Notes: generated from the letters alone by a model not told the origin. DNA of 64,000 nucleotides from Ignavibacteria bacterium GWF2_33_9 (GCA_001804565.1 MHAC01000008.1:3446-67445), one strand, 5' to 3'. Positions 1 through 64,000 are shown, counted from the first letter of the stretch. A program made the numbers and translations.

Positions 1-1877
1 GTAATTCTGGTAATACTGTCGTAACAAGTATTCATCAACCTTCCCGAAAAATTTTCGGAAAATTTAATAAGATTATCATTCTCACAAAATCCGGTAAATT
101 GGCTTATTTTGGTTCAGTTCAGCGTTCAGTTGATTATTTCCAAAGGCGTTCTAAAATTAAATACGATGCATCATCAAATCCTGCAGTTTATATTCTTGAA
201 GCAATGGAATCAAAATCTCCAGAATTCTGGGAAAAACAATATCTTGAGTCCGAAGCATTTATCCATTATGTTCAACATTCACAAAAGGAACTGGAAAATA
301 AAGATATAAACCTAAAGAAGCAAGCACAGAAGGAAAAAATTTACAATCTATCTCAAGTATTTACTCTCGTTAAGCGAAGTTTGAAACTCAAATTGAACAA
401 TACTGCTTCGCTGCTATTGTTGATTTTACAAACACCAATTATTGCCATGTGTGTGGGATTGATATTTTCAGGGATTATTAAAGACGGCTCTCAACTTGAT
501 GATTTCAGACCTGAAGAAGAATTTTTCCGTCTGGAAAATTATTCACGTCCTGTCACTGCACGATACCTTCCGCCATTTAGTGAGGATATGAAAATTCAAA
601 ATCTTACTTCCAAAAATCTCTTGATATATTCTCAAGCTAATGATGTGCTTTATCCCGATACAAATTATTACCGGCAAATTGGTCCATATACAATTTCCAA
701 ACAAGAACTTGGAATACGGGATAAAATGTATTTTCCTGTCAAATCAGGCAATTATGTGCTTGTAATTTCCGATTCAATTTTAGATGAAGATAATTTGCGA
801 TCGGCAATGCATTTCGACTCTGACAATGTTACAAATTCAAACTATTATATTCTCAGTGACAGCCTCAAAACTTTTGCAGTTAACGATTGGAATGCACTCA
901 GCGATTCTCAGAAAGTTGCCCTTTGGTATGACAAGGTATTGATGGAAAGGAAAGTAAGAGTTGAAAGGGAAAATGCAGATTTTAGTAAATATGATTTGAT
1001 AAGCCGATATAGTGTATTTAGTCGATTAAATTTTCTTTTCGATAAAAATTTCACTCTCAATCAAATTAAAAAGTATTACTATACTCTCAAAACCGGTAAA
1101 TATGATTGGTTTGATGCTACTTACGATAAAAAGATTTTATATACAGGTAGCATAGGATATAAGGAACAATCCGAAAAACTTCTAAATCTCATTTTCATCC
1201 TGATTCTTTCTTTCATTTGGATTGGTATGACAAATTCAGTAAAAGATGTTGTTGTCGAAAGACAAATCTTCATCCGTGAAAACAGATACAATCTGAAAAT
1301 TTCTAATTATCTTTCATCAAAATTTCTTGTTTTACTTATAATTTCATCTCTACAGGTTTTAGTATTTCTATGGGTGCTCTATCTATTTATTCCTGTTTTA
1401 CCGGCGAATTACTGGACAATTGCTTTAATATTGCTTCTTACAGCAATGATTGCAGGAGGAATTGGAATATTTATCTCATCTTTGGCTAGTACAATTGAAT
1501 TTGCAATTTTCTCGCTCCCATTAATTTTGATACCTCAAATCATTTTTGCGGGTGTTTTCAAGCATATTGGTGCAATGAATGAGTTCCTAAGAAGTATTTC
1601 TGCCTGGACAATTTCACGATGGTCACTGGAATCGATGGTAAATGCAATTTCACGAACCGTGGACTTCGAATCACCATTCCATCATTTCTTTGTTCCCTTC
1701 AATAATATAATTTATCCCTGCTATTACCCAACTATGAATCGTGGAATAGTAGTTCAGACAGGCTATTTCCCATTTGTCCTTGAAATTGACATATTAATCC
1801 TTATCCTATTTGCATTCATTACTTTTGGGACTTCATGGACTATTCTGCAATTTAAAACTAAATTTATCAAAAAATAA
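1..1877 (+). CDS. ABC transporter ATP-binding/permease fusion (ABCG/ABC-2 type), 5' end outside window
   Basis: The frame is open from nt 3, and the upstream translation ...SIHQPSRKIFGKFNKIIIL contains the ABC H-loop motif (HQPS) in the ABCG arrangement. The C-terminal ~250 aa hold multiple hydrophobic helices typical of an ABC-2 permease. The ORF track shows only an internal TTG at 99. Confidence 0.7.
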   Translation, partial: NSGNTVVTSIHQPSRKIFGKFNKIIILTKSGKLAYFGSVQRSVDYFQRRSKIKYDASSNPAVYILEAMESKSPEFWEKQYLESEAFIHYVQHSQKELENKDINLKKQAQKEKIYNLSQVFTLVKRSLKLKLNNTASLLLLILQTPIIAMCVGLIFSGIIKDGSQLDDFRPEEEFFRLENYSRPVTARYLPPFSEDMKIQNLTSKNLLIYSQANDVLYPDTNYYRQIGPYTISKQELGIRDKMYFPVKSGNYVLVISDSILDEDNLRSAMHFDSDNVTNSNYYILSDSLKTFAVNDWNALSDSQKVALWYDKVLMERKVRVERENADFSKYDLISRYSVFSRLNFLFDKNFTLNQIKKYYYTLKTGKYDWFDATYDKKILYTGSIGYKEQSEKLLNLIFILILSFIWIGMTNSVKDVVVERQIFIRENRYNLKISNYLSSKFLVLLIISSLQVLVFLWVLYLFIPVLPANYWTIALILLLTAMIAGGIGIFISSLASTIEFAIFSLPLILIPQIIFAGVFKHIGAMNEFLRSISAWTISRWSLESMVNAISRTVDFESPFHHFFVPFNNIIYPCYYPTMNRGIVVQTGYFPFVLEIDILILILFAFITFGTSWTILQFKTKFIKK

Positions 1878-1927
1878 ATACCTTTCCTTTTGCAGCGTTT
1901 TATTATATTTGTTTTCGAACATTTTTA

Positions 1928-2542
1928 TTGTCCAAAATTTCTATTATGATTATTTCGCCTGAACTGTTAATTAATGCTTACTCTCACGGAATTTTTCCGA
2001 TGGCAGATTCACGTGAAGGTGAAATAAATTGGTATAAACCTGATAACAGAGCTATTTTCGACATTTACAAAACAAAAATCAGCCGCTCTGTAAAACAGTT
2101 AATCCGGAAGAATGTTTATAAGGTGGATGTTGATAAAAATTTCCGACAAGTGGTTATTCAATGTGCAGGAAGAGATGAAACCTGGATTAATGATGAAATT
2201 ATCGACACGTACACTACAATGCAGGAACTCGGATTTGCACACTCTGTGGAAGTATATAATAAAGAAAAACTTGTTGGGGGGCTTTATGGTGTTCATTTAG
2301 GTGGTGCTTTTTTTGGTGAATCTATGTTTAATCTGGAGCCAAATACTTCTAAAATAGCTTTTGCCTATTTGCTGGAAATTTTGAAATATAATAATTTCTC
2401 ATTACTGGATTCACAGTTTTTGAATCCATTTACCAAGCAACTCGGTGCATTCGAAATTGATGATCGAAAATATATGTTCCTTCTTAATACTTCAATTCAG
2501 CGCAAATGCGGCTTTTACAAACCCAAAATATTTGAAATATAG
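1928..2542 (+). CDS. aat: leucyl/phenylalanyl-tRNA--protein transferase
   Basis: N-terminal SPELLINAYSHGIFPM matches the conserved L/F-transferase N-terminus (E. coli ...LLMAYQRGIFPW). About 200 aa. TTG start at 1928; an alternative ATG lies at 1946. Confidence 0.75.
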   Translation: MSKISIMIISPELLINAYSHGIFPMADSREGEINWYKPDNRAIFDIYKTKISRSVKQLIRKNVYKVDVDKNFRQVVIQCAGRDETWINDEIIDTYTTMQELGFAHSVEVYNKEKLVGGLYGVHLGGAFFGESMFNLEPNTSKIAFAYLLEILKYNNFSLLDSQFLNPFTKQLGAFEIDDRKYMFLLNTSIQRKCGFYKPKIFEI

Positions 2543-2560
2543 CTTTTCTTATTTGCAAAT

Positions 2561-3703
2561 CTAAATCGCCAATATTCCCAAAATTGTGCTTGATTTAGCA
2601 CCTGTTATCTTTGTCAGATTCACTTTCTTTCCTTGCAAAAATAAATATCCCAAATATGCAAATGCTATTGCCTCTTTGTAATCGGAAGGTATGCCGAAAT
2701 CTTCGATTTTTCTGAAGTGTGAATTTTGCAATTTTGATTGAAGTACTTCCATAAGAAAAGTATTATTCCTGCCGCCTCCTGAAACAATTATGGTACTTTC
2801 CGGTTTACAAAATTGCCTGATATTACCGGAAATTGCCTCAGCTGTAAATTCTGTTAATGTACACATAACATCCGCATTTGGTATATTCTGAGAAGCAATT
2901 TTTTCTGCTAAATACTGCATATTATATTTTTCCCTGCCGGTAGATTTTGGTGGTGAAAGATGCAAAAATTCATCTGACAATAGTCTATCCAGAAATTCAG
3001 CATTGATATTCCCAGAACTGGCAAACTCACCATTCATGTCAAAATCTTTTCCTAATACTGTTTTGGAAAATCCGTCCAGCAAGGTATTCCCCGGACCACA
3101 ATCAAAAGCATTCATGAATTCACCCTTCGAAAGATATGTTACATTAGCAATTCCTCCAATATTGAGTAAAATTCTTTCTTCAGTTTCCTCAGCAAGGAAT
3201 TCCATATCGAAAATCGAAACTAAAGGTGCTCCTTCTCCTCCGAGAGCAATATCTCCGGAACGGAAATCTCCGATTACCGGCAATTCAATAATTTTTGATA
3301 ATGCTGATAGGTTTACGGCTTGATAAGTAGAAGATATTTCCCTCCCTTGAAATTCAGTTTTGCGTGGATTATGCCATAAAGTTTGACCATGTACTGCCAC
3401 ATAATCAATTTCGGATTTATTTATTTCTTTCATACCAATAAATCTTTCAATTGCTTCGGCATAAATTTCAGCAAGATAAAAATTAAATTGACTCAATTCA
3501 GAAATATGAATTTTTTCACTCAAACATCTTTGTAAAAATTCATTGACTTCCTTCGGATATGGCAAAAATTCAGTTGCCAGAATTTCTACTAATGGTTTTT
3601 TTTTAGAATTGAACTGCACAAACACAAGGTCGATTCCATCGCAGGAAGTACCTGTCATAAGTCCTAAACCTTTTAAACTATTTTTATCAGAAAATTCAAT
3701 CAT
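2561..3703 (-). CDS. anmK: anhydro-N-acetylmuramic acid kinase
   Basis: N-terminal GLMTGTSCDGIDLV motif (AnmK MSGTSLDGID). Typical length of about 380 aa. Confidence 0.8.
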   Translation of the reverse strand: MIEFSDKNSLKGLGLMTGTSCDGIDLVFVQFNSKKKPLVEILATEFLPYPKEVNEFLQRCLSEKIHISELSQFNFYLAEIYAEAIERFIGMKEINKSEIDYVAVHGQTLWHNPRKTEFQGREISSTYQAVNLSALSKIIELPVIGDFRSGDIALGGEGAPLVSIFDMEFLAEETEERILLNIGGIANVTYLSKGEFMNAFDCGPGNTLLDGFSKTVLGKDFDMNGEFASSGNINAEFLDRLLSDEFLHLSPPKSTGREKYNMQYLAEKIASQNIPNADVMCTLTEFTAEAISGNIRQFCKPESTIIVSGGGRNNTFLMEVLQSKLQNSHFRKIEDFGIPSDYKEAIAFAYLGYLFLQGKKVNLTKITGAKSSTILGILAI

Positions 3704-3835
3704 TTGCTTCCATTTTTTTTTTACAAAATTAGGTTTATTTAATAAAATAGTGTAAATTTGTGTAAATAAAATTACACAGTATTTGAAAACTGTTAATAAA
3801 TTTTAATATAATAAAAGTATGTTTCTTTAACAAAT

Positions 3836-4561
3836 TTGCATATGATATTTGCATTACTATTGGGATCATTAATTGGCTTTTTTCTGGCTGTCCCTCCCGG
3901 TCCGGTTGGGGTGAGCGTAGCTAAATTAGCCGTCTTTAATTCACGTAAAAGTGCCTATCAATTTGTATATGCAACTGCTATAATTGATATTATTTTCGCT
4001 TTTTCAGCAACGGTTACCGCATCAGCAATTGCTGATGCTATCGGTGAATTTACCGACAAACATGTTCTTCTCATAAATTTTGCACAGTTATTCATTGTAT
4101 CTGCTTTCATTATCTACGGAATTTATAGTATTATAAGAAGTAAAAAAGAAGTAATACTTAAAGAACATAAACCTTCAAAATTAAGTCAAATTTTCAATCA
4201 TCTTGCCCATAAAGGACCATTCTTCCTTGGTATGACAATTGCAACATCGAACCTCGCAAATCCTACATTTTTACCGGCTTTGGGCTATTTATCATTGCAG
4301 GCAGCTTCTTTCCATCTTTATGAATTGACCCTTGCAAACAAATTAATCTTTGCTCTCGGATTTGGTGTTGGTAATTTATTGTATCTCTATTTATTGGCTA
4401 ATATAATGGCTATTTACCGAAATAAACTCAGTAAAACTTTCCAGATGCGACTCAAACAATTTGCAGGAATTACTTTCATTAGTTTCGGAACTTTACTGGG
4501 GTACAGATTAATCCAATTTATTCATTGGCAGGAACTGCTGCGATTTGTATTTGTATTTTAG
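3836..4561 (+). CDS. LysE/RhtB-family translocator-like membrane protein
   Basis: Six hydrophobic segments. The N-terminal LAVPPGPVGV resembles the LysE-family (S)PGP motif. Confidence 0.45.
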   Translation: MHMIFALLLGSLIGFFLAVPPGPVGVSVAKLAVFNSRKSAYQFVYATAIIDIIFAFSATVTASAIADAIGEFTDKHVLLINFAQLFIVSAFIIYGIYSIIRSKKEVILKEHKPSKLSQIFNHLAHKGPFFLGMTIATSNLANPTFLPALGYLSLQAASFHLYELTLANKLIFALGFGVGNLLYLYLLANIMAIYRNKLSKTFQMRLKQFAGITFISFGTLLGYRLIQFIHWQELLRFVFVF

Positions 4562-4584
4562 AAGAATCTTAATTTTATATAAAA

Positions 4585-4615
4585 AAAGGGATACTTAATT
4601 TAAGTATCCCTTTTC
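4585..4615. terminator. bidirectional intrinsic terminator hairpin
   Basis: AAAGGGATACTTAA-tt-TAAGTATCCCTTTT is a perfect 13-bp stem flanked by A/T runs. It sits between convergent genes. Confidence 0.7.
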
Positions 4616-4637
4616 ATTTTTCTAATCAGTCTTGATT

Positions 4638-6107
4638 TTATTTATTATCAGGAATATTTTTTACTAATTCGAGTAAGAAATTCCAAATTTTCTGAACTGA
4701 TGAAATTTGTACTTTTTCACTAGGAGTATGAACGTCAAATAAGTTTGGACCAAAAGAAATCATATCCATTCCCGGGTATTTTTCGGCTACTAAACCGCAT
4801 TCCAAACCGGCGTGAATAACTGAAATGATTGCATTATGACCGAATACTTTCTTATACACTTGCTTGCCGAGTTCTAGTACAGGTGAATTCACATTTGGTT
4901 CCCATGCAGGATATCCATCGGACATTGTTGATACTGCACCACCAAGTTCCATAGCAGTTTGTACTTTATTTGCCATTACAACTTTTTCTGATTCAACAGA
5001 ACTGCGTTGTGAAGTGAGAACAGTTATGGATTTTGCATTAGTTTCCACGATAGCAAAGTTTGTTGAAGTTTGAACTAAGTCCTTAATGTCCGGGCTCATA
5101 CGATAAACACCATGAGGCATCACTTGGAATGAGTCAATCAATCTTCTTTGGAAATCATGGCTCATAACTCTTGAAGGAGCTGCAATAGGTTTCACTTCGA
5201 TGAACAAACCAGGTTCTTTCGTAGCAAATTCACGATCCATATTCACTTTGCAATCATTGATATATTCTTCGAAATCAGCAACTGCTGCTTCTTTTACGAA
5301 TATAGTTGCAAATGCTTCACGTGGGATTGCATTATGTTTGCCGGGAGCATTGAATTCTGCCAAACGAGCATTCACTTTGCGTGTTAGTTTCCATAAAATG
5401 CGAGTAAGTAGTACGATTGCATTACCACGACCTTCATGAATATTAATTCCGGAGTGACCTCCTAAAAGTCCTTTCACTGCAATCTGGTATGCAACACTTT
5501 CGCTTGGAACTGTGTCAGCTTCATATTCGTATTCACCGAATGTGTTGATACCGCCTGCACAACCAATTGTAAATGCATCTTCTTCTTCTGAATCAAGATT
5601 AATCATAATTTTTGCATTCATAATGCCGGGCTGCAATTGATTTGCACCTGTCAAACCTGTTTCTTCGTCCACAGTGCAAAGCAATTCAATTGGAGGATGT
5701 TCCATTCCGGGTGCAGTCATAAGTGCCATACCCATTGCAACACCGATTCCATTATCAGCACCGAGTGTAGTTCCGTTTGCTTTCACAAAATCACCATCAA
5801 TCACTGTTTCAATTCCTTGTGTGTCAAAATCGAAATTCACATCGCTGTTTTTTTCACAAACCATATCTACGTGACCTTGAATTGCTATTGGGGTACGATT
5901 TTCCATACCTTTCGTAGCAGGTTTGCTTATTACGAGATTTCCAACTTTGTCTTGAACATATTTGAAATTATTTTTGGTTGCCCATTCTTTCATAAAAGCA
6001 AGTATTTTCTCTTCCTTTTTAGAAGGACGAGGAATTTTAGTAATCTGGTCGAATGCTGTCCATACAGCCTTTGGTTCTAATGATGTTAGGCTTTTATTAT
6101 TTGCCAT
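4638..6107 (-). CDS. pepD: aminoacyl-histidine (Xaa-His) dipeptidase, M20 family
   Basis: 489 aa with PepD-like overall architecture and conserved His/Asp/Glu metal-ligand regions (HVDMV, DNG, EEE). Confidence 0.75.
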   Translation of the reverse strand: MANNKSLTSLEPKAVWTAFDQITKIPRPSKKEEKILAFMKEWATKNNFKYVQDKVGNLVISKPATKGMENRTPIAIQGHVDMVCEKNSDVNFDFDTQGIETVIDGDFVKANGTTLGADNGIGVAMGMALMTAPGMEHPPIELLCTVDEETGLTGANQLQPGIMNAKIMINLDSEEEDAFTIGCAGGINTFGEYEYEADTVPSESVAYQIAVKGLLGGHSGINIHEGRGNAIVLLTRILWKLTRKVNARLAEFNAPGKHNAIPREAFATIFVKEAAVADFEEYINDCKVNMDREFATKEPGLFIEVKPIAAPSRVMSHDFQRRLIDSFQVMPHGVYRMSPDIKDLVQTSTNFAIVETNAKSITVLTSQRSSVESEKVVMANKVQTAMELGGAVSTMSDGYPAWEPNVNSPVLELGKQVYKKVFGHNAIISVIHAGLECGLVAEKYPGMDMISFGPNLFDVHTPSEKVQISSVQKIWNFLLELVKNIPDNK

Positions 6108-6141
6108 ATATTACCTCAGTATATATATTTTATTAAAAAAT

Positions 6142-6495
6142 CTAGTTTTCTTCTTTTTCTATTAATTCCACAAAACCTTTGCTATGCATCATCCCAAAGT
6201 ATTTTGATACTCTTTCGTAAACCGGTTCTATCTTTTCGCCGAATTGTTCTTTCATTATTTTTGCTATTTCGTAAATGTTCCTTTCTCCATTAGATAGCGT
6301 AATACAAGTGGAACCGTATTCATCTAATTTTGCTTCTATGTGCTTTGACTGAAACTTTGGTATTAGGTATTTTTGAGCTAATTTATTCTTAAATCTGGGA
6401 ATTAATAATTTTACTTTATTATCTTCTGTTTTCTCTATTCCAACTTTTCTTTTAGGTATCAATTCTAAAAAATTTGTATCTTTATTTATCTTCAT
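6142..6495 (-). CDS. PqqD-family (RRE-like) small protein
   Basis: The C-terminal 60 aa (ITLSNGERNIYEIAKIMKEQFGEKIEPVYERVSKYFGMMHSKGFVELIE) follow the PqqD pattern of beta-strands then two helices, ending ...FL..L...GLIE. Confidence 0.35.
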   Translation of the reverse strand: MKINKDTNFLELIPKRKVGIEKTEDNKVKLLIPRFKNKLAQKYLIPKFQSKHIEAKLDEYGSTCITLSNGERNIYEIAKIMKEQFGEKIEPVYERVSKYFGMMHSKGFVELIEKEEN

Positions 6496-6602
6496 TCTAT
6501 GTTAAATTAATCCTATTTTTTCTTTTATTTTAATATGCAAATTATTGAAATTTATTAAACCAATCTCTATATCTTTTACAACTTTTGGATTATAAAATCA
6601 AT

Positions 6603-7376
6603 TTAAAAATTCATTAAACCAATGAATAGACCTAGCTGAAATTTAAATCCTGAGTGATTAATACTGCCGGGTACATTATTAATTTTAGCATTATTATTGT
6701 ATTCCCAATTTGAACTAACCAACGGATTATCCAATGAAAATGCATAACTAGCAATCGCACGGAACATTAAGAAATTCGTTACGGCATATTGCAAACTTAG
6801 ACGTGGTTCCAAATTCCAGAAATTTTTGGTCATTTGATGATTGTAATAAATTTCTTTTTCACCTAAATTACCCCAATCCTCTTCTTGTCCGGTTTTGCTG
6901 AGTATAATCTGAGAACTACCGAAACCAAATTGGAAACCCGGTAATATCGCAAAAGCTTTGTAGGGAACGAATGCATAATCCACACCAAAACCTTTATTCG
7001 CAATTTCATAGTTAAAACTGCCATAACTTGTATCTGATTTCATTGTAGATGAAGTGCTGCCGCTATAGCTGAAAAAACCTACGTTCAAATTCTTGACAAT
7101 AATTGCACCGGTTGTAATTTCAAATCCTGATGCGAAAAAAGGAGTTTTCAGTTCGCCAAAACCGAATCTTCCACCAATAGAATTCAAATCATCAAGGTTT
7201 ATAAGATTGTAAGTATAGGTGTATCCGGCTCCAACAGAAAAATACGAATTTGACTCTTGTTGCAATTCTTCTGTATCGAAATCCAAATCATCCAGTTCAT
7301 TCTGATTATCCTGCGATAAAATTACCATTGGCAAAAAAATGATTGCCGCTAAAACTAAAAAGAAAAATTTACGCAT
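6603..7376 (-). CDS. outer-membrane beta-barrel protein
   Basis: Signal peptide, alternating amphipathic beta strands, and a C-terminal aromatic residue (..LMNF). Confidence 0.55.
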   Translation of the reverse strand: MRKFFFLVLAAIIFLPMVILSQDNQNELDDLDFDTEELQQESNSYFSVGAGYTYTYNLINLDDLNSIGGRFGFGELKTPFFASGFEITTGAIIVKNLNVGFFSYSGSTSSTMKSDTSYGSFNYEIANKGFGVDYAFVPYKAFAILPGFQFGFGSSQIILSKTGQEEDWGNLGEKEIYYNHQMTKNFWNLEPRLSLQYAVTNFLMFRAIASYAFSLDNPLVSSNWEYNNNAKINNVPGSINHSGFKFQLGLFIGLMNF

Positions 7377-7528
7377 TGTTTGCTTTTTTTATTAATAATT
7401 AAAAGTGTATAAACAAAAAAAAAGAGTTTTTATTTTTTGTAAATTGAGATTTATATGAATTAGCATTTTTAAAGAAAAAAAAGGGCAAGAATTCTTGCCC
7501 TTTGTGTGATATTTATTGAAATATTGGC

Positions 7529-8239
7529 TTAAAATTCTTCAATAACAAGATAACAAGTTCCTGTGTATCTTTTACCTTTCGATGCATTGCCAGTTGGAGG
7601 AGGATTATTAGGATCAGTAGTATTATTGCCCATTGTTGAAATTCTGTTTGCCTGAATTCCATTGTCAATAAAGAAATGACGCAATGATTCTGCTCTAGCC
7701 TGAGTTAACTGCATATTTTGATTTGGGTCGCCTATTTCATCAGGGAAAGAAATTATTTTAAAGTTCACTGTCAAATTACCTTTGAAGAGATTGATAAAAT
7801 CCTGCAAAAGTACATTCGAACCAAATTTCAAAGTAGATTTATGCAAACCGAAAGCTTTGAAAGGCAGTTCGATTTTTGTACCTGACTTCTTCGGAATTAA
7901 GGTTAAGTCACGTGAAAATTCAGCATATTTGTCTGTCTTAGGGAATGAAACGACAACACTTTGGCGCATATAGTTGAATTCAGCAATTCTAACTTCATAA
8001 GTTTCACCCGGTTTCAGTGAAGTTGCAAAATAAACACCTGTTTTGGCATTACTTGTTACTTTTTGAACTCTTTTATTGCCTGAATCGTAAATTTCCACAT
8101 TGACGCCTATGGGTTGCTTTGAAATTGCATCGAGAACAACACCCGTGAGAGAAACAACTGTTCTCATTTGTGCATTCATTTCAGGTGCAATTAAAAGTAC
8201 TAATATTAAAGCTATATATTTTAAATTTTTCATTGTCAT
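7529..8239 (-). CDS. OmpA-family protein (signal peptide plus C-terminal OmpA-like peptidoglycan-binding domain)
   Basis: Signal peptide MKNLKYIALILVLLIA. The C-terminus has NMQLTQARAESLRHFFIDNGIQANRISTMG, an OmpA_C-like motif. The probable true start is the ATG at 8233. Confidence 0.55.
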   Translation of the reverse strand: MTMKNLKYIALILVLLIAPEMNAQMRTVVSLTGVVLDAISKQPIGVNVEIYDSGNKRVQKVTSNAKTGVYFATSLKPGETYEVRIAEFNYMRQSVVVSFPKTDKYAEFSRDLTLIPKKSGTKIELPFKAFGLHKSTLKFGSNVLLQDFINLFKGNLTVNFKIISFPDEIGDPNQNMQLTQARAESLRHFFIDNGIQANRISTMGNNTTDPNNPPPTGNASKGKRYTGTCYLVIEEF

Positions 8240-8244
8240 TCCTC

Positions 8245-9249
8245 CTATTTCTTACCACGTTTTTTAGAATTCTTTGCTTCAACTTTTCTGAGTAATCTCA
8301 CTGTCCCATCTTCGCAAGCAGCAATTAGAATAGAAGCATCGGAAACCAAGTCCACACTCCAAACACCAACTCCTAAATCTGCATCGAAAAGTAAAAAAGG
8401 ACCGTCTGAATCCCAAAGTCTTACGTGATGGTCCAAACTACCTGAAAGGATTGTCCTATTGTCTCCGGCAAAGGAAACGTCCTGAGTAATGTCAGTATGA
8501 GCTTTGAACTTTCTCATAATTTCGCCGTTTGCAGCATCCCAAATTACGATAAATCCATCAGAATCACTAGATACAATTCTTTTGCTGTCGAAACTGTAAA
8601 GAACTGTGAGCACAGGTGCATTATGTCCTCGAAGTACCATTAAAGGTGCAGCTGTTTCAAAATCTGTACTCCAAACACGTATTGTGCTATCGTCACTTGC
8701 TGTAGCAATAGTTTTTCCATCATAACTGTAAGCAACGTTATTCGTAGGTTGTGTGTGTCCACGCAAAGTTTTTATTTCAGTTCCGGAAGCAACATCCCAA
8801 AGTTTAACGGTTTTATCGAAACTTGTGGAAGCAACTAAAGAACTTTCGTCATCCTGGCTGAAATAAACACCTATCACAGGAGCAGTGTGACCTTGCAATA
8901 CTTTTAATTGTTCTCCTGTTTCTACATCCCAAATCCTTACAGTCCAGTCTTCCGATCCGCTAGCAAGAAATTTGTCATTTCCTGAAAATGAAATATTATA
9001 CACTGCACCAAGATGTCCTTTTAGTGTACGTAATTCTTTTCCTTCAGGTAAACTCCAAATTTTGATTGTTTCATCCAAAGAACTTGTGGCAAACTTTGTG
9101 TCGTCTTCGTTCACAAATACTGCCATCACTTCATCTTCGTGTTTTCCGCTGATTTCTGATTTGTAATTCAATTCCTCGGAAACCGCTCTAGAACCGGATA
9201 AGACGAATATAGCGATTAAAATAAACGAGTAAATCGTCGAAAATCTCAT
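8245..9249 (-). CDS. secreted WD40-repeat protein
   Basis: Signal peptide plus about 7 WD repeats (GH...WD motifs such as IKIWSL, VRIWDV, VKLWDV, IRVWS, VRLWD). Confidence 0.8.
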   Translation of the reverse strand: MRFSTIYSFILIAIFVLSGSRAVSEELNYKSEISGKHEDEVMAVFVNEDDTKFATSSLDETIKIWSLPEGKELRTLKGHLGAVYNISFSGNDKFLASGSEDWTVRIWDVETGEQLKVLQGHTAPVIGVYFSQDDESSLVASTSFDKTVKLWDVASGTEIKTLRGHTQPTNNVAYSYDGKTIATASDDSTIRVWSTDFETAAPLMVLRGHNAPVLTVLYSFDSKRIVSSDSDGFIVIWDAANGEIMRKFKAHTDITQDVSFAGDNRTILSGSLDHHVRLWDSDGPFLLFDADLGVGVWSVDLVSDASILIAACEDGTVRLLRKVEAKNSKKRGKK

Positions 9250-9390
9250 ATTTTCACCTTGTTTTACATTTTATTTGATTTACAAATTATAAAAAAAAAA
9301 TTAATAATTTCAGATTTTTTTATTTTTTTTGAAACTTTTTTTATTTTTTTTCGTAATTAAGGTTACATTTAATTAATTCAGGGTATTATT

Positions 9391-9726
9391 ATGAATAAAT
9401 ATACAAAATTTCAGTTAGCATTTGCATCATTTCTTTTGATTGCTGTAATTGCTGTATTTTCTACAAATTCTTTTGCCGCTGACACAAAAGATGCTAAAAC
9501 TTGTAATTGCAAAATTTCCACTAAAGTGGATAGTTTCTACGATAAAGACGTTATTGAAAACGAACTCAAAAATGACGAAGGTGTAAAAGACGTATATCTC
9601 GATTTAGATGAAAAAATTGTTTACGTTACTTACAATTATCCCGTTACAGATTCACAAAAACTTTGCAATAAAATCGTTAATTTAGGTTACGACGCAAAAG
9701 TTATGGAAGATTCAAACAAATTGTGA
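9391..9726 (+). CDS. small secreted heavy-metal-associated (HMA)-like domain protein
   Basis: Signal peptide, then a ferredoxin-like betaalphabetabetaalphabeta pattern (CNCKIS...VKDVYLDLDEKIVYVTYN...LGYDAKV) reminiscent of the HMA fold, but with a CxC instead of CxxC motif. Confidence 0.4.
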   Translation: MNKYTKFQLAFASFLLIAVIAVFSTNSFAADTKDAKTCNCKISTKVDSFYDKDVIENELKNDEGVKDVYLDLDEKIVYVTYNYPVTDSQKLCNKIVNLGYDAKVMEDSNKL

Positions 9727-9745
9727 TTATCTTAAGTAATCAGAA

Positions 9746-9780
9746 AAAAGACGCAATGCAAATTGCGTCTTTTTTTTTTG
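9746..9780 (+). terminator. rho-independent terminator
   Basis: AAGACGCAAT-gca-AATTGCGTCTT followed by T9. Confidence 0.8.
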
Positions 9781-9974
9781 CTGTTTTGTGTTATATACTG
9801 TAAGTAAATACTACGCACCCTTTGCTATAACTTACTTGCAAGAATATATTTTATAAATATTTTCAAAAAAAATAAAAATAATTGGGAAAATTTTTGTAAA
9901 TTAAATTTTGAAGAAATGCAAACTTATTAATTAGAATATTTTAGTATTATATTTAAAATTTATTGAGGTTTTTT

Positions 9975-12900
9975 ATGAAAAACACTTTTACAGCATTTAA
10001 GAAATATTGGGGAATATTAGCAATTCTATTTATTACCTTGATATTCACACAAAGTAGTGCTTTCAGTCAATGTTCCTACTGTTCCGCAACGACAACATAT
10101 GAGTACGAAGGTATAAAGAGAGTAGAATTTGGTGATATTGATAATACCACCGGTTGGGGATCAAGTGTGCAAAACTATACTTCTCAGTCAACTGACGTTG
10201 TTGCAACGATTGGTACAACTATGAAAATAACTAATTTGAATGCTTACTATGCCGATTTAGTATATGCATATATTGATATGAATCATAATTGTACTTATGA
10301 TGCAAATGAAGCATTTTCAATTACTTCTTCAGATGACGGTGCTACTTTTTCAGGAACAATTACTGTTCCTACTACAGCTTTGCCCGGTAGTACAACCATG
10401 CGAATTAGATTAGTAGATGTTTCATCATATCCATATTCATTTATTATCTGTGGTTCAGTTGATTGGGGCGAAACTGAAGAATACTCTGTAAATATAAAAC
10501 TTCCTGCACCTGATGCAGCAATTACAGAAATCATTACACCGACATATCCATATAATGAGGGCAACTACCCCATAAGCATGAAATTAGCAAATTTAGGTTT
10601 AGATAATTTAATAGGTTGCACAATAAATTGGTCAGTAAACGGTGTAGAACAAAATCCTTATTATTGGAGTGGTAATTTATCGCAGAAAGACAATCCTGTT
10701 CAGATCCAACTTGGGAATTATGATTTTATATATCCTGACGGAAGCAATTTTGACCCATTTACTATCCGTGTATGGTTAACAGATATTAAAAGTAATGGAG
10801 GTTTCCCTGATTCAGATCCTTCCAATCATGATAAAGAGACAAAAACAAACCCGAGTACTGAGGATGTAGCTGCAATGTCAATTTCTCAGCCAAGCAGTAG
10901 TTTTGTTCCGGGACCTGTTCAGATTGCAGTAACAATTCAGAATAATGCACGCAAACTACTCACGTCTTGCTATGTGGATTGGTATGTGGACGGCACTTTG
11001 CAAGGTTCGCAACTTTGGTTCGGAAGTTTAGCACAAGGAGAAACTGCAGAAGTTATTGTTGGTACATATAATTTCTACTTCAAAACTCCTTTGGCTCCTT
11101 TCACTATTGATGCAGAAACTAGAATGCCTAACGGAGTGGACGATCCTATCACTTCCAATGATGCTTGCACTCGTAACGTTGCTCCATCTTTAGTAGCAGG
11201 GACTTTCTATGTTGGCGGTCCTACTGCACACTTCCCTAAACTTGCTGATGCAGTTAGTTATTTAAATGCAAGCGGTATTATCGGTGATGGTGATGTTTAC
11301 TTGAAATTCAATAATGGAACATACAATGAACAAGGAATGTTCCTGACATTCCCTCACGGAAACAATCACTTTTACTTTGAATCAGCCAGCGGCAATCCAA
11401 GTGATGTAACGCTAAGTTTCGCTACTAATACAATGTATAATTACATTTTAGGTTTTGACGGAATGAATAATGTTACAATCCGTAATCTTACTTTCAATGC
11501 ATCGAACGGTGGAGCAGGAACAAATGTTGCGGTTTATAACGGTTATGATTTCACATTCAATAATGTTAGATTCAATGGTATTTATAACACCTCGAATTCA
11601 AATTATAGTTTGGTGAGATTCGAAAACACATCTGACGCATCATTCACTAATTGTACATTTTATGGTGGATATAATGGAATTGATGTACTTGACTATATCA
11701 ATTTGACTGTTAATAGCGGTACTTTCACAAATTATGGACATTATGGTGTTTACCAGGAAGCTATGTATGAAGGTTATTTAGTTTCCGGAAAATTAAATCA
11801 AAAAAATAAAATACAATCAGCACAACCAATTGAAATTACAAACAGTACTTTCAATGGAATGGGACAAAATCCTCATGGTGGTATCCGCATTATGCAGCCT
11901 GCTTTTATTACAGATAATTATTTCGCTAATTTTAGTTCTTCTGTTTCCGAAATGGCAGCAATTGTTGTTGAATCTGATGGTTCAGAACATACTTTAATTA
12001 AAAATAATGAGATTGAAAAATTAAATGGTGTAACAGGTATCGCATTTATTGGTGACAATGCAAATATCACTGAAAACAGTGTATCAACTTCATCCGATAG
12101 TTTTTCACCGCTTTATGGTATTTTCCTGCAAGCTTCAAACGTTGAATTTTCATACAATAACGTAATCGTTAAAGACGCAGGTTACCAAACAAATGGTATT
12201 GTTTCATTTTATTCAAACGGAGTTATTGCAAATAACCTAATTGTTTCTGAAAATGGTCCTGCTTTTACAGCTATTGAAAATTCAGGTTTAGGAGCATTTT
12301 ACAATACTTTAATTTCAAATTATGACGGTCAGGAAGGAGCCGCAAATTTCAATTACGGATACAACTCCTTTATGCGTAATATCGTAATGAATTATGGAAC
12401 AGGTCATTCAGTTACTTCTTCTTTTGCAAATGTAAATTCAGGAGAAAACATTTTCTTAACAAGAGGAAATACAAATGATAGTGATTTGAACTCATGGATT
12501 ACAAATACAGGTGACCAAACTTCATCCAATGCAGCAATTGAATTGAGTGATGATGGTAAATACTTGTATTCAAAATTCCAGGAACCGGCACTAACAGATT
12601 ATCCATTAGGAATTGGTCCTTTGGAAGCTTATGATTATTATGGAATGGAACGTGCAGGCTGGTTCTATGCTGGTTATGCAGGCATTACACTTGAAATCAC
12701 AATAAATGAACAACCAAAACCAATTTTGGCATGCGTTGGTGACGAAAATCAGGAACTTTATGCATCAGCTAAAATGAACTATGGTGTGAAACCATCATAT
12801 CAATGGCAAAAAGACGGCGTAAACATACCGGGTGCAGACAAACCTATTTATAGAATTACTGAATTTACTTATGAAACAACCGGTATTTATCGTTGCTTGA

Positions 12901-14117
12901 TTTATGGTCCTGCAAATACATCTTCCGGTGTTTTCACTAATGATGCAACTGTTTACACTTTGAGCCAGACAGAAATAACTCGCCAGCCTGTAAGCACTGA
13001 AGCAGAAATGGGCGGTACAGTATTCTTTGAAGTAGAAGTTCACATCAAAGGTATCGTTGCACCATACTTCCAGCATAAATACCAATGGTGGCGTCATGTA
13101 AATAATGAAGATGTTCAGTTAATGGACAATGATTACTTTGCAAATACTAAATCACCAATAATGACTATTACAAATCTCCAGGATTTGCATTTCTCAGGCG
13201 AAGATGATTATTACTATTGTGTGATTCAAGGCCAATGCGGTGAAGTTACTACTGAAAACGTTACACTTGGCTTAGTTAGCGGTTCAATCGTTATTAATAC
13301 TGATCCAATTGATCAAACAAGCTGTATTGGGTCAACAACAGTGTTCACCTGCGAGGCTTCAGTAGTTGGAAGTCAGGAAATCCTTACTTATCAATGGTTC
13401 CAAGGTGGTGTTGCTTTGGTTGATGATGCAAGAATTATCGGGTCAACCACTAATATGCTCACAATTGCAAATGCTGCACCAACTGACGAAACAACATATT
13501 ACTGCGAAGTATATGCAACTGAATCCGGACAATCTGCTCAAACTGAAGTAGCAATGCTTACTATTGAATATCCTGCTACAATAGATGTGCAGCCTGAAGA
13601 CCAAACAATCAAAGAAAGCGAAACAGTTAGTCTCTTTGTGGGAGCTTCGGGTTATGGTACAATTACTTATCAATGGTATTTCAATGATGCTATAATCGGT
13701 GGTGCTAATACTCCTGATTTCGAAATCGTAGGTGCAACTATTGATAATAGTGGATTCTATTATTGTGCTATAACTAATGAATGCGGTACAATTAATTCAA
13801 CAACAGTACAGGTTATTGTAGAAAAAGATGGTGGAACAACAAGCATAACAGATGCAAATGCAATTCAATTGCAAGTTACACCTAATCCTGCAATTTCCGA
13901 TATTAATGTGAACTTCACTTTGGCTGATGCTGCAAATGTTCAAATCAATATTATTGATATGACAGGAAGAACAATTGCAATGAAAGACGTGAATGCAGTT
14001 TCCGGTTTGAATACTGTGAAAATGAATTTAGGTCATAAAGTAGCAAGTGGTTCGTATTTCATTCAGGTTACATACAATAATGAAACTTACACACAACAAA
14101 TCGTTGTAAATAAATAA
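9975..14117 (+). CDS. large secreted beta-helix/Ig-like-repeat protein with T9SS C-terminal sorting domain (adhesin/hydrolase-like)
   Basis: Signal peptide at the ATG at 9975. Right-handed parallel beta-helix-like N/T/G-rich repeats, four Ig-like repeats (YQWxxxG...YYC). The T9SS CTD is LQVTPNPAISDINVNF...GSYFIQVTYNNETYTQQIVVNK. Confidence 0.7.
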   Translation: MKNTFTAFKKYWGILAILFITLIFTQSSAFSQCSYCSATTTYEYEGIKRVEFGDIDNTTGWGSSVQNYTSQSTDVVATIGTTMKITNLNAYYADLVYAYIDMNHNCTYDANEAFSITSSDDGATFSGTITVPTTALPGSTTMRIRLVDVSSYPYSFIICGSVDWGETEEYSVNIKLPAPDAAITEIITPTYPYNEGNYPISMKLANLGLDNLIGCTINWSVNGVEQNPYYWSGNLSQKDNPVQIQLGNYDFIYPDGSNFDPFTIRVWLTDIKSNGGFPDSDPSNHDKETKTNPSTEDVAAMSISQPSSSFVPGPVQIAVTIQNNARKLLTSCYVDWYVDGTLQGSQLWFGSLAQGETAEVIVGTYNFYFKTPLAPFTIDAETRMPNGVDDPITSNDACTRNVAPSLVAGTFYVGGPTAHFPKLADAVSYLNASGIIGDGDVYLKFNNGTYNEQGMFLTFPHGNNHFYFESASGNPSDVTLSFATNTMYNYILGFDGMNNVTIRNLTFNASNGGAGTNVAVYNGYDFTFNNVRFNGIYNTSNSNYSLVRFENTSDASFTNCTFYGGYNGIDVLDYINLTVNSGTFTNYGHYGVYQEAMYEGYLVSGKLNQKNKIQSAQPIEITNSTFNGMGQNPHGGIRIMQPAFITDNYFANFSSSVSEMAAIVVESDGSEHTLIKNNEIEKLNGVTGIAFIGDNANITENSVSTSSDSFSPLYGIFLQASNVEFSYNNVIVKDAGYQTNGIVSFYSNGVIANNLIVSENGPAFTAIENSGLGAFYNTLISNYDGQEGAANFNYGYNSFMRNIVMNYGTGHSVTSSFANVNSGENIFLTRGNTNDSDLNSWITNTGDQTSSNAAIELSDDGKYLYSKFQEPALTDYPLGIGPLEAYDYYGMERAGWFYAGYAGITLEITINEQPKPILACVGDENQELYASAKMNYGVKPSYQWQKDGVNIPGADKPIYRITEFTYETTGIYRCLIYGPANTSSGVFTNDATVYTLSQTEITRQPVSTEAEMGGTVFFEVEVHIKGIVAPYFQHKYQWWRHVNNEDVQLMDNDYFANTKSPIMTITNLQDLHFSGEDDYYYCVIQGQCGEVTTENVTLGLVSGSIVINTDPIDQTSCIGSTTVFTCEASVVGSQEILTYQWFQGGVALVDDARIIGSTTNMLTIANAAPTDETTYYCEVYATESGQSAQTEVAMLTIEYPATIDVQPEDQTIKESETVSLFVGASGYGTITYQWYFNDAIIGGANTPDFEIVGATIDNSGFYYCAITNECGTINSTTVQVIVEKDGGTTSITDANAIQLQVTPNPAISDINVNFTLADAANVQINIIDMTGRTIAMKDVNAVSGLNTVKMNLGHKVASGSYFIQVTYNNETYTQQIVVNK

Positions 14118-14142
14118 TAGACATTCGTCTAAACACAAAAAG

Positions 14143-14174
14143 AAAAGGCTGTTCGCAAGAACAGCCTTTTTTTT
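14143..14174 (+). terminator. rho-independent terminator
   Basis: AAAAGGCTGTTC-gcaa-GAACAGCCTTTTTTTT. Confidence 0.8.
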
Positions 14175-14336
14175 ATTCTTCCTTCATTATTATAATTACT
14201 TGGATCATTTGGAAAATGTATATTACAATAGCCAATCCATTTTTTCTAGCAGGCTGACATTGTTCAAAATCATTTTTTACATTTTCAATTTGACCGAATA
14301 ATTTGTTTCAATTATTGAACCACATTTTTTACAAAA

Positions 14337-17231
14337 TTATATCAATTCCTTCTGCAGATACTTTCCTGTAAGCGAATTCGGATTTCCGGCGATTTCCTGC
14401 GGAGTGCCTTCTGCAATGATATATCCACCCTTGTCTCCGCCTTCCGGTCCCAAATCAATTATCCAATCAGCAAATTTAATCACGTCCATATTATGCTCAA
14501 TCACAACAACCGTATTTCCTTTTTCGACTAATTTATCCAGCATATCGAGTAAGACACGAATATCTTCGAAATGCAGTCCGGTAGTCGGTTCATCAAGTAA
14601 ATACAGCGTTTTTCCGGTACTTCTCTTGGCAAGTTCAGTTGCAAGCTTCACTCTTTGGGCTTCTCCACCCGATAAAGTCGGCGACTGTTGTCCCAGCTTG
14701 ATATAACCTAAACCTACTTCCATCAGTGCAGTTAATTTGCGGTGTATTTTGGGAATTTCTGTGAAATACTCCAAAGATTCTTCCACAGTGCAATCCAGCA
14801 CATCGGCAATTGATAGATGCTTATATTTCACCTGCAAAGTTTCCTCATTATACCTTTTCCCTTGGCAAGTATCGCAAGGCACATAAATATCAGGGAGGAA
14901 ATTCATTTCAATTTTCTTGATGCCTGCACCCTGACAATCTTCGCAGCGACCACCCTTCACGTTGAAAGAAAATCTACCTGAAGCATATCCACGAATTTTT
15001 GCTTCGGGCAGCATTGCAAAAAAATTACGAACATTCGTGAAAACATCTGTATACGTTGCAGGATTCGAGCGGGCAGTTTTCCCAATCGGAGATTGATCAA
15101 TTTCGATAATTTTATCAATATTCTCTAACCCCTCAATTCCTTCGTATGGCAATGGTACTTTCACTCCATTGTAAAAATGAGCATTCAGTATGGGGTATAG
15201 TGTATCGTTTACTAAAGATGATTTTCCGGAACCACTAAGACCGGTAACACAGATGAATTTGCCTAAAGGAAGTTTCAGGTTTACATTTTTCAGATTATGC
15301 CCTTTCGCACCTTTCAATACCAAAAAAGAATCGCTTTTCTTTCTTTTACCAGCTTTAATTTCTATTTTTTTCATATTCAGCAAATATTGAGCAGTAAAAG
15401 AAGACTCAATTTGCATATCGCTCATTTTCTTCAACTTATTTGGTTCCGCAGAAAAAATGATTTCGCCCCCATGCACGCCGGCACGTGGTCCGATATCAAT
15501 GAACCAATCACTTTCTTCAATCATCGAACGGTCATGTTCCACAACAATCACGGAATTACCCAAATCACGTAAATCCTTAAGCGATTTTATCAACTTATAA
15601 TTATCATGCTGATGCAAACCAATGCTTGGTTCGTCCAGCACATAAGTAATTCCCACAAGCTGCGAGCCAATTTGCGAAGCAAGGCGAATTCGCTGCGATT
15701 CCCCACCCGATAGGGTTTTGCTCCCCCTGGCAAGGTTCAGATACGAAAGCCCTACATTATTCAGGAAGCTTAGTCTTTCGATAATTTCCTTAAAAATAAT
15801 CTTTGATATTTCTAATTCCCTGACTGTTAATTTCTTCTCAATTTTCGTAAAAAAAGTAATTGCAGATTCTATATCCATTTTAGTAATGTCGGCAATACTA
15901 TTCTTGTGAATCAATACATGAAGAGATTCCTGTTTTAGTCTGTCACCACGACAATCAGGACAATTCTGTTTCATCAGAAATTTCCCGAAATATTTATCAA
16001 CAGTTGGCAGCGGAGGATTTTCCAGCAATTGCTTCATAATGTTAATCAAGCCATCATATTTTTGCTTATAACTTTTTGAGTGAGTACCAAAAGTATGAGT
16101 AACATAAATTTCATTTTTTTCATCACCGTAAAGTATCTTTTGTATTTCTTCATCGTTGAGTTTGGAATATGCTTTGGAAAGATCTATATGATGCATATTG
16201 GCAAAGGCAATCAATTGCATCCAAACCCATGAATTTTTATTTTTTTCGAGTGTGAGAATTGCACCATCCAAAATCGACAAAGATTTATCGGGAACCATAG
16301 CATCCAAATCAAAGGTTTCCATTTCACCAATTCCATCACAAGTGCGGCAAGATCCATAACGTGAATTGAACGAAAAATTATTCGGAGAAAGTTTATCGTA
16401 CGATTTTCCGCAACTCGGGCAAGAATACTTTGTGCTGTATGTGCCTGCTTCCTGTCCATCTTCACGTGAAATCATAATCGTGGAATCTCCAACTTTGAGT
16501 CCAATTTCAAGTGAAGCTTTCAAACGCAGTTCCGACATTTCATTCACCACCAATCTATCTACCACGAGTTCGATATCGTGAATTTTGTACCGTTCTACCT
16601 GCATTCCTTCTGCTAAATTTTTCAGGACACCGTCTATTCGTACCTTGCTGTAACCTTCCTTGATTAATTGTGCAAAAAGTTCCTTATAGTGTCCCTTACG
16701 TGAACGGACCACAGGTGCAAGTATTAGCAGTTTTTCACCATAGAATTGCTCTTGTATTTCCTTGAAAATTACATCGTAAGTTTTCTCAATAACAGGTACC
16801 TTGCAGTCTATGCAATGCTGTACCCCAATTTTAGCAAATAGCAAACGAAGATAATCGTAAATTTCCGTCACAGTTCCAACAGTAGACCGTGGATGTTTGC
16901 TCACAGTCTTTTGTTCAATGGAAATTGCAGGCGAGAGTCCTTCGATAGTGTCCACATCTGGCTTTTTCAGCACTTCCATAAATTGACGGGCATAAGGAGA
17001 AAGACATTCCAGATATCTTCTTTGCCCTTCTGCATAAATGGTATCAAAAGCAAGCGAAGATTTGCCTGAACCGGACACACCGGTGATAACCACAAATTTA
17101 TCACGTGGTATATTAATATCTATATTTTTTAAATTATGTTCCCGAGCTCCACGGATACTAATTTCATTCAGTTCTGCAGATTTATTTTCTGTTGAAATTT
17201 GCTCAGATATAATTTTATTTGACTTCGGCAT
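14337..17231 (-). CDS. uvrA: excinuclease ABC subunit A
   Basis: 964 aa. Two ABC ATPase modules (GVSGSGKSS and GLSGSGKSS Walker A; LSGGE signatures) plus zinc-finger Cys clusters. Confidence 0.9.
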
Positions 17232-17385
17232 ATTTTAGAAAAAGTAAAATAATAAACTTGTAAAATTAGTTAAATTTGTATTAATAGGGGTAATTTTTTA
17301 CTAATAGTTTATAAAAAAATTGAGCAAAATCAAAAAAAATTCTTAAATTTGAAATTAAGTTTTTTCAAAATCTTTTGGACATATC

Positions 17386-18315
17386 ATGGAATATTCATCA
17401 GACAATTTAAAAATTGCAAAAAGCATACTATCGCTATATCTGAATAATGACCGAATTTATTATACGATAATTCGAAATGAAAACTCAGAATGGTATTTAG
17501 ATAAAATTGACTCCACAAATTATCCCTTGAAATTCGACAATGATTCAAAATTAATCTCAAACAGTTTTCAGGAATTAAATGCTATTTGCGAAAAATATAA
17601 ATATGATGAAATTAAAGTGGTATTTCCTAATAATTTATCACTAATTTCCAAAATCCCTTTCTCGCAGGAAATTATTGATGCAGAAGATTTAGCAAAAATG
17701 TTGGAACTGGAAACCAGCCGCACTTTCGCTAATTCACAGCCGGATGATTTCCTCTATGACTTTTATCTGATAGATGCCAAGGAAATTATGACAGTAATTT
17801 CCCCGAAAATTTTGCAGGAACAAATGAAAGGATTACTTAGCCTTTACAAGACTCCAATTGAATATTACTTTTCAGAACATTTTTCTGCGGCAAATCTTTT
17901 TTCCAATAATTATTCAAATCTGATAAATGAAAATGTGCTTTTAATCAGTTTGGAATCTAATGAAATTTTTCTTAATATAATGTTCCGAAATCAAATTGTT
18001 CATTCAGCTGTTTTGCACTATGAATCAAATTATGGTATTCCGGCGATAGTAACAAGATATTTAAATGAAATTATTCCTGAGAATAACTTTCAAATAAATA
18101 AATCATTTGTTTACGGTTCATCCCTGACAAAAGTAGTAATGGAGGAAATTAATAATAATTTGAAAGATTTGCAAATTCACTGTGAAAGGTTAAATCCATT
18201 TTCAGAACTTTACCCCAATTTATCTGATGAAAATCTGGAATATTGTTCCAGAGCTATGCAATTCTTCCCTGCTTGCATTGGCGCAAGTTTGCCCCAAATT
18301 CTTAAACGCAAATAA
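17386..18315 (+). CDS. hypothetical protein (translationally coupled to rsmD)
   Basis: 309-aa ORF with no recognisable motif. Its stop lies 2 nt before the rsmD start. Confidence 0.4.
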   Translation: MEYSSDNLKIAKSILSLYLNNDRIYYTIIRNENSEWYLDKIDSTNYPLKFDNDSKLISNSFQELNAICEKYKYDEIKVVFPNNLSLISKIPFSQEIIDAEDLAKMLELETSRTFANSQPDDFLYDFYLIDAKEIMTVISPKILQEQMKGLLSLYKTPIEYYFSEHFSAANLFSNNYSNLINENVLLISLESNEIFLNIMFRNQIVHSAVLHYESNYGIPAIVTRYLNEIIPENNFQINKSFVYGSSLTKVVMEEINNNLKDLQIHCERLNPFSELYPNLSDENLEYCSRAMQFFPACIGASLPQILKRK

Positions 18316-18317
18316 AA

Positions 18318-18887
18318 TTGAGGATAATAGCAGGCACATACCGAGGGTTATCGCTCCAAAGCAAAATTCCTGATGGAACTCGCCCCACAACAGATATGGC
18401 ACGTGAGGCAATGTTCAACACTTTGCTCAATCTGTTCGATATGGAAAATGCTAAAGTTTTGGATTTATATGCCGGCACAGGGGCAATTGGTCTGGAAGCA
18501 ATTAGCCGAGGTGCTTCTCATGTAACTTTTGTTGAACTCGGAATTAAGCAATTTCATTTAATTAATGAAAATACTAAATTACTGAAAATCGAAAAGGAAC
18601 AATTTCAGATTCACAAAAGAAAAGTACTGGATTTCTTAAAACATTTACCCGAAGAAACAAAGTTTGATTTCATTTTTGCAGACCCGCCCTATAAATTAAA
18701 TGAATATTACGACATTTTAGAAATTATAAAAGAAAAAGACTTGCTTTCCGAAAATGGCATAATCGTATTCGAAATGGATCAGGCAATCCAATTGGTATCG
18801 CATCCCTCATTTGAAATTCTAAAAGAAAAAAAATACGGCATAACCAAATTTCAATTTCTGGTAATAAATCCAAGCCTTACTGCTTAA
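18318..18887 (+). CDS. rsmD: 16S rRNA (guanine966-N2)-methyltransferase
   Basis: MRIIAGTYRGLSLQSKIPDGTRPTTDMAREAMFN matches the RsmD N-terminus. SAM motifs LDLYAGTGAIGLEAISRGA and FADPPY are present. Confidence 0.8.
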   Translation: MRIIAGTYRGLSLQSKIPDGTRPTTDMAREAMFNTLLNLFDMENAKVLDLYAGTGAIGLEAISRGASHVTFVELGIKQFHLINENTKLLKIEKEQFQIHKRKVLDFLKHLPEETKFDFIFADPPYKLNEYYDILEIIKEKDLLSENGIIVFEMDQAIQLVSHPSFEILKEKKYGITKFQFLVINPSLTA

Positions 18888-21111
18888 TAAATTTCCCTTG
18901 TATTTCTTTACCCTCAATCGTTCCTTGTATAAAATACGTTCCCGAATTCAATTCCGAAATATCAATACTCATAAATCCAAAATTATTCTTTTTGATATTT
19001 TTCACTTCTTTGCCTGTCATATCGTAAATTTTCAGATAATCAATTGTTTTGCCGTATGCATCAAAAAAGATTTTGTCACTTGCCGGATTTGGCAAAATAT
19101 TGAATTCTTCAACCTTAGGTGGATCTATTTCAATGTCTATAAGTATATCTATGGTTGGAATTGCAATTACTGTATATGAATGCGGTGGAAATTTGTATGT
19201 ATTTGATATATACTCTTCTCTTGACTTGGCAACTACTTTATTTGGTTCTTCGAATGAATTGTAATCAAGATAATTCGGGCTGCTTAGTTCAGTTATTTTC
19301 ACTTTATGCTCGCCTGTCCACGAAGGTATATTAATTATTGCTTCAGTTGGTTCAGATATATGACGGCTAATCACAGCCAAAAATAATGTATCTTTATTTT
19401 TGGTCGCAACTACATCAAGCATTGGAACATCATTCAGAAATTGCATCTTTTGATAATCAGGCAACGAATACATGTCACCATTATATTTCGTTGGGATAAA
19501 GTCATTACCGATACTAGAAAAAATCATCTTGTATGCTTCGTAGTTTGGGAAAGTATAATATTTTCTTTCTTTACCTATTGTGTCAGTTTTCAGAATTCCC
19601 AAATATAAAGTTCTACAAGCTGGACCAGTATTCTCATGATTTCTGAGAAAAGAATGCACAAAATTCATGTCACTAAGAGCAGCTTCCAGAGAATGAGCTT
19701 TAACGCAAGTATCCAAAAAATCTCTTTCGTAATTTACCCAGTATTCAGTAGGGGCATGTTTTAGATTTTTCCCTCCATTAGCCTTCACTTCATTCATTAA
19801 CCAATTAATATTTGATTGTATTACTAAGCTCCACGAAACCATTCCCCAATATTCTTCTTCCAAGGAACTTTCTTCATCCTGGTACGAAATTGAACAAGGA
19901 TGCCAGCTATAAAAATCTGCATTATCCTCTACAACGGAAAGAACTCTCTTCACATCTTTTATACCTGCCCAATGATTCCCATTCACGATTATTTCTAATG
20001 TTGAGTCTTTTTCTTTAAGTGCTGCATAATAATTTAAATATTTGCTTGGATAGTTAATATCCACGTTTTCCCATTGTTCGTTCCCAATTTCAAAATACTT
20101 CACATTAAAAGGTTCCGGATGTCCGTTTATTGCTCGTTTCCGTCCGTAAAGTGTATTCTGGTCGCCATTGCAGTATTCAACCAAATTTAATGCTTCTTGT
20201 ACCGACCCATCCATAACGTTTACTGTAAGAAATGGCACAATATTAAGTTCTTCGCAAAATTCAAGATATTCGTCTAATCCAAAATCCATTCGCTGAATTT
20301 TTGAGTCATACCAATAATTCGGGGCTCTTCTTTGGTCACGTGGACCAATATGTTGCTCGAAATGCCAAGTGAAATAGTCAGCAAAGCAACCACCGGGAAA
20401 ACGTAGAATTTTCATATTCATTTCTTTCAACATACCGAAAACTTCACTTCTTAGCGAATACCTATTGTCAGTAGCCATCAATGAAGCTTCATCGAAATGA
20501 ATATCTCCATTCGACTTTGAATATACTATTACATTTATCTTTTCTGATTTCTGAAGTGGGGCAATCATTACAGAATATTTTTGCCAGGAAGTAGTAATAG
20601 CACCCAAAGATTTATCCACTATCACTTCGCCGTCAGATTTAATTAACCTTAAATACACACTATCCACAGTACCTTTGCAATGAATATAAAACTCATAATC
20701 TTTATCGGCATCCATTCGGACTTCCTGCTGAAATCCGCAATCCCCTTTGGTGGCAGAACGTGTGATAAAATAATGGCGCATTCCATTTGAATTATAATGA
20801 TTAATCCACGGATACATCACTTCTATTGAATCAACAGAGCAAGTATTTAACAAATGCCAATACTGATATTTTTCTTCAGGTGGTCCACCTGGATACTGAC
20901 AATCAAATCCTCTATCCTGCAATTCCTGAGCCGAGATTCCCAAAGGACTATTTATACTTCCCTGTATATATTCCATGAACATACCTACGAGAGGTTTTTC
21001 TAGTGCATTTTTCTCAATATTTTGGAAATCAAGAGTAATTGTTGCTTTTTGAACTGCAAAAAGGGGCATTGAAAAAATCAAACCAATAATAACAATTTTT
21101 ATAATATTCAT
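18877..21111 (-). CDS. secreted clan GH-A glycoside hydrolase (GH51/GH79-like) with T9SS C-terminal sorting domain
   Basis: Signal peptide at MNIIKIVIIGLIFSMPLFA (ATG 21111). LRFPGGCFADYF and EIGNEQWE motifs are typical of clan GH-A. The C-terminal FNILPNPASDKIFF...GTYFIQGTIEGKEIQGKFIKQ is a T9SS CTD. Confidence 0.5.
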   Translation of the reverse strand: MNIIKIVIIGLIFSMPLFAVQKATITLDFQNIEKNALEKPLVGMFMEYIQGSINSPLGISAQELQDRGFDCQYPGGPPEEKYQYWHLLNTCSVDSIEVMYPWINHYNSNGMRHYFITRSATKGDCGFQQEVRMDADKDYEFYIHCKGTVDSVYLRLIKSDGEVIVDKSLGAITTSWQKYSVMIAPLQKSEKINVIVYSKSNGDIHFDEASLMATDNRYSLRSEVFGMLKEMNMKILRFPGGCFADYFTWHFEQHIGPRDQRRAPNYWYDSKIQRMDFGLDEYLEFCEELNIVPFLTVNVMDGSVQEALNLVEYCNGDQNTLYGRKRAINGHPEPFNVKYFEIGNEQWENVDINYPSKYLNYYAALKEKDSTLEIIVNGNHWAGIKDVKRVLSVVEDNADFYSWHPCSISYQDEESSLEEEYWGMVSWSLVIQSNINWLMNEVKANGGKNLKHAPTEYWVNYERDFLDTCVKAHSLEAALSDMNFVHSFLRNHENTGPACRTLYLGILKTDTIGKERKYYTFPNYEAYKMIFSSIGNDFIPTKYNGDMYSLPDYQKMQFLNDVPMLDVVATKNKDTLFLAVISRHISEPTEAIINIPSWTGEHKVKITELSSPNYLDYNSFEEPNKVVAKSREEYISNTYKFPPHSYTVIAIPTIDILIDIEIDPPKVEEFNILPNPASDKIFFDAYGKTIDYLKIYDMTGKEVKNIKKNNFGFMSIDISELNSGTYFIQGTIEGKEIQGKFIKQ

Positions 21112-21208
21112 ATATTTAGGGAAATTAACTTGGACTAAAAGTGCAAAATTATGAAAAATAGAGGAAATAGAGATAGTATGGTAGGTCTTACATGCAAAAA
21201 ACAAATAT

Positions 21209-22174
21209 TTATATTACTCTTTCAGCTACTCGCATTTTTGCACTTCGGGAACGAGGATTGAGTTCTAATTCTTCCTTTGCGGCAATAATCGGATTTTTTG
21301 TAAGAATTTTGAGTTTTGGCACAGGATTTGCTTCTTCACTAGTGCTTTTATACTTGTTCATATGAACTTTTTGAACAGAGTGTTCTTTGAAAAAGGTCTT
21401 GACAATCCTATCTTCCAGTGAATGGTACGACATAATGACAATACGTCCACCCAAATTCATTGCAGGCAAAATGCAATCAAGTATTTGCTCGAGTTCTTCG
21501 AGTTCACGATTGACGGCTATTCGGAAAGCCTGGAATACCCTCGAAAGAGAGTCCTTAGGATTGGATGATGGGATAATAGATTCAATGATTTCTTTGAGGT
21601 CGAAAGTTGTGTGGAGAGCTTTCACTCGGCGAACCTCAACGATTCGCCGAGCAATTTTTCGAGAGAAACTTTCCTCGCCGTAAACTCGGATAATTCTTTC
21701 GAGCTCTTCTTCTGTAGCTGAATTTATTATATCTTCTGCTGTTTCGCCCTCTGGTTGGAATCTCATGTCCAAATGAGAATCTGTACGATAGCTAAACCCC
21801 CCAGTTGCACTATCGAAATGTTTGGACGATACCCCTAAATCAAGCAAAAGACCGTCAATTAGACCAAATTCTTCAGCTATGCTGCATGCCTTACTAAAAC
21901 TCTGGTTTTTCAAAATCAATTTGGCATTTCTTTGAATAAGTACGGAAGCATACTTTTTCCTGCAATGTTCTATTGCATCGGGATCCTTATCGAATGAAAT
22001 TAATTTCCCCCCAGAACTTAATTTTTCGAGTATTAATCCTGTATGTCCCCCACCACCAAGAGTTCCATCTACGTAAAGCCCTTTCGGATTTTTTATCAAA
22101 TAACTTATTGTTTCTTCGTGCATTACCGGCAAATGGTAATCGTATTCTGCTATATGCCTCTTTTTCGCATTCAA
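21209..22174 (-). CDS. rsmH: 16S rRNA (cytosine1402-N4)-methyltransferase
   Basis: HLPVMHEETISYL...VDGTLGGGGHTGLIL matches the RsmH/MraW N-terminus. Located immediately downstream of mraZ. Confidence 0.85.
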   Translation of the reverse strand: MNAKKRHIAEYDYHLPVMHEETISYLIKNPKGLYVDGTLGGGGHTGLILEKLSSGGKLISFDKDPDAIEHCRKKYASVLIQRNAKLILKNQSFSKACSIAEEFGLIDGLLLDLGVSSKHFDSATGGFSYRTDSHLDMRFQPEGETAEDIINSATEEELERIIRVYGEESFSRKIARRIVEVRRVKALHTTFDLKEIIESIIPSSNPKDSLSRVFQAFRIAVNRELEELEQILDCILPAMNLGGRIVIMSYHSLEDRIVKTFFKEHSVQKVHMNKYKSTSEEANPVPKLKILTKNPIIAAKEELELNPRSRSAKMRVAERVI

Positions 22175-22647
22175 TTTGACTTAATATCTTCTCTGTTCAA
22201 ATAAAAGGCGCCTATTTCTTCACCCATTTCTTCGTATTCTTCATCAGAGATTGTAGCCATATATTCATCGAATTCTTCAGGAATCCAAAATTCAATATGG
22301 TCATCGGAACCTACAATTTTTACTTTATCCTTCAGATTTGTAAGTTCTACTAATCTTTTAGGTAAAATTATTCTTTGTTGAGCATCCATAGTTACTTCTT
22401 CAGTATCCTTCAGAAATCTCATTTTAAAATAACGATGTTTTTTATTGAATGGATTCAATTTCTTCAAAGCTTGCTCAACGACTTCCCATTGCTCCATTGG
22501 ATATGCCCAAATTCTTTGATTAATACCAATAATTATCATTATTGAGTCATTAGCCCCGACAGAGAATACTTTCAGCATCCTGGAAGGTAATTTCACTCTT
22601 CCTTTGTTGTCTATTACAAATTCTGAACTACCCGATAATGTTGGCAT
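22171..22647 (-). CDS. mraZ: transcriptional regulator MraZ
   Basis: About 158 aa with two MraZ half-domains, each carrying the DxxxR-type motif (IDNKGRVKLPSRM and MDAQQRIILPKRL). The stop overlaps the rsmH start. Confidence 0.7.
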   Translation of the reverse strand: MPTLSGSSEFVIDNKGRVKLPSRMLKVFSVGANDSIMIIIGINQRIWAYPMEQWEVVEQALKKLNPFNKKHRYFKMRFLKDTEEVTMDAQQRIILPKRLVELTNLKDKVKIVGSDDHIEFWIPEEFDEYMATISDEEYEEMGEEIGAFYLNREDIKSN

Positions 22648-22664
22648 ATATTTGGAAAATCATT

Positions 22665-22725
22665 AATTACTTTCCACAAAAATAGGAATTTATTTGGGAA
22701 TAACATCCACTTTTCCCCACTTTTA
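22665..22725 (-). promoter_or_regulatory. candidate MraZ operator and promoter (GTGGA/GTGGG direct repeats)
   Basis: In sense orientation: GTGGGgaaaaGTGGA with a 10-bp period, plus a third GTGGA 35 bp away, all within 80 bp upstream of the mraZ ATG. This matches the known MraZ-box architecture (GTGG[GT] repeats with 10-bp phasing). Confidence 0.35.
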
Positions 22726-22863
22726 TTAGTTATTTTGGGATTTTTTATCCACATAAAACCATTTCTGTATTTTATTAGCCAATTTTTTCTGCAAATTTTA
22801 TATTGGATAATTTTCATTAAATTTTTGTAATTTGCATTTACTTAAAAACTTAATCTCGAATTT

Positions 22864-25800
22864 ATGAGTTTCTTCCAAAAATCAGTCGTTTCGAAGTATC
22901 TCAATAACCTGAACAAAGAGACAGTCAGTTCTGCTTTTTTGTTATTCAAAGAACATTTCCTTAATCCCGATATTCAGAAAAATATTCGTTCAATCAACGA
23001 AGAACAATATCAGCAGGGTTTCTTCAATGACCTTTTCGTAAAAGTTCTAGGCTATACTCTTAGTCCTAATTCAAACTTTAATTTACTGCCTGAATACAAA
23101 AACGAAAAGGACAGCAAGAAAGCTGATGGTGCTATTGTCATAAATAACAATGTGAGGGCTGTAATTGAGCTGAAAGATACGAAAACAACGGATTTGGGCA
23201 AGGTGGAAACTCAGGCATTCGGTTACAAGAATAATCAGAAGGACTGCCCCTACGTAATTATCTCGAACTTCGAGAAACTACGCTTCTATGTAGATAATTC
23301 AGTTGACTGCATCGAGTTCAATCTCTTTACTCTTTCTGAGGAAGATTTTACCATTCTTTATCTGATTCTTTCATACGAAAGTATCGAAAAGGACATTCCG
23401 AAGAAGCTGAAGAGCGAAACCGTCAATCAGGACGACATTACAACCAAGAAACTTTATAATGATTATTCCGTTTTCAAGAAAGAACTTTTCCAAAATCTTA
23501 TTGCAAAAAATCCAAATTTCGATAAACTTACTCTTTTCAAAAAATCGCAAAAGCTGATAGACCGACTTCTTTTCATTTTCTTTGCGGAAGACCGTGGCTT
23601 GCTTCCTCCCAATTCCGTCCGGCAAATAATTCAGGATTGGCAGAAGTTAGGTGAACTCGACAGCTATTCTCCGCTTTATTCTCGATTCCAAAAGTTTTTC
23701 GGTTATCTCAATACCGGCTACCAAAGCCCAACGCTAAAGATTTTTGCGTATAATGGCGGACTTTTCGAACCGGATGAAGTGTTGGACTCAATTTCTATTG
23801 ACGATGAGATTCTTAATGAGAATACACTCCGGTTGAGCCGTTATGACTTCGAAACAGAAGTGGACGTGAATATTCTTGGGCATATTTTCGAGCATTCGCT
23901 GAACGAAATCGAGGAAATCCAATCCGAACTTGAAGGTAAAGTTCCTGACAAATCTAAATCCAAACGCAAGAAGGACGGAATTTTCTATACTCCTAAGTAT
24001 ATTACGAAATATATCGTGGAAAATACTCTCGGTACTTTGTGCTCGGAAAAACGGATTGAATTTGGTTTGAATGATGACGAAACTGAAGAAACCAAGCGGA
24101 AAGCTGAAAAGAAGGATTTACTCGAGAGGATTGATTCTTACCGCAAATGGCTTTTGGAACTCACTATTTGCGACCCTGCTTGCGGTTCGGGTGCTTTTCT
24201 GAATCAGGCATTGGACTTTCTGCTGAACGAACATCGCCGACTTGATGAGCTTACAGCCCGAACACTTGATTTGCCGATTGTTTTCTCCGATATAGAAAAT
24301 TCGGTTCTTGAAAATAATATCTTCGGGGTGGACATCAACGAGGAAGCTGTGGAAATAGCCAAGCTCTCGCTTTGGTTACGCACTGCCCAAAGAGGCAGGA
24401 AGCTCAATACTCTAAGTAATAATATAAAATGCGGCAACTCGCTGATAGACGACCCCGCTGTTGCAGGCGATAAAGCGTTCAATTGGCAGGAAGAATTTCC
24501 AAGAGTATTCAAGAGTAATATTTCGGAATTTCATCTTGTAACCTTTGCTACAAAATATTCACGAATACCATTTGAAAATATTCCAAAAAACTATAATGAT
24601 GTATTTGTAAAATTAGATGAAGATGAAAGAATAATATTTGCTAAATGTTTAGCAGAAAAAGCTTCAAAATTAAATTTCAAAATTTTAGCAACTGCAATAC
24701 TACCAGACCATATTCATTTAGTATTAGCTACAATGGGTCATTCACTTTCTAAAATCATGAATGAAATAAAAGGATATTCAGCTTATAAAATAAACGAATA
24801 CAGAAGAAGTAAAAAAAGCAACTACACCATTTATGGTGTAGGAGAAAGAGCAGAAGTGGAAACTCCATCTGATAGCAACTACACCCTTCAGGGTGTAGGA
24901 AAGAACACAAAACAAGGGGTAGAAGATACATCAGAAAACCGTGATACAGCCCACATCGTAAACGATGTGGTTGCAGAACAGGATAGCAACTACACCATTT
25001 ATGGTGTAGGAGAAAAAGCAGAGGCTGATACTCCTTCTGATAGCAACTACACCCTTCAGGGTGTAGGAAAGAACACAAAACAAGGGGTAGAAGGTACATC
25101 AGAAAACCGTGATACAGCCCACATCCTAAAGGATGTGGTTGCAGAACAGGACGACAACTACACCATTTATGGTGTAGGAGAAAGAGCAGAGGCTGATACT
25201 CCTTCTGATAGCAACTACACCCTTCAGGGTGTAGGAGATGAGCCACATCGTGTAGGCAATAAGAAAGATACGACAGACAAAGGTACTCCCCACATCCTAA
25301 AGGATTCACCCCACATCCTAAAGGATGTGGTTGCAGAACATATTTGGGGACGCAGGTATAGCAATACTTTTCTTGATGATGATTCTCACTTATATAACGC
25401 TATAAACTATGTAAATAACAATTATGAAAAACACAAAGAGAAGTGGGGCAATCTAGAGAATGAAAAGATATCCCACATCCTAAAGGATGTGGTTGTAGAA
25501 ATAGATATACACGATAGCAACTACACCCTTCAGGGTGTAGGAAATACAACAGAACATACAGATAGTACTCTGTCCCACATCCTAAAGGATGTGGTTGCAG
25601 AACAGGACGACAACTACACCATTTATAGTGTAGAAGAAAAGAAAGATACAACTGATAGCAACTACACCCTTCAGGGTGTAGGAAAGAACACAAAACAAGT
25701 GGTAGAAGGTACATCAGAAAACCGTGATGAAGCCCACATCCTAAAGGATGTGGTTGCAGAACAGGACCGCAACTACACCATTTATGGTGTAGGAGAAAAG

Positions 25801-27489
25801 AAAGATACGACTGATAGCAACTACACCATTTATGGTGTAGGAGAAAAAGCAGAGACTGACACTCCTTCTGATAGCAACTACACCATTTATGGTGTGGGAG
25901 AAAAGAAAGATACGACTGATAGCAACTACACCCTTCAGGGTGTAGGAGAAAAAGCAGAGACTGACACTCCTTCTGATAGCAACTACACCCTTCAGGGTGT
26001 AGGCAATAAAAACCAATTCTCATACTTTTCCGGCGGCTTCGATGTCATTATCGGCAATCCTCCATACGGTGCTGAATTGGATAATAAAACTAAAGAGTAT
26101 TTTAAAACAATTTATAATGATGTTCATTATAGAACAATTGATACTTTTAACTATTTTATTTCTAAATCTCTAAAAATTCTTAATCATAATGGTTTTTTAT
26201 CTTTAATTGTTCCTAATAATCTTCTATACCAACATGAGTATTTTGTAACAAGAAAATTATTAGTTGAAGAAAATAAGTTGATTAGAGTTATTAATTTAGG
26301 AGATTCTGTATTTCAAGATGCAGATGTACCTACTTGTGTTTTTATTGTCAATAAAATTAAAGCTGAAAATTATAAATTTGAATATAAAGATATTCGAAAT
26401 GAAGTTATTAAGCAAGAAAAAATTAATGAAAATTTCGATTTAATCAGTTCGAATACTATTTTACAATTACCTTCAAATATTATTGGCATCTCTGATAAAA
26501 TTTTTAATTTGATTGAAAAAGTAAATTCTAAATCAGTTTTAATTGATGAAATTGCCGAAGAAGTCGCTTCAGGTATATCTTCTGGAGGAGATAAAATCTT
26601 CAGAATTTCAAAAGAATTTGCAGAATCAAATTTGTTTGAAAAGGAATTATTATATAAAGTTCTAGTTGGAAGTGAAATGAATAGATATGCATTAAATTCC
26701 TCAAATAATCTTATTATTTATTCAGTAAAATCATCAGAAACCGAAAAAAAATCGAATATTTACAATTATTTATTAAATTTCAAAGAACAATTATCTCGAA
26801 AGAGGGAAACTCTAAAAGGAACTTTACCATGGTATTGTTTGCATTGGCCACGTTATAAAGAATTGTTTACAGAAGAAAAAGTCATTTTAAGACAAACATC
26901 TGATGATATACGTGCTACCTATGATAATATGGGATATTTTACACTTGATAGTATATTAATTTTAAAATTGCTAAAAAATGATTATTCATATAAATTCATA
27001 ACATCATTATTAAATTCTAAAATTATAAGTTTCATATATAAGAATCTTACAATGGAAGAAGGAAGGACTTTTGCACAAGTCAAGCCTATTAATATCCGTA
27101 AACTCCCTATCCCAAATATCTCTCCCAATGCCCAGCTCCCTTTCATCGAAAAAGCAGATTTAATGCTGAAGTTGAATAAAGACCTGCAGGAAGGAAAAAA
27201 TGCTTTTATTACCTTCATAAAAGGTGAATATAATTTAGATAGAATCAATACCAAACTGGAAGAATGGTACAATTTGCCTTTCGACAGCTTCACAAAAGAA
27301 CTCGAAAAACTGAAAGTGAAACTAACTTCCACTCAGAAATACGACCTGAAGCCCCTTTTCGACCGAGAAGCCGCCAAACTTTTGGCAATAAAAACCGAAA
27401 TCGAAACCACCGACCGAGAAATAGACCAAATGGTATATAAACTCTACGACCTAACAGAAGAAGAAATCAAGATAGTGGAGGGGAAATAA
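22864..27489 (+). CDS. Type IIG restriction-modification enzyme (N-terminal PD-ExK nuclease plus gamma-class N6-adenine MTase plus TRD; MmeI/Eco57I-like) carrying a 1.5-kb in-frame insertion
   Basis: PD-ExK: ADGAIV...VIELKDTK (nt 23124-23175). MTase motif I is ICDPACGSGAFL (nt ~24172). FNWQEEFPRVF is followed only after about 500 aa by GGFDVIIGNPPYG (motif IV, nt 26032-26070); in family members these two segments are separated by about 10-20 aa. The C-terminus ...MVYKLYDLTEEEIKIVEGK is the hallmark tail of this family. Confidence 0.7.
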   Translation: MSFFQKSVVSKYLNNLNKETVSSAFLLFKEHFLNPDIQKNIRSINEEQYQQGFFNDLFVKVLGYTLSPNSNFNLLPEYKNEKDSKKADGAIVINNNVRAVIELKDTKTTDLGKVETQAFGYKNNQKDCPYVIISNFEKLRFYVDNSVDCIEFNLFTLSEEDFTILYLILSYESIEKDIPKKLKSETVNQDDITTKKLYNDYSVFKKELFQNLIAKNPNFDKLTLFKKSQKLIDRLLFIFFAEDRGLLPPNSVRQIIQDWQKLGELDSYSPLYSRFQKFFGYLNTGYQSPTLKIFAYNGGLFEPDEVLDSISIDDEILNENTLRLSRYDFETEVDVNILGHIFEHSLNEIEEIQSELEGKVPDKSKSKRKKDGIFYTPKYITKYIVENTLGTLCSEKRIEFGLNDDETEETKRKAEKKDLLERIDSYRKWLLELTICDPACGSGAFLNQALDFLLNEHRRLDELTARTLDLPIVFSDIENSVLENNIFGVDINEEAVEIAKLSLWLRTAQRGRKLNTLSNNIKCGNSLIDDPAVAGDKAFNWQEEFPRVFKSNISEFHLVTFATKYSRIPFENIPKNYNDVFVKLDEDERIIFAKCLAEKASKLNFKILATAILPDHIHLVLATMGHSLSKIMNEIKGYSAYKINEYRRSKKSNYTIYGVGERAEVETPSDSNYTLQGVGKNTKQGVEDTSENRDTAHIVNDVVAEQDSNYTIYGVGEKAEADTPSDSNYTLQGVGKNTKQGVEGTSENRDTAHILKDVVAEQDDNYTIYGVGERAEADTPSDSNYTLQGVGDEPHRVGNKKDTTDKGTPHILKDSPHILKDVVAEHIWGRRYSNTFLDDDSHLYNAINYVNNNYEKHKEKWGNLENEKISHILKDVVVEIDIHDSNYTLQGVGNTTEHTDSTLSHILKDVVAEQDDNYTIYSVEEKKDTTDSNYTLQGVGKNTKQVVEGTSENRDEAHILKDVVAEQDRNYTIYGVGEKKDTTDSNYTIYGVGEKAETDTPSDSNYTIYGVGEKKDTTDSNYTLQGVGEKAETDTPSDSNYTLQGVGNKNQFSYFSGGFDVIIGNPPYGAELDNKTKEYFKTIYNDVHYRTIDTFNYFISKSLKILNHNGFLSLIVPNNLLYQHEYFVTRKLLVEENKLIRVINLGDSVFQDADVPTCVFIVNKIKAENYKFEYKDIRNEVIKQEKINENFDLISSNTILQLPSNIIGISDKIFNLIEKVNSKSVLIDEIAEEVASGISSGGDKIFRISKEFAESNLFEKELLYKVLVGSEMNRYALNSSNNLIIYSVKSSETEKKSNIYNYLLNFKEQLSRKRETLKGTLPWYCLHWPRYKELFTEEKVILRQTSDDIRATYDNMGYFTLDSILILKLLKNDYSYKFITSLLNSKIISFIYKNLTMEEGRTFAQVKPINIRKLPIPNISPNAQLPFIEKADLMLKLNKDLQEGKNAFITFIKGEYNLDRINTKLEEWYNLPFDSFTKELEKLKVKLTSTQKYDLKPLFDREAAKLLAIKTEIETTDREIDQMVYKLYDLTEEEIKIVEGK
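24532..26031 (+). mobile_element. in-frame insertion: split RAYT/IS200-like Y1 HUH transposase domain plus REP-like hairpin array
   Basis: EFHLVTFATKYSRIPFE...ILATAILPDHIHLVLAT...IKGYSAYKIN matches the TnpA_IS200/RAYT N-terminal half (yHlvw.tKyRr; HUH motif HIHLV). HIWGRRYSNTFLDDDSHLYNAINYVNNNYEKH (nt 25340-25440) matches the TnpA C-terminal half (WqrSYydhvird...l...YI.nNP). The two halves are separated, and also followed, by palindromic repeat arrays. Confidence 0.6.
24822..26002. repeat. tandem array of three perfect-hairpin palindrome families with GTAG/CTAC ends (REP-like), 168-bp in-frame period
   Basis: H1 CTACACCA-TTTA-TGGTGTAG (e.g. 24822-24841, 24990, 25158, 25614...). H2 CTACACCC-TTCA-GGGTGTAG (24879-24898...). 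H3 CCACATCC-TAAA-GGATGTGG (25118-25138...). A variant CCACATCG-TAAA-CGATGTGG at 24951-24970 keeps the pairing through a compensatory change. H1 start-to-start distances are 168, 168 and 456 nt (24822, 24990, 25158, 25614) and 148, 60 and 55 nt thereafter, so the regular 168-bp period applies only to the first part of the array. Confidence 0.85.
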
Positions 27490-27490
27490 A

Positions 27491-28243
27491 ATGGAGAAAA
27501 CAATGGAAGATAATATGAAACATTTCAGAACAATGTATTTAATAGGTGCAATATCCACAATTGCAGTTTTATGCGGTATTGTCCTTGATATGATGATTGG
27601 TTCTATTACCGGTGGCGACCTAACGTCTCTGCCTCAAACAGCAGTAGAAAGATTTAACCAATTAAATCAAAATTGGATTTTAGGATTATACAATCTTGAC
27701 TTTTTGAATTTAATTAATCAAATAATATTAATACCATCAGTATTTTCAATTTATCTAGTGCATAAATATGATGATAATGGTTACGCATTGTTAACCTTAA
27801 TCCTATTTTTAATTGGGACAACAATATTTATAACAAATAATACTGCCTTGACGATGTTCGAATTAAGCAAAAAATACTTTACTGCCGTTTCAGCAGAACA
27901 AAGGAATTTAATTGCTTCTGCAGGAGAGGCAATGTTAGCCAAAGGAGCACACGGCAGTTTAAGTGTATTTATTGGTTTTGCACTACCCACATTTGCAAAT
28001 ATCTTATTATCGCATGTGATGATAAAAAGGAGAATATTCTCTAAAACAACATCAATATTTGGATTAGTCGGAAATATTTTAATGTTATTATACATTATAC
28101 TTGTTACATTTAGCCCTTCCGTAGAAAAAATTGCAATTCTGATAGCAATGCCGGGAGGATTATTGGTAATGTCTTGGATGATAATGTATATGTTAAAACT
28201 TTTAAAATTAAGTTTTTCAGAAGTTACCAGCTACACGACCTAA
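27491..28243 (+). CDS. hypothetical polytopic membrane protein (cassette between RM 3'-end copies)
   Basis: 250 aa with about 6 TM helices. The ATG overlaps the RM stop (TAAAATG). Confidence 0.5.
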   Translation: MEKTMEDNMKHFRTMYLIGAISTIAVLCGIVLDMMIGSITGGDLTSLPQTAVERFNQLNQNWILGLYNLDFLNLINQIILIPSVFSIYLVHKYDDNGYALLTLILFLIGTTIFITNNTALTMFELSKKYFTAVSAEQRNLIASAGEAMLAKGAHGSLSVFIGFALPTFANILLSHVMIKRRIFSKTTSIFGLVGNILMLLYIILVTFSPSVEKIAILIAMPGGLLVMSWMIMYMLKLLKLSFSEVTSYTT

Positions 28244-28272
28244 CACCGGAAGCAATCAAGATAGTAGAGAGA
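28228..28272 (+). repeat. orphan duplicate of the Type IIG RM gene 3' end
   Basis: CTACACGACCTAACACCGGAAGCAATCAAGATAGTAGAGAGATAG (encoding LHDLTPEAIKIVER*) is about 80% identical to 27446-27489, CTCTACGACCTAACAGAAGAAGAAATCAAGATAGTGGAGGGGAAATAA (LYDLTEEEIKIVEGK*). Confidence 0.65.
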
Positions 28273-28432
28273 TAGGGATTTATTCCCCCTCTATCAAGAG
28301 GGGGCTAGGGGGTGTGTCGAACCGAGAACAACGAAAATAATATTAAAATTTGTAGAGACACATAATTTTGTGTCTCTACCTGAGAAAAATGTCAAGACAA
28401 GGCATGTCTTCTCTCTACGGGAAAATAATAAT

Positions 28433-29854
28433 TTAAATAGATACAAAAATTATTGCGATAATTCCTATAAAAATCAGATAATTCAATCTGTCTTTCAGTA
28501 CTAATTCAAAAGGATTGTCGGATTCAGTGACTCGGGAAGTATTGAACCAAATTCGCATTATAAAAAGCAGTAGCAGCGGAGTAATGTAAATTAGGTACTT
28601 TGGATGAGAATATAATAATTTCACTTTGTCGCTTTGCGTATAAAGTATAAACACCAAAGCTGAGATGAATCCCAAAGACAATCCGGAAAATAGCAGCATT
28701 GGTTCATCCGTTATGTGGTAACCTCTCACTTTTTTTCTGTCAATTCCCCTTGCCTGCAGTAATTTAATTTCTGCATAACGTTTCAGAATAGCGAAACTCA
28801 GAAAAGTGAATATTGCGAATGAAATCATCCAGTCGGACTGAGCAACTTCTGCCAAAATTCCTCCGGCAACCAATCTTAAAGTATAAAATGACGAAAGAAG
28901 GATAATGTCCAAAATAGCTTCATTTTTCAGATATTTGGAATAAACAAAATTCAGTACATAGTAAGATATTAAAATTATCACAAATTTGTAATTACCCAAA
29001 AATGATGCAAGTGCTATACCACCTATTACAAAAAATATTGCCATATAAAAAGCATTTGGTAAATGTATAGCTCCGGAAGCAATAGGGCGGAATTTCTTAA
29101 TGGGGTGCATCCTGTCAGCTTCCAAATCATTCAGGTCATTCATAAGATATACTGATGAACTCACCATGCTGAATGCCAAAAAACCTAAGAAAAGAAGAAA
29201 TAATGTGTTCAAATCATGATTTAGAGCAAGTAAAAACGGAATGAACAATAAAGTGTTTTTCAACCATTGTTTCACCCTGATGGCACGAATAAAGTTCTGA
29301 AATTTCGTGGATTGAGGATAAAATACTTTTACGACATTAGTAATTTTTTTTGTACGGTTCAGTAAATCTTTTGAAGGTTCAACCAGTATTGCATTTTCAG
29401 CATGCTTCCAAACACCTAAGTCCACGTAAGAATCACCAATATAATCAAATCCCTTGTCTCCATATAATTCCACAAGCTTTGCAGCTTTGTTTTTGCCACG
29501 CAAATTGTATTCAGGTGTCGTTGCTATCACATTATCGAAAATACCGATATGATTAGCAACAGGAATTGCATTTTCTGAATAAGAAGCAGTAGCCATGATA
29601 ATTTCACGACCTTTGCTCTTTTCCTCTTTTACGAAATCAATTACTTCTTCTCTATAAGGTAAATATTGAGGATTTAACGATGTACGTTTGAAAACTTCCT
29701 GTTTAACAACTGCAAATCCTTTAAGCACCCAGTAAATCACAGCGAAAATCATAAAAGGATTATTCTTTATCACCTGGAATGTTTGCTCCATGAGTATATC
29801 CGAAGCAATCAGAGTTCCGTCAAGATCCACAATCAAGGGCTTATTTTTCAGCAT
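28433..29854 (-). CDS. HAD-phosphatase / UbiA-family prenyltransferase fusion protein
   Basis: The N-terminal MLKNKPLIVDLDGTL is HAD motif I. The C-terminal half has about 8 TM helices and the UbiA signature LMNDLNDLEADRMHPIKKFRPIASG (NDxxDxxxD). The ATG at 29854 is preferred over the upstream ATG at 29896. Confidence 0.65.
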   Translation of the reverse strand: MLKNKPLIVDLDGTLIASDILMEQTFQVIKNNPFMIFAVIYWVLKGFAVVKQEVFKRTSLNPQYLPYREEVIDFVKEEKSKGREIIMATASYSENAIPVANHIGIFDNVIATTPEYNLRGKNKAAKLVELYGDKGFDYIGDSYVDLGVWKHAENAILVEPSKDLLNRTKKITNVVKVFYPQSTKFQNFIRAIRVKQWLKNTLLFIPFLLALNHDLNTLFLLFLGFLAFSMVSSSVYLMNDLNDLEADRMHPIKKFRPIASGAIHLPNAFYMAIFFVIGGIALASFLGNYKFVIILISYYVLNFVYSKYLKNEAILDIILLSSFYTLRLVAGGILAEVAQSDWMISFAIFTFLSFAILKRYAEIKLLQARGIDRKKVRGYHITDEPMLLFSGLSLGFISALVFILYTQSDKVKLLYSHPKYLIYITPLLLLFIMRIWFNTSRVTESDNPFELVLKDRLNYLIFIGIIAIIFVSI

Positions 29855-29977
29855 AAAAAATAGAAATTGATTTTTCTTAAAAATATAAATTAACAAAAAA
29901 AGTCATAATATTTTGTTTTTATTAATATTATATGAAAAAGAGTTTATAAATTTGTAAATTCTCTATTTGGAAATTAA

Positions 29978-30451
29978 ATGGAAATTATTTTTAACGAAAC
30001 AGAATTAAAAGAAGTAGAAAAAATTAAATCGAAATACCCAACCGATCAATCAGCATTGATGGGCGTATTGTGGTTGGCTCAAAAGAAATTCGGGTGGATT
30101 TCAAATGATGTTATGGCTTATGTTGCAGGATTATTGAATCTTTCCCCTGCTCACGTTGAAGGTGTTGCCCGCTTTTACACAATGTACTTCAAAAAACCGA
30201 TGGGTAAATATCATGTGCAAGTATGCACAAATGTGTCCTGTATGCTCCGAGGCGGAGAAAATATCTGGGAATTCATGAAGGATAAACTCAGTATCGGTCA
30301 CATGGAAGTTACTCCCGACGGAAAATTTTCACTTGAAGAAGTGGAATGTATGGGTGCTTGTGGCGGTGCTCCTATGATTGCAATTAATGAAGATTATTAC
30401 GAAAATATTTCAATAAATAGAATTGAACAAGTACTTAGTACTTTAGAATAA
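29978..30451 (+). CDS. NuoE-like thioredoxin-fold [2Fe-2S] protein (NADH dehydrogenase 24-kDa subunit family), not in a nuo operon
   Basis: ALMGVLWLAQKKFGWIS...VARFYTMYF...YHVQVCTNVSCMLRGG...ECMGACGGAPMIAIN carries the four-Cys [2Fe-2S] ligand pattern of NuoE/HoxF. Confidence 0.7.
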   Translation: MEIIFNETELKEVEKIKSKYPTDQSALMGVLWLAQKKFGWISNDVMAYVAGLLNLSPAHVEGVARFYTMYFKKPMGKYHVQVCTNVSCMLRGGENIWEFMKDKLSIGHMEVTPDGKFSLEEVECMGACGGAPMIAINEDYYENISINRIEQVLSTLE

Positions 30452-30544
30452 ATTTTACATACTGAATACACAAAAAAATATGTTGCTCATTTGTAACTTT
30501 TTATTGTTTTATTTGTTTATACATTTGTAATTAAGAAGTATTAA

Positions 30545-31408
30545 TTGAAAAGAACATCATTCATATTATTCATACCTTTTGCACTATTTTCAATAGTAAA
30601 TATAGTGTTTAATTTGGGATTCGAGAATATTTTAAGCTTGAATCCTTTTCTGGTGCAAACAAAAAGTGAAATTTGGAGAATTTTCACATTCCCATTTGTA
30701 GATACTTCCTTTATGTCAATTTTTGTGCTCGGATCAACTTTGTACCTTTTCCTGCCGCAGCTTTCGAGGTATTTCACAATATTCCAGTTGTCGGCTTTAC
30801 TCTTTCTGTTAATTTTACTCCAAGGTGCAGTTCAGCTATTGGGTTTTTGGGGAACAAATATTTCATTTGGAGGTTACAGCTCAATTTCTTCATTTTATCT
30901 TGTTCTGACAATTCTGATTTTCCCGAAGGAAAAATTTCGTGACTCCGAATTCCCAAGAATTTCCAATATACAAATTATACTCTTGCTTATTGCTGCATAT
31001 TTATTTGCTGGATTAGGAAGTATTATTAATGGTGAACCTTCTGCGGTCATTGCATATCTCTTCCCTATGATTTTCGGAACATCAATTGCATTTTTAACAG
31101 TATTACAAATATATCTTTTCCGCAAATATTTCCTGCCGAAACGACAAGCACGTTCAATTGCTGAAATAGCAGAATTACTTTCCCAGGCACGTGAATCAAT
31201 GCGTCAAATGGAAATGGTTGATGAAACAGTTTCAGAAACAGGATATCAGCATAAAAGAGTTAATGAATATTCATACAGTCTTTCCGATGACCCAAGTGAA
31301 AATGAAAACCAACTTAATGAAATATTGGACAAAATTTCCGCAAAGGGTCAGAATTCGCTCACTCCTGATGAAATTCATTTTTTAAGTCAAATTTCGAAAA
31401 ATCTCTAA
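30545..31408 (+). CDS. hypothetical polytopic membrane protein with C-terminal cytoplasmic tail
   Basis: TTG start, about 6 TM helices, and a charged C-terminal 80 aa. Confidence 0.4.
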   Translation: MKRTSFILFIPFALFSIVNIVFNLGFENILSLNPFLVQTKSEIWRIFTFPFVDTSFMSIFVLGSTLYLFLPQLSRYFTIFQLSALLFLLILLQGAVQLLGFWGTNISFGGYSSISSFYLVLTILIFPKEKFRDSEFPRISNIQIILLLIAAYLFAGLGSIINGEPSAVIAYLFPMIFGTSIAFLTVLQIYLFRKYFLPKRQARSIAEIAELLSQARESMRQMEMVDETVSETGYQHKRVNEYSYSLSDDPSENENQLNEILDKISAKGQNSLTPDEIHFLSQISKNL

Positions 31409-31731
31409 TTAAAATTCCTAATTACTTTAATAACTCTTCCGATGATTTTGAAATCATCTTGTTCAGTTATGGGAATTGGTGAATATTTGGGATTTTGCGG
31501 CATAAGGAATACTCCGTTTTCATTTTCGATAAATGTTTTCACTGTCCATTTGCCATTTATTTCTGCAATGATTATTGTATCCAAATTATTACCGAAAGTG
31601 CGGTCAACCAAAAGAAAATCTCCTGTTTTGATTCCCGCATTTATCATTGAATCTCCTTTAACTCGTATCATAAAATACTTACTTTGACCAACTGAGACTT
31701 TATCTAAGGTGTTTTCGTAATCGTTTTTCAT
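31405..31731 (-). CDS. S24 (LexA/UmuD-like) self-cleaving peptidase domain protein
   Basis: 108 aa. FMIRVKGDSMINAGIKTGDFLLVD contains the Ser nucleophile (GDSM), and a downstream Lys lies in KWTVKTF. There is no N-terminal DNA-binding domain, so it is UmuD-like. Confidence 0.65.
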   Translation of the reverse strand: MKNDYENTLDKVSVGQSKYFMIRVKGDSMINAGIKTGDFLLVDRTFGNNLDTIIIAEINGKWTVKTFIENENGVFLMPQNPKYSPIPITEQDDFKIIGRVIKVIRNFN

Positions 31732-31791
31732 TAAATTTTCGTATATCTTTTATACGAAAATCACAAAAAATGTGCCAAAAAAAGTCAGGGA

Positions 31792-32820
31792 TTATAATTT
31801 GGATAGTATATTGGCGAAAGTGCTGGCAAAACTTATCATTTTTGGATAATCCATTCTTTTCGGTCCTATGATTCCCATCGAACCAAGTGCATTTCCGTAA
31901 TTATATGTGGTTAGTACCATCCCATAATCATTGAATAGACTATTATCAATTTCCTTACCGATGAGAACTTTCACCTTGGAATGTTCATCAGCTTTTTCGA
32001 GTAAATGTATTATGACATCCTGATTTTCGAGCAATTCTACTATTGTGCGAACTTTGGATAAATTTCCGAATTCCGGATAAGTGAGTAGATTTGTTGCACC
32101 GGAATGAAGAACCTTTTCTCCGGGATTCAGATTTTGTACAATTTTGTCTAGAGAATTTGTGAAAAGCCTTATTACAGGTTTATCTGTAAAATCTTTTTCC
32201 TTAATTATGGATTCAAAATTTTCCCGAATATATTTCAAGGGTTTGCCTGCTAATTTTTCATTCAGTGCGGCATTAATTTCCTCCAGCATATATCTGTCCA
32301 ACAGGAAAGATGATTCCAATGTAACTGTCCTGACAAAATTAGAATCAATGGAAATTATAACCAGCAAACGTTTTTCAGTAATAGGGACAAGTTCAAGATT
32401 CGTAACAGTGCAATTTTTGATTTCGGGCATCTGAATAATTGCCAAACTATTGGAAAGCCAACTGAGCATCTTCGTTGTGGATTTGAATAATGTATCATAA
32501 TCCTTAGAAGCTAATTCTTCGCTGTATTTATGTAAATCATTTGGATTCAACTTTCCAACTTCGTTCAAATTGTCCACGTAAAATCTATATCCTTTGTCCG
32601 TGGGCACCCTTCCTGCAGATGTATGAGGGTGCGAAATATATTCAAGTTCTTCCAAGTCCGACATCAAATTCCTAAGTGTGGAAGCACTCAATCCCAATTC
32701 ATTTTCCAAATGTCGGGCAAGAGTTCTGGATCCAATTGGCTCACCTTTCAGAATATATAATTGTATAATCTTACTTAGGACTTGTCTTTCTCTATATTTT
32801 AATTCTTCAATATTCTTCAA
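31792..32820 (-). CDS. hrcA: heat-inducible transcription repressor HrcA
   Basis: N-terminal winged HTH RERQVLSKIIQLYILKGEPIGSRTLA...GLSASTLRNLMSDLEELEYISHPHTSAGRVPTDKGYRFYVD is the classic HrcA sequence. Confidence 0.85.
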   Translation of the reverse strand: MKNIEELKYRERQVLSKIIQLYILKGEPIGSRTLARHLENELGLSASTLRNLMSDLEELEYISHPHTSAGRVPTDKGYRFYVDNLNEVGKLNPNDLHKYSEELASKDYDTLFKSTTKMLSWLSNSLAIIQMPEIKNCTVTNLELVPITEKRLLVIISIDSNFVRTVTLESSFLLDRYMLEEINAALNEKLAGKPLKYIRENFESIIKEKDFTDKPVIRLFTNSLDKIVQNLNPGEKVLHSGATNLLTYPEFGNLSKVRTIVELLENQDVIIHLLEKADEHSKVKVLIGKEIDNSLFNDYGMVLTTYNYGNALGSMGIIGPKRMDYPKMISFASTFANILSKL

Positions 32821-33311
32821 AATCCGTACTTTTCTTTTAGTTTTTCAGCTACAAATACTGGTACAAATTCGCTAACGTCATGGTCGTAACGACCAATTTC
32901 ACGAATAATACTTGAGTTTAGATACGTATATTTTTCATTTGGAAGCAAAAATACCGTATGAACATTGGGTGCAAGTTTCCTGTTCATTAATGCAATTTGC
33001 AATTCATATTCATAATCGCTAATTGCACGAATACCACGGACAATTGCTGCGGCATTCAGTTCTATGGCGCATTCCACAGTCAATCCCTGATATGTAATTA
33101 CTTCCACATTGGGTAAATCTTTCAGACTCTCACGAGCCATTACGAGTCTTTCTTCTTCACTAAAAAGAGTGGATTTTTGGGAATTGACCGCAATCACAAC
33201 ATAAACTTTGCCAAAGAGGTCTGCGGCTCTCTCTATCACGTCCACATGCCCATTTGTAATCGGGTCAAATGTACCTGGATATATTGCTATTTTACTTATA
33301 TTTTCTTCCAT
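32817..33311 (-). CDS. coaD: pantetheine-phosphate adenylyltransferase
   Basis: IAIYPGTFDPITNGHVDVIERA (T/HxGH nucleotidyltransferase motif). 164 aa. Confidence 0.85.
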   Translation of the reverse strand: MEENISKIAIYPGTFDPITNGHVDVIERAADLFGKVYVVIAVNSQKSTLFSEEERLVMARESLKDLPNVEVITYQGLTVECAIELNAAAIVRGIRAISDYEYELQIALMNRKLAPNVHTVFLLPNEKYTYLNSSIIREIGRYDHDVSEFVPVFVAEKLKEKYGF

Positions 33312-33473
33312 AATTTTTTAGATATTGATTATTAAATTAATTTAACCAAAGCATAAAAAAGTAAAATTATAAAAAATTATACTATTATAATAATGTCTTT
33401 GAAAAAAACATTAATTCTCAAAAAATTCTTAATTTGCAAATTCTTATGAATTGAAAAAAGAAATTTTGAAATT

Positions 33474-34271
33474 ATGTCTCAAGATAAATATAATGCAACG
33501 GTAGTTGGAAAAATAATACTAACACCTGATTTGATGGTTTTAAGACTAAGAACAGACGAACCAAGAAATGAATTCAAAGCAGGTCAATACACTACAATTG
33601 GGCTGTTAGCAAAAGAAAGCAGATCTCAGAATTCATCTATCCCAATTGACACACTGGAAGATGATTTTTTGATTAAGCGGCCTTATTCAATCGCATCTGC
33701 AAATACTGCAACCCGAGATTTTGAATTTTACATCAGTCAAGTTAAATCCGGACAGCTCACTCCCCGACTCTTCAATTTAAATCAGGGTGACAGAATGTGG
33801 ATTGATGATAAGATTTTAGGTATTTTCTCTTTGCACGATACACCACCTCAAACAAATATAGTAATGATTGCAACAGGTACAGGACTTGCTCCATATATCA
33901 GTTTTCTACGTTCACACTTGAGTGAACATCCGAAAATTAAGCTTGCAATCTTCCATGGTGCTGCCTACCCTTGGGATTTAGGTTATATGAGTGAACTTTC
34001 ATTCATTGAAAATTTATTCCCTAATTTTCATTATTTCCCAACGTTGCTCAAAGCGGATCCAACCTGGACGGGTTTGACAGGTTATATTGAAAATCATCTT
34101 GAAAGTAATTTACTAAAATCAGTAGGAATTGAGATTAATCCTGATAAAACTCACTTTTTCCTTTGCGGTAATCCTAAAATGGTGGAAAGTGTTTCAAATT
34201 TTCTTTTCAAACATAATTATTCAAAACATTGCGACAATAAACCAGGTGCATTGCATATTGAGGAATATTAA
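33474..34271 (+). CDS. ferredoxin--NADP(+) reductase (FNR family)
   Basis: RPYSIAS (RxYS FAD-binding motif) and MIATGTGLAPY (NADP-binding GTGxAP). Confidence 0.7.
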   Translation: MSQDKYNATVVGKIILTPDLMVLRLRTDEPRNEFKAGQYTTIGLLAKESRSQNSSIPIDTLEDDFLIKRPYSIASANTATRDFEFYISQVKSGQLTPRLFNLNQGDRMWIDDKILGIFSLHDTPPQTNIVMIATGTGLAPYISFLRSHLSEHPKIKLAIFHGAAYPWDLGYMSELSFIENLFPNFHYFPTLLKADPTWTGLTGYIENHLESNLLKSVGIEINPDKTHFFLCGNPKMVESVSNFLFKHNYSKHCDNKPGALHIEEY

Positions 34272-34273
34272 TT

Positions 34274-34918
34274 ATGTTTAATAAGTCTTCTAAATATATT
34301 ACTGTTGTGAAATTTCTTGCTTTAGCCATGATTTTCATATTAACTGCATCCAGTTGTATTTTCGTTAAAGTAAAAGAAAAACCTGTTGAAGAAGTTTTCG
34401 TGGACGTGATCCAGAAGCCTGAAATTGAAATGAACGAAGATGCATTACGCTCTACAAAAGGGGATATGATTTCTTTAATCCCTAAAAATTGGTTTTTTGT
34501 TGATTTAGGAGAAAATACTCCACGTGACATTTTCGCAATTGCCGTAAATCCCCAATATACTCTTTCTGTTGTATTCTCTACTTATCCTTCCAATGAAGTG
34601 ATTGATGAAATTTTCAAGGCTCAGAATTTGATAGGTTTATCGAATTATTCATTCGACAAAAAGCAGAAAAAAGCCATGGGTGGGTTGATTAAGGAAAAGC
34701 GTATTTCTACAATAAAATCGGGTAATTTGAATTTTGTTGTGTACAATTACAGAACTAAAACCCAGCCGATTTACTCCCAAACTGCTGTTTTCAAATCTTC
34801 TAACGGAGCGATTTATGAAATTAGTTTGGTACCAATGAATATTTCCGGCTATTCCCTGCCTCCTGAAAAAGATATCGAAACAATATTTAAATCAATTCTA
34901 GCTACCGTAAGGTATTAA
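34274..34918 (+). CDS. hypothetical lipoprotein
   Basis: Signal peptide with ...LTASSC lipobox. Start lies 3 nt after the FNR stop. Confidence 0.45.
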   Translation: MFNKSSKYITVVKFLALAMIFILTASSCIFVKVKEKPVEEVFVDVIQKPEIEMNEDALRSTKGDMISLIPKNWFFVDLGENTPRDIFAIAVNPQYTLSVVFSTYPSNEVIDEIFKAQNLIGLSNYSFDKKQKKAMGGLIKEKRISTIKSGNLNFVVYNYRTKTQPIYSQTAVFKSSNGAIYEISLVPMNISGYSLPPEKDIETIFKSILATVRY

Positions 34919-34930
34919 ACTTTTATAAAC

Positions 34931-34960
34931 AAACGAAAAGGGGCGTTAAGCCCTTTTTTT
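34931..34960 (+). terminator. probable intrinsic terminator
   Basis: AAAAGGGGC-gttaa-GCCCTTTTTTT, a short stem plus T7. Confidence 0.5.
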
Positions 34961-35076
34961 GTAATGTAATTCTGAACGAAGTGAAAAATCCATTTTTTTT
35001 GAATACAACACACTCCTAAATCTTCACTTATTAGAGGGGAACAAATGCATTCGGAATTACTGCAACAGACTAATAT

Positions 35077-36549
35077 CTATATTTTCACAAATTTAATTGC
35101 TGCTCTTTTCGTTCTATAATCAATAATTAATGTATAAAAACCTGATGGGAAATGAGTGAAATTAAGGTCTAATGGCACCCCTCTGTTAACATTGCCTCTA
35201 TATATTTCAGTGCTGTTACCCAGCAGGTCAACTATCTCAATCGTTGCAAATCCTGAAAACTCATTATTCGTTTGTAATCGTGCAAAATCAGAAACGGGAT
35301 TGGGATAGAGTGAATTTTTTTTTAGAGCAATTTCCTGAATTCCTACATCATCTGGAACACCATAGTATATATATACAAATGGTGCATTTGGCCATGGTTT
35401 ATTTGAAATTCTTGGATTTAAAACTAAGAATATTTCTCCTTTTTTTGTGACCGAGGGTGATGCATATGCATAATAATTATAATCATAAATTGTATCAAGA
35501 ATAGGCATGGGAACAAAAGAAAATGTTTCTCCAAAATCATCAGATATCATCAGACTGTCAATATTAAGAGTATCACTAAATCCAAATCCATATGAAGAAC
35601 AACCCAATTTACAAACAATATAATTATTATTACTACAAGCCATTAAAGTAATTGGATTCATACCACCATAAACATTAAGATAGTTCAGTAAATACGTTTT
35701 TTGAGAATTGTTTTTTTCATCATAACCAAAAAGACCATAAATACTTGTTTCATTAATCAAACTATCCCGAATTACATGAGAATAAATAAATTTTCCATCA
35801 TTTAGTTCAATCTGTTTATAAATACTAAATTGTTCTTTATCAAAAAAACATAATTTAATATTCTTAAATAAATCAGTAGTAGAATATAAATTATTAAATG
35901 TTGAAATTAGTATAGTATTACTCTTACTATCATATGTATAATCTTGGAAGGACATTAAATCTTTGTCTATAGCAATATTAAGTGAATCATCTGAAGATTG
36001 CCTGGGAATCAATTGAGTTAATGATTTTTCTTTAGAATCAAATATGAGTAAATAAGTTTGAACTTGGTCATTTGCCTTTATGAAATATTTTCCGTTTATA
36101 TATTCTCTTGGTCTAGTAAACGTCATATTTTTTTCATTAATAATATTAATAGTATCGACAATATTTGTGTGCAAATCTTTGATATATATATTACATAAGC
36201 TATCTTTCTTCATGCCTGTTATTATCAATTTATCGTTACTATCTATTATATAATCAATATAACTACCATTTTGTGGAAAAGCAATTTGCCAGCTTTTTCC
36301 ATTATCATCAGACTGATAAATGCTTCTTTGGTATAAAGTATAATATCCTCTGCCTCCAATGATTAATATACCATTTGAAGATTTTTGAATTTTCGAATAA
36401 ATATAATCAGAAGTGTCTTTAGTACCGTCTATACTTGCTAGTTTTGTCCATTTGTAATGTTTGGTTGAATAAATTTGAGCAGTTAAATTTGCTGAACAAA
36501 ATAATATCATTCCATAAAACATTAAAGTTATTATAACTGATGTTTTCAT
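35077..36549 (-). CDS. BNR/Asp-box repeat protein with T9SS C-terminal sorting domain
   Basis: Signal peptide. Asp-boxes SDDNGKSW and SDDFGETFS. The CTD is LYPNPVSDFARLQ...GFYTLIIDYRTKRAAIKFVKI. Confidence 0.6.
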   Translation of the reverse strand: MKTSVIITLMFYGMILFCSANLTAQIYSTKHYKWTKLASIDGTKDTSDYIYSKIQKSSNGILIIGGRGYYTLYQRSIYQSDDNGKSWQIAFPQNGSYIDYIIDSNDKLIITGMKKDSLCNIYIKDLHTNIVDTINIINEKNMTFTRPREYINGKYFIKANDQVQTYLLIFDSKEKSLTQLIPRQSSDDSLNIAIDKDLMSFQDYTYDSKSNTILISTFNNLYSTTDLFKNIKLCFFDKEQFSIYKQIELNDGKFIYSHVIRDSLINETSIYGLFGYDEKNNSQKTYLLNYLNVYGGMNPITLMACSNNNYIVCKLGCSSYGFGFSDTLNIDSLMISDDFGETFSFVPMPILDTIYDYNYYAYASPSVTKKGEIFLVLNPRISNKPWPNAPFVYIYYGVPDDVGIQEIALKKNSLYPNPVSDFARLQTNNEFSGFATIEIVDLLGNSTEIYRGNVNRGVPLDLNFTHFPSGFYTLIIDYRTKRAAIKFVKI

Positions 36550-36571
36550 TATATATATATTTTTTAGTTGT

Positions 36572-36597
36572 GGGGGGGGGAATTACCCTCCCCCTAC
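36572..36597 (-). repeat. G9 (sense C9) homopolymeric tract plus GC hairpin within 25 nt of the downstream gene's start
   Basis: The + strand reads TGGGGGGGGGAATTACCCTCCCCCTACCC, with G9 at 36572-36580. It lies in the 64-nt gap between the Cys-rich gene's stop and the BNR gene's ATG (36549). Confidence 0.6.
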
Positions 36598-36613
36598 CCA
36601 ATTTAATAATTTA

Positions 36614-37489
36614 TTATTTATTTATAATAAATTTTGTATTTGTAAGGATATGGGACTCATTTGTTATTCGTAAATTATATTTTCCATTAACAAATTTTGA
36701 TAAATCCAAAGTTAATTCATATGTGTCAGAAATCTTATTTATCATAATTTGATAAACTAATTTTCCAAGATTATTATAAATTTCTAAAGTAAATTCTTCT
36801 TTAGAAAAACCATTCAATGTGATCTTAAAATGCCCATCATTTGGATTAGGAATAATTGATGTTGTTAAATAAGCATCAATATTAATATCTTGAACAGGTT
36901 TTTTATATAAATAACCATTTGGGTCACAAATATAAGTACAATTATGTCCCTCCCAATCTAAACAACCAGTATGTTCTTGATCATCATCATCTCCAACAAA
37001 ATGTAAAATTCCATTTTCCACATAATAATAGCTTTTGCAGCAATATACATTATTGGGACAAGGTTGTGATTTAGGGAATGGACCAAGTAAATCTGAGGAC
37101 CAACAAGAAGATAAACTTAGTTTTACAATAGTTCCATCAACTAAATTAAAGGAAATTTTATTTAAAAATCCTTTTAATACTTGTTTTGCAAATTCAACGT
37201 CATTTGGCATATTCCAACAATTATATTGAAGACATGTATAATTGCCTTCCCAGTAGTCAATGTGAAACTGATATTCTTCAGGTGGAATATTGTTTGGACA
37301 ATTTGCAATTCTGTAATGATAATGAACTAATACTACGCAACCATAACAATTTGCTATCCATATTTCTTCTGTACCTTCTTGCCAATCGCCGGTACAATCA
37401 CCTAAATCACAAGGTGGCTCCCATTGCGATAATAATTGAAAATTTATACTAAACATTAGTACAATTAAAATTAATATGAATTTCTTCAT
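36614..37489 (-). CDS. cysteine-rich secreted protein with T9SS C-terminal sorting domain
   Basis: Signal peptide MKKFILILIVLMFSINFQLLSQ (ATG 37489). About 25 Cys residues in the mature region. The CTD is IIPNPNDGHFKITL...KYNLRITNESHILTNTKFIINK. Confidence 0.6.
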   Translation of the reverse strand: MKKFILILIVLMFSINFQLLSQWEPPCDLGDCTGDWQEGTEEIWIANCYGCVVLVHYHYRIANCPNNIPPEEYQFHIDYWEGNYTCLQYNCWNMPNDVEFAKQVLKGFLNKISFNLVDGTIVKLSLSSCWSSDLLGPFPKSQPCPNNVYCCKSYYYVENGILHFVGDDDDQEHTGCLDWEGHNCTYICDPNGYLYKKPVQDINIDAYLTTSIIPNPNDGHFKITLNGFSKEEFTLEIYNNLGKLVYQIMINKISDTYELTLDLSKFVNGKYNLRITNESHILTNTKFIINK

Positions 37490-37540
37490 TTTTGTAACTC
37501 CTAATTGTTTTAAAAGATTAAAAAAGTCTTTTTTTCTTCT

Positions 37541-37700
37541 CGGCTTATTTTCAAACTTCTTAAGCCAAACTTGAGGGCAAGTTTTTGCTGAGGTGGGGGT
37601 AAAGCAAACTTCATTAAACAAGGCTTAAGAACCAAATGTTAGTTTGCACCCCTACGTATATCGAAAGCAAACTCACAATTCATTTTAAATAAATCCCGAA
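37541..37700 (-). promoter_or_regulatory. conserved structured 5' leader/promoter element (copy A) upstream of the Cys-rich T9SS gene
   Basis: About 75% identical to 46620-46770 over about 150 nt. Shared blocks are CATTAAACAAGGCTTAAGA and AGTTTGCA(A/C)CCC. The CTTAAGCC...GGCTTAAG inverted repeat and the ACTTG-loop-CAAGT hairpin are conserved, with a different loop in each copy. Confidence 0.55.
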
Positions 37701-38450
37701 TAATTTTGAAATTGAAATTACTTTGGCAATTATTATTTTTCCTGTAATTACAATCTGATTTTTGCTCATATTTTTTTGGGATTTTGATACAATAAAATTC
37801 GTCTGATTCGTCTCTACGTAAGCATATAAGCCCATCTTGTGTCCTTTTCAGAATATACTTCATGCAATATATTTATTGAAGAAATCATTTTCAATTCTTA
37901 AATATATTTTTCATCTATTAAAAAAATTTCTATGCAAATTACAAAGAAAAAAGAAATAAATAACAACATATTTAAAATATTTTTTCAAATTGCAATCCTT
38001 CCTATATACTAAACACCAAAAATAGCCAAAAATTACACTTGAGATGAAAAAATACTATTGAAAATAGTCCAAAAGGGGTAGAGACTTCGCATGCTACGTC
38101 TTTTAAATGCAATTTAAATTTCACTATTTCTAGTACCTCTATACAGTTCAGAATGACTTACAAATAAAAGTCCCTCACTTTAGGGAGAGGGATTAAGGGA
38201 AAAGTCGAATTTTATAACAGTTTGTTCCCCGTGTCAAGCACGGAAAGACAGTGACATCGTCCCCCTTTTTAATCACTTTTACTTTTCCTGATTTCTTCTG
38301 TAACAAATTCACTCTGAATAAATACTGGAAATTGAAGGACAAATATAATAATTTAAATAAATTGCTGATATATAAACAAAATATGCAATATAAACAAAAT
38401 ATTTCGTTATTATCGTCTTTTAAGTATTGATAATTCAAATACATAAATAT

Positions 38451-40727
38451 ATGAAAAAAATCCTATTTCTCCTTATTTTAATTTCATTTGAATATACAGC
38501 ATATTCTCAAAATCAGGGAATCATTAGCGGAAAAGTAACCGATAAATTAAATAATAAAACTCTTTCCGGTATTAACGTGAGAGTGATTGGTACTAAGTTT
38601 GGTGCCGTAACCAGTAAAGATGGTGAATTTTCGATTAAGAATCTGTCACCGGGATTTTACACACTTCAAATTAGTGGAATTGGTTATGCACCCCATACTG
38701 AAACAAATATTTCAGTTAATAATACTAAACCCACTACCCTAAATATAGAATTAACCGAAATCGTAATTCAAACAAAAGGTGTGGAAGTTATTGCAGATTA
38801 TTTCGATAGAACAATTGAAACTTCAGCAAGTTCTCAAAGTCTTAATTCGCAAGATGTCCGCAGAGCACCGGGGGTACAGGAAGATATAATTAGAGCGACT
38901 CAACTTTTGCCGGGTGTTGGCATCAGTTCTGCCGGAAGGAACGATTTAGTAGTGAGGGGCGGAGCTCCCTTCGAGAATTTATTTGTAGTAGATAATTTCG
39001 AGGTCCCAAATATTAATCACTTTGGGACACAGGGTTCAACCGGCGGTCCACTGGCTTTGATTAATATAGATTTTGTTGAAAATGTTGATTTTTCATCAGG
39101 AGCATTTTCTTCCTATTACGGAGACAAAACTTCATCATTTACTAATATTCGTTTAAGAAATGGCAATCAGGAAAAATTCGGTGGTCAATTGAATTTATCA
39201 GCTACAGGATTTGGTTTGAACTTCGAAGGACCAGTAAACGACAAAGGAAGTTATTGGTTTAGTGCCAGACGCAGTTATCTTGATTTTATCTTCAAAGCAG
39301 CTGGATTTGCCTTTATACCTGAATATTGGGATTTTCAAGGAAAATTTAATTTCAATATAAATTCCAAAAATCAGATCTCTTTTCTGGCAATTACAGCACT
39401 GGATTATGTAACTCTCAATAATGAAACAGATGATCAGCTCTATAGTAATAGTAAAGTTGCGGCTCCAAATCAGAAGCAATATTTCTCGGCAATTACCTGG
39501 AAGCATTTCTTCGAAAAAGGTTATATGAATACAACTCTTGGCGAAACTCTTTCTCTCTATGAAGTTACTCAGAACGATTCACTTGGTTTGCCAATTTTCA
39601 CGAATAATTCCAAGGAAGCCGAAACTGCTTTGAAATTCGATTTTTTCTTCCAGCTTACAAAAAGTCTTGACATTTCTTTTGGCAACCAATCGAAATTTGC
39701 ATCATCATTGGATTATGATATTGTTATTCCGGGTTATCTGAGATACGATACTGAAGGAACATTTTACCCATTTCAAATTGATACCTCATTTGTGAATTTC
39801 AAAAACGGCACTTATGTGAATCTAACCCAAAAAATTGGCAGTTTCCAATATAGTGCAGGTTTGCGTTATGATTACTATAATAATTTGGAGAATAATTCCT
39901 ACATATCTCCAAGATTTTTAATCGGATATCAAATTGATGGAAAAAGTTTTGCAAGCATAAGTGGTGGAACTTATTATCAATCTCCGTCATATATTTGGAC
40001 AATCGGGGATAAAATTAATTCAAAATTAAAGCCAATAAGATCGGACCAGATTGTTTTATCTTATCAGAGAACTATACGAAAAGATTTAAAATTCCAAATA
40101 GAATTGTACCAAAAATGGTATAAAGATTATCCTGCAAGATTATTCAGACCTTGGTCTGTGCTTTCTCCTTCAGGATTTGACGATATCACTTCCGATATCC
40201 CATACGGCATTGAACCACTTGTAAGTACTGGTATTGGATATTCCAGAGGAATGGAAGTCTTTTTGCAGAAGAAATTTAGTGATATTCCTCTTTACGGGTT
40301 GATGAGTTTTACTTTTAGTGATACAAAATTTAAATCATTGAAAGGTGACTACATTCAGGGAGCATACAATACTCCGATTGTTTTCAATCTTTCAGCGGGC
40401 TATCTTTTGGGAAAAACATGGGAAATTGCAGCAAAGTTCAGATATTCCTCCGGTTTGCCAATAACACCTTTTGATACGACAACCGGTAAATTGATTTTAG
40501 ATGAATACAATCAAGGTGGCAGAATGCCTGATTTTCATGCTTTGGACATAAGATTGGACAAAAGGTGGTCTTTCGGCCATTTTTCACTAGATACATATTT
40601 AGATATTCAAAATGTATATGGCAGAAAGAATGTAGCTGGATATAAATGGGATCCAAGAGAGAAAGAAGTTATCAAGCAGGAATCATTTGGAATTTTACCT
40701 AGTATTGGAATTAATTTTGAATTTTAG
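38451..40727 (+). CDS. TonB-dependent receptor (carboxypeptidase-regulatory-like N domain plus plug plus beta-barrel)
   Basis: Signal peptide MKKILFLLILISFEYTAYSQ. GKVTDKLNNKTLSGINVRVIGTKFGAVTSKDGEFSIKNLSPGFYTLQISGIGY is a CarbopepD_reg-like domain. Plug motif ...VVRGGAPFENLFVVDNFEVP. The beta-barrel ends ...GINFEF. Confidence 0.8.
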   Translation: MKKILFLLILISFEYTAYSQNQGIISGKVTDKLNNKTLSGINVRVIGTKFGAVTSKDGEFSIKNLSPGFYTLQISGIGYAPHTETNISVNNTKPTTLNIELTEIVIQTKGVEVIADYFDRTIETSASSQSLNSQDVRRAPGVQEDIIRATQLLPGVGISSAGRNDLVVRGGAPFENLFVVDNFEVPNINHFGTQGSTGGPLALINIDFVENVDFSSGAFSSYYGDKTSSFTNIRLRNGNQEKFGGQLNLSATGFGLNFEGPVNDKGSYWFSARRSYLDFIFKAAGFAFIPEYWDFQGKFNFNINSKNQISFLAITALDYVTLNNETDDQLYSNSKVAAPNQKQYFSAITWKHFFEKGYMNTTLGETLSLYEVTQNDSLGLPIFTNNSKEAETALKFDFFFQLTKSLDISFGNQSKFASSLDYDIVIPGYLRYDTEGTFYPFQIDTSFVNFKNGTYVNLTQKIGSFQYSAGLRYDYYNNLENNSYISPRFLIGYQIDGKSFASISGGTYYQSPSYIWTIGDKINSKLKPIRSDQIVLSYQRTIRKDLKFQIELYQKWYKDYPARLFRPWSVLSPSGFDDITSDIPYGIEPLVSTGIGYSRGMEVFLQKKFSDIPLYGLMSFTFSDTKFKSLKGDYIQGAYNTPIVFNLSAGYLLGKTWEIAAKFRYSSGLPITPFDTTTGKLILDEYNQGGRMPDFHALDIRLDKRWSFGHFSLDTYLDIQNVYGRKNVAGYKWDPREKEVIKQESFGILPSIGINFEF

Positions 40728-40844
40728 AAATATTTTTGTGATTTTCAATATTAAAAAAATATTTTTGAAATTTATTTTGTAGATTAAAAAAATCTTTGTA
40801 ATTTTGTATTCTATTCTAAACGTTCTTTAGAAAAAAAACGATTT

Positions 40845-40917
40845 GCCACTTTAGCTCAGTTGGTAGAGCAGCTGATTTGTAATCAGCCGGTCGGCGGTTC
40901 AAGTCCGTCAAGTGGCT
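40845..40917 (+). tRNA. tRNA-Thr (anticodon UGU)
   Basis: Manual fold: acceptor GCCACTT/AAGTGGC, D-stem GCTC/GAGC, anticodon stem GCTGA/TCAGC with loop TTTGTAA (anticodon TGT), T-arm GGCGG-TTCAAGT-CCGTC. CCA is not encoded. Confidence 0.85.
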
Positions 40918-41497
40918 CACTGAATAGAAAAAGCCCTCCAGTTATCTGGTGGGCTTTATTGTTTTATTGACTTCAATTTGGTTACGATTTAATTATCTTA
41001 TGATATTTCAATATTACCAAGTACTGCAGTTTTTTTGATAATTTGATAAAGGTCTAAAAATCTTTTTGCTCTATCATTAATTTTTGTATGCATTAAACCG
41101 CTTTCCGAGACTATTATAAATAGCTTATTAAAAAGATTATCATTATTTTTATATTCGTCAGAATTCAAGGTCATCCTACTTATTATTGTTTATTTTAATT
41201 TCCCTTAGAACTTCGAGAATCTCTCTTTTCTTAATTTCTTTCTGACATTCAAGTCGTTTCTTGTTTCCTACCAATGTACAATACTTGTCAGCAAGTTATT
41301 GCTTGTTCTTTTTATTTTATTTTTACAAAATTTGTCGATATTCTCCTTTTTTTCGACACTTTTGTCGACATTTATTAAAACATTGAAAGATTGAAATTAA
41401 TACAATTTCTTTAATATATAATACTTACTGCACTTGGCACGTTTTTTTATTGTTTAAAATCAATTATTTTTCAAAAATTTTTAAAAAAGGTAAAAAA

Positions 41498-42214
41498 ATG
41501 AAAAAGATTTTTGTTTCAACTATTGCATTATTTGTAATAGTGTTTTTGGTAGGCTGTTCAGATACAACATCACCTAATGAAGGTACTGTAAACGTTGTAA
41601 GTGAAATGTTGAATCCTTCAGTTAGTATTGTTCCTGTGAAATCAAAACTAAACAATGAAATACAGGCAAACGAAGTTGATTCGATTAAAATCACAAGTAT
41701 TAGGATTTTATTATCAGAAATGAAGCTACACTCAACTACGACTGATTCAACTGATGGTAAAGCACTAAAAACAACTCCATTCTTGTTCCATATTGATACT
41801 TTAGGAAATTTAATCCAACTAACTTCAACCTCAATTCCAGTAGGTTCGTATGAAAAGATAAAGTTGGAATTCCATAGATTTAGTTCGAGCGAAACTTCCC
41901 AATATGCAACTGACCCAGTTTTAAAGGATTTCGCAACTTCTGATCGTTATACTGTAATTATCAATGGAACATATTTCAAAAACAATTTACCAACGGATTT
42001 TACGTATAATTCGAAGATTACAGCCAATTTGACATTCAATTTTGTTCCATCAATTAATATTGAAGAAGGAGCAACTACAACAATTTCAATTCAAGTTGAT
42101 CCCACTCTTTTCTTCAAATTGAACGGGAGCATTCTTGATCCGACAAATTCAAAGAATTTCAGTGTTATAGAAAATGCTATCAAAAATTCAATAAAAGCTC
42201 AAAAACGTGCATAA
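41498..42214 (+). CDS. hypothetical lipoprotein
   Basis: MKKIFVSTIALFVIVFLVGCSD (lipobox LVGC), preceded by RBS-like AAAAAGGTAAAAAA. Ser/Thr-rich mature protein. Confidence 0.5.
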   Translation: MKKIFVSTIALFVIVFLVGCSDTTSPNEGTVNVVSEMLNPSVSIVPVKSKLNNEIQANEVDSIKITSIRILLSEMKLHSTTTDSTDGKALKTTPFLFHIDTLGNLIQLTSTSIPVGSYEKIKLEFHRFSSSETSQYATDPVLKDFATSDRYTVIINGTYFKNNLPTDFTYNSKITANLTFNFVPSINIEEGATTTISIQVDPTLFFKLNGSILDPTNSKNFSVIENAIKNSIKAQKRA

Positions 42215-42266
42215 TTCACCGAATTATTAAATTAACAAAATTTACAAAACTTAAAAAGGTGTCTTT

Positions 42267-43445
42267 ATGACAAATTCTATCTTAAAAATAATGATTATTG
42301 TTATTACTTTATCTTGTTCTTCACAAATTTTCGCACAGGAAAAAAATATTTCTATAGGATTAGGATTAGGTCTTTCACGTGGTGTGAACGAAGCTGATCC
42401 TATCGAAAAGCAAATTGGTCCTTTGTTTGGAATTTACGGGCTCTATAAAAATGGTTTTGGAGAAAATTTTACTCCTGAAGTTAGTATTTCATATTATCTC
42501 AATAGCACCAATGATATTGGTGGTATTTCCCAATACAAAACTTCTTTTTTTACTCCTGAATTAAGGGTAAGATATTATTTCCCAACTGACTGGGAAATAG
42601 AACCTTATGCTTTTTTAGGTTTAGGTGCAATGATCTATAATGTTCAAGATGTACCCATCAACGCAGATCCGGATTCCGAATCTGACGGCATTGCACTCAG
42701 CATACCAGCTGGTTTAGGATTTAGTTATTCTTTAAGCAGTAAATGGGCACTCGACCTGAATGGTTACTATAATTTTTCGACCACTGACAATTTAAATCCT
42801 GTTTGGGATGATATTCTAGATGGAAACTGGGCTGCTAGACTTGGTATTCATTATACTATATTAGAAATTCAAAAAGATACTGATGGGGATGGATTATCTG
42901 ATGAAGATGAAGCGAAATACGGTACTGATCCAAATAATCCTGATTCCGATAACGACGGTCTGAAAGATGGAAAAGAGATTAATAAATATAACACGAATCC
43001 TCTTGAAGCTGATTCTGACAATGGTGGAATAAAGGATGGAATTGAAGTTGTGAATGATGCAAACCCACTTGATGGCGATGATGATATAATGAGTATACCT
43101 GTCGGTGGGAATTTAATTACTAAAAATATTGAATTCGAAACTGGAAAAGCAACTCTTACTCCTTCTTCCGACAAAACCTTAAATAATGTTTTGACAGCAA
43201 TGAAGGCTGCTCCGGATATGGAACTACGTATTACAGGTCATACAGACGATACCGGAGAACGGGACCAGAATATCAAACTTTCTCAAGATCGGGCAGAAAC
43301 AGTTAAAGCATGGTTAGTGGCAAGAGGAATCTCGTCAAATAGGATTACAACTCGTGGGTTAGGTCCTGATGAGCCATTAGTACCTAATACAAGTGATGAA
43401 AATCGTCAGAAAAACAGAAGAGTTGAATTCAGTAGAGGCAAATAA
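42267..43445 (+). CDS. OmpA-family outer-membrane protein with thrombospondin type-3 (Ca-binding) repeats
   Basis: Signal peptide. N-terminal beta-barrel (ends ...GIHYTI). DTDGDGLSDEDE / DPNNPDSDNDGLKDGKE / DSDNGGIKDG are TSP3 repeats. C-terminal OmpA_C: ITGHTDDTGERDQNIKLSQDRAETVKAWLVARGI...NRRVEF. Confidence 0.8.
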   Translation: MTNSILKIMIIVITLSCSSQIFAQEKNISIGLGLGLSRGVNEADPIEKQIGPLFGIYGLYKNGFGENFTPEVSISYYLNSTNDIGGISQYKTSFFTPELRVRYYFPTDWEIEPYAFLGLGAMIYNVQDVPINADPDSESDGIALSIPAGLGFSYSLSSKWALDLNGYYNFSTTDNLNPVWDDILDGNWAARLGIHYTILEIQKDTDGDGLSDEDEAKYGTDPNNPDSDNDGLKDGKEINKYNTNPLEADSDNGGIKDGIEVVNDANPLDGDDDIMSIPVGGNLITKNIEFETGKATLTPSSDKTLNNVLTAMKAAPDMELRITGHTDDTGERDQNIKLSQDRAETVKAWLVARGISSNRITTRGLGPDEPLVPNTSDENRQKNRRVEFSRGK

Positions 43446-43481
43446 AACTAATAAATTTTTATTTTCAGTTTACATTACATT

Positions 43482-43507
43482 AATCCCCTATTTAGGGGAT
43501 TTTTTTA
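43482..43507. terminator. bidirectional intrinsic terminator
   Basis: AATCCCCTA-ttt-AGGGGATT followed by T7. Sits between convergent genes. Confidence 0.7.
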
Positions 43508-44287
43508 TTCCCCAATAAATTTCGGTTTTCTTTTTTCTTGGAATGCCCTCTTCCCTTCTAAGTAATCTTTGCTGTCATAAACCTTTCTCCGTAAGCCCTG
43601 AATTCTTTCGAATGTATCGGGCGAAATTGCACTCGAATCTCCCAAAATACGCAGTTGCTCTTTAATTACGGCTATACTCAGAGGAGAATTCTGAAGCATT
43701 TGCTCAGCAGTAAACATAGTGAATTCTTCGAGTTGTTCGATTGATGGAACAAGATGATTCAACACACCATAATGTTTTGCCTGATGTGCATTAATTGGCA
43801 ATGCAGTAAAAAACATTTCCTTTGCAAGATGTAAACCAACCATATTCACAAAATGCAGAACTCCGCTCGGATTGTAAGGCACACCAATCTTTGCAGGAGT
43901 AATGGCGAAAGAAGCTGTTTCGGTACCTATTAATAAATCGCAGACAAAAGCCAAATCGCAGGCACCACCCCAAACACTCCCTTCTATCATCCCGATAACC
44001 GGACCGGGATAATACTGAATAGCTCTTATGGTTTGCTCGATAGGTTCATTATAGGAAAGTGGGTCTCGGCCCGGTTCCGGCAATTCATCAATATCGAAGC
44101 CCGCTGACCATACTTTGACTCCGGGATTTGCTCTTATGATTACAACTCGAATCTTATGGAACTTAAAGTCATCTAAAGCAAGAATTATTTCGTAAAGCAT
44201 ATCCCTGCAAAGTGCATTTCTTTTTGCATCATTATTGAAAGTGATAATTCCAATTGAATTTTTAATGTGAGATTTGATATAATCCAT
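43505..44287 (-). CDS. enoyl-CoA hydratase/isomerase (crotonase) family protein, methylmalonyl-CoA decarboxylase (YgfG/ScpB)-like
   Basis: Crotonase fold motifs (VWSAGFDIDE, GSVWGGACDL). The C-terminal FERIQGLRRKVYDSKDYLEGKRAFQEKRKPKFIGE closely resembles what I recall of the E. coli YgfG C-terminus. Confidence 0.6.
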   Translation of the reverse strand: MDYIKSHIKNSIGIITFNNDAKRNALCRDMLYEIILALDDFKFHKIRVVIIRANPGVKVWSAGFDIDELPEPGRDPLSYNEPIEQTIRAIQYYPGPVIGMIEGSVWGGACDLAFVCDLLIGTETASFAITPAKIGVPYNPSGVLHFVNMVGLHLAKEMFFTALPINAHQAKHYGVLNHLVPSIEQLEEFTMFTAEQMLQNSPLSIAVIKEQLRILGDSSAISPDTFERIQGLRRKVYDSKDYLEGKRAFQEKRKPKFIGE

Positions 44288-44387
44288 AATTTCTAATTTG
44301 TTTTAATAAATAAATACAAAATTATGAATAGTAAAGGTAAATTTGATAATAATATTTTTATAGTTTAATCAGACCTATTCTATAAAC

Positions 44388-44415
44388 AAAAATCCCTCGA
44401 TAGAGGGATTTTTGT
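44388..44415 (-). terminator. intrinsic terminator for the upstream minus-strand operon
   Basis: AAATCCCTC-gat-AGAGGGATTT with flanking T/A runs. Confidence 0.7.
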
Positions 44416-44492
44416 TTTGTTGTCATTTCTGCGTATGTAGGAATCTATATATTTCTGTAGAGTTGCTCTCAGTCCTCTCTCTACATAACACT

Positions 44493-45734
44493 TTATAATT
44501 TCACGAATTTAATTATTTCTTTTTTATTTCCATAATCAAGTATTAAAATGTACTGACCAGAAATTAATCCTGAAATGTCTAATTGTAAATTATTTCCCGA
44601 GGTATATCCTTCCCAAAGTAATATTTCATTCCCTTTTAAATTTACAGCTGAGATTTTACCTGAAAATTCTTCTTTTAATTCCAATATTAAATTTGAATTT
44701 GCAGGATTTGGGAATGCCTTTATCTTACTTTCCGTAATTGTCTTAACAGAATTAAATATATTTTTATATTCCGTTCTTATTACACCGTATGTTTTAGAAC
44801 CGGCAAAGAGAAAATCACCTACTCTACAGAAAGAATTTATTCCATCGGAAATACCAATATAGTGCGATGTATATTCAGGCTCCCAAGTCTCACCGAAATC
44901 ATACGAAATATAAATACCATTATGATTTGTTCCTGCAAGAATAGTATTTCCCTCAACATAAACTGCATTAATTCTTTGTAAGGCTAAAGAATCAATAGGA
45001 GTAATTCTCACCCAATTTTCTCCCCAGTCATTTGACCTGCAAATACCTCCTCCAAAGGTTGAGGCATAAAGAAATCCTTCGAAATATTGTAATCCGTATA
45101 TTGCTTGAAAGCTTATACCATTATTTCTTTCGTGCCAGCTTTCACCATCATTCGAAGACATCCAAACTCCGATATTATTCATGCCAAGAAATATTTTATC
45201 ATCAATAATAAGAAATTTATTTGTAGTTAAATATTTCTTCCAATCCGGTAAATCAACAAAATTTTCTTTAATTTCCCAAGGTGTAGAATCTGAAATTTTT
45301 GAACGACTCAAACTAACTGTTCCACCAACAAAAACAAAATCGTCTTTGATTCCAACGATAGTTCTTAAGTTTAAAGATGAATCTCCAATTCCTTCAATAT
45401 ATTGACTCCAGTTATAGCCAAAGTCGGTTGACTTTAAAACGGGCTTGCGACTTGCAACTCCCACAAATACAACATTATCATTGGCTGCAATACTCATCGC
45501 ACCGGCAGTCATAAAATCGGTGTTGATGTACCATGTTTCTCCATGATCAGTACTTATGTCAAGATTCATGTTATCAGTCATGTATAAACGATTACCATAT
45601 AATGTTAACTGAACTGCTAACATAGATGTCCCATTTGGTGGATTTTTCTGTTGCCAAAATGGATTTGATAATAATGCGTAATGCGTGAAGGCAATAAATA
45701 AAATTACCCAATGCAGCAAATTTTTAGTTTTCAT
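44493..45734 (-). CDS. BNR/Asp-box repeat (Ycf48-like beta-propeller) protein with T9SS C-terminal sorting domain
   Basis: Signal peptide MKTKNLLHWVILFIAF. Asp-boxes STDHGETW, STDFGYNWS, SNDGESWH, SNDWGENW, SYDFGETW. CTD: KAFPNPANSNLILEL...GQYILILDYGNKKEIIKFVKL. Confidence 0.65.
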   Translation of the reverse strand: MKTKNLLHWVILFIAFTHYALLSNPFWQQKNPPNGTSMLAVQLTLYGNRLYMTDNMNLDISTDHGETWYINTDFMTAGAMSIAANDNVVFVGVASRKPVLKSTDFGYNWSQYIEGIGDSSLNLRTIVGIKDDFVFVGGTVSLSRSKISDSTPWEIKENFVDLPDWKKYLTTNKFLIIDDKIFLGMNNIGVWMSSNDGESWHERNNGISFQAIYGLQYFEGFLYASTFGGGICRSNDWGENWVRITPIDSLALQRINAVYVEGNTILAGTNHNGIYISYDFGETWEPEYTSHYIGISDGINSFCRVGDFLFAGSKTYGVIRTEYKNIFNSVKTITESKIKAFPNPANSNLILELKEEFSGKISAVNLKGNEILLWEGYTSGNNLQLDISGLISGQYILILDYGNKKEIIKFVKL

Positions 45735-45746
45735 CATCGCCTCCAT

Positions 45747-46553
45747 TTACCATAAAAACAGTGGATTAGTGCAACCGGCTGTACATTCTGAATTCATCAC
45801 CATTGTTACTGTATAAGTAATACCCAATATATCAACAGTATCATTTACAGATAAACAAGGTGGACCGGATGGATTAACCGGACATGGTTCTGATAGTTGA
45901 CTCGGTAATCGTTCCCATATAGTTTCATCGTATTGATTCTGGCAAAAGAGAAAATCTGTGTAACAACAAACTTCATCATTGCATATTTTAGGTACATATA
46001 CAACTGCATCAGGTTCGCCCGGTGCAGACAATCGTGCACCACATACTTTTTTACAACTTGCAATTGCATATTTCCTAAAACGCATTTTCTCGGGGCAAGG
46101 GAATTGGCTCTTAATACTTTGGAAAAGAACAGAGTCTAAATCCTTATATAAGGTTATTTCCAAGGCATCGTAATTTGATTGATCTAATGGATTATTGATA
46201 CATCCATTATCACTTGGAGGTGGTTCAGGTGGACCGGGATGTAAGAAACATATTAAATCAGGACAATCGTATATGTTTACTTTGATGTAATTTAGGTCAA
46301 TAAAAACAGTAGGTTCTGGGCAATCACATGTTTTCATCCTATAGAAAACTGTGATATCGCATGTAATTCCTTGAAAATTAACTGGTATTGTTATATTTCC
46401 TGTAGTTTCAATACTACAATTACTACACAATGCAAAATCTTGTTGATAACAAGAAGTAAATGGCCTTCCAAGACTTGTTTGAGAATAAACAAAACTACTC
46501 CCAAACATCAAAAGAAATGCAAATATGTAGTATATTTTTATAATGCGTTTCAT
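45747..46553 (-). CDS. cysteine-rich secreted protein (no CTD), immediately upstream of and zero-gap coupled to the BNR T9SS gene
   Basis: Signal peptide MKRIIKIYYIFAFLLMFGSSFVYSQ. 29 Cys residues (CDC, CPDLIC, CxxxC patterns). Pro-rich PGPPEPPPSD. Its stop abuts the ATG of the downstream gene. Confidence 0.55.
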   Translation of the reverse strand: MKRIIKIYYIFAFLLMFGSSFVYSQTSLGRPFTSCYQQDFALCSNCSIETTGNITIPVNFQGITCDITVFYRMKTCDCPEPTVFIDLNYIKVNIYDCPDLICFLHPGPPEPPPSDNGCINNPLDQSNYDALEITLYKDLDSVLFQSIKSQFPCPEKMRFRKYAIASCKKVCGARLSAPGEPDAVVYVPKICNDEVCCYTDFLFCQNQYDETIWERLPSQLSEPCPVNPSGPPCLSVNDTVDILGITYTVTMVMNSECTAGCTNPLFLW

Positions 46554-46619
46554 TTTTTTACCTTCAATTTAATTTATTCGTATTCTCTTTTCATTACGAA
46601 ATAGAGTTTAATTAAGTTA

Positions 46620-46770
46620 TACTCCAAACATCTTAAGTCTAAAACTTGATTTCAAGTTTTTACTGGAGTGGGTATCGCAAATTACATTAAACAAGGCTTA
46701 AGACGAAAATATAAGTTTGCAACCCTTTGTATTTCGAATTCATACTCACAATAGAGGACATACAGTTTAG
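46620..46770 (-). promoter_or_regulatory. conserved structured 5' leader/promoter element (copy B)
   Basis: Paralogous to 37541-37700 (see that entry). Lies 70-220 nt upstream of the 45747-46553 gene's ATG. Confidence 0.55.
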
Positions 46771-47011
46771 TGGTATATTGTGAAGTAAATTGTATATCTT
46801 GAAAATGATTTATTTTAAGGTTTGTTTCCTCATTTAAAACAATAATTGAAGAATCAAAGATTTTTTCTTTGATGAATTTAATAGGAGTTATTTTCGAAAT
46901 ATTATAATGTTTATTAGTAGGTTTTGCCCACTTTGACGGCTCAGCGGACATCTTATCGCTAATAATGAATAAAAATGCAGCTATTAAACAATATGTAAAA
47001 ACTCTTTTCAA
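46682..47011 (-). CDS. small secreted hypothetical protein (the ORF may in part reflect the conserved leader element)
   Basis: Signal peptide MKRVFTYCLIAAFLFIISDKMSA. Its C-terminal YCEYEFEIQRVAN is encoded by the conserved element, and the 37639-37863 ORF ends with the similar NCEFAFDIRRGAN. Confidence 0.3.
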   Translation of the reverse strand: MKRVFTYCLIAAFLFIISDKMSAEPSKWAKPTNKHYNISKITPIKFIKEKIFDSSIIVLNEETNLKINHFQDIQFTSQYTTKLYVLYCEYEFEIQRVANLYFRLKPCLM

Positions 47012-47097
47012 ATAATTCCATAATTTAATTAAAAAAAAAAGTAAAAAAGTACGGTTGAAAAATCAGCCGGACCTTCTAAATCAAATTGAAACAAATC

Positions 47098-48201
47098 TCA
47101 ATACATATCTAACCTTGGGAATAATATTTTTAAACATTGGATAAAAATTTCGCCACATTGTTTTATACAACTGTTATTTCCTTGACCACACATATTCAAG
47201 CACAAATTGTAAGCATCATAACAAATTCTAAGGTTTGGATCTACAGCAGTCATTTGAATATAACTACCAGAATCGCCTGCTCCAAGTATGTATCCACATT
47301 GATAATGAATACAATTTATTGAGTTATTATTTCCAACATTTAACGTTGTCCATGCGTTACCATTATCATCAGTTTGATATATTAAACCATTATCAGCACA
47401 TACTACAATAGAACTATCAGAAAATGCAACTAGAGAGGTGAAATTAACTCCTGATGAAGTTTGTGGCGGTGCAATTGAATCCCAACTTTGTCCCCCATTT
47501 GTTGTTTTACAAATTAATTTATCTTCGCCAACAACATAACCGACTAAGCTATCTACAAACTTTAATGACAATATATTCTTATTGATGTTAATATTCGAAG
47601 ATTGCCAATTAGTGCCTTGGTTTGTTGATTTTGAGATAAAACCTCCAGTACCCCCAACATAAATTAAATTACTATCTGACTGGAAAACGTAGATAGAATT
47701 TAACGAATTAACAATAAAATACTGATAATTCACACTCCAATTACTGCCGCCATTCGTTGTTTTTAAAATAATTCCATTATTTCCAACTGCCCATCCAAGA
47801 TCTGAATTTGAAAATCTTATTTGATTTATTCTGGACTGGATTTGCATATTCATATCATCCCAATTTTGTCCTCCGTCAATTGTTTTTGCTGCTTTTCCAT
47901 TATCTCCAGCTACCCAACCAACCAGAGAATCAATAAAAAATATTGAACGTAAGTTTACATAATTTGAACTTGATATTACATTGTTTATTCTTTGCCAAGA
48001 CTGACCGTTGTTTGATAAAAATACTACATTACTATCTGCACAGATATTGTTTCTCATATCTTCACTAATAAAGCAAGAATTAAGATTAATGTTCGTATTC
48101 AATGTCTTGGTTGTATCAGTTTGGGAAAATAAGATAGTAGGAAAAAAAGCAAGAATTAACAGCATTACTCTAAAAAAGCAAATTTGAAAATGATTTTTCA
48201 T
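47098..48201 (-). CDS. BNR/Asp-box repeat beta-propeller protein with Cys-rich C-terminal tail
   Basis: Signal peptide. Asp-boxes DGGQNWD, TNGGSNW, TNQGTNWQ, TNGGQSWD, DDNGNAWT. The C-terminal 60 aa contain 10 Cys (CYDAYNLCLNMCGQGNNSCIKQCGEIFIQC). Confidence 0.6.
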   Translation of the reverse strand: MKNHFQICFFRVMLLILAFFPTILFSQTDTTKTLNTNINLNSCFISEDMRNNICADSNVVFLSNNGQSWQRINNVISSSNYVNLRSIFFIDSLVGWVAGDNGKAAKTIDGGQNWDDMNMQIQSRINQIRFSNSDLGWAVGNNGIILKTTNGGSNWSVNYQYFIVNSLNSIYVFQSDSNLIYVGGTGGFISKSTNQGTNWQSSNININKNILSLKFVDSLVGYVVGEDKLICKTTNGGQSWDSIAPPQTSSGVNFTSLVAFSDSSIVVCADNGLIYQTDDNGNAWTTLNVGNNNSINCIHYQCGYILGAGDSGSYIQMTAVDPNLRICYDAYNLCLNMCGQGNNSCIKQCGEIFIQCLKILFPRLDMY

Positions 48202-48277
48202 TTCAACCTCAATTTTTTTTTCAAAATTATTAAAATAAAATTTATTGACAAAATAATTTTTTTAAATGTATGTATTA

Positions 48278-48320
48278 GTAATCAGCCGGTCAGAGGTTCA
48301 AGTCCGTCAAGTGGCTCTCG
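48278..48320 (+). repeat. degenerate direct repeat of the tRNA-Thr 3' half (att-like remnant)
   Basis: GTAATCAGCCGGTCAGAGGTTCAAGTCCGTCAAGTGGCTC matches the tRNA from the anticodon loop to the acceptor 3' strand (40877-40916) with 3 mismatches. The mismatches break the T-stem, so it is non-functional. Like the genuine tRNA, it is followed by an AAGCC...GGCTT hairpin plus a T-run. Confidence 0.75.
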
Positions 48321-48483
48321 TCGAAAAGCCTAGAAGTTCATCGGGGCTTTTTTTATGCAATTTTATAAACTATTTCAGACTTCGATTCATCTTTCATTAG
48401 ATTTGCAGCAGATAGAAGTTATGTATATGTATAATACAAATGTTTGGCTAAAGGAGCGTGAAAGACTGAAGGGAAAAATTGAT

Positions 48484-50271
48484 TTAACCAACCATAATAG
48501 TATCGGTCTTGTAATGATATTCAGGCTCTTTACTTGGTTTATAGAATGCAAGGAAGAAATTGAGGAAACCTACCCTGCCAATGAACATAAGGAGAATTAT
48601 TACTATTTTGCTGCCGCTTTGCAGATAAGGTGTAACATTTCGGGAAAGTCCTACAGTGCTTGCTGCAGATACTGCCTCAAAAACTAAGTCAAGCGGTTGC
48701 ATATTATTTTCAATAATTAATAAAACTAAAATACCAATAGAAAGTGCCCCTATATTTGCTAACAGCACTTGGAAAGCATTGTTTATATTTTTTGGAGAAA
48801 TCTCACGGTTAAATATTTCCAGCCTTTCTTTGCCACGAATAGTGTTAAAAAGTGAAAGGAAAATCAGAGAAAAAGTAGTAGTTTTAATTCCTCCACCGGT
48901 AGAACCCGGAGAAGCACCTATCCACATAAGGAATATCACAAAAAAGGCTATAGAAAAACTTAAGCCCTCAGAAGCAAGTGTATTGAATCCTGCTGTTCTA
49001 CTTGTTACTGATAGAAACAATGAATGATAAAGATTGAAGAAAAAACTGCCTTTTGTAAATCCCTGGAATTGAAACAACAAGAAGATAATAATTCCTCCTC
49101 CAAAAATTAAAACAGCAGAAGTTATCAGTACTAATTTTGATGAAGCCGAGAGATGTGTTCTCGAAAATTTCTTTAAATTTTTATGTGTATCTCTGCGTAA
49201 ATATGATGATAAATCCCAAAGAACAGTGAATCCTAATCCACCTAAAACTATCAGAACCATTATGTTTAATGTGTAAATTGGATTATTCAGTACAAATTTT
49301 TCCATCATCCCATTTTGCAAAATAGAAAACCCTGCATTACAAAATGCTGAAACAGAATGGAATATAGATTGGAAAGCTAGGTCACCCATGCCATTATAGT
49401 TAACCGGGTCGGAACTTATATACAAAATTACAGCACCAATAAGTTCAATAGTTAAAGTAAAGAAGAAAATTCTCCAAATCAACTTGGCAATTGTTCCTGC
49501 ATTCAATTGACTGAAAAATTCTTTCATCAGGAAACGTACCCTCACACTTAATCCACCGGAAACAATTGCAGCAAAAAACGTTGTGAGTGTCATCACTCCT
49601 AATCCACCTATTTGAATTAGCAGTAAGATAATAATTTGGCCGAATAATGTAAAATGCGTAGCAGTGTTATTCACTACCAGTCCTGTTACGCAAACAGCAC
49701 TTGTACTGGTAAATAGAGCATCCAGATAAGAAGTTGAAGCACCTGCAATAGTGGCTTTAGGTAAACTTAAAAATATACTGCCGGTGAAAATGATTGTAGC
49801 AAAACTTAAGGCAAAAAGTGCAGATGGGTGTAAGTTCAATTTCAGTAAAGAATCAAGATACTTTGTGGATTTTATAAAGAAAGTACCAATAAGAATTATA
49901 TTCAGTATAGTCAAATTAATGCTTTGCAATTCTGTTGTTGACAGTCGTTTAAAGAAATAAGAAACAATATTTTGGAAAAATGTAATGTCGAATAAAAGGA
50001 AAATAAAGAGAAAAGAAACAAGAATTTCAAACCATCTTTCAATCAAATGTATTTGCTTTTTGGGTGCAAAATAAAATCTTGCAAGCTCTTGAAATATAAA
50101 TATCAACATTACTATATTTGTTCCGGTTGACAGCACGTGCAGGGTTTCTTTCGAAACATAAAATCCAATTGTAGTGATAAGTGAAATAATCGAAAAACCA
50201 ACTGTCAGCCCTAGAGCAATTTCGGAAAAGATTTTTACTTTTCTAACTATATATCTTAATGAATTATTCAT
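48484..50271 (-). CDS. TrkH/KtrB-family potassium transporter subunit
   Basis: About 12 TM helices with four repeated pore-loop-like segments (CVTGLVV, CNAGFS, RTAGFNT, TVGLS). There is a 100-aa N-terminal extension. Confidence 0.6.
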   Translation of the reverse strand: MNNSLRYIVRKVKIFSEIALGLTVGFSIISLITTIGFYVSKETLHVLSTGTNIVMLIFIFQELARFYFAPKKQIHLIERWFEILVSFLFIFLLFDITFFQNIVSYFFKRLSTTELQSINLTILNIILIGTFFIKSTKYLDSLLKLNLHPSALFALSFATIIFTGSIFLSLPKATIAGASTSYLDALFTSTSAVCVTGLVVNNTATHFTLFGQIIILLLIQIGGLGVMTLTTFFAAIVSGGLSVRVRFLMKEFFSQLNAGTIAKLIWRIFFFTLTIELIGAVILYISSDPVNYNGMGDLAFQSIFHSVSAFCNAGFSILQNGMMEKFVLNNPIYTLNIMVLIVLGGLGFTVLWDLSSYLRRDTHKNLKKFSRTHLSASSKLVLITSAVLIFGGGIIIFLLFQFQGFTKGSFFFNLYHSLFLSVTSRTAGFNTLASEGLSFSIAFFVIFLMWIGASPGSTGGGIKTTTFSLIFLSLFNTIRGKERLEIFNREISPKNINNAFQVLLANIGALSIGILVLLIIENNMQPLDLVFEAVSAASTVGLSRNVTPYLQSGSKIVIILLMFIGRVGFLNFFLAFYKPSKEPEYHYKTDTIMVG

Positions 50272-50371
50272 CTATTTATAAGTTTTCGATTTTTCAAATT
50301 CAAAAATACGAATTTCTTTCTTTATTCTCCTAAAAATTACAATTAAGATGATATGCATAAATTATGCCGTT

Positions 50372-52081
50372 TTACTCATCAAAGAGTAACATTACATTTT
50401 CGATATCCCAGCGGTCCTTTACTTCAATTTCATTTTTGAAAATCTTGAATTTTTCTGCGGGTACATACGGGAATGCTAAACCACAATCGTACTTGCCATT
50501 CATATTCTCATCGCAAAATGTTTCCAAATGATATTTCCCGGGTTTCACTCGCTCGAATTTCCATTTGCCGTCAGTATATTTATCAGTTTGATATACATCC
50601 TTCCCGTCATTTGAAATAAGTTGCAAAACTAATTTCCCGTACCCTGATTTATCCAGCAGCATGCCACTCACAGCAGGATAAGTTCTCCAGTCACCTGTTT
50701 GGAAATCAAATTTAACAGTTGTATCTTTCAGTTGATGACTGAAAACATTTTTCACCAGAGATTCATTGAATTTCAAGCGGTACCAGCTTTCGGAGAGCAA
50801 TTCAGCTTTTGGTAAAATTATTATTGAATTCGGATTTTCTTTAACTACCTCAAAATCTACCATGGAACTATCTGTCAACCTTATAAAATCAAAATACTTC
50901 GCTGACGAATCCAATTGAATCGGCATATTGAAAGTAAATGTAAACGAATGGTCGTACATAATTTTACGAATGCTGTCCTTCAGTGGAATATAATTTTGAG
51001 AAAAAGAAAAATCATTTTTATTAACTCTGGAAACAAAGACATAATTTCCCTTTTGCAGCCATACATCGGATGTATCTTTTATCAGTGAATCTTTTCTCAC
51101 TTGCAACGTTAAATCATTTTGCAATGATAAAGAATCAGCAAGTTGAAAAAATAATTTTCCGGAGATAGTTGAATCCAAAAAAATTGCTGAAAATTCAATA
51201 TTTTTCCCGGAAGTAGAATCGTAAAGTCCGAAATATTCTTTAATTTCAGATAAATCAGATTTATTGAAGAATGCTTTCTGAAAAATTATTGATAAAAATT
51301 TATTCTGATATAATTCTGAGCTTACAATTTGATTTGGAGCAATATTCGGATATTGACCGAATTTAATTTTCGCATTTTCCGATACCCCATTTTTCACAAC
51401 AAAATCATTAGCAGTTGTACCAAAAAAGTCAGATGCTGGATGGAATAAATTATCTTTAAAATCAGACTTTACCGCTATCAAACGAAATTCTCCATCAGGT
51501 AAAGCACGAAGTGTGAATGCACCATTTGTACCAACCTGCGTTTTGAATTCAGCAATCACATTCTCTGGATTCAATGTGTCGATATTCTTATTATCTTTCC
51601 TGTAACCATAAATAAAAGTACCTTCAATTTTCTCACCATAAAGCATTCCGTCAATTTTACCTGTGTCAATTTTTTCTCCGGTAGAAAAGGTAACTGCAAA
51701 AGCAGAATCCGGTTTATTGCCTTTCAAATCTGTGTATTCAGTTCCTAATAAAAATGAATAAGTCGTATTACTTTTGAGAGTGTCCAAAAATTCAACAGAA
51801 AGCTTAGTACCACTCCAGCTATATCCCATAGTAATAGGTGGAGAAATGGAGATATTCTGCACCACTTTATTTCTATCGGGCCACTCGGAAAAGGCAATTT
51901 GAATTTCTTCACCGGCAAAATTGCGTGTCATATCTAATGGCATAGCATCAATGACAGACGGAGGAATAGAATCTTTCGGTCCACCTGAGGGTGGTTGAAT
52001 ATTTGCACAATCTGTGAGAGAAAGCAATGCACCTAATAATACAGAAAGTAATAATATTTTATAAAAAATACTTATTTTCAT
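50372..52081 (-). CDS. Ig-like (Big_5-type) domain lipoprotein
   Basis: Signal peptide plus LTDC lipobox, followed by the QPPSGGPKDSIPPSV motif typical of bacterial Ig-like domain lipoproteins. Confidence 0.45.
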   Translation of the reverse strand: MKISIFYKILLLSVLLGALLSLTDCANIQPPSGGPKDSIPPSVIDAMPLDMTRNFAGEEIQIAFSEWPDRNKVVQNISISPPITMGYSWSGTKLSVEFLDTLKSNTTYSFLLGTEYTDLKGNKPDSAFAVTFSTGEKIDTGKIDGMLYGEKIEGTFIYGYRKDNKNIDTLNPENVIAEFKTQVGTNGAFTLRALPDGEFRLIAVKSDFKDNLFHPASDFFGTTANDFVVKNGVSENAKIKFGQYPNIAPNQIVSSELYQNKFLSIIFQKAFFNKSDLSEIKEYFGLYDSTSGKNIEFSAIFLDSTISGKLFFQLADSLSLQNDLTLQVRKDSLIKDTSDVWLQKGNYVFVSRVNKNDFSFSQNYIPLKDSIRKIMYDHSFTFTFNMPIQLDSSAKYFDFIRLTDSSMVDFEVVKENPNSIIILPKAELLSESWYRLKFNESLVKNVFSHQLKDTTVKFDFQTGDWRTYPAVSGMLLDKSGYGKLVLQLISNDGKDVYQTDKYTDGKWKFERVKPGKYHLETFCDENMNGKYDCGLAFPYVPAEKFKIFKNEIEVKDRWDIENVMLLFDE

Positions 52082-52139
52082 ATTTTTAATATTTGTAAAA
52101 AACTAAATTAATATATTAAGGTCGATTATTTTTTATTAA

Positions 52140-53081
52140 ATGATGAATTTTCCGAGAAAATATTTGAATTATATGGGAATAAACGTATTGAAGAATTTCT
52201 TGAAAAGAATTTACAAGAGAATTGCTAATTTCATTGAAGTAATTGACAGGCACAATATCTTCATGCTTGCCGCCGGGATTTCCTTTAATATATTTCTTTA
52301 CTTTATCCCCTTGATTTTAATTGCAATTTATTTTGCAATCAATTTACTGGATGCGCAAATGGTGGATAATACCATTCAAAACTTATTTCTTGAATTTTTA
52401 CCTGATACAGAAAATACTTATGTGATAATTTATGAAGTGCTCACAGAAATATCTGCAATTCAAAAAGGAAGCGGCACCTCAGGTTTGATTGGTGTGATTA
52501 CCACACTTTGGTTATCCTCTCTTTTCATTTCAGCCATCAGAAGCGGATTGGATAGAGTTATGGAAGTGAAACAGCATAAAATATTTCTTTTTTACAAACT
52601 CAAAGATATACTGCTAACCTTAATTTTTCCATTTTTGATTATACTTTACTCAATATCTATCCCATTTTCTGCAATTCTGATTAATTTCTTCAAAGATTAT
52701 ATTCCATTTATCAAATGGGGCTTTGTAGAGTCATATGCCGATGAAGCAATTGCCATTACTTTTTCGATTCTGCTGTTTTACTTTATGTATAGATTCATTC
52801 CTTCACATGCACGCAAAGGGAAATTTTCTCTTTTAGCAGCAATTATAGGTAGTATCCTAGTTTTCATGGCACGTCAAATCTTTAGCTGGTACTTAGTTTC
52901 CATGAGCAAATACGGTACTTTTTACGGGACTTATGCTACAATTGTTGCAATAGCATTATGGGTATACTATTTTTCATTTATAATGTTATTTTCTGCAGAA
53001 ATTGCAAATCTTTTCTTCCCTGATAATGGCGATATCCAAAAAAAAGAGCCTGAAAAAAAAGTTTCACAAATTCTTGAATAG
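52140..53081 (+). CDS. YihY/BrkB-family inner-membrane protein
   Basis: ...AAGISFNIFLYFIPLILIAI... and a six-TM topology characteristic of YihY. Confidence 0.6.
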   Translation: MMNFPRKYLNYMGINVLKNFLKRIYKRIANFIEVIDRHNIFMLAAGISFNIFLYFIPLILIAIYFAINLLDAQMVDNTIQNLFLEFLPDTENTYVIIYEVLTEISAIQKGSGTSGLIGVITTLWLSSLFISAIRSGLDRVMEVKQHKIFLFYKLKDILLTLIFPFLIILYSISIPFSAILINFFKDYIPFIKWGFVESYADEAIAITFSILLFYFMYRFIPSHARKGKFSLLAAIIGSILVFMARQIFSWYLVSMSKYGTFYGTYATIVAIALWVYYFSFIMLFSAEIANLFFPDNGDIQKKEPEKKVSQILE

Positions 53082-53171
53082 TTAATACAGAAAAATATTT
53101 GCACACTTTATTTAATATTTAAATAAAAATTATTAAATTGCTTTTTTCAAATTTTATTCATCGGAGGATTG

Positions 53172-54236
53172 ATGAAAAAACTTTCTATTTTGTTTTTTGC
53201 ATTTGCAATTTTAACTTCAGTATCCACATCTAAAGCTGAAGATACATTCCATATTTATGGATTTGCGGACACCTATTTTGCAACCGACAATTACTACGTA
53301 CCACAAGGTTCAGAATATAGCTATATGAGGCCGATAGCAATGAATAATTCAAAAGAAAGTACTTTTGGATTGAATATTGCACAATTGTGTATTCATGGCA
53401 ATTATGGCGATGCTCGTGGACATGTAGTATTGCATTTTGGGGAAATGGCTTCGATGGCTTCTTCGGCAGGCGGAAATTCTACAATTCAACAAGCTAATGT
53501 TGGATTTAGAATTTTTGATAATTTCTGGGTTGATGCAGGTTTATTCACTACTCACATTGGTGACGAAGGTTTCTCGCCTGCACACAATTGGCTTTCTTCA
53601 TACTCAATCGTAACAATGAATCAACCTTTCTTCCAAAGTGGTGTTAAATTTGGATATGAAGGTGAAAAATTCACTGGTCAAATTCATATCCTGAACAGAA
53701 ACGGTGATTTCGAAGAAAACAATTGGAACAAAACTTACGGAGTTTACTTGGCATATAAGATACTCGAAAATTTCACTTTATCTTATGGCAATTTACTAGG
53801 TAATGAAAATGCTTCAGCACCTAAAAATCCTTATTTTGTCATGCTCCACAATGTTTGCTTCGATTGGGAAGCTATGGAAAATTTTGCAGTAAAAGGCGAA
53901 GTTGACTTTGGATCACAGCAATTTAAAGATGCTGATGCAATTGATTCTGATTTAGGAATTGCAGCTCAAGCTCGTTATAAATTCAATGATAAATGCTCAG
54001 CGACTCTCCGCTTTGCTATGTTATCAATGACTGAAGATGATGGTAGCGAATCAACTACTAATTCAATGAATCAAATTACTTTGGGTGCTCAATACAAACC
54101 AACCAAGAATACATATTTCAAATTGGAAGGTTCTATGTTCTCATCTGATAACGAGAATGCATTTCAACATGTAGATAATGAAACATCTGGTTCAATGATG
54201 GAACTTATTCTGAATTTTGGTGTATTTATTAAGTAA
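53172..54236 (+). CDS. putative outer-membrane porin (beta-barrel)
   Basis: GGAGG RBS, signal peptide MKKLSILFFAFAILTSVSTSKA, and amphipathic beta-strands throughout. Confidence 0.5.
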   Translation: MKKLSILFFAFAILTSVSTSKAEDTFHIYGFADTYFATDNYYVPQGSEYSYMRPIAMNNSKESTFGLNIAQLCIHGNYGDARGHVVLHFGEMASMASSAGGNSTIQQANVGFRIFDNFWVDAGLFTTHIGDEGFSPAHNWLSSYSIVTMNQPFFQSGVKFGYEGEKFTGQIHILNRNGDFEENNWNKTYGVYLAYKILENFTLSYGNLLGNENASAPKNPYFVMLHNVCFDWEAMENFAVKGEVDFGSQQFKDADAIDSDLGIAAQARYKFNDKCSATLRFAMLSMTEDDGSESTTNSMNQITLGAQYKPTKNTYFKLEGSMFSSDNENAFQHVDNETSGSMMELILNFGVFIK

Positions 54237-54262
54237 GTAGATTGTGTTTTGAATAGATATAA

Positions 54263-54293
54263 GAATCCCCGGTGTTTGCATCGGGGATTTTTC
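54263..54293. terminator. bidirectional intrinsic terminator
   Basis: AATCCCCG-gtgtttgcat-CGGGGATTTTTC. Confidence 0.7.
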
Positions 54294-54297
54294 ATTT

Positions 54298-56349
54298 TTA
54301 TTTATTCAGATTTATTTCTACTCTACGGTTTTTTGAGCGGTTTTCTTCTGTATCATTCTGCGTCACAGGTTGCGAAGCACCAAAGGATTTTACGATCATT
54401 TTTTTATTTACACCCTTTTTGGTAAGATAATCCTTCACTGCATTGGCTCTTTTGTACGCAAGGTCTTTATTGTATGAATCAGTTCCACGATTATCTGTAT
54501 GACCTGATATTTGGACTGTGATTTCGCCTGCATCCTTTAAGAAGTTTACTAATCTATCCAGTTCAAAGAAACTTTCCGGTTTAAGGTCAAATTTATCAAA
54601 ATCGAAGAAAAGATTATTAATTGTAATAGCTGTTTTATTCTCCTTCATTTCTTCCAGTGAAGTGAGAGTAATATTGAGTGTTATGCTCGTATCTTTTTTG
54701 AATTTAGTCAAATCAATATTACCGGAAGTCGGGTAAAATCCTTTTTTTTCCGCATAGAATCCGTAATTTTTTCCAAGAGGTAATACAATAAAGTAATTGC
54801 CTGTTTTAGGATTTGATTTAAGAATTCCCAAATTTTCTCCTGTAGCAAGATTTTGCCATTTAATATCGGCCGCAAGCGGTTTTCCGTCATTCGACAGTAT
54901 ATGCCCCCGAATTGATGCAACTGCTGCAGGTTTATACATGCCAGGCAAAGTAACAGCATACAAATCCAGCCCTCCGTTGCTGTCTTCACGATATCTTGAA
55001 GAAAAATATGCAGTATCTCCCGTTAAACCAATTTTATAGCCCCAATCATCATCTGCGGAATTAATATATCTTCCGAGATTAACCGGTTCACTCCATTCTT
55101 TCCAAGAAGAATCACTTAATCTGACTGATTTAAATACGTCCATATGACCTAAGCCGGGATGACCATCTGAACTGAAATAAAGAGTCTTTCCATCAGGATG
55201 CAAAAATGCTGATCGTTCGGAAAATGGTGTATTCACAGCAGGACCCAAATTAATCGGTTCGCTCCATCCATCTTCTGTTTTCAGAGATACATAAATATCC
55301 ATATTCCCATTCACTCCACCATGAAAATAAGTTCCATAAGAAACTTGCTCGCCTGATTCATTTGGTCTGTCCGAAGTAAAAAGCAGTGCTTTTCCATCGC
55401 TTGTGAGATAACCGGACTCATCCTGGTAAGTGGAATTTATCGGCATTGGATAATGGTATAAATTTCCCCAGCCTTCTTCAGTTGCAGATGCTGAATATAT
55501 ATCAAATAATCCGAAAGTTCCTGCAAAATTTCCGGAAAGGAATAAAGTATTTCCATCCACCGAAACATTATCAATTGTTTCATTTGCTTCTGAATTAATT
55601 GGTAGTCCTAACGAAACAGGATTGCTCCATGTCTCTCCCTGATTAGTGGAAATGAAAACATCATTACCACCCATTGAGCCTTGCCTTTGACCGGAAAAAA
55701 AGAGATATTTTCCGTCAGGAGTCGGATTCGGATCCCATTCATCCTGACTTGAATTAATATTCTTCGGCAAATGAATAATTGTCACATTGTCTTCTTTTCT
55801 GGAAAGAACTTCAATTACTCCATCGAACTTACGTTCAAGAGCAGGATATAAAGGTTTGAAATTTTCAAAAGCTGCAAGTGCTGAATCGAATTGCTGCTCT
55901 CGAATGAATTTTTCCGTATATCTCTGAACGGCAATAAATCCGTCTTCTGTGTTCTTAATTCGTATAGCAAGATTATTATATAATTTTCTTCTTTCCTCTT
56001 CCGGTGATTGAACAAGTGCTAATCTGATTAAATTTGTTTTTTCCTGTTCAATTTTAATGGAATAATTTGGAAAGAGATTTTCATAAAGGTAAAAGACCTC
56101 AAGAGCAACAATATAATTTCTGCTTTGGTAATGTATCCTTGCTATATGGACTACAACGCTATAAGCATCCTGCGAAGGAGCATATTTGCGAATATAAGTA
56201 TCCCATTCTTTGAAAGTCTCCGGATTTAATGGTTTGGATAAATTTGGTTTTAATTGCTGTGAATAAACATTTACATTAGGAAAGAGTATAAAAAAAGAAA
56301 TTAAAAGAAAAATAAATTTCAAATGATTCGGTATGGAAAAAAAGTTCAT
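54298..56349 (-). CDS. PorE-like T9SS-associated protein (TPR plus PD40 beta-propeller plus carboxypeptidase-regulatory-like domain plus OmpA_C domain)
   Basis: Signal peptide. N-terminal TPR-like helices. PD40/TolB-like repeats (DEWDPNPTPDGKYLFFSGQRQGSMGGNDVFIS; YLTSDGKALLFTSDRP; FLHPDGKTLYFSSDGHPGLGHMDVF). C-terminal OmpA: ISGHTDNRGTDSYNKDLAYKRANAVKDYL...NRRVEI. This domain order matches P. gingivalis PorE. Confidence 0.5.
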   Translation of the reverse strand: MNFFSIPNHLKFIFLLISFFILFPNVNVYSQQLKPNLSKPLNPETFKEWDTYIRKYAPSQDAYSVVVHIARIHYQSRNYIVALEVFYLYENLFPNYSIKIEQEKTNLIRLALVQSPEEERRKLYNNLAIRIKNTEDGFIAVQRYTEKFIREQQFDSALAAFENFKPLYPALERKFDGVIEVLSRKEDNVTIIHLPKNINSSQDEWDPNPTPDGKYLFFSGQRQGSMGGNDVFISTNQGETWSNPVSLGLPINSEANETIDNVSVDGNTLFLSGNFAGTFGLFDIYSASATEEGWGNLYHYPMPINSTYQDESGYLTSDGKALLFTSDRPNESGEQVSYGTYFHGGVNGNMDIYVSLKTEDGWSEPINLGPAVNTPFSERSAFLHPDGKTLYFSSDGHPGLGHMDVFKSVRLSDSSWKEWSEPVNLGRYINSADDDWGYKIGLTGDTAYFSSRYREDSNGGLDLYAVTLPGMYKPAAVASIRGHILSNDGKPLAADIKWQNLATGENLGILKSNPKTGNYFIVLPLGKNYGFYAEKKGFYPTSGNIDLTKFKKDTSITLNITLTSLEEMKENKTAITINNLFFDFDKFDLKPESFFELDRLVNFLKDAGEITVQISGHTDNRGTDSYNKDLAYKRANAVKDYLTKKGVNKKMIVKSFGASQPVTQNDTEENRSKNRRVEINLNK

Positions 56350-56435
56350 TCTTGCAAAAATTTTTGAGAAAAAAAATTAAAAGTAAATATTATTAAAATA
56401 TTATTCGTTAAATTTACGAATAAAGAATTATCAAA

Positions 56436-58262
56436 TTGAAAAAATCGTTAAAAATATTAATTTTTATACCTTTTATTCTCTTTGTTTCTGCGTGTCAGAC
56501 AATAACTACCAGATACGAAGAGCAATCATGTCCGGAGCCTCAAATAGTATGCAGTCCCAAGAAATACACCGGCATCGAAAGGGATACTTCCGAGATGGTC
56601 GCAAAAATTCAGGGGTGGCATTATCGAGTTGAGGAAGTTCAACAATTGAATACTTCAGGAAATGAATGGGCAATTTCATTCAATAAATCTACTCCTTATC
56701 TCACAATCAGTGATGGAGATAAAAATTCGGTTCTTGTCTGCAAAGCTTTAAACTTTAATAAAATACTTCCCCAGAAAACATTCCAAAATCCTGCATTCGG
56801 AAGCTATGGATTTCCGGTTTTCCGAAAGAATAAAGTTTATTACAGCTATGTAGAAGATAAATCCAAACGTACAATTAATGAATTTTTCGACTCTACCGGA
56901 AGAGTTCTTGTCCCGATAGAAGAACAGATTGGTCAGGCAGAACTTTATTCCTCAGATTTTAAGATAAATGAAATAAGCAATCCTGAAAGAATCGACATTT
57001 ACGATAGACAAGTAAGCGATTGGTATTCGCAACCTGCATTCACTTCCGACGGACATATTATGTTTTTCGCAAGTGACAGAAAAGGTTCGCTTGGCGGGGT
57101 GGATATTTGGATGGCTTATATCAATAATGGTAAAATGTCAAAACCGATTAATTGCGGGAATTTAGTCAACACTGAATGCGATGAAATCACACCTTTTGTA
57201 AGTGAAAATGACAAGAAACTCTATTTTGCAAGCTGTGGTGGAGAAACTTTGGGAGGTTTTGATATTTTCAGCGTTGAAATTTCAGATTTACTCAATGAAA
57301 GCAGATTAGCATCTACAGAGGAATTAGAAAAACTGAACTTCTTCACAAAAAGGGAAAATATACGTGGTCCGTTTAATACTAAGTATAATGAAATTTCTCC
57401 TTTCGCTGTTGGAGTAAATGATTCCTTATTTTACTATGCATCAAATCAAAATCAAGTTTCTACAAGTACAGATAAAGGTGGATTCGATATTTTCGTGAGA
57501 TATAAAGTTTATATTGATAATAAACAGGAAAAAGTGAATATTACACAAAATGAAATAAATATACAACCAAAAGAAGAGGTGAAAATCGAAACACCAAAAA
57601 CTGATTGGTTCTATAAATTGGAAGGTACTGTTTACGAGAAAAAAAATAATAATCCTATAGATAACGCAGAAATAATTGCTGAAGAAAAAATCGGCACAAA
57701 GAAAAATTCTGTAAAAACTGATAAGCAAGGAAATTACTCAATTCCTATGATTAGGAATGAAGAATATTTAGTAACGGCAACTGCGAGGGATTTATTCCCT
57801 CAAAATGTGAAGATATTTGTAGGGATGGATGATACGACCAAAATTGTTCATCAGAATTTTTATTTACCGGAAATATATACTTTGCGTGTGAATTTCCCGA
57901 CAGATGTTTATGACCAGCCATATCGCTATGTGCTTGACAGCACAGGTACTGAAAGCAATGTACTTTGGCAGGAAGATATATCTTCTCTTGCAGAAAATAT
58001 TATTCAAGGGAAGGACAATATTGTGAAAATTATCCTTGTAGGCCATACAGATGATGTTGCAAGTGATGAATATAACCAAAAGTTAGGCGAAAGAAGAGTT
58101 AATTTCGTCAAAAATGAACTAATAAAGCAAGGAGTGCCATCTGAGCTTTTAGAAGTACGCTCTGCAGGAGAAAGTGAATTGCTCCCACGATGGCCGAATG
58201 AATCAGTTGAAATGAATAGGAAGCGCTGCAGGAGAGTTGTTTTGGAAAAAGTATTGAAATAA
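56436..58262 (+). CDS. OmpA-family lipoprotein with PD40-like repeats and carboxypeptidase-regulatory-like domain (PorE paralog-like)
   Basis: TTG start. Lipobox FVSAC. PD40 repeats (FTSDGHIMFFASDRKGSLGGVDIWMAY; LYFASCGGETLGGFDIF). C-terminal OmpA_C: VGHTDDVASDEYNQKLGERRVNFVKNEL...RRVV. Confidence 0.55.
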   Translation: MKKSLKILIFIPFILFVSACQTITTRYEEQSCPEPQIVCSPKKYTGIERDTSEMVAKIQGWHYRVEEVQQLNTSGNEWAISFNKSTPYLTISDGDKNSVLVCKALNFNKILPQKTFQNPAFGSYGFPVFRKNKVYYSYVEDKSKRTINEFFDSTGRVLVPIEEQIGQAELYSSDFKINEISNPERIDIYDRQVSDWYSQPAFTSDGHIMFFASDRKGSLGGVDIWMAYINNGKMSKPINCGNLVNTECDEITPFVSENDKKLYFASCGGETLGGFDIFSVEISDLLNESRLASTEELEKLNFFTKRENIRGPFNTKYNEISPFAVGVNDSLFYYASNQNQVSTSTDKGGFDIFVRYKVYIDNKQEKVNITQNEINIQPKEEVKIETPKTDWFYKLEGTVYEKKNNNPIDNAEIIAEEKIGTKKNSVKTDKQGNYSIPMIRNEEYLVTATARDLFPQNVKIFVGMDDTTKIVHQNFYLPEIYTLRVNFPTDVYDQPYRYVLDSTGTESNVLWQEDISSLAENIIQGKDNIVKIILVGHTDDVASDEYNQKLGERRVNFVKNELIKQGVPSELLEVRSAGESELLPRWPNESVEMNRKRCRRVVLEKVLK

Positions 58263-58294
58263 GATTTATTAAAAATTATGGAAATCAGAAAAAT

Positions 58295-60421
58295 ATGACA
58301 CCCTTGAAATTTTTGTGGATACTTGTATCCGGTTTTATTTTAATTTGCTTAGTATTGTTTTTCTACATTCAAAATATCGTTAGTAACGGTATGCCTTCGA
58401 TTTATGAATTAGAAAATCCAAAATTGAATTATGCAACACAGATTTATTCCAGTGACGGACATCTTATTGATAATTTTTTTGTGGAAAGAAGGGTAGATTT
58501 GCAATATGAACAAATTCCCGAAAGCATGATAAAAGCGCTCATTGCAACCGAAGACAGAATTTTCTACAAACATTGGGGTGTGCACGTTACCAGGATATTC
58601 AAGGCAGCACTCAAAAACATTTTTTCAGGAGGCAGACCTGAAGGTGCTTCTACTATTACAATGCAGCTTGCACGAAATTTGTACCTGAATCAGGACGTAA
58701 AATTATCTCGTAAAATTCGTGAAGCATTCACTGCATTGCAAATTGAAAGAAATTATACTAAAGAACAGATTTTACAGCTTTACCTGAATTCTGTTTACTT
58801 CGGCAGGGGTGCTTACGGATTGAACATTGCTTCGAAAGTATTCTTCGATAAAACTCCGCAAACTCTCACTATCGGGGAATGTGCCACGCTTGTTGCAATA
58901 CTGAAAAATCCCCATGGATATGACCCATTCCTTTTCCCTGATAGAAGCTTGCAAAGAAGAAATTTAGTACTAACTTTAATGCTTAAACAGGATTATATAA
59001 CTCCAGAGCAATTTATAAAGTCAGCAGAAGAACCTTTACTTCCAACTTCCACAAGAGAAGCTAACAGTAAAGGAAGATTTGACAGACTACTTGCACCACA
59101 TTTTGTAGAAATGATACGCCAGGATTTACGTGAAGATAGCAGATTAATCAATCATGACCTTTATCGTGACGGATTAGTGATAAAAACTACATTGAATTAT
59201 CAAATTCAAAAATATGCTAACCAGGCTGTCGAAGAGCATATGAAGGAATTTCAGGCATATTTCGATTCAAAATGGAAATGGTCAAAAAATCAGGAATTAT
59301 TATCAAAATTGATTGAAAAAGCCATTCGTTCAAATTCACGTTATCTCGCAATTAAAGGAGCTGAAAGAGATAAATTAGCAAATACTTTAAGAAATAGTGA
59401 AAAATTCATTGATTCGGTGAAAAATGCAGCTACAACAATTCAAGTCGGACTTGTTGTACTTGATGTTAAAACAGGAGATATAGTTGCAATGGTTGGTGCT
59501 TCTCCGAAATTCATCAATCAAAATCCTGCAGCCAAATATTCATTGAATCACGTTACACAAATTAAACGTCAGCCGGGTTCTTGTTTTAAACCATTTATTT
59601 ATGCATCTGCTCTTCAGAAGGGATTGAATCCATTTTCAGAAATAGAATGCGGACCATTTTCAATAGAATTATCTACTGGTGAAATTTGGGCACCATCCGG
59701 TTCAGGTTCATGTGAACCCGGAGATACAAGGTCACTCGCATCTGCTTTGGCAGGTTCTATTAATTCAGTTGCAGCTAGATTAATAACACAAGTAACAAAT
59801 CCTGAAGATGTTGTGAATTTGGCAAAAAGAATGGGAATTACTTCGCCTCTTGGTGCATATCCGGCTTTGGCACTTGGTGCCGGCGGAGATGTTTCACCAT
59901 TGGAAATGGCACATGCATTCAGTACTTTTCCCGGATTTGGAACAGTTGCCAAAATTCGCTTCCTTCGTGAAGTTGATGACCATTACGGTAATATTTTAAT
60001 CAAACAGGAAAGAAGACCTGTTATCACCAGAGGAATAATTGCTGATTCCATTGCAAGCGATATGATTTATATGATGCGTGGAGTTATCAATTCCGGTACT
60101 GCAACAGTAATAAAACAATATCTGAGCAATGTGGAAGGAGCAGGCAAAACAGGCACAACCAATGACGCCGCAGATGCCTGGTTTACCGGATACACACCTG
60201 AATTGGTTTGTGCAGTATGGCTGGGATTTGATGACAAAAGAATTAACTTCGACTGCTTGGGTGGATATGGATACGGAGGTCGCACAGCTGCACCAATTTG
60301 GGGCAGATTAATGTCGAAAATTTACCGTGATCCAAATTTACCTTATAAATTGAGGACTTTCAGCTTACGACAAGCTAGATTTGGTATTGCTCCGCAAGGA
60401 CCAAATTTTCCCCAGGAATAA
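58295..60421 (+). CDS. class A penicillin-binding protein (PBP1A; transglycosylase/transpeptidase)
   Basis: GT51 motifs EDRIFYKHWGV and GASTITMQLARN. Transpeptidase motifs SCFKPF (SxxK), SIN, KTGTTND (KTG). N-terminal TM anchor. Confidence 0.85.
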   Translation: MTPLKFLWILVSGFILICLVLFFYIQNIVSNGMPSIYELENPKLNYATQIYSSDGHLIDNFFVERRVDLQYEQIPESMIKALIATEDRIFYKHWGVHVTRIFKAALKNIFSGGRPEGASTITMQLARNLYLNQDVKLSRKIREAFTALQIERNYTKEQILQLYLNSVYFGRGAYGLNIASKVFFDKTPQTLTIGECATLVAILKNPHGYDPFLFPDRSLQRRNLVLTLMLKQDYITPEQFIKSAEEPLLPTSTREANSKGRFDRLLAPHFVEMIRQDLREDSRLINHDLYRDGLVIKTTLNYQIQKYANQAVEEHMKEFQAYFDSKWKWSKNQELLSKLIEKAIRSNSRYLAIKGAERDKLANTLRNSEKFIDSVKNAATTIQVGLVVLDVKTGDIVAMVGASPKFINQNPAAKYSLNHVTQIKRQPGSCFKPFIYASALQKGLNPFSEIECGPFSIELSTGEIWAPSGSGSCEPGDTRSLASALAGSINSVAARLITQVTNPEDVVNLAKRMGITSPLGAYPALALGAGGDVSPLEMAHAFSTFPGFGTVAKIRFLREVDDHYGNILIKQERRPVITRGIIADSIASDMIYMMRGVINSGTATVIKQYLSNVEGAGKTGTTNDAADAWFTGYTPELVCAVWLGFDDKRINFDCLGGYGYGGRTAAPIWGRLMSKIYRDPNLPYKLRTFSLRQARFGIAPQGPNFPQE

Positions 60422-60536
60422 TAAATTAAATAGCATACTTTAAGTAATTTTCTTATATAATTATTATTGCTATATAATGTAAGTTTATTAATTTTGTAAT
60501 TCTATATTTTTTTAAATCAATTTTTTTAATAGGAAA

Positions 60537-62720
60537 ATGGGTACTTTAACTAACATAAGAAAAATGTCACCATATTTGCTTGCAATTTTTGCTATAGTCT
60601 TTATTGGCTTTATGGTATTAAGTGATGCAGATGTAACTAATTTAATAAAACAAGACCAAACATTGCAAAAAGCAGTAATAGGCGAAGTAAATGGCGAAAA
60701 AATTCTTTATAAAGATTATGAAGAAAAAGTTCGTACACAAATGGAACAGGAAAAGTCACAAATGCAGGATCCCAATGCAGAAGTTGATGAAACCCGCATT
60801 CGTCAGCAAGTTTGGAGCCAGATGGTAGATAATATCATTATCAATCAGGAAGCTGAAAAATTAGGCATAAAAATCACAGCAGAAGAAGTTCGTGACGAAA
60901 TGATTGACAATCCCCCTGATTACTTGAAACGTTCCTTTACTGATTCGTCTGGCAATTTTATGCGTGATGTTTATTTGGAACTCGTAACGAAACCGGAAAA
61001 TTATGTTAAGTATCTTGGTGACCCAAGCAAAATTTCCCAAGAAGAAAAAGATGCGGCAGTAAATCGCTTACGTTTGGATTTGAGACAAGTTGAAGAATAT
61101 GTTATCAAAAACAAATTATTTTCAAGATTACAAAAAACAATCAGTAATTCCAGTTCATTCATTTCTCCATCTTTTGCGGTAGAAAAATATCGTTTGGACA
61201 ATATGACTGCTGACCTTAAAGCAATCGTTTTCCGTGCAGGTACAGTGAAGCCTGCATCAATAAAAGTTTCTGATGCTGAAATTAAAAATTATTACGAATC
61301 ACATAAACAATACTACACTCAAGATGCTCAGGTTAAACTGAAATATCTTAATTTTAAAATTCAACCTTCAAAAGAAGATTCTGCACGTTCTGTGAGAAGT
61401 ATAAACGACATCTCTATGTCTTTAGCTTCTGCTCAGGATGAAATGTCAAAAGACAGTATCTTCGATCTTAAATTAAGTGAATATGGCGGAACAACATCTG
61501 AATTTACTCCTGTAAATCAGATTGACCAAAATGCTTTTGCATTTATTAAAGATTTCACAAATGGTCAGATTGCTGGACCTATCAACGCCCAGGAAGGTGT
61601 TTCCTTCTACAGACTTGATGAACGCCGTCAGAGTGAAACTCCAACAGTAAAAGCCAGCCACATTTTAATAAAATTCAATGATAATCAAGATAGTGCATTT
61701 GCAGTTGCTCAATCACTTTTGGCAAGAGCAAAAAGTGGTTCAGATTTCGCTGAATTGGCTCGTGAATATTCCGAAGATAAAGGTTCCGGAACTCAAGGCG
61801 GAGATGTAGGATATTTCGGGAAAGGACAAATGGTGCAGCCTTTCGAAGAAGCTTGCTTTGCTGCAAAAATTGGAGATATTGTCGGACCTGTTGAATCCCA
61901 ATTTGGTTACCACATAATTAAATTGACAGACAAAATTAATGATGAAATCAAATATAGCAGTATAGTAATTACTCCGAATATTTCTAACGTTACAAAAAAT
62001 ACACTGTACCGTGAAGCATATTCAATTCAAAAACAAGTTGAAGGTGGAGAATCTTTCGATAAAGTTGCTGAAAGATTAGGACAAAAAGTACTCGAATCAC
62101 CATTTTTCACTAATGAACGTCCTATTTTCAATTCTTGGTATTTGACTAATCAAGCTTTCGAAATGGAAATTGGAACTATGATTGAACCAATAGAAATCAA
62201 ATTCTATGGTGTGATGGTTGTTCAAATAGCAGATAAAAAATCTGCCGGAATTGCTTCTCTTGAAGATAAAAAAGAAGAAATCAAAGAAATTTTGTTGAAG
62301 AAAAAACAAATTGATTATCTCAAAAAACAAGCTCAAGAAATTTACAATAAAGTTAAAAATATCGGCGATTTAGAACAAGCAAAATCCCTACTTCCAAACC
62401 TTGAAATCATTTCTGTGCCTGACTTTAAAGGTAATGGAAGCTTGCCGGGTTACCCGAAAGATATCGTTCTGAATCAACAAATTCTCAGCAGCAAGGGTAA
62501 AGGCCTTCTTACTCCTATCCGAGGTGAACAAGGTTACTATATCATTCAATTGAATAACATTGTAGTGCCTCAATCAAAAGAAATTCAAGAAAAACTTTCA
62601 GAATTTGCAACAAATCTTTCAATGCAAACATCTCAAAATGCTTTTAATATTTGGTATACTAAAGTTAAAAAAGATGCAAAAATTGAAGATTTTCGAGCAA
62701 AATACTTCAAAGAGTTCTAA
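60537..62720 (+). CDS. periplasmic chaperone/peptidyl-prolyl isomerase PpiD-like (SurA_N plus parvulin domain)
   Basis: N-terminal TM helix. Parvulin domain KASHILIKF...GGDVGYFGKGQMVQPFEEACF...GYHIIKL. Confidence 0.75.
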   Translation: MGTLTNIRKMSPYLLAIFAIVFIGFMVLSDADVTNLIKQDQTLQKAVIGEVNGEKILYKDYEEKVRTQMEQEKSQMQDPNAEVDETRIRQQVWSQMVDNIIINQEAEKLGIKITAEEVRDEMIDNPPDYLKRSFTDSSGNFMRDVYLELVTKPENYVKYLGDPSKISQEEKDAAVNRLRLDLRQVEEYVIKNKLFSRLQKTISNSSSFISPSFAVEKYRLDNMTADLKAIVFRAGTVKPASIKVSDAEIKNYYESHKQYYTQDAQVKLKYLNFKIQPSKEDSARSVRSINDISMSLASAQDEMSKDSIFDLKLSEYGGTTSEFTPVNQIDQNAFAFIKDFTNGQIAGPINAQEGVSFYRLDERRQSETPTVKASHILIKFNDNQDSAFAVAQSLLARAKSGSDFAELAREYSEDKGSGTQGGDVGYFGKGQMVQPFEEACFAAKIGDIVGPVESQFGYHIIKLTDKINDEIKYSSIVITPNISNVTKNTLYREAYSIQKQVEGGESFDKVAERLGQKVLESPFFTNERPIFNSWYLTNQAFEMEIGTMIEPIEIKFYGVMVVQIADKKSAGIASLEDKKEEIKEILLKKKQIDYLKKQAQEIYNKVKNIGDLEQAKSLLPNLEIISVPDFKGNGSLPGYPKDIVLNQQILSSKGKGLLTPIRGEQGYYIIQLNNIVVPQSKEIQEKLSEFATNLSMQTSQNAFNIWYTKVKKDAKIEDFRAKYFKEF

Positions 62721-62744
62721 TCTCTTATAATTTATGCCAATTAG

Positions 62745-62785
62745 AATAACCGTCGTGATTTAGGTCAGACGGTTATTTTCTTTTA
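62745..62785 (+). terminator. rho-independent terminator
   Basis: AATAACCGTC-gtgatttaggtca-GACGGTTATTTTCTTTT. Confidence 0.7.
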
Positions 62786-63068
62786 TAATAACATTACCGC
62801 AAAATAATATGAATCGGATTCATTTTATTTTTTTGTGTTTTGTAACTTTTACTCATTTTTTGTGTTTTAATAGTTGTAGGTTAAATTACTTTTTCATACT
62901 TAGAAATAAATCTCTATAATTTGGTTATTTCGGTAGATATTTTCTAACAAGACTAACTCCCTATAGTTTTAAATACCGAGATAACCATTTTTGGAGATTT
63001 CTTTTTATATACCATTTATTTACTAACTTTTTATTATATTTGAATTTTGCAGCAGAGAGGAAATAAAA

Positions 63069-64000
63069 ATGTTAGATGAAAAGCCGCTTTCTCCAGATGA
63101 TAATCAGGAGGAAGATGCTCCAATTGTAAAGGATTTACGGAGTAAATTCAAATTCCAAATTAAAGCAATATCAGTGCTATTAATAATTACTCTATTCTTT
63201 CTGATATTAGCCGTTATCTCATATTCACGTTCAGATATAGAGGAAGCAAATATTGGTTTCTTTGATTTATTCGGTTTGATGAATGACAGACCCGATATAA
63301 TAGCCTTGCAAGCAACTTCTTACAATTGGCTAGGACTTATTGGTGCCTATCTGGCAAACAAATTAATAAATGGCACATTTGGTTATTCTGTTCTTCTATT
63401 GCTTTCTACCGGCATATTACTTTCCTCAAGTTTATTTAAAAATCTCAAATTTTCGGCAAATGCAATTCGCCATTCAAGTTTCATTCTTTTATTAATGCTG
63501 CTTATTTCCGGCTTCATTGGAAGTCTGCTCCATTTTTCTTGGTTAAACAATATTCCTTTTGAATGGACAGGCAGCGTAGGCTTTTTCATTTCAAGTATGC
63601 TCAATGGAATTTTTGGCAATGTAGGTGCATTCCTTATTCTAATGCTCTTAATTTTCTTCACAGTCTTTTATAAAATGAATTTTAAAATTTCTGAAATAAC
63701 TAAATATCTATTCAATAGAACTGTTGCAGAAATTAAATCCTCCCGAAATAAATCAGATATGCAAAAAGATGAAATTTTGCAGGATGAAGTCTCATCTGAT
63801 CCAGAGGGAGATCAATCTCAGACTATTTCTTTTGAAAATTCTGCAGAGGAAAGTCCAAGGACAGGAATACCTTATGAAGTAAAAACATCAAAATCCGATG
63901 TGAAATTAAATATTCGCATTAATGAATCGGCAAACATACCGGATCCAATAAATACTCATGTAAGTAATCCTGACGGAAATCCATTCGCAGATTCATTGCA
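63069..64000 (+). CDS. DNA translocase FtsK/SpoIIIE, N-terminal membrane domain (3' end outside window)
   Basis: Manual translation from the ATG at 63069 is open to the window end. It has about 4 TM helices (FtsK_4TM-like: ...SYSRSDIE..., ...GNVGAFLIL...) followed by a low-complexity linker. The ORF track omits it because there is no stop within the window. Confidence 0.5.
   Translation, partial: MLDEKPLSPDDNQEEDAPIVKDLRSKFKFQIKAISVLLIITLFFLILAVISYSRSDIEEANIGFFDLFGLMNDRPDIIALQATSYNWLGLIGAYLANKLINGTFGYSVLLLLSTGILLSSSLFKNLKFSANAIRHSSFILLLMLLISGFIGSLLHFSWLNNIPFEWTGSVGFFISSMLNGIFGNVGAFLILMLLIFFTVFYKMNFKISEITKYLFNRTVAEIKSSRNKSDMQKDEILQDEVSSDPEGDQSQTISFENSAEESPRTGIPYEVKTSKSDVKLNIRINESANIPDPINTHVSNPDGNPFADSL

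Follow-up and report, generated by a model that had tools for sequence, protein, structure and literature searches.

Two similar stretches of approximately 135 nt, referred to here as copies A and B, precede genes for secreted, cysteine-rich proteins in the window, a 64,000-nt stretch of the genome of Ignavibacteria bacterium GWF2_33_9, and they are the 3' third of a non-coding cassette of approximately 400 nt. We hypothesize that this is a shared promoter-plus-leader cassette that may place several secreted-protein operons under common control, with an RNA stem-loop that would act post-transcriptionally and an upstream tandem repeat that may tune expression; judged from sequence features, this reading has in our view about an even chance of being correct. 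The cassette is an undescribed, lineage-restricted cis-regulatory leader cassette that is absent from curated families, rather than a new category of element.

The resemblance between copies A and B is real and far beyond chance. The two leaders are about 79 to 80% identical across approximately 135 nt of the minus strand (MAFFT alignment; BLASTN E = 2.6e-25), and a repeat search within the window returned 88 nt of them at 80%. The long identical blocks described in the first-pass annotation are present: the window contains the 19-mer CATTAAACAAGGCTTAAGA at exactly two sites, where 0.1 occurrences with ≤3 mismatches would be expected. The leaders and the genes that follow them are listed below.

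37544-37680, minus strand: copy A leader, the flagged element (covariance model R1, 160 bits; alignments)
36614-37489, minus strand: gene A1, secreted Cys-rich protein with a T9SS C-terminal sorting domain (Pfam Por_Secre_tail, E = 1e-11)
35077-36549, minus strand: gene A2, BNR/Asp-box protein with a T9SS tail (Pfam)
46617-46753, minus strand: copy B leader (covariance model R1, 130 bits)
45747-46553, minus strand: gene B1, secreted Cys-rich protein without a Pfam match (Pfam search; homologue search)
44493-45746, minus strand: gene B2, BNR/Sortilin-like propeller with a T9SS tail (Pfam)

The edges of the A/B similarity are sharp: it starts at AATTGTGAG, the first bases of the copy A leader, and ends after GTTTGAAGT, with the 3' end of the copy A leader lying just past its GGCTTAAGA box. 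The flanking sequences do not align, neither the small open reading frames (ORFs) further upstream nor the spacer, Shine-Dalgarno (SD) sequence and signal peptide downstream; the Cys-rich products of A1 and B1 are not alignable either (BLASTP E = 0.39), and A2 and B2 have the T9SS C-terminal domain alone in common. Because the flanks and the downstream Cys-rich proteins cannot be aligned, the leader is a discrete unit and not the residue of a gene duplication, and the comparison supports the view that it is more conserved than the genes downstream of it. The first-pass annotation correctly placed both elements on the coding (minus) strand, although its distance of 70 to 220 nt from the start codon needs correcting, as the near edge lies only 55 to 70 nt from the ATG (37487-37489 for copy A and 46551-46553 for copy B).

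Conservation does not stop at the flagged span. According to nhmmer, it runs approximately 280 nt further upstream of copy A, to about position 37950, and approximately 70 nt further upstream of copy B, and the flagged span is therefore part of a larger unit. On the gene strand, the order of parts is a distal box, a conserved box, an 8-nt repeat, an A-rich block, the leader, a spacer, the SD sequence and the ATG. The box just 5' of the repeat has the form ..GAAAAGGGCGCAAGATGGGC across cassettes, and the spacer between leader and gene is AT-rich, unconserved and unalignable, with a length of approximately 25 to 100 nt, followed by an SD sequence (AGGAG or AAGGA; AGGAG at 37498-37502 for gene A1). 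The parts upstream of the leaders are as follows.

37866-37946, minus strand: distal part of cassette A, with a TTTGTAAnTT(G)T box at 37930-37946 (alignment; putative function)
37866-37894, minus strand: second promoter-like site, TTGAAA-N17-TATATT (consensus scan; putative function)
37830-37852, minus strand: conserved box TCTGAAAAGGACACAAGATGGGC just 5' of the repeat (alignment of repeat-upstream regions)
37816-37831, minus strand: 8-nt tandem repeat of two units, GCTTATAT and then degenerate GCTTACGT (alignment; BLAST-located indel)
37681-37815, minus strand: conserved upstream block of copy A (alignments; nhmmer match 37547-37821)
37682-37710, minus strand: candidate sigma-70-like promoter of copy A, TTCAAA-N17-TAAAAT (consensus scan)
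46754-46822, minus strand: degenerate remnant of the upstream block in copy B (nhmmer, model positions 74-272 matched to 46822-46623)

In copy B, the remnant lies inside a called 109-amino-acid ORF (46682-47011) and there is no tandem repeat. This copy sits behind a BNR gene and the 109-amino-acid ORF and is therefore possibly internal to an operon; it may be transcribed by read-through from the upstream genes.

Further copies were reached through the one distinct homologue of the B1 protein among 5.8e9 proteins (P0002; 58% identity), which is encoded on scaffold L023 behind a diverged copy of the cassette. A second copy on L023, 3.5 kb away, precedes the gene of a third Cys-rich secreted protein, and both L023 copies (L023a and L023b) have in common with copy A an extra upstream block of approximately 150 nt with one open frame. 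With a profile of the translated block, 7 proteins matched among 5.8e9, and an exhaustive HMMER search with the translation matched 12 representatives among 1.84e9 proteins; in all, 13 distinct copies of the cassette were recovered via this translated block. GWF2_33_9 is a metagenome-assembled genome from Rifle aquifer groundwater, and the cassette copies come from groundwater metagenomes and belong to GWF2_33_9 and its relatives. All block-protein matches with a traced source are from environmental metagenome assemblies, those from the word index being from Rifle-type groundwater. A search with nhmmer of the window and the retrieved loci gave no more copies, and a DNA pattern scan of viral contigs found none. 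A scan of GTDB representatives, which do not include the source genome, with the pattern AAACAAGGCTTAAGN{6,20}GTTTGC returned 18 loci in unrelated taxa, all of them seed-only chance matches, and the pattern CTTAAGCCTTGTTTAATN{2,8}TTTGC returned one chance match in JGI metagenomes. The cassette is thus restricted to one narrow, uncultured lineage of groundwater Ignavibacteria. As covariance model R1 missed the most divergent copies, L035 and L036, the hairpins of these two were compared by hand.

In every copy for which downstream sequence is available, the next gene 3' of the cassette is co-oriented and encodes a signal-peptide protein. This first gene usually encodes a Cys-rich protein without a Pfam match and is often followed by a gene for a large BNR or Por_Secre_tail protein, whereas the genes upstream of the cassette differ in identity and orientation from copy to copy. 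Since the downstream side and the orientation are fixed while the upstream neighbours vary, we assign the cassette to the downstream operon. On these sequence grounds, it is plausible that the flagged element is the leader of a secreted-protein regulon.

Only one structural feature is conserved in the leader, an RNA stem-loop near its 5' end (Pa) with the consensus GGGG-T-GCAAACTT / AAGTTTGC-nnnA-CCCC. Its positions in the window are given here.

37641-37652, minus strand: 5' arm of Pa in copy A, GGGGTGCAAACT (RNAalifold consensus; minimum free energy [MFE] folds)
37611-37640, minus strand: loop of Pa in copy A, which holds the 19-nt block identical in A and B (TCTTAAGCCTTGTTTAATG on the minus strand)
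37596-37610, minus strand: 3' arm of Pa in copy A, AGTTTGCTTTACCCC (RNAalifold consensus; MFE folds; pair counts)
46713-46725, minus strand: 5' arm of Pa in copy B, GGGTTGCAAACTT (MFE fold)
46670-46683, minus strand: 3' arm of Pa in copy B, AATTTGCGATACCC (MFE fold)

RNAalifold folded nine leaders into this one long hairpin without a covariation bonus, and MFE folds place it at the same position in 12 of the 13 copies. In an alignment of 11 copies, 94.9% of the Pa cells are paired, a value reached in 0 of 500 shuffles, although the alignment was built on the covariance model and the measure accordingly leans towards the fitted structure. The non-Watson-Crick pairs of Pa in these 11 copies comprise seven G-U pairs on the gene strand versus one A-C, so that Pa, if it is functional, forms on the minus-strand transcript. 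This count overrules a plus-strand RNA, which two G-U pairs in copy B had suggested, and in MFE folds the sense strand is more stable than the antisense strand in 10 of the 13 copies. Covariation within the closely related set is weak, with double changes at one pair, and the strongest compensatory case for Pa is one divergent copy. In L035, GCAACAAA/TTTGTTGC replaces the canonical GCAAACTT/AAGTTTGC, with four pairs changed on both sides, and the stem as a whole is GCAACAAATGTAGA/TCTATGTTTGTTGC (14 bp). The corresponding stem is GGTTGCAAAC/GTTTGCAACC (10 bp, with an unrelated 26-nt loop) in L037 and GGGTTGC/GCAACCC (7 bp, with an unrelated 18-nt loop) in L023b. The canonical loop sequence is missing from all three of these copies; the 19 nt that A and B have in common thus belong to a Pa loop that distant copies can do without, and this speaks against an aptamer for a ligand.

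The first-pass annotation had proposed other pairings for this region and had read them as signs of an RNA element such as a riboswitch, an attenuator or a T9SS-regulon leader. The inverted repeat that it described is present and perfect in copy A (TCTTAAGCC at 37622-37630 and GGCTTAAGA at 37558-37566), whereas in copy B it is present with one C.A mismatch on the gene strand (GACTTAAGA at 46631-46639). The ACTTG..CAAGT hairpin likewise occurs in both copies with different loops, as described, but a difference between loops is not covariation. Further elements of these pairings in copy A are two.

37567-37586, minus strand: small hairpin AAAAACTTG-CCCT-CAAGTTT (the ACTTG hairpin), not conserved
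37558-37566, minus strand: GGCTTAAGA box, a conserved motif near the 3' end of the cassette (alignments)

When Pa, the pairing of CTTAAGCC with GGCTTAAG (P1, treated as a pseudoknot) and the ACTTG hairpin were counted together in nine copies, 87.7% of cells were paired, and a double change was seen at one pair only. All departures in P1 break pairs, as do those in the ACTTG hairpin apart from two cells of a single pair that are G-U. Several copies lack both (L028, L034, L023b, L035 and L037); the hairpin is lost in L028, L034 and L023b, and its pairs are broken in L031, L032 and L033. We rejected the pseudoknot P1 and the small hairpin as conserved structure because neither has a compensatory change. 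The CTTAAG-like box itself is found in nearly all copies, with or without its proposed partner, and the GGCTTAAGA box therefore behaves like a sequence motif rather than a helix arm.

A switch in the 5' untranslated region (UTR) that senses a ligand or the ribosome, in which alternative pairings such as P1 versus Pa would gate expression, can be drawn for the leader, given that the P1 arms interleave with Pa to allow a pseudoknot or alternative fold, that AGTTTGC occurs twice around a single GCAAACT, and that the element precedes the ATG on the gene strand. Conservation does not extend to the first AGTTTGC, however, and the conserved structure amounts to one hairpin rather than a multi-helix aptamer with covariation. 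Among the 4,227 families of Rfam 15, none matches the element, whether gathering thresholds or a limit of E ≤ 10 are applied: in the whole window, cmscan at gathering thresholds reported tRNA-Thr only, and the best match in 37400-37950 at E ≤ 10 was a Drosophila scaRNA at 14.6 bits, a chance match. There is no terminator-like site at either locus on either strand, and the distance from the hairpin to the SD sequence varies from about 75 to about 190 nt across an unconserved spacer, which does not fit an SD-sequestering expression platform. The absence of an Rfam match and of a terminator, the uncompensated P1, the dispensable loop and the variable SD distance, along with the restriction of the family to one narrow lineage, make a riboswitch or attenuator highly unlikely. 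We also considered a separate gene for a small RNA, in sense or antisense orientation, whose place next to the operons would be incidental. The sharp boundaries of the A/B similarity and the good fold of the plus strand of copy A (z = −3.5) would suit such a gene, but the lack of a terminator on either strand, the bias of G-U pairs and fold stability to the gene strand, and the invariable position directly upstream of a co-oriented operon render it very unlikely.

A promoter is suggested by sequence matches at the 3' end of the A-rich block. This block is approximately 135 to 155 nt long and ends in TTCAAA-N17-TAtTAT, which is sigma-70-like; in copy A the candidate promoter adjoins, on its 5' side, the point where the similarity between A and B starts, and TTCAAA-N17-TAAAAT may act as the promoter there. 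The hexamers are aligned in most copies, with variation at position 2 of the −10 element; three copies have a candidate −10 without the key A at this position, and L035, L036 and copy B have no good −35. By inspection, sigma-54 and ECF-type promoter motifs do not fit. A scan for the Bacteroidetes-type promoter TTTG-N18-21-TAnnTTTG gave seven matches versus 3.9 expected, none of them in the cassettes.

The tandem repeat upstream of the A-rich block has units of GCTTATAT, GCTTTATG or GCTTATTG, and 2 to 12 of them are present in 11 of the 13 cassettes, the exceptions being L037 with two degenerate units only and copy B with none. At the copy A locus, the window has two units and L020 has nine, while the two are otherwise 100% identical over 20.7 kb; this comparison is the single informative pair, from the one locus at which both flanks are assembled, and the difference could be an artefact of assembly. 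L024 and L025 have seven units each. Several contigs end within the repeat, and one scaffold is gapped there. From its sequence, the repeat would fit a hypermutable simple-sequence repeat, and, as in contingency loci, its 8-nt unit is not a multiple of 3 and lies in the 5' region. Of the three frames, C closes after nine codons, B closes at a TGA that is conserved 115 nt beyond the anchor, and A closes at the hairpin or within it. It is conceivable, if doubtful, that slippage by 8 nt sets the frame of ribosomes in the leader, or the geometry of the promoter, and thereby switches T9SS operons ON and OFF. Free-living groundwater Ignavibacteria would then possess phase-variable, fast-diversifying surface-protein modules, which could serve, for example, in the evasion of phage or predators.

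Two further explanations bear on the cassette as a whole, and some of the alternatives to a shared promoter-plus-leader cassette could coexist with it. One is a coding function: the cassette would contain a small-protein gene or an upstream ORF that is translated, with the flagged region as its 3' end followed by an intergenic spacer. Within the flagged span, the first-pass reading of this DNA as non-coding holds: differences between A and B are not confined to synonymous changes in the small-ORF frame but mostly fall at codon position 2, where five changed codons differ, and conservation continues for approximately 90 nt past the stop of copy A, where the frame ends in GAN*. The upstream block is ambiguous in coding status. 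Its frame in copy A (..FYCIK..NYRKN..FKIIRDLF.MNCEF..) overlaps the called ORF 37639-37863, ORFs across the cassettes are called by gene callers, and in every recovered copy the frame stays open over 47 to 62 codons from the anchor. Among copies ascertained by ORFs, its pN/pS of 0.55 is below those of all other frames (0.87 to 0.94 for the other sense frames and 0.67 to 0.94 for the antisense frames), codon-position entropy is highest at position 3 (0.42/0.34/0.55), and the sole indel in the block is an in-frame one of 3 nt. On the other hand, since the copies were found through a protein search and ORF calls, the open frame reflects ascertainment bias, and a second frame is also open for approximately 38 codons in all copies, as fits the A-rich composition. 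No start codon or SD sequence is conserved, and the ORFs start inside or upstream of the variable repeat, so that their N termini are translations of the 8-nt repeat (e.g., AYMLICLY and MALWLYGF). Stop positions differ between copies, with an early stop in L023a, and the translated product has no Pfam match and no more than the 12 representatives described above. We therefore consider a small protein unlikely, and the small ORFs that public protein databases list across the cassettes are probably artefacts of annotation.

The other explanation is that the cassette acts at the level of DNA, as a homology cassette for gene conversion or as a mobile promoter module, by which variable secreted-protein genes are shuffled or duplicated, with no role for RNA structure. 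In the homologous pair formed by copy A and L031, whose A1-type proteins are 75% identical, identity is 79% in the leader and 71% in the block versus 50% at 4-fold sites, with a spacer that cannot be aligned; the cassette is thus held tighter than neutral sites. Copy A and L027, in contrast, are 99% identical in the block and 92% in the leader and have unrelated downstream genes, and L023a and L023b have identical 5' halves. As cassette similarity conflicts in this way with the relationships of the downstream genes, we infer concerted evolution alongside or instead of purifying selection, and the conservation among paralogues could largely stem from gene conversion rather than selection. Frequent contig breaks at the repeat also agree with a DNA-level element. 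Against it stand the fixed orientation and position relative to the ATG, the absence of copies from viral contigs, and the 7:1 G-U bias and compensatory stems, which would be unexpected for a function in double-stranded DNA. At the examined loci we saw no terminal inverted repeats, target duplications or nearby recombinase, and none of them contains an integrase or a cassette array. A miniature inverted-repeat transposable element or other mobile repeat was rejected because the cassette always lies upstream of, and co-oriented with, a signal-peptide gene and has no flanking repeats in the alignments; an integron attC site was rejected because the arms TGCAAAC / GTTTGC(C/A), compared by eye, depart from the RYYYAAC / GTTRRRY core. 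On balance, a purely DNA-level role is rather improbable.

Under the hypothesis of a shared promoter-plus-leader cassette, a cis-regulatory unit of approximately 400 nt would be reused before several divergent secreted-protein operons of GWF2_33_9 and its close relatives, a typical operon encoding a Cys-rich signal-peptide protein and then a BNR or T9SS-tailed protein. The 135-nt leader would be the 5' UTR, transcribed together with the operon. Pa may act post-transcriptionally, most simply as a 5' stabilizer or as a hairpin for processing or protein binding, and might thereby bring all family members to a common expression level, which the length of the upstream repeat might modulate or switch.

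Several characterized systems resemble parts of this arrangement. In the vlp and vsp genes of Mycoplasma, promoter and 5' region are highly conserved and include a hypermutable tract, and the cassette shares with these genes a near-identical non-coding region upstream of paralogous loci whose proteins have diverged past alignment, a simple-sequence repeat upstream, and signs of concerted evolution among copies. Unlike in Mycoplasma, the host here is a free-living groundwater lineage rather than a host-associated pathogen, the repeat is an 8-mer approximately 110 to 125 nt upstream of the candidate −35 rather than a homopolymer tract in the −35/−10 spacer, the signal peptides lie outside the conserved unit, and ON/OFF switching is conjectural. 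The 7-bp repeats of Haemophilus influenzae hmw and the TAAA tract upstream of the Neisseria nadA promoter are repeat rheostats or contingency loci; as in these, genes for surface or secreted proteins are preceded by a short tandem repeat whose unit length is not divisible by 3, and unit number differs in otherwise identical sequences (2 versus 9, at one locus and possibly as an assembly artefact). Our repeat differs in that it is known from sequence alone and is placed relative to a candidate promoter. The 5' UTR of Escherichia coli ompA and the leader hairpin of Bacillus aprE are stabilizer stem-loops, and Pa resembles them as a stem-loop near a putative 5' end in mRNAs of exported proteins, with a conserved stem, a variable loop, no terminator and no SD sequestration. 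Unlike in these two cases, the proximity of Pa to the 5' end is a prediction, the sequence of its stem is conserved (GCAA/TTGC core and GGGG/CCCC), and it is family-wide rather than confined to a single gene. The likeness to cis-regulatory RNA motifs of Rfam and of the FCB group is limited to the intergenic position upstream of genes, without any family match.

If the hypothesis of common control is right, several fast-diverging operons for secreted proteins and T9SS cargo in uncultured Ignavibacteria would form a regulon, which would be defined here for proteins of unknown function, and the hypervariable repeat may render their expression switchable. Contingency-locus logic is known mainly from host-associated pathogens and would thereby be extended to a subsurface environmental bacterium. 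The general importance is modest because the cassette belongs to one narrow lineage and its mechanism is read from sequence; the cassette would gain interest if T9SS cargo of this free-living subsurface bacterium turned out to be expressed phase-variably under the control of the repeat.

The box in the distal part of cassette A also has a counterpart elsewhere, as its TTTGTAAnTT motif resembles a box located 37 nt upstream of tRNA-Thr.

The 8-nt repeat GCTTATAT of the cassette, the ~400-nt noncoding unit that precedes secreted-protein operons, differs in unit number between two assemblies: there are two units in copy A of the window (37816-37831) versus nine in L020 (18723-18794), which was assembled independently and otherwise matches the window at 100% identity over 20.7 kb. 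Several further contigs terminate within the array. The 240-aa protein P0014, retrieved by an exhaustive HMMER search of 1.84e9 proteins with the translated cassette block, consists nearly entirely of translated 8-nt repeat (AYMLICLY..) derived from several separate arrays; therefore, some loci of the lineage hold multiple arrays.

A single scaffold, L023, carries two cassettes separated by 3.5 kb (9630-9990 and 13080-13400; compare L024 and L025). Because their 5' halves (distal box, seven repeat units, and block start) are identical while their leaders and downstream genes are unlike each other, the pair suggests that gene conversion or a duplication took place recently. The scaffold also carries, upstream of these cassettes, polymorphic-toxin/immunity genes (Tox-MPTase3, Imm-NTF2-2, and DUF4329) and a ParE/RelB pair. 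At locus L027, the Cys-rich gene following the cassette (6412-7055) is apparently frameshifted: a signal-peptide ORF starting at ~6412 ends after 44 codons, and the Cys-rich portion runs on in a different frame, called as a 126-aa ORF. Either the gene has decayed to a pseudogene or the assembly is wrong here.

The surroundings of copy B, the cassette leader at 46617-46753 (minus strand) before a Cys-rich gene and a BNR gene, include the following features.

40845-40918, intact tRNA-Thr
47098-48201, minus strand, gene for a BNR/Ycf48-like protein, upstream of copy B
48222-48252, minus strand, perfect Bacteroidetes-type promoter-like motif (TTTG-N19-TAATTTTG), preceding the BNR/Ycf48-like gene

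Since the BNR/Ycf48-like gene upstream has this promoter-like motif, copy B may lie inside an operon of four genes. The encoded protein ends in a Cys-rich tail, and a T9SS sorting domain is absent from its C terminus.

A 44-nt partial duplicate of the tRNA-Thr 3' half (48274-48317; 93% identical) is found 7.4 kb beyond the intact gene, on its downstream side, with a terminator-like hairpin of its own after it. The two look like an attL/attR-like pair bounding an integrated island (40919-48273), which would enclose the copy-B module. No integrase was recognized for this putative island, and its 254-aa ORF at 41450-42214 had no Pfam match. Between the window (40816-41296) and L021 (15257-15718), a JGI assembly of the same genome, the differences are small indels or rearranged segments only, confined to the immediate surroundings of tRNA-Thr and the sequence just downstream, making this a second locally variable spot.

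Elsewhere in the window, a single 1541-aa ORF (22864-27489) looks like a type IIG restriction-modification/N6-adenine methyltransferase gene. An in-frame segment bearing the HUH-type motif LPDHIHLVLA (RAYT/IS200-like) interrupts this ORF, and after the segment come arrays (24814-26009) of two kinds of perfect-hairpin repeat, CTACACC-ATTTAT-GGTGTAG and CCACATCC-TAAA-GGATGTGG, a layout that resembles a REP/RAYT cluster within a putative gene that has remained open.
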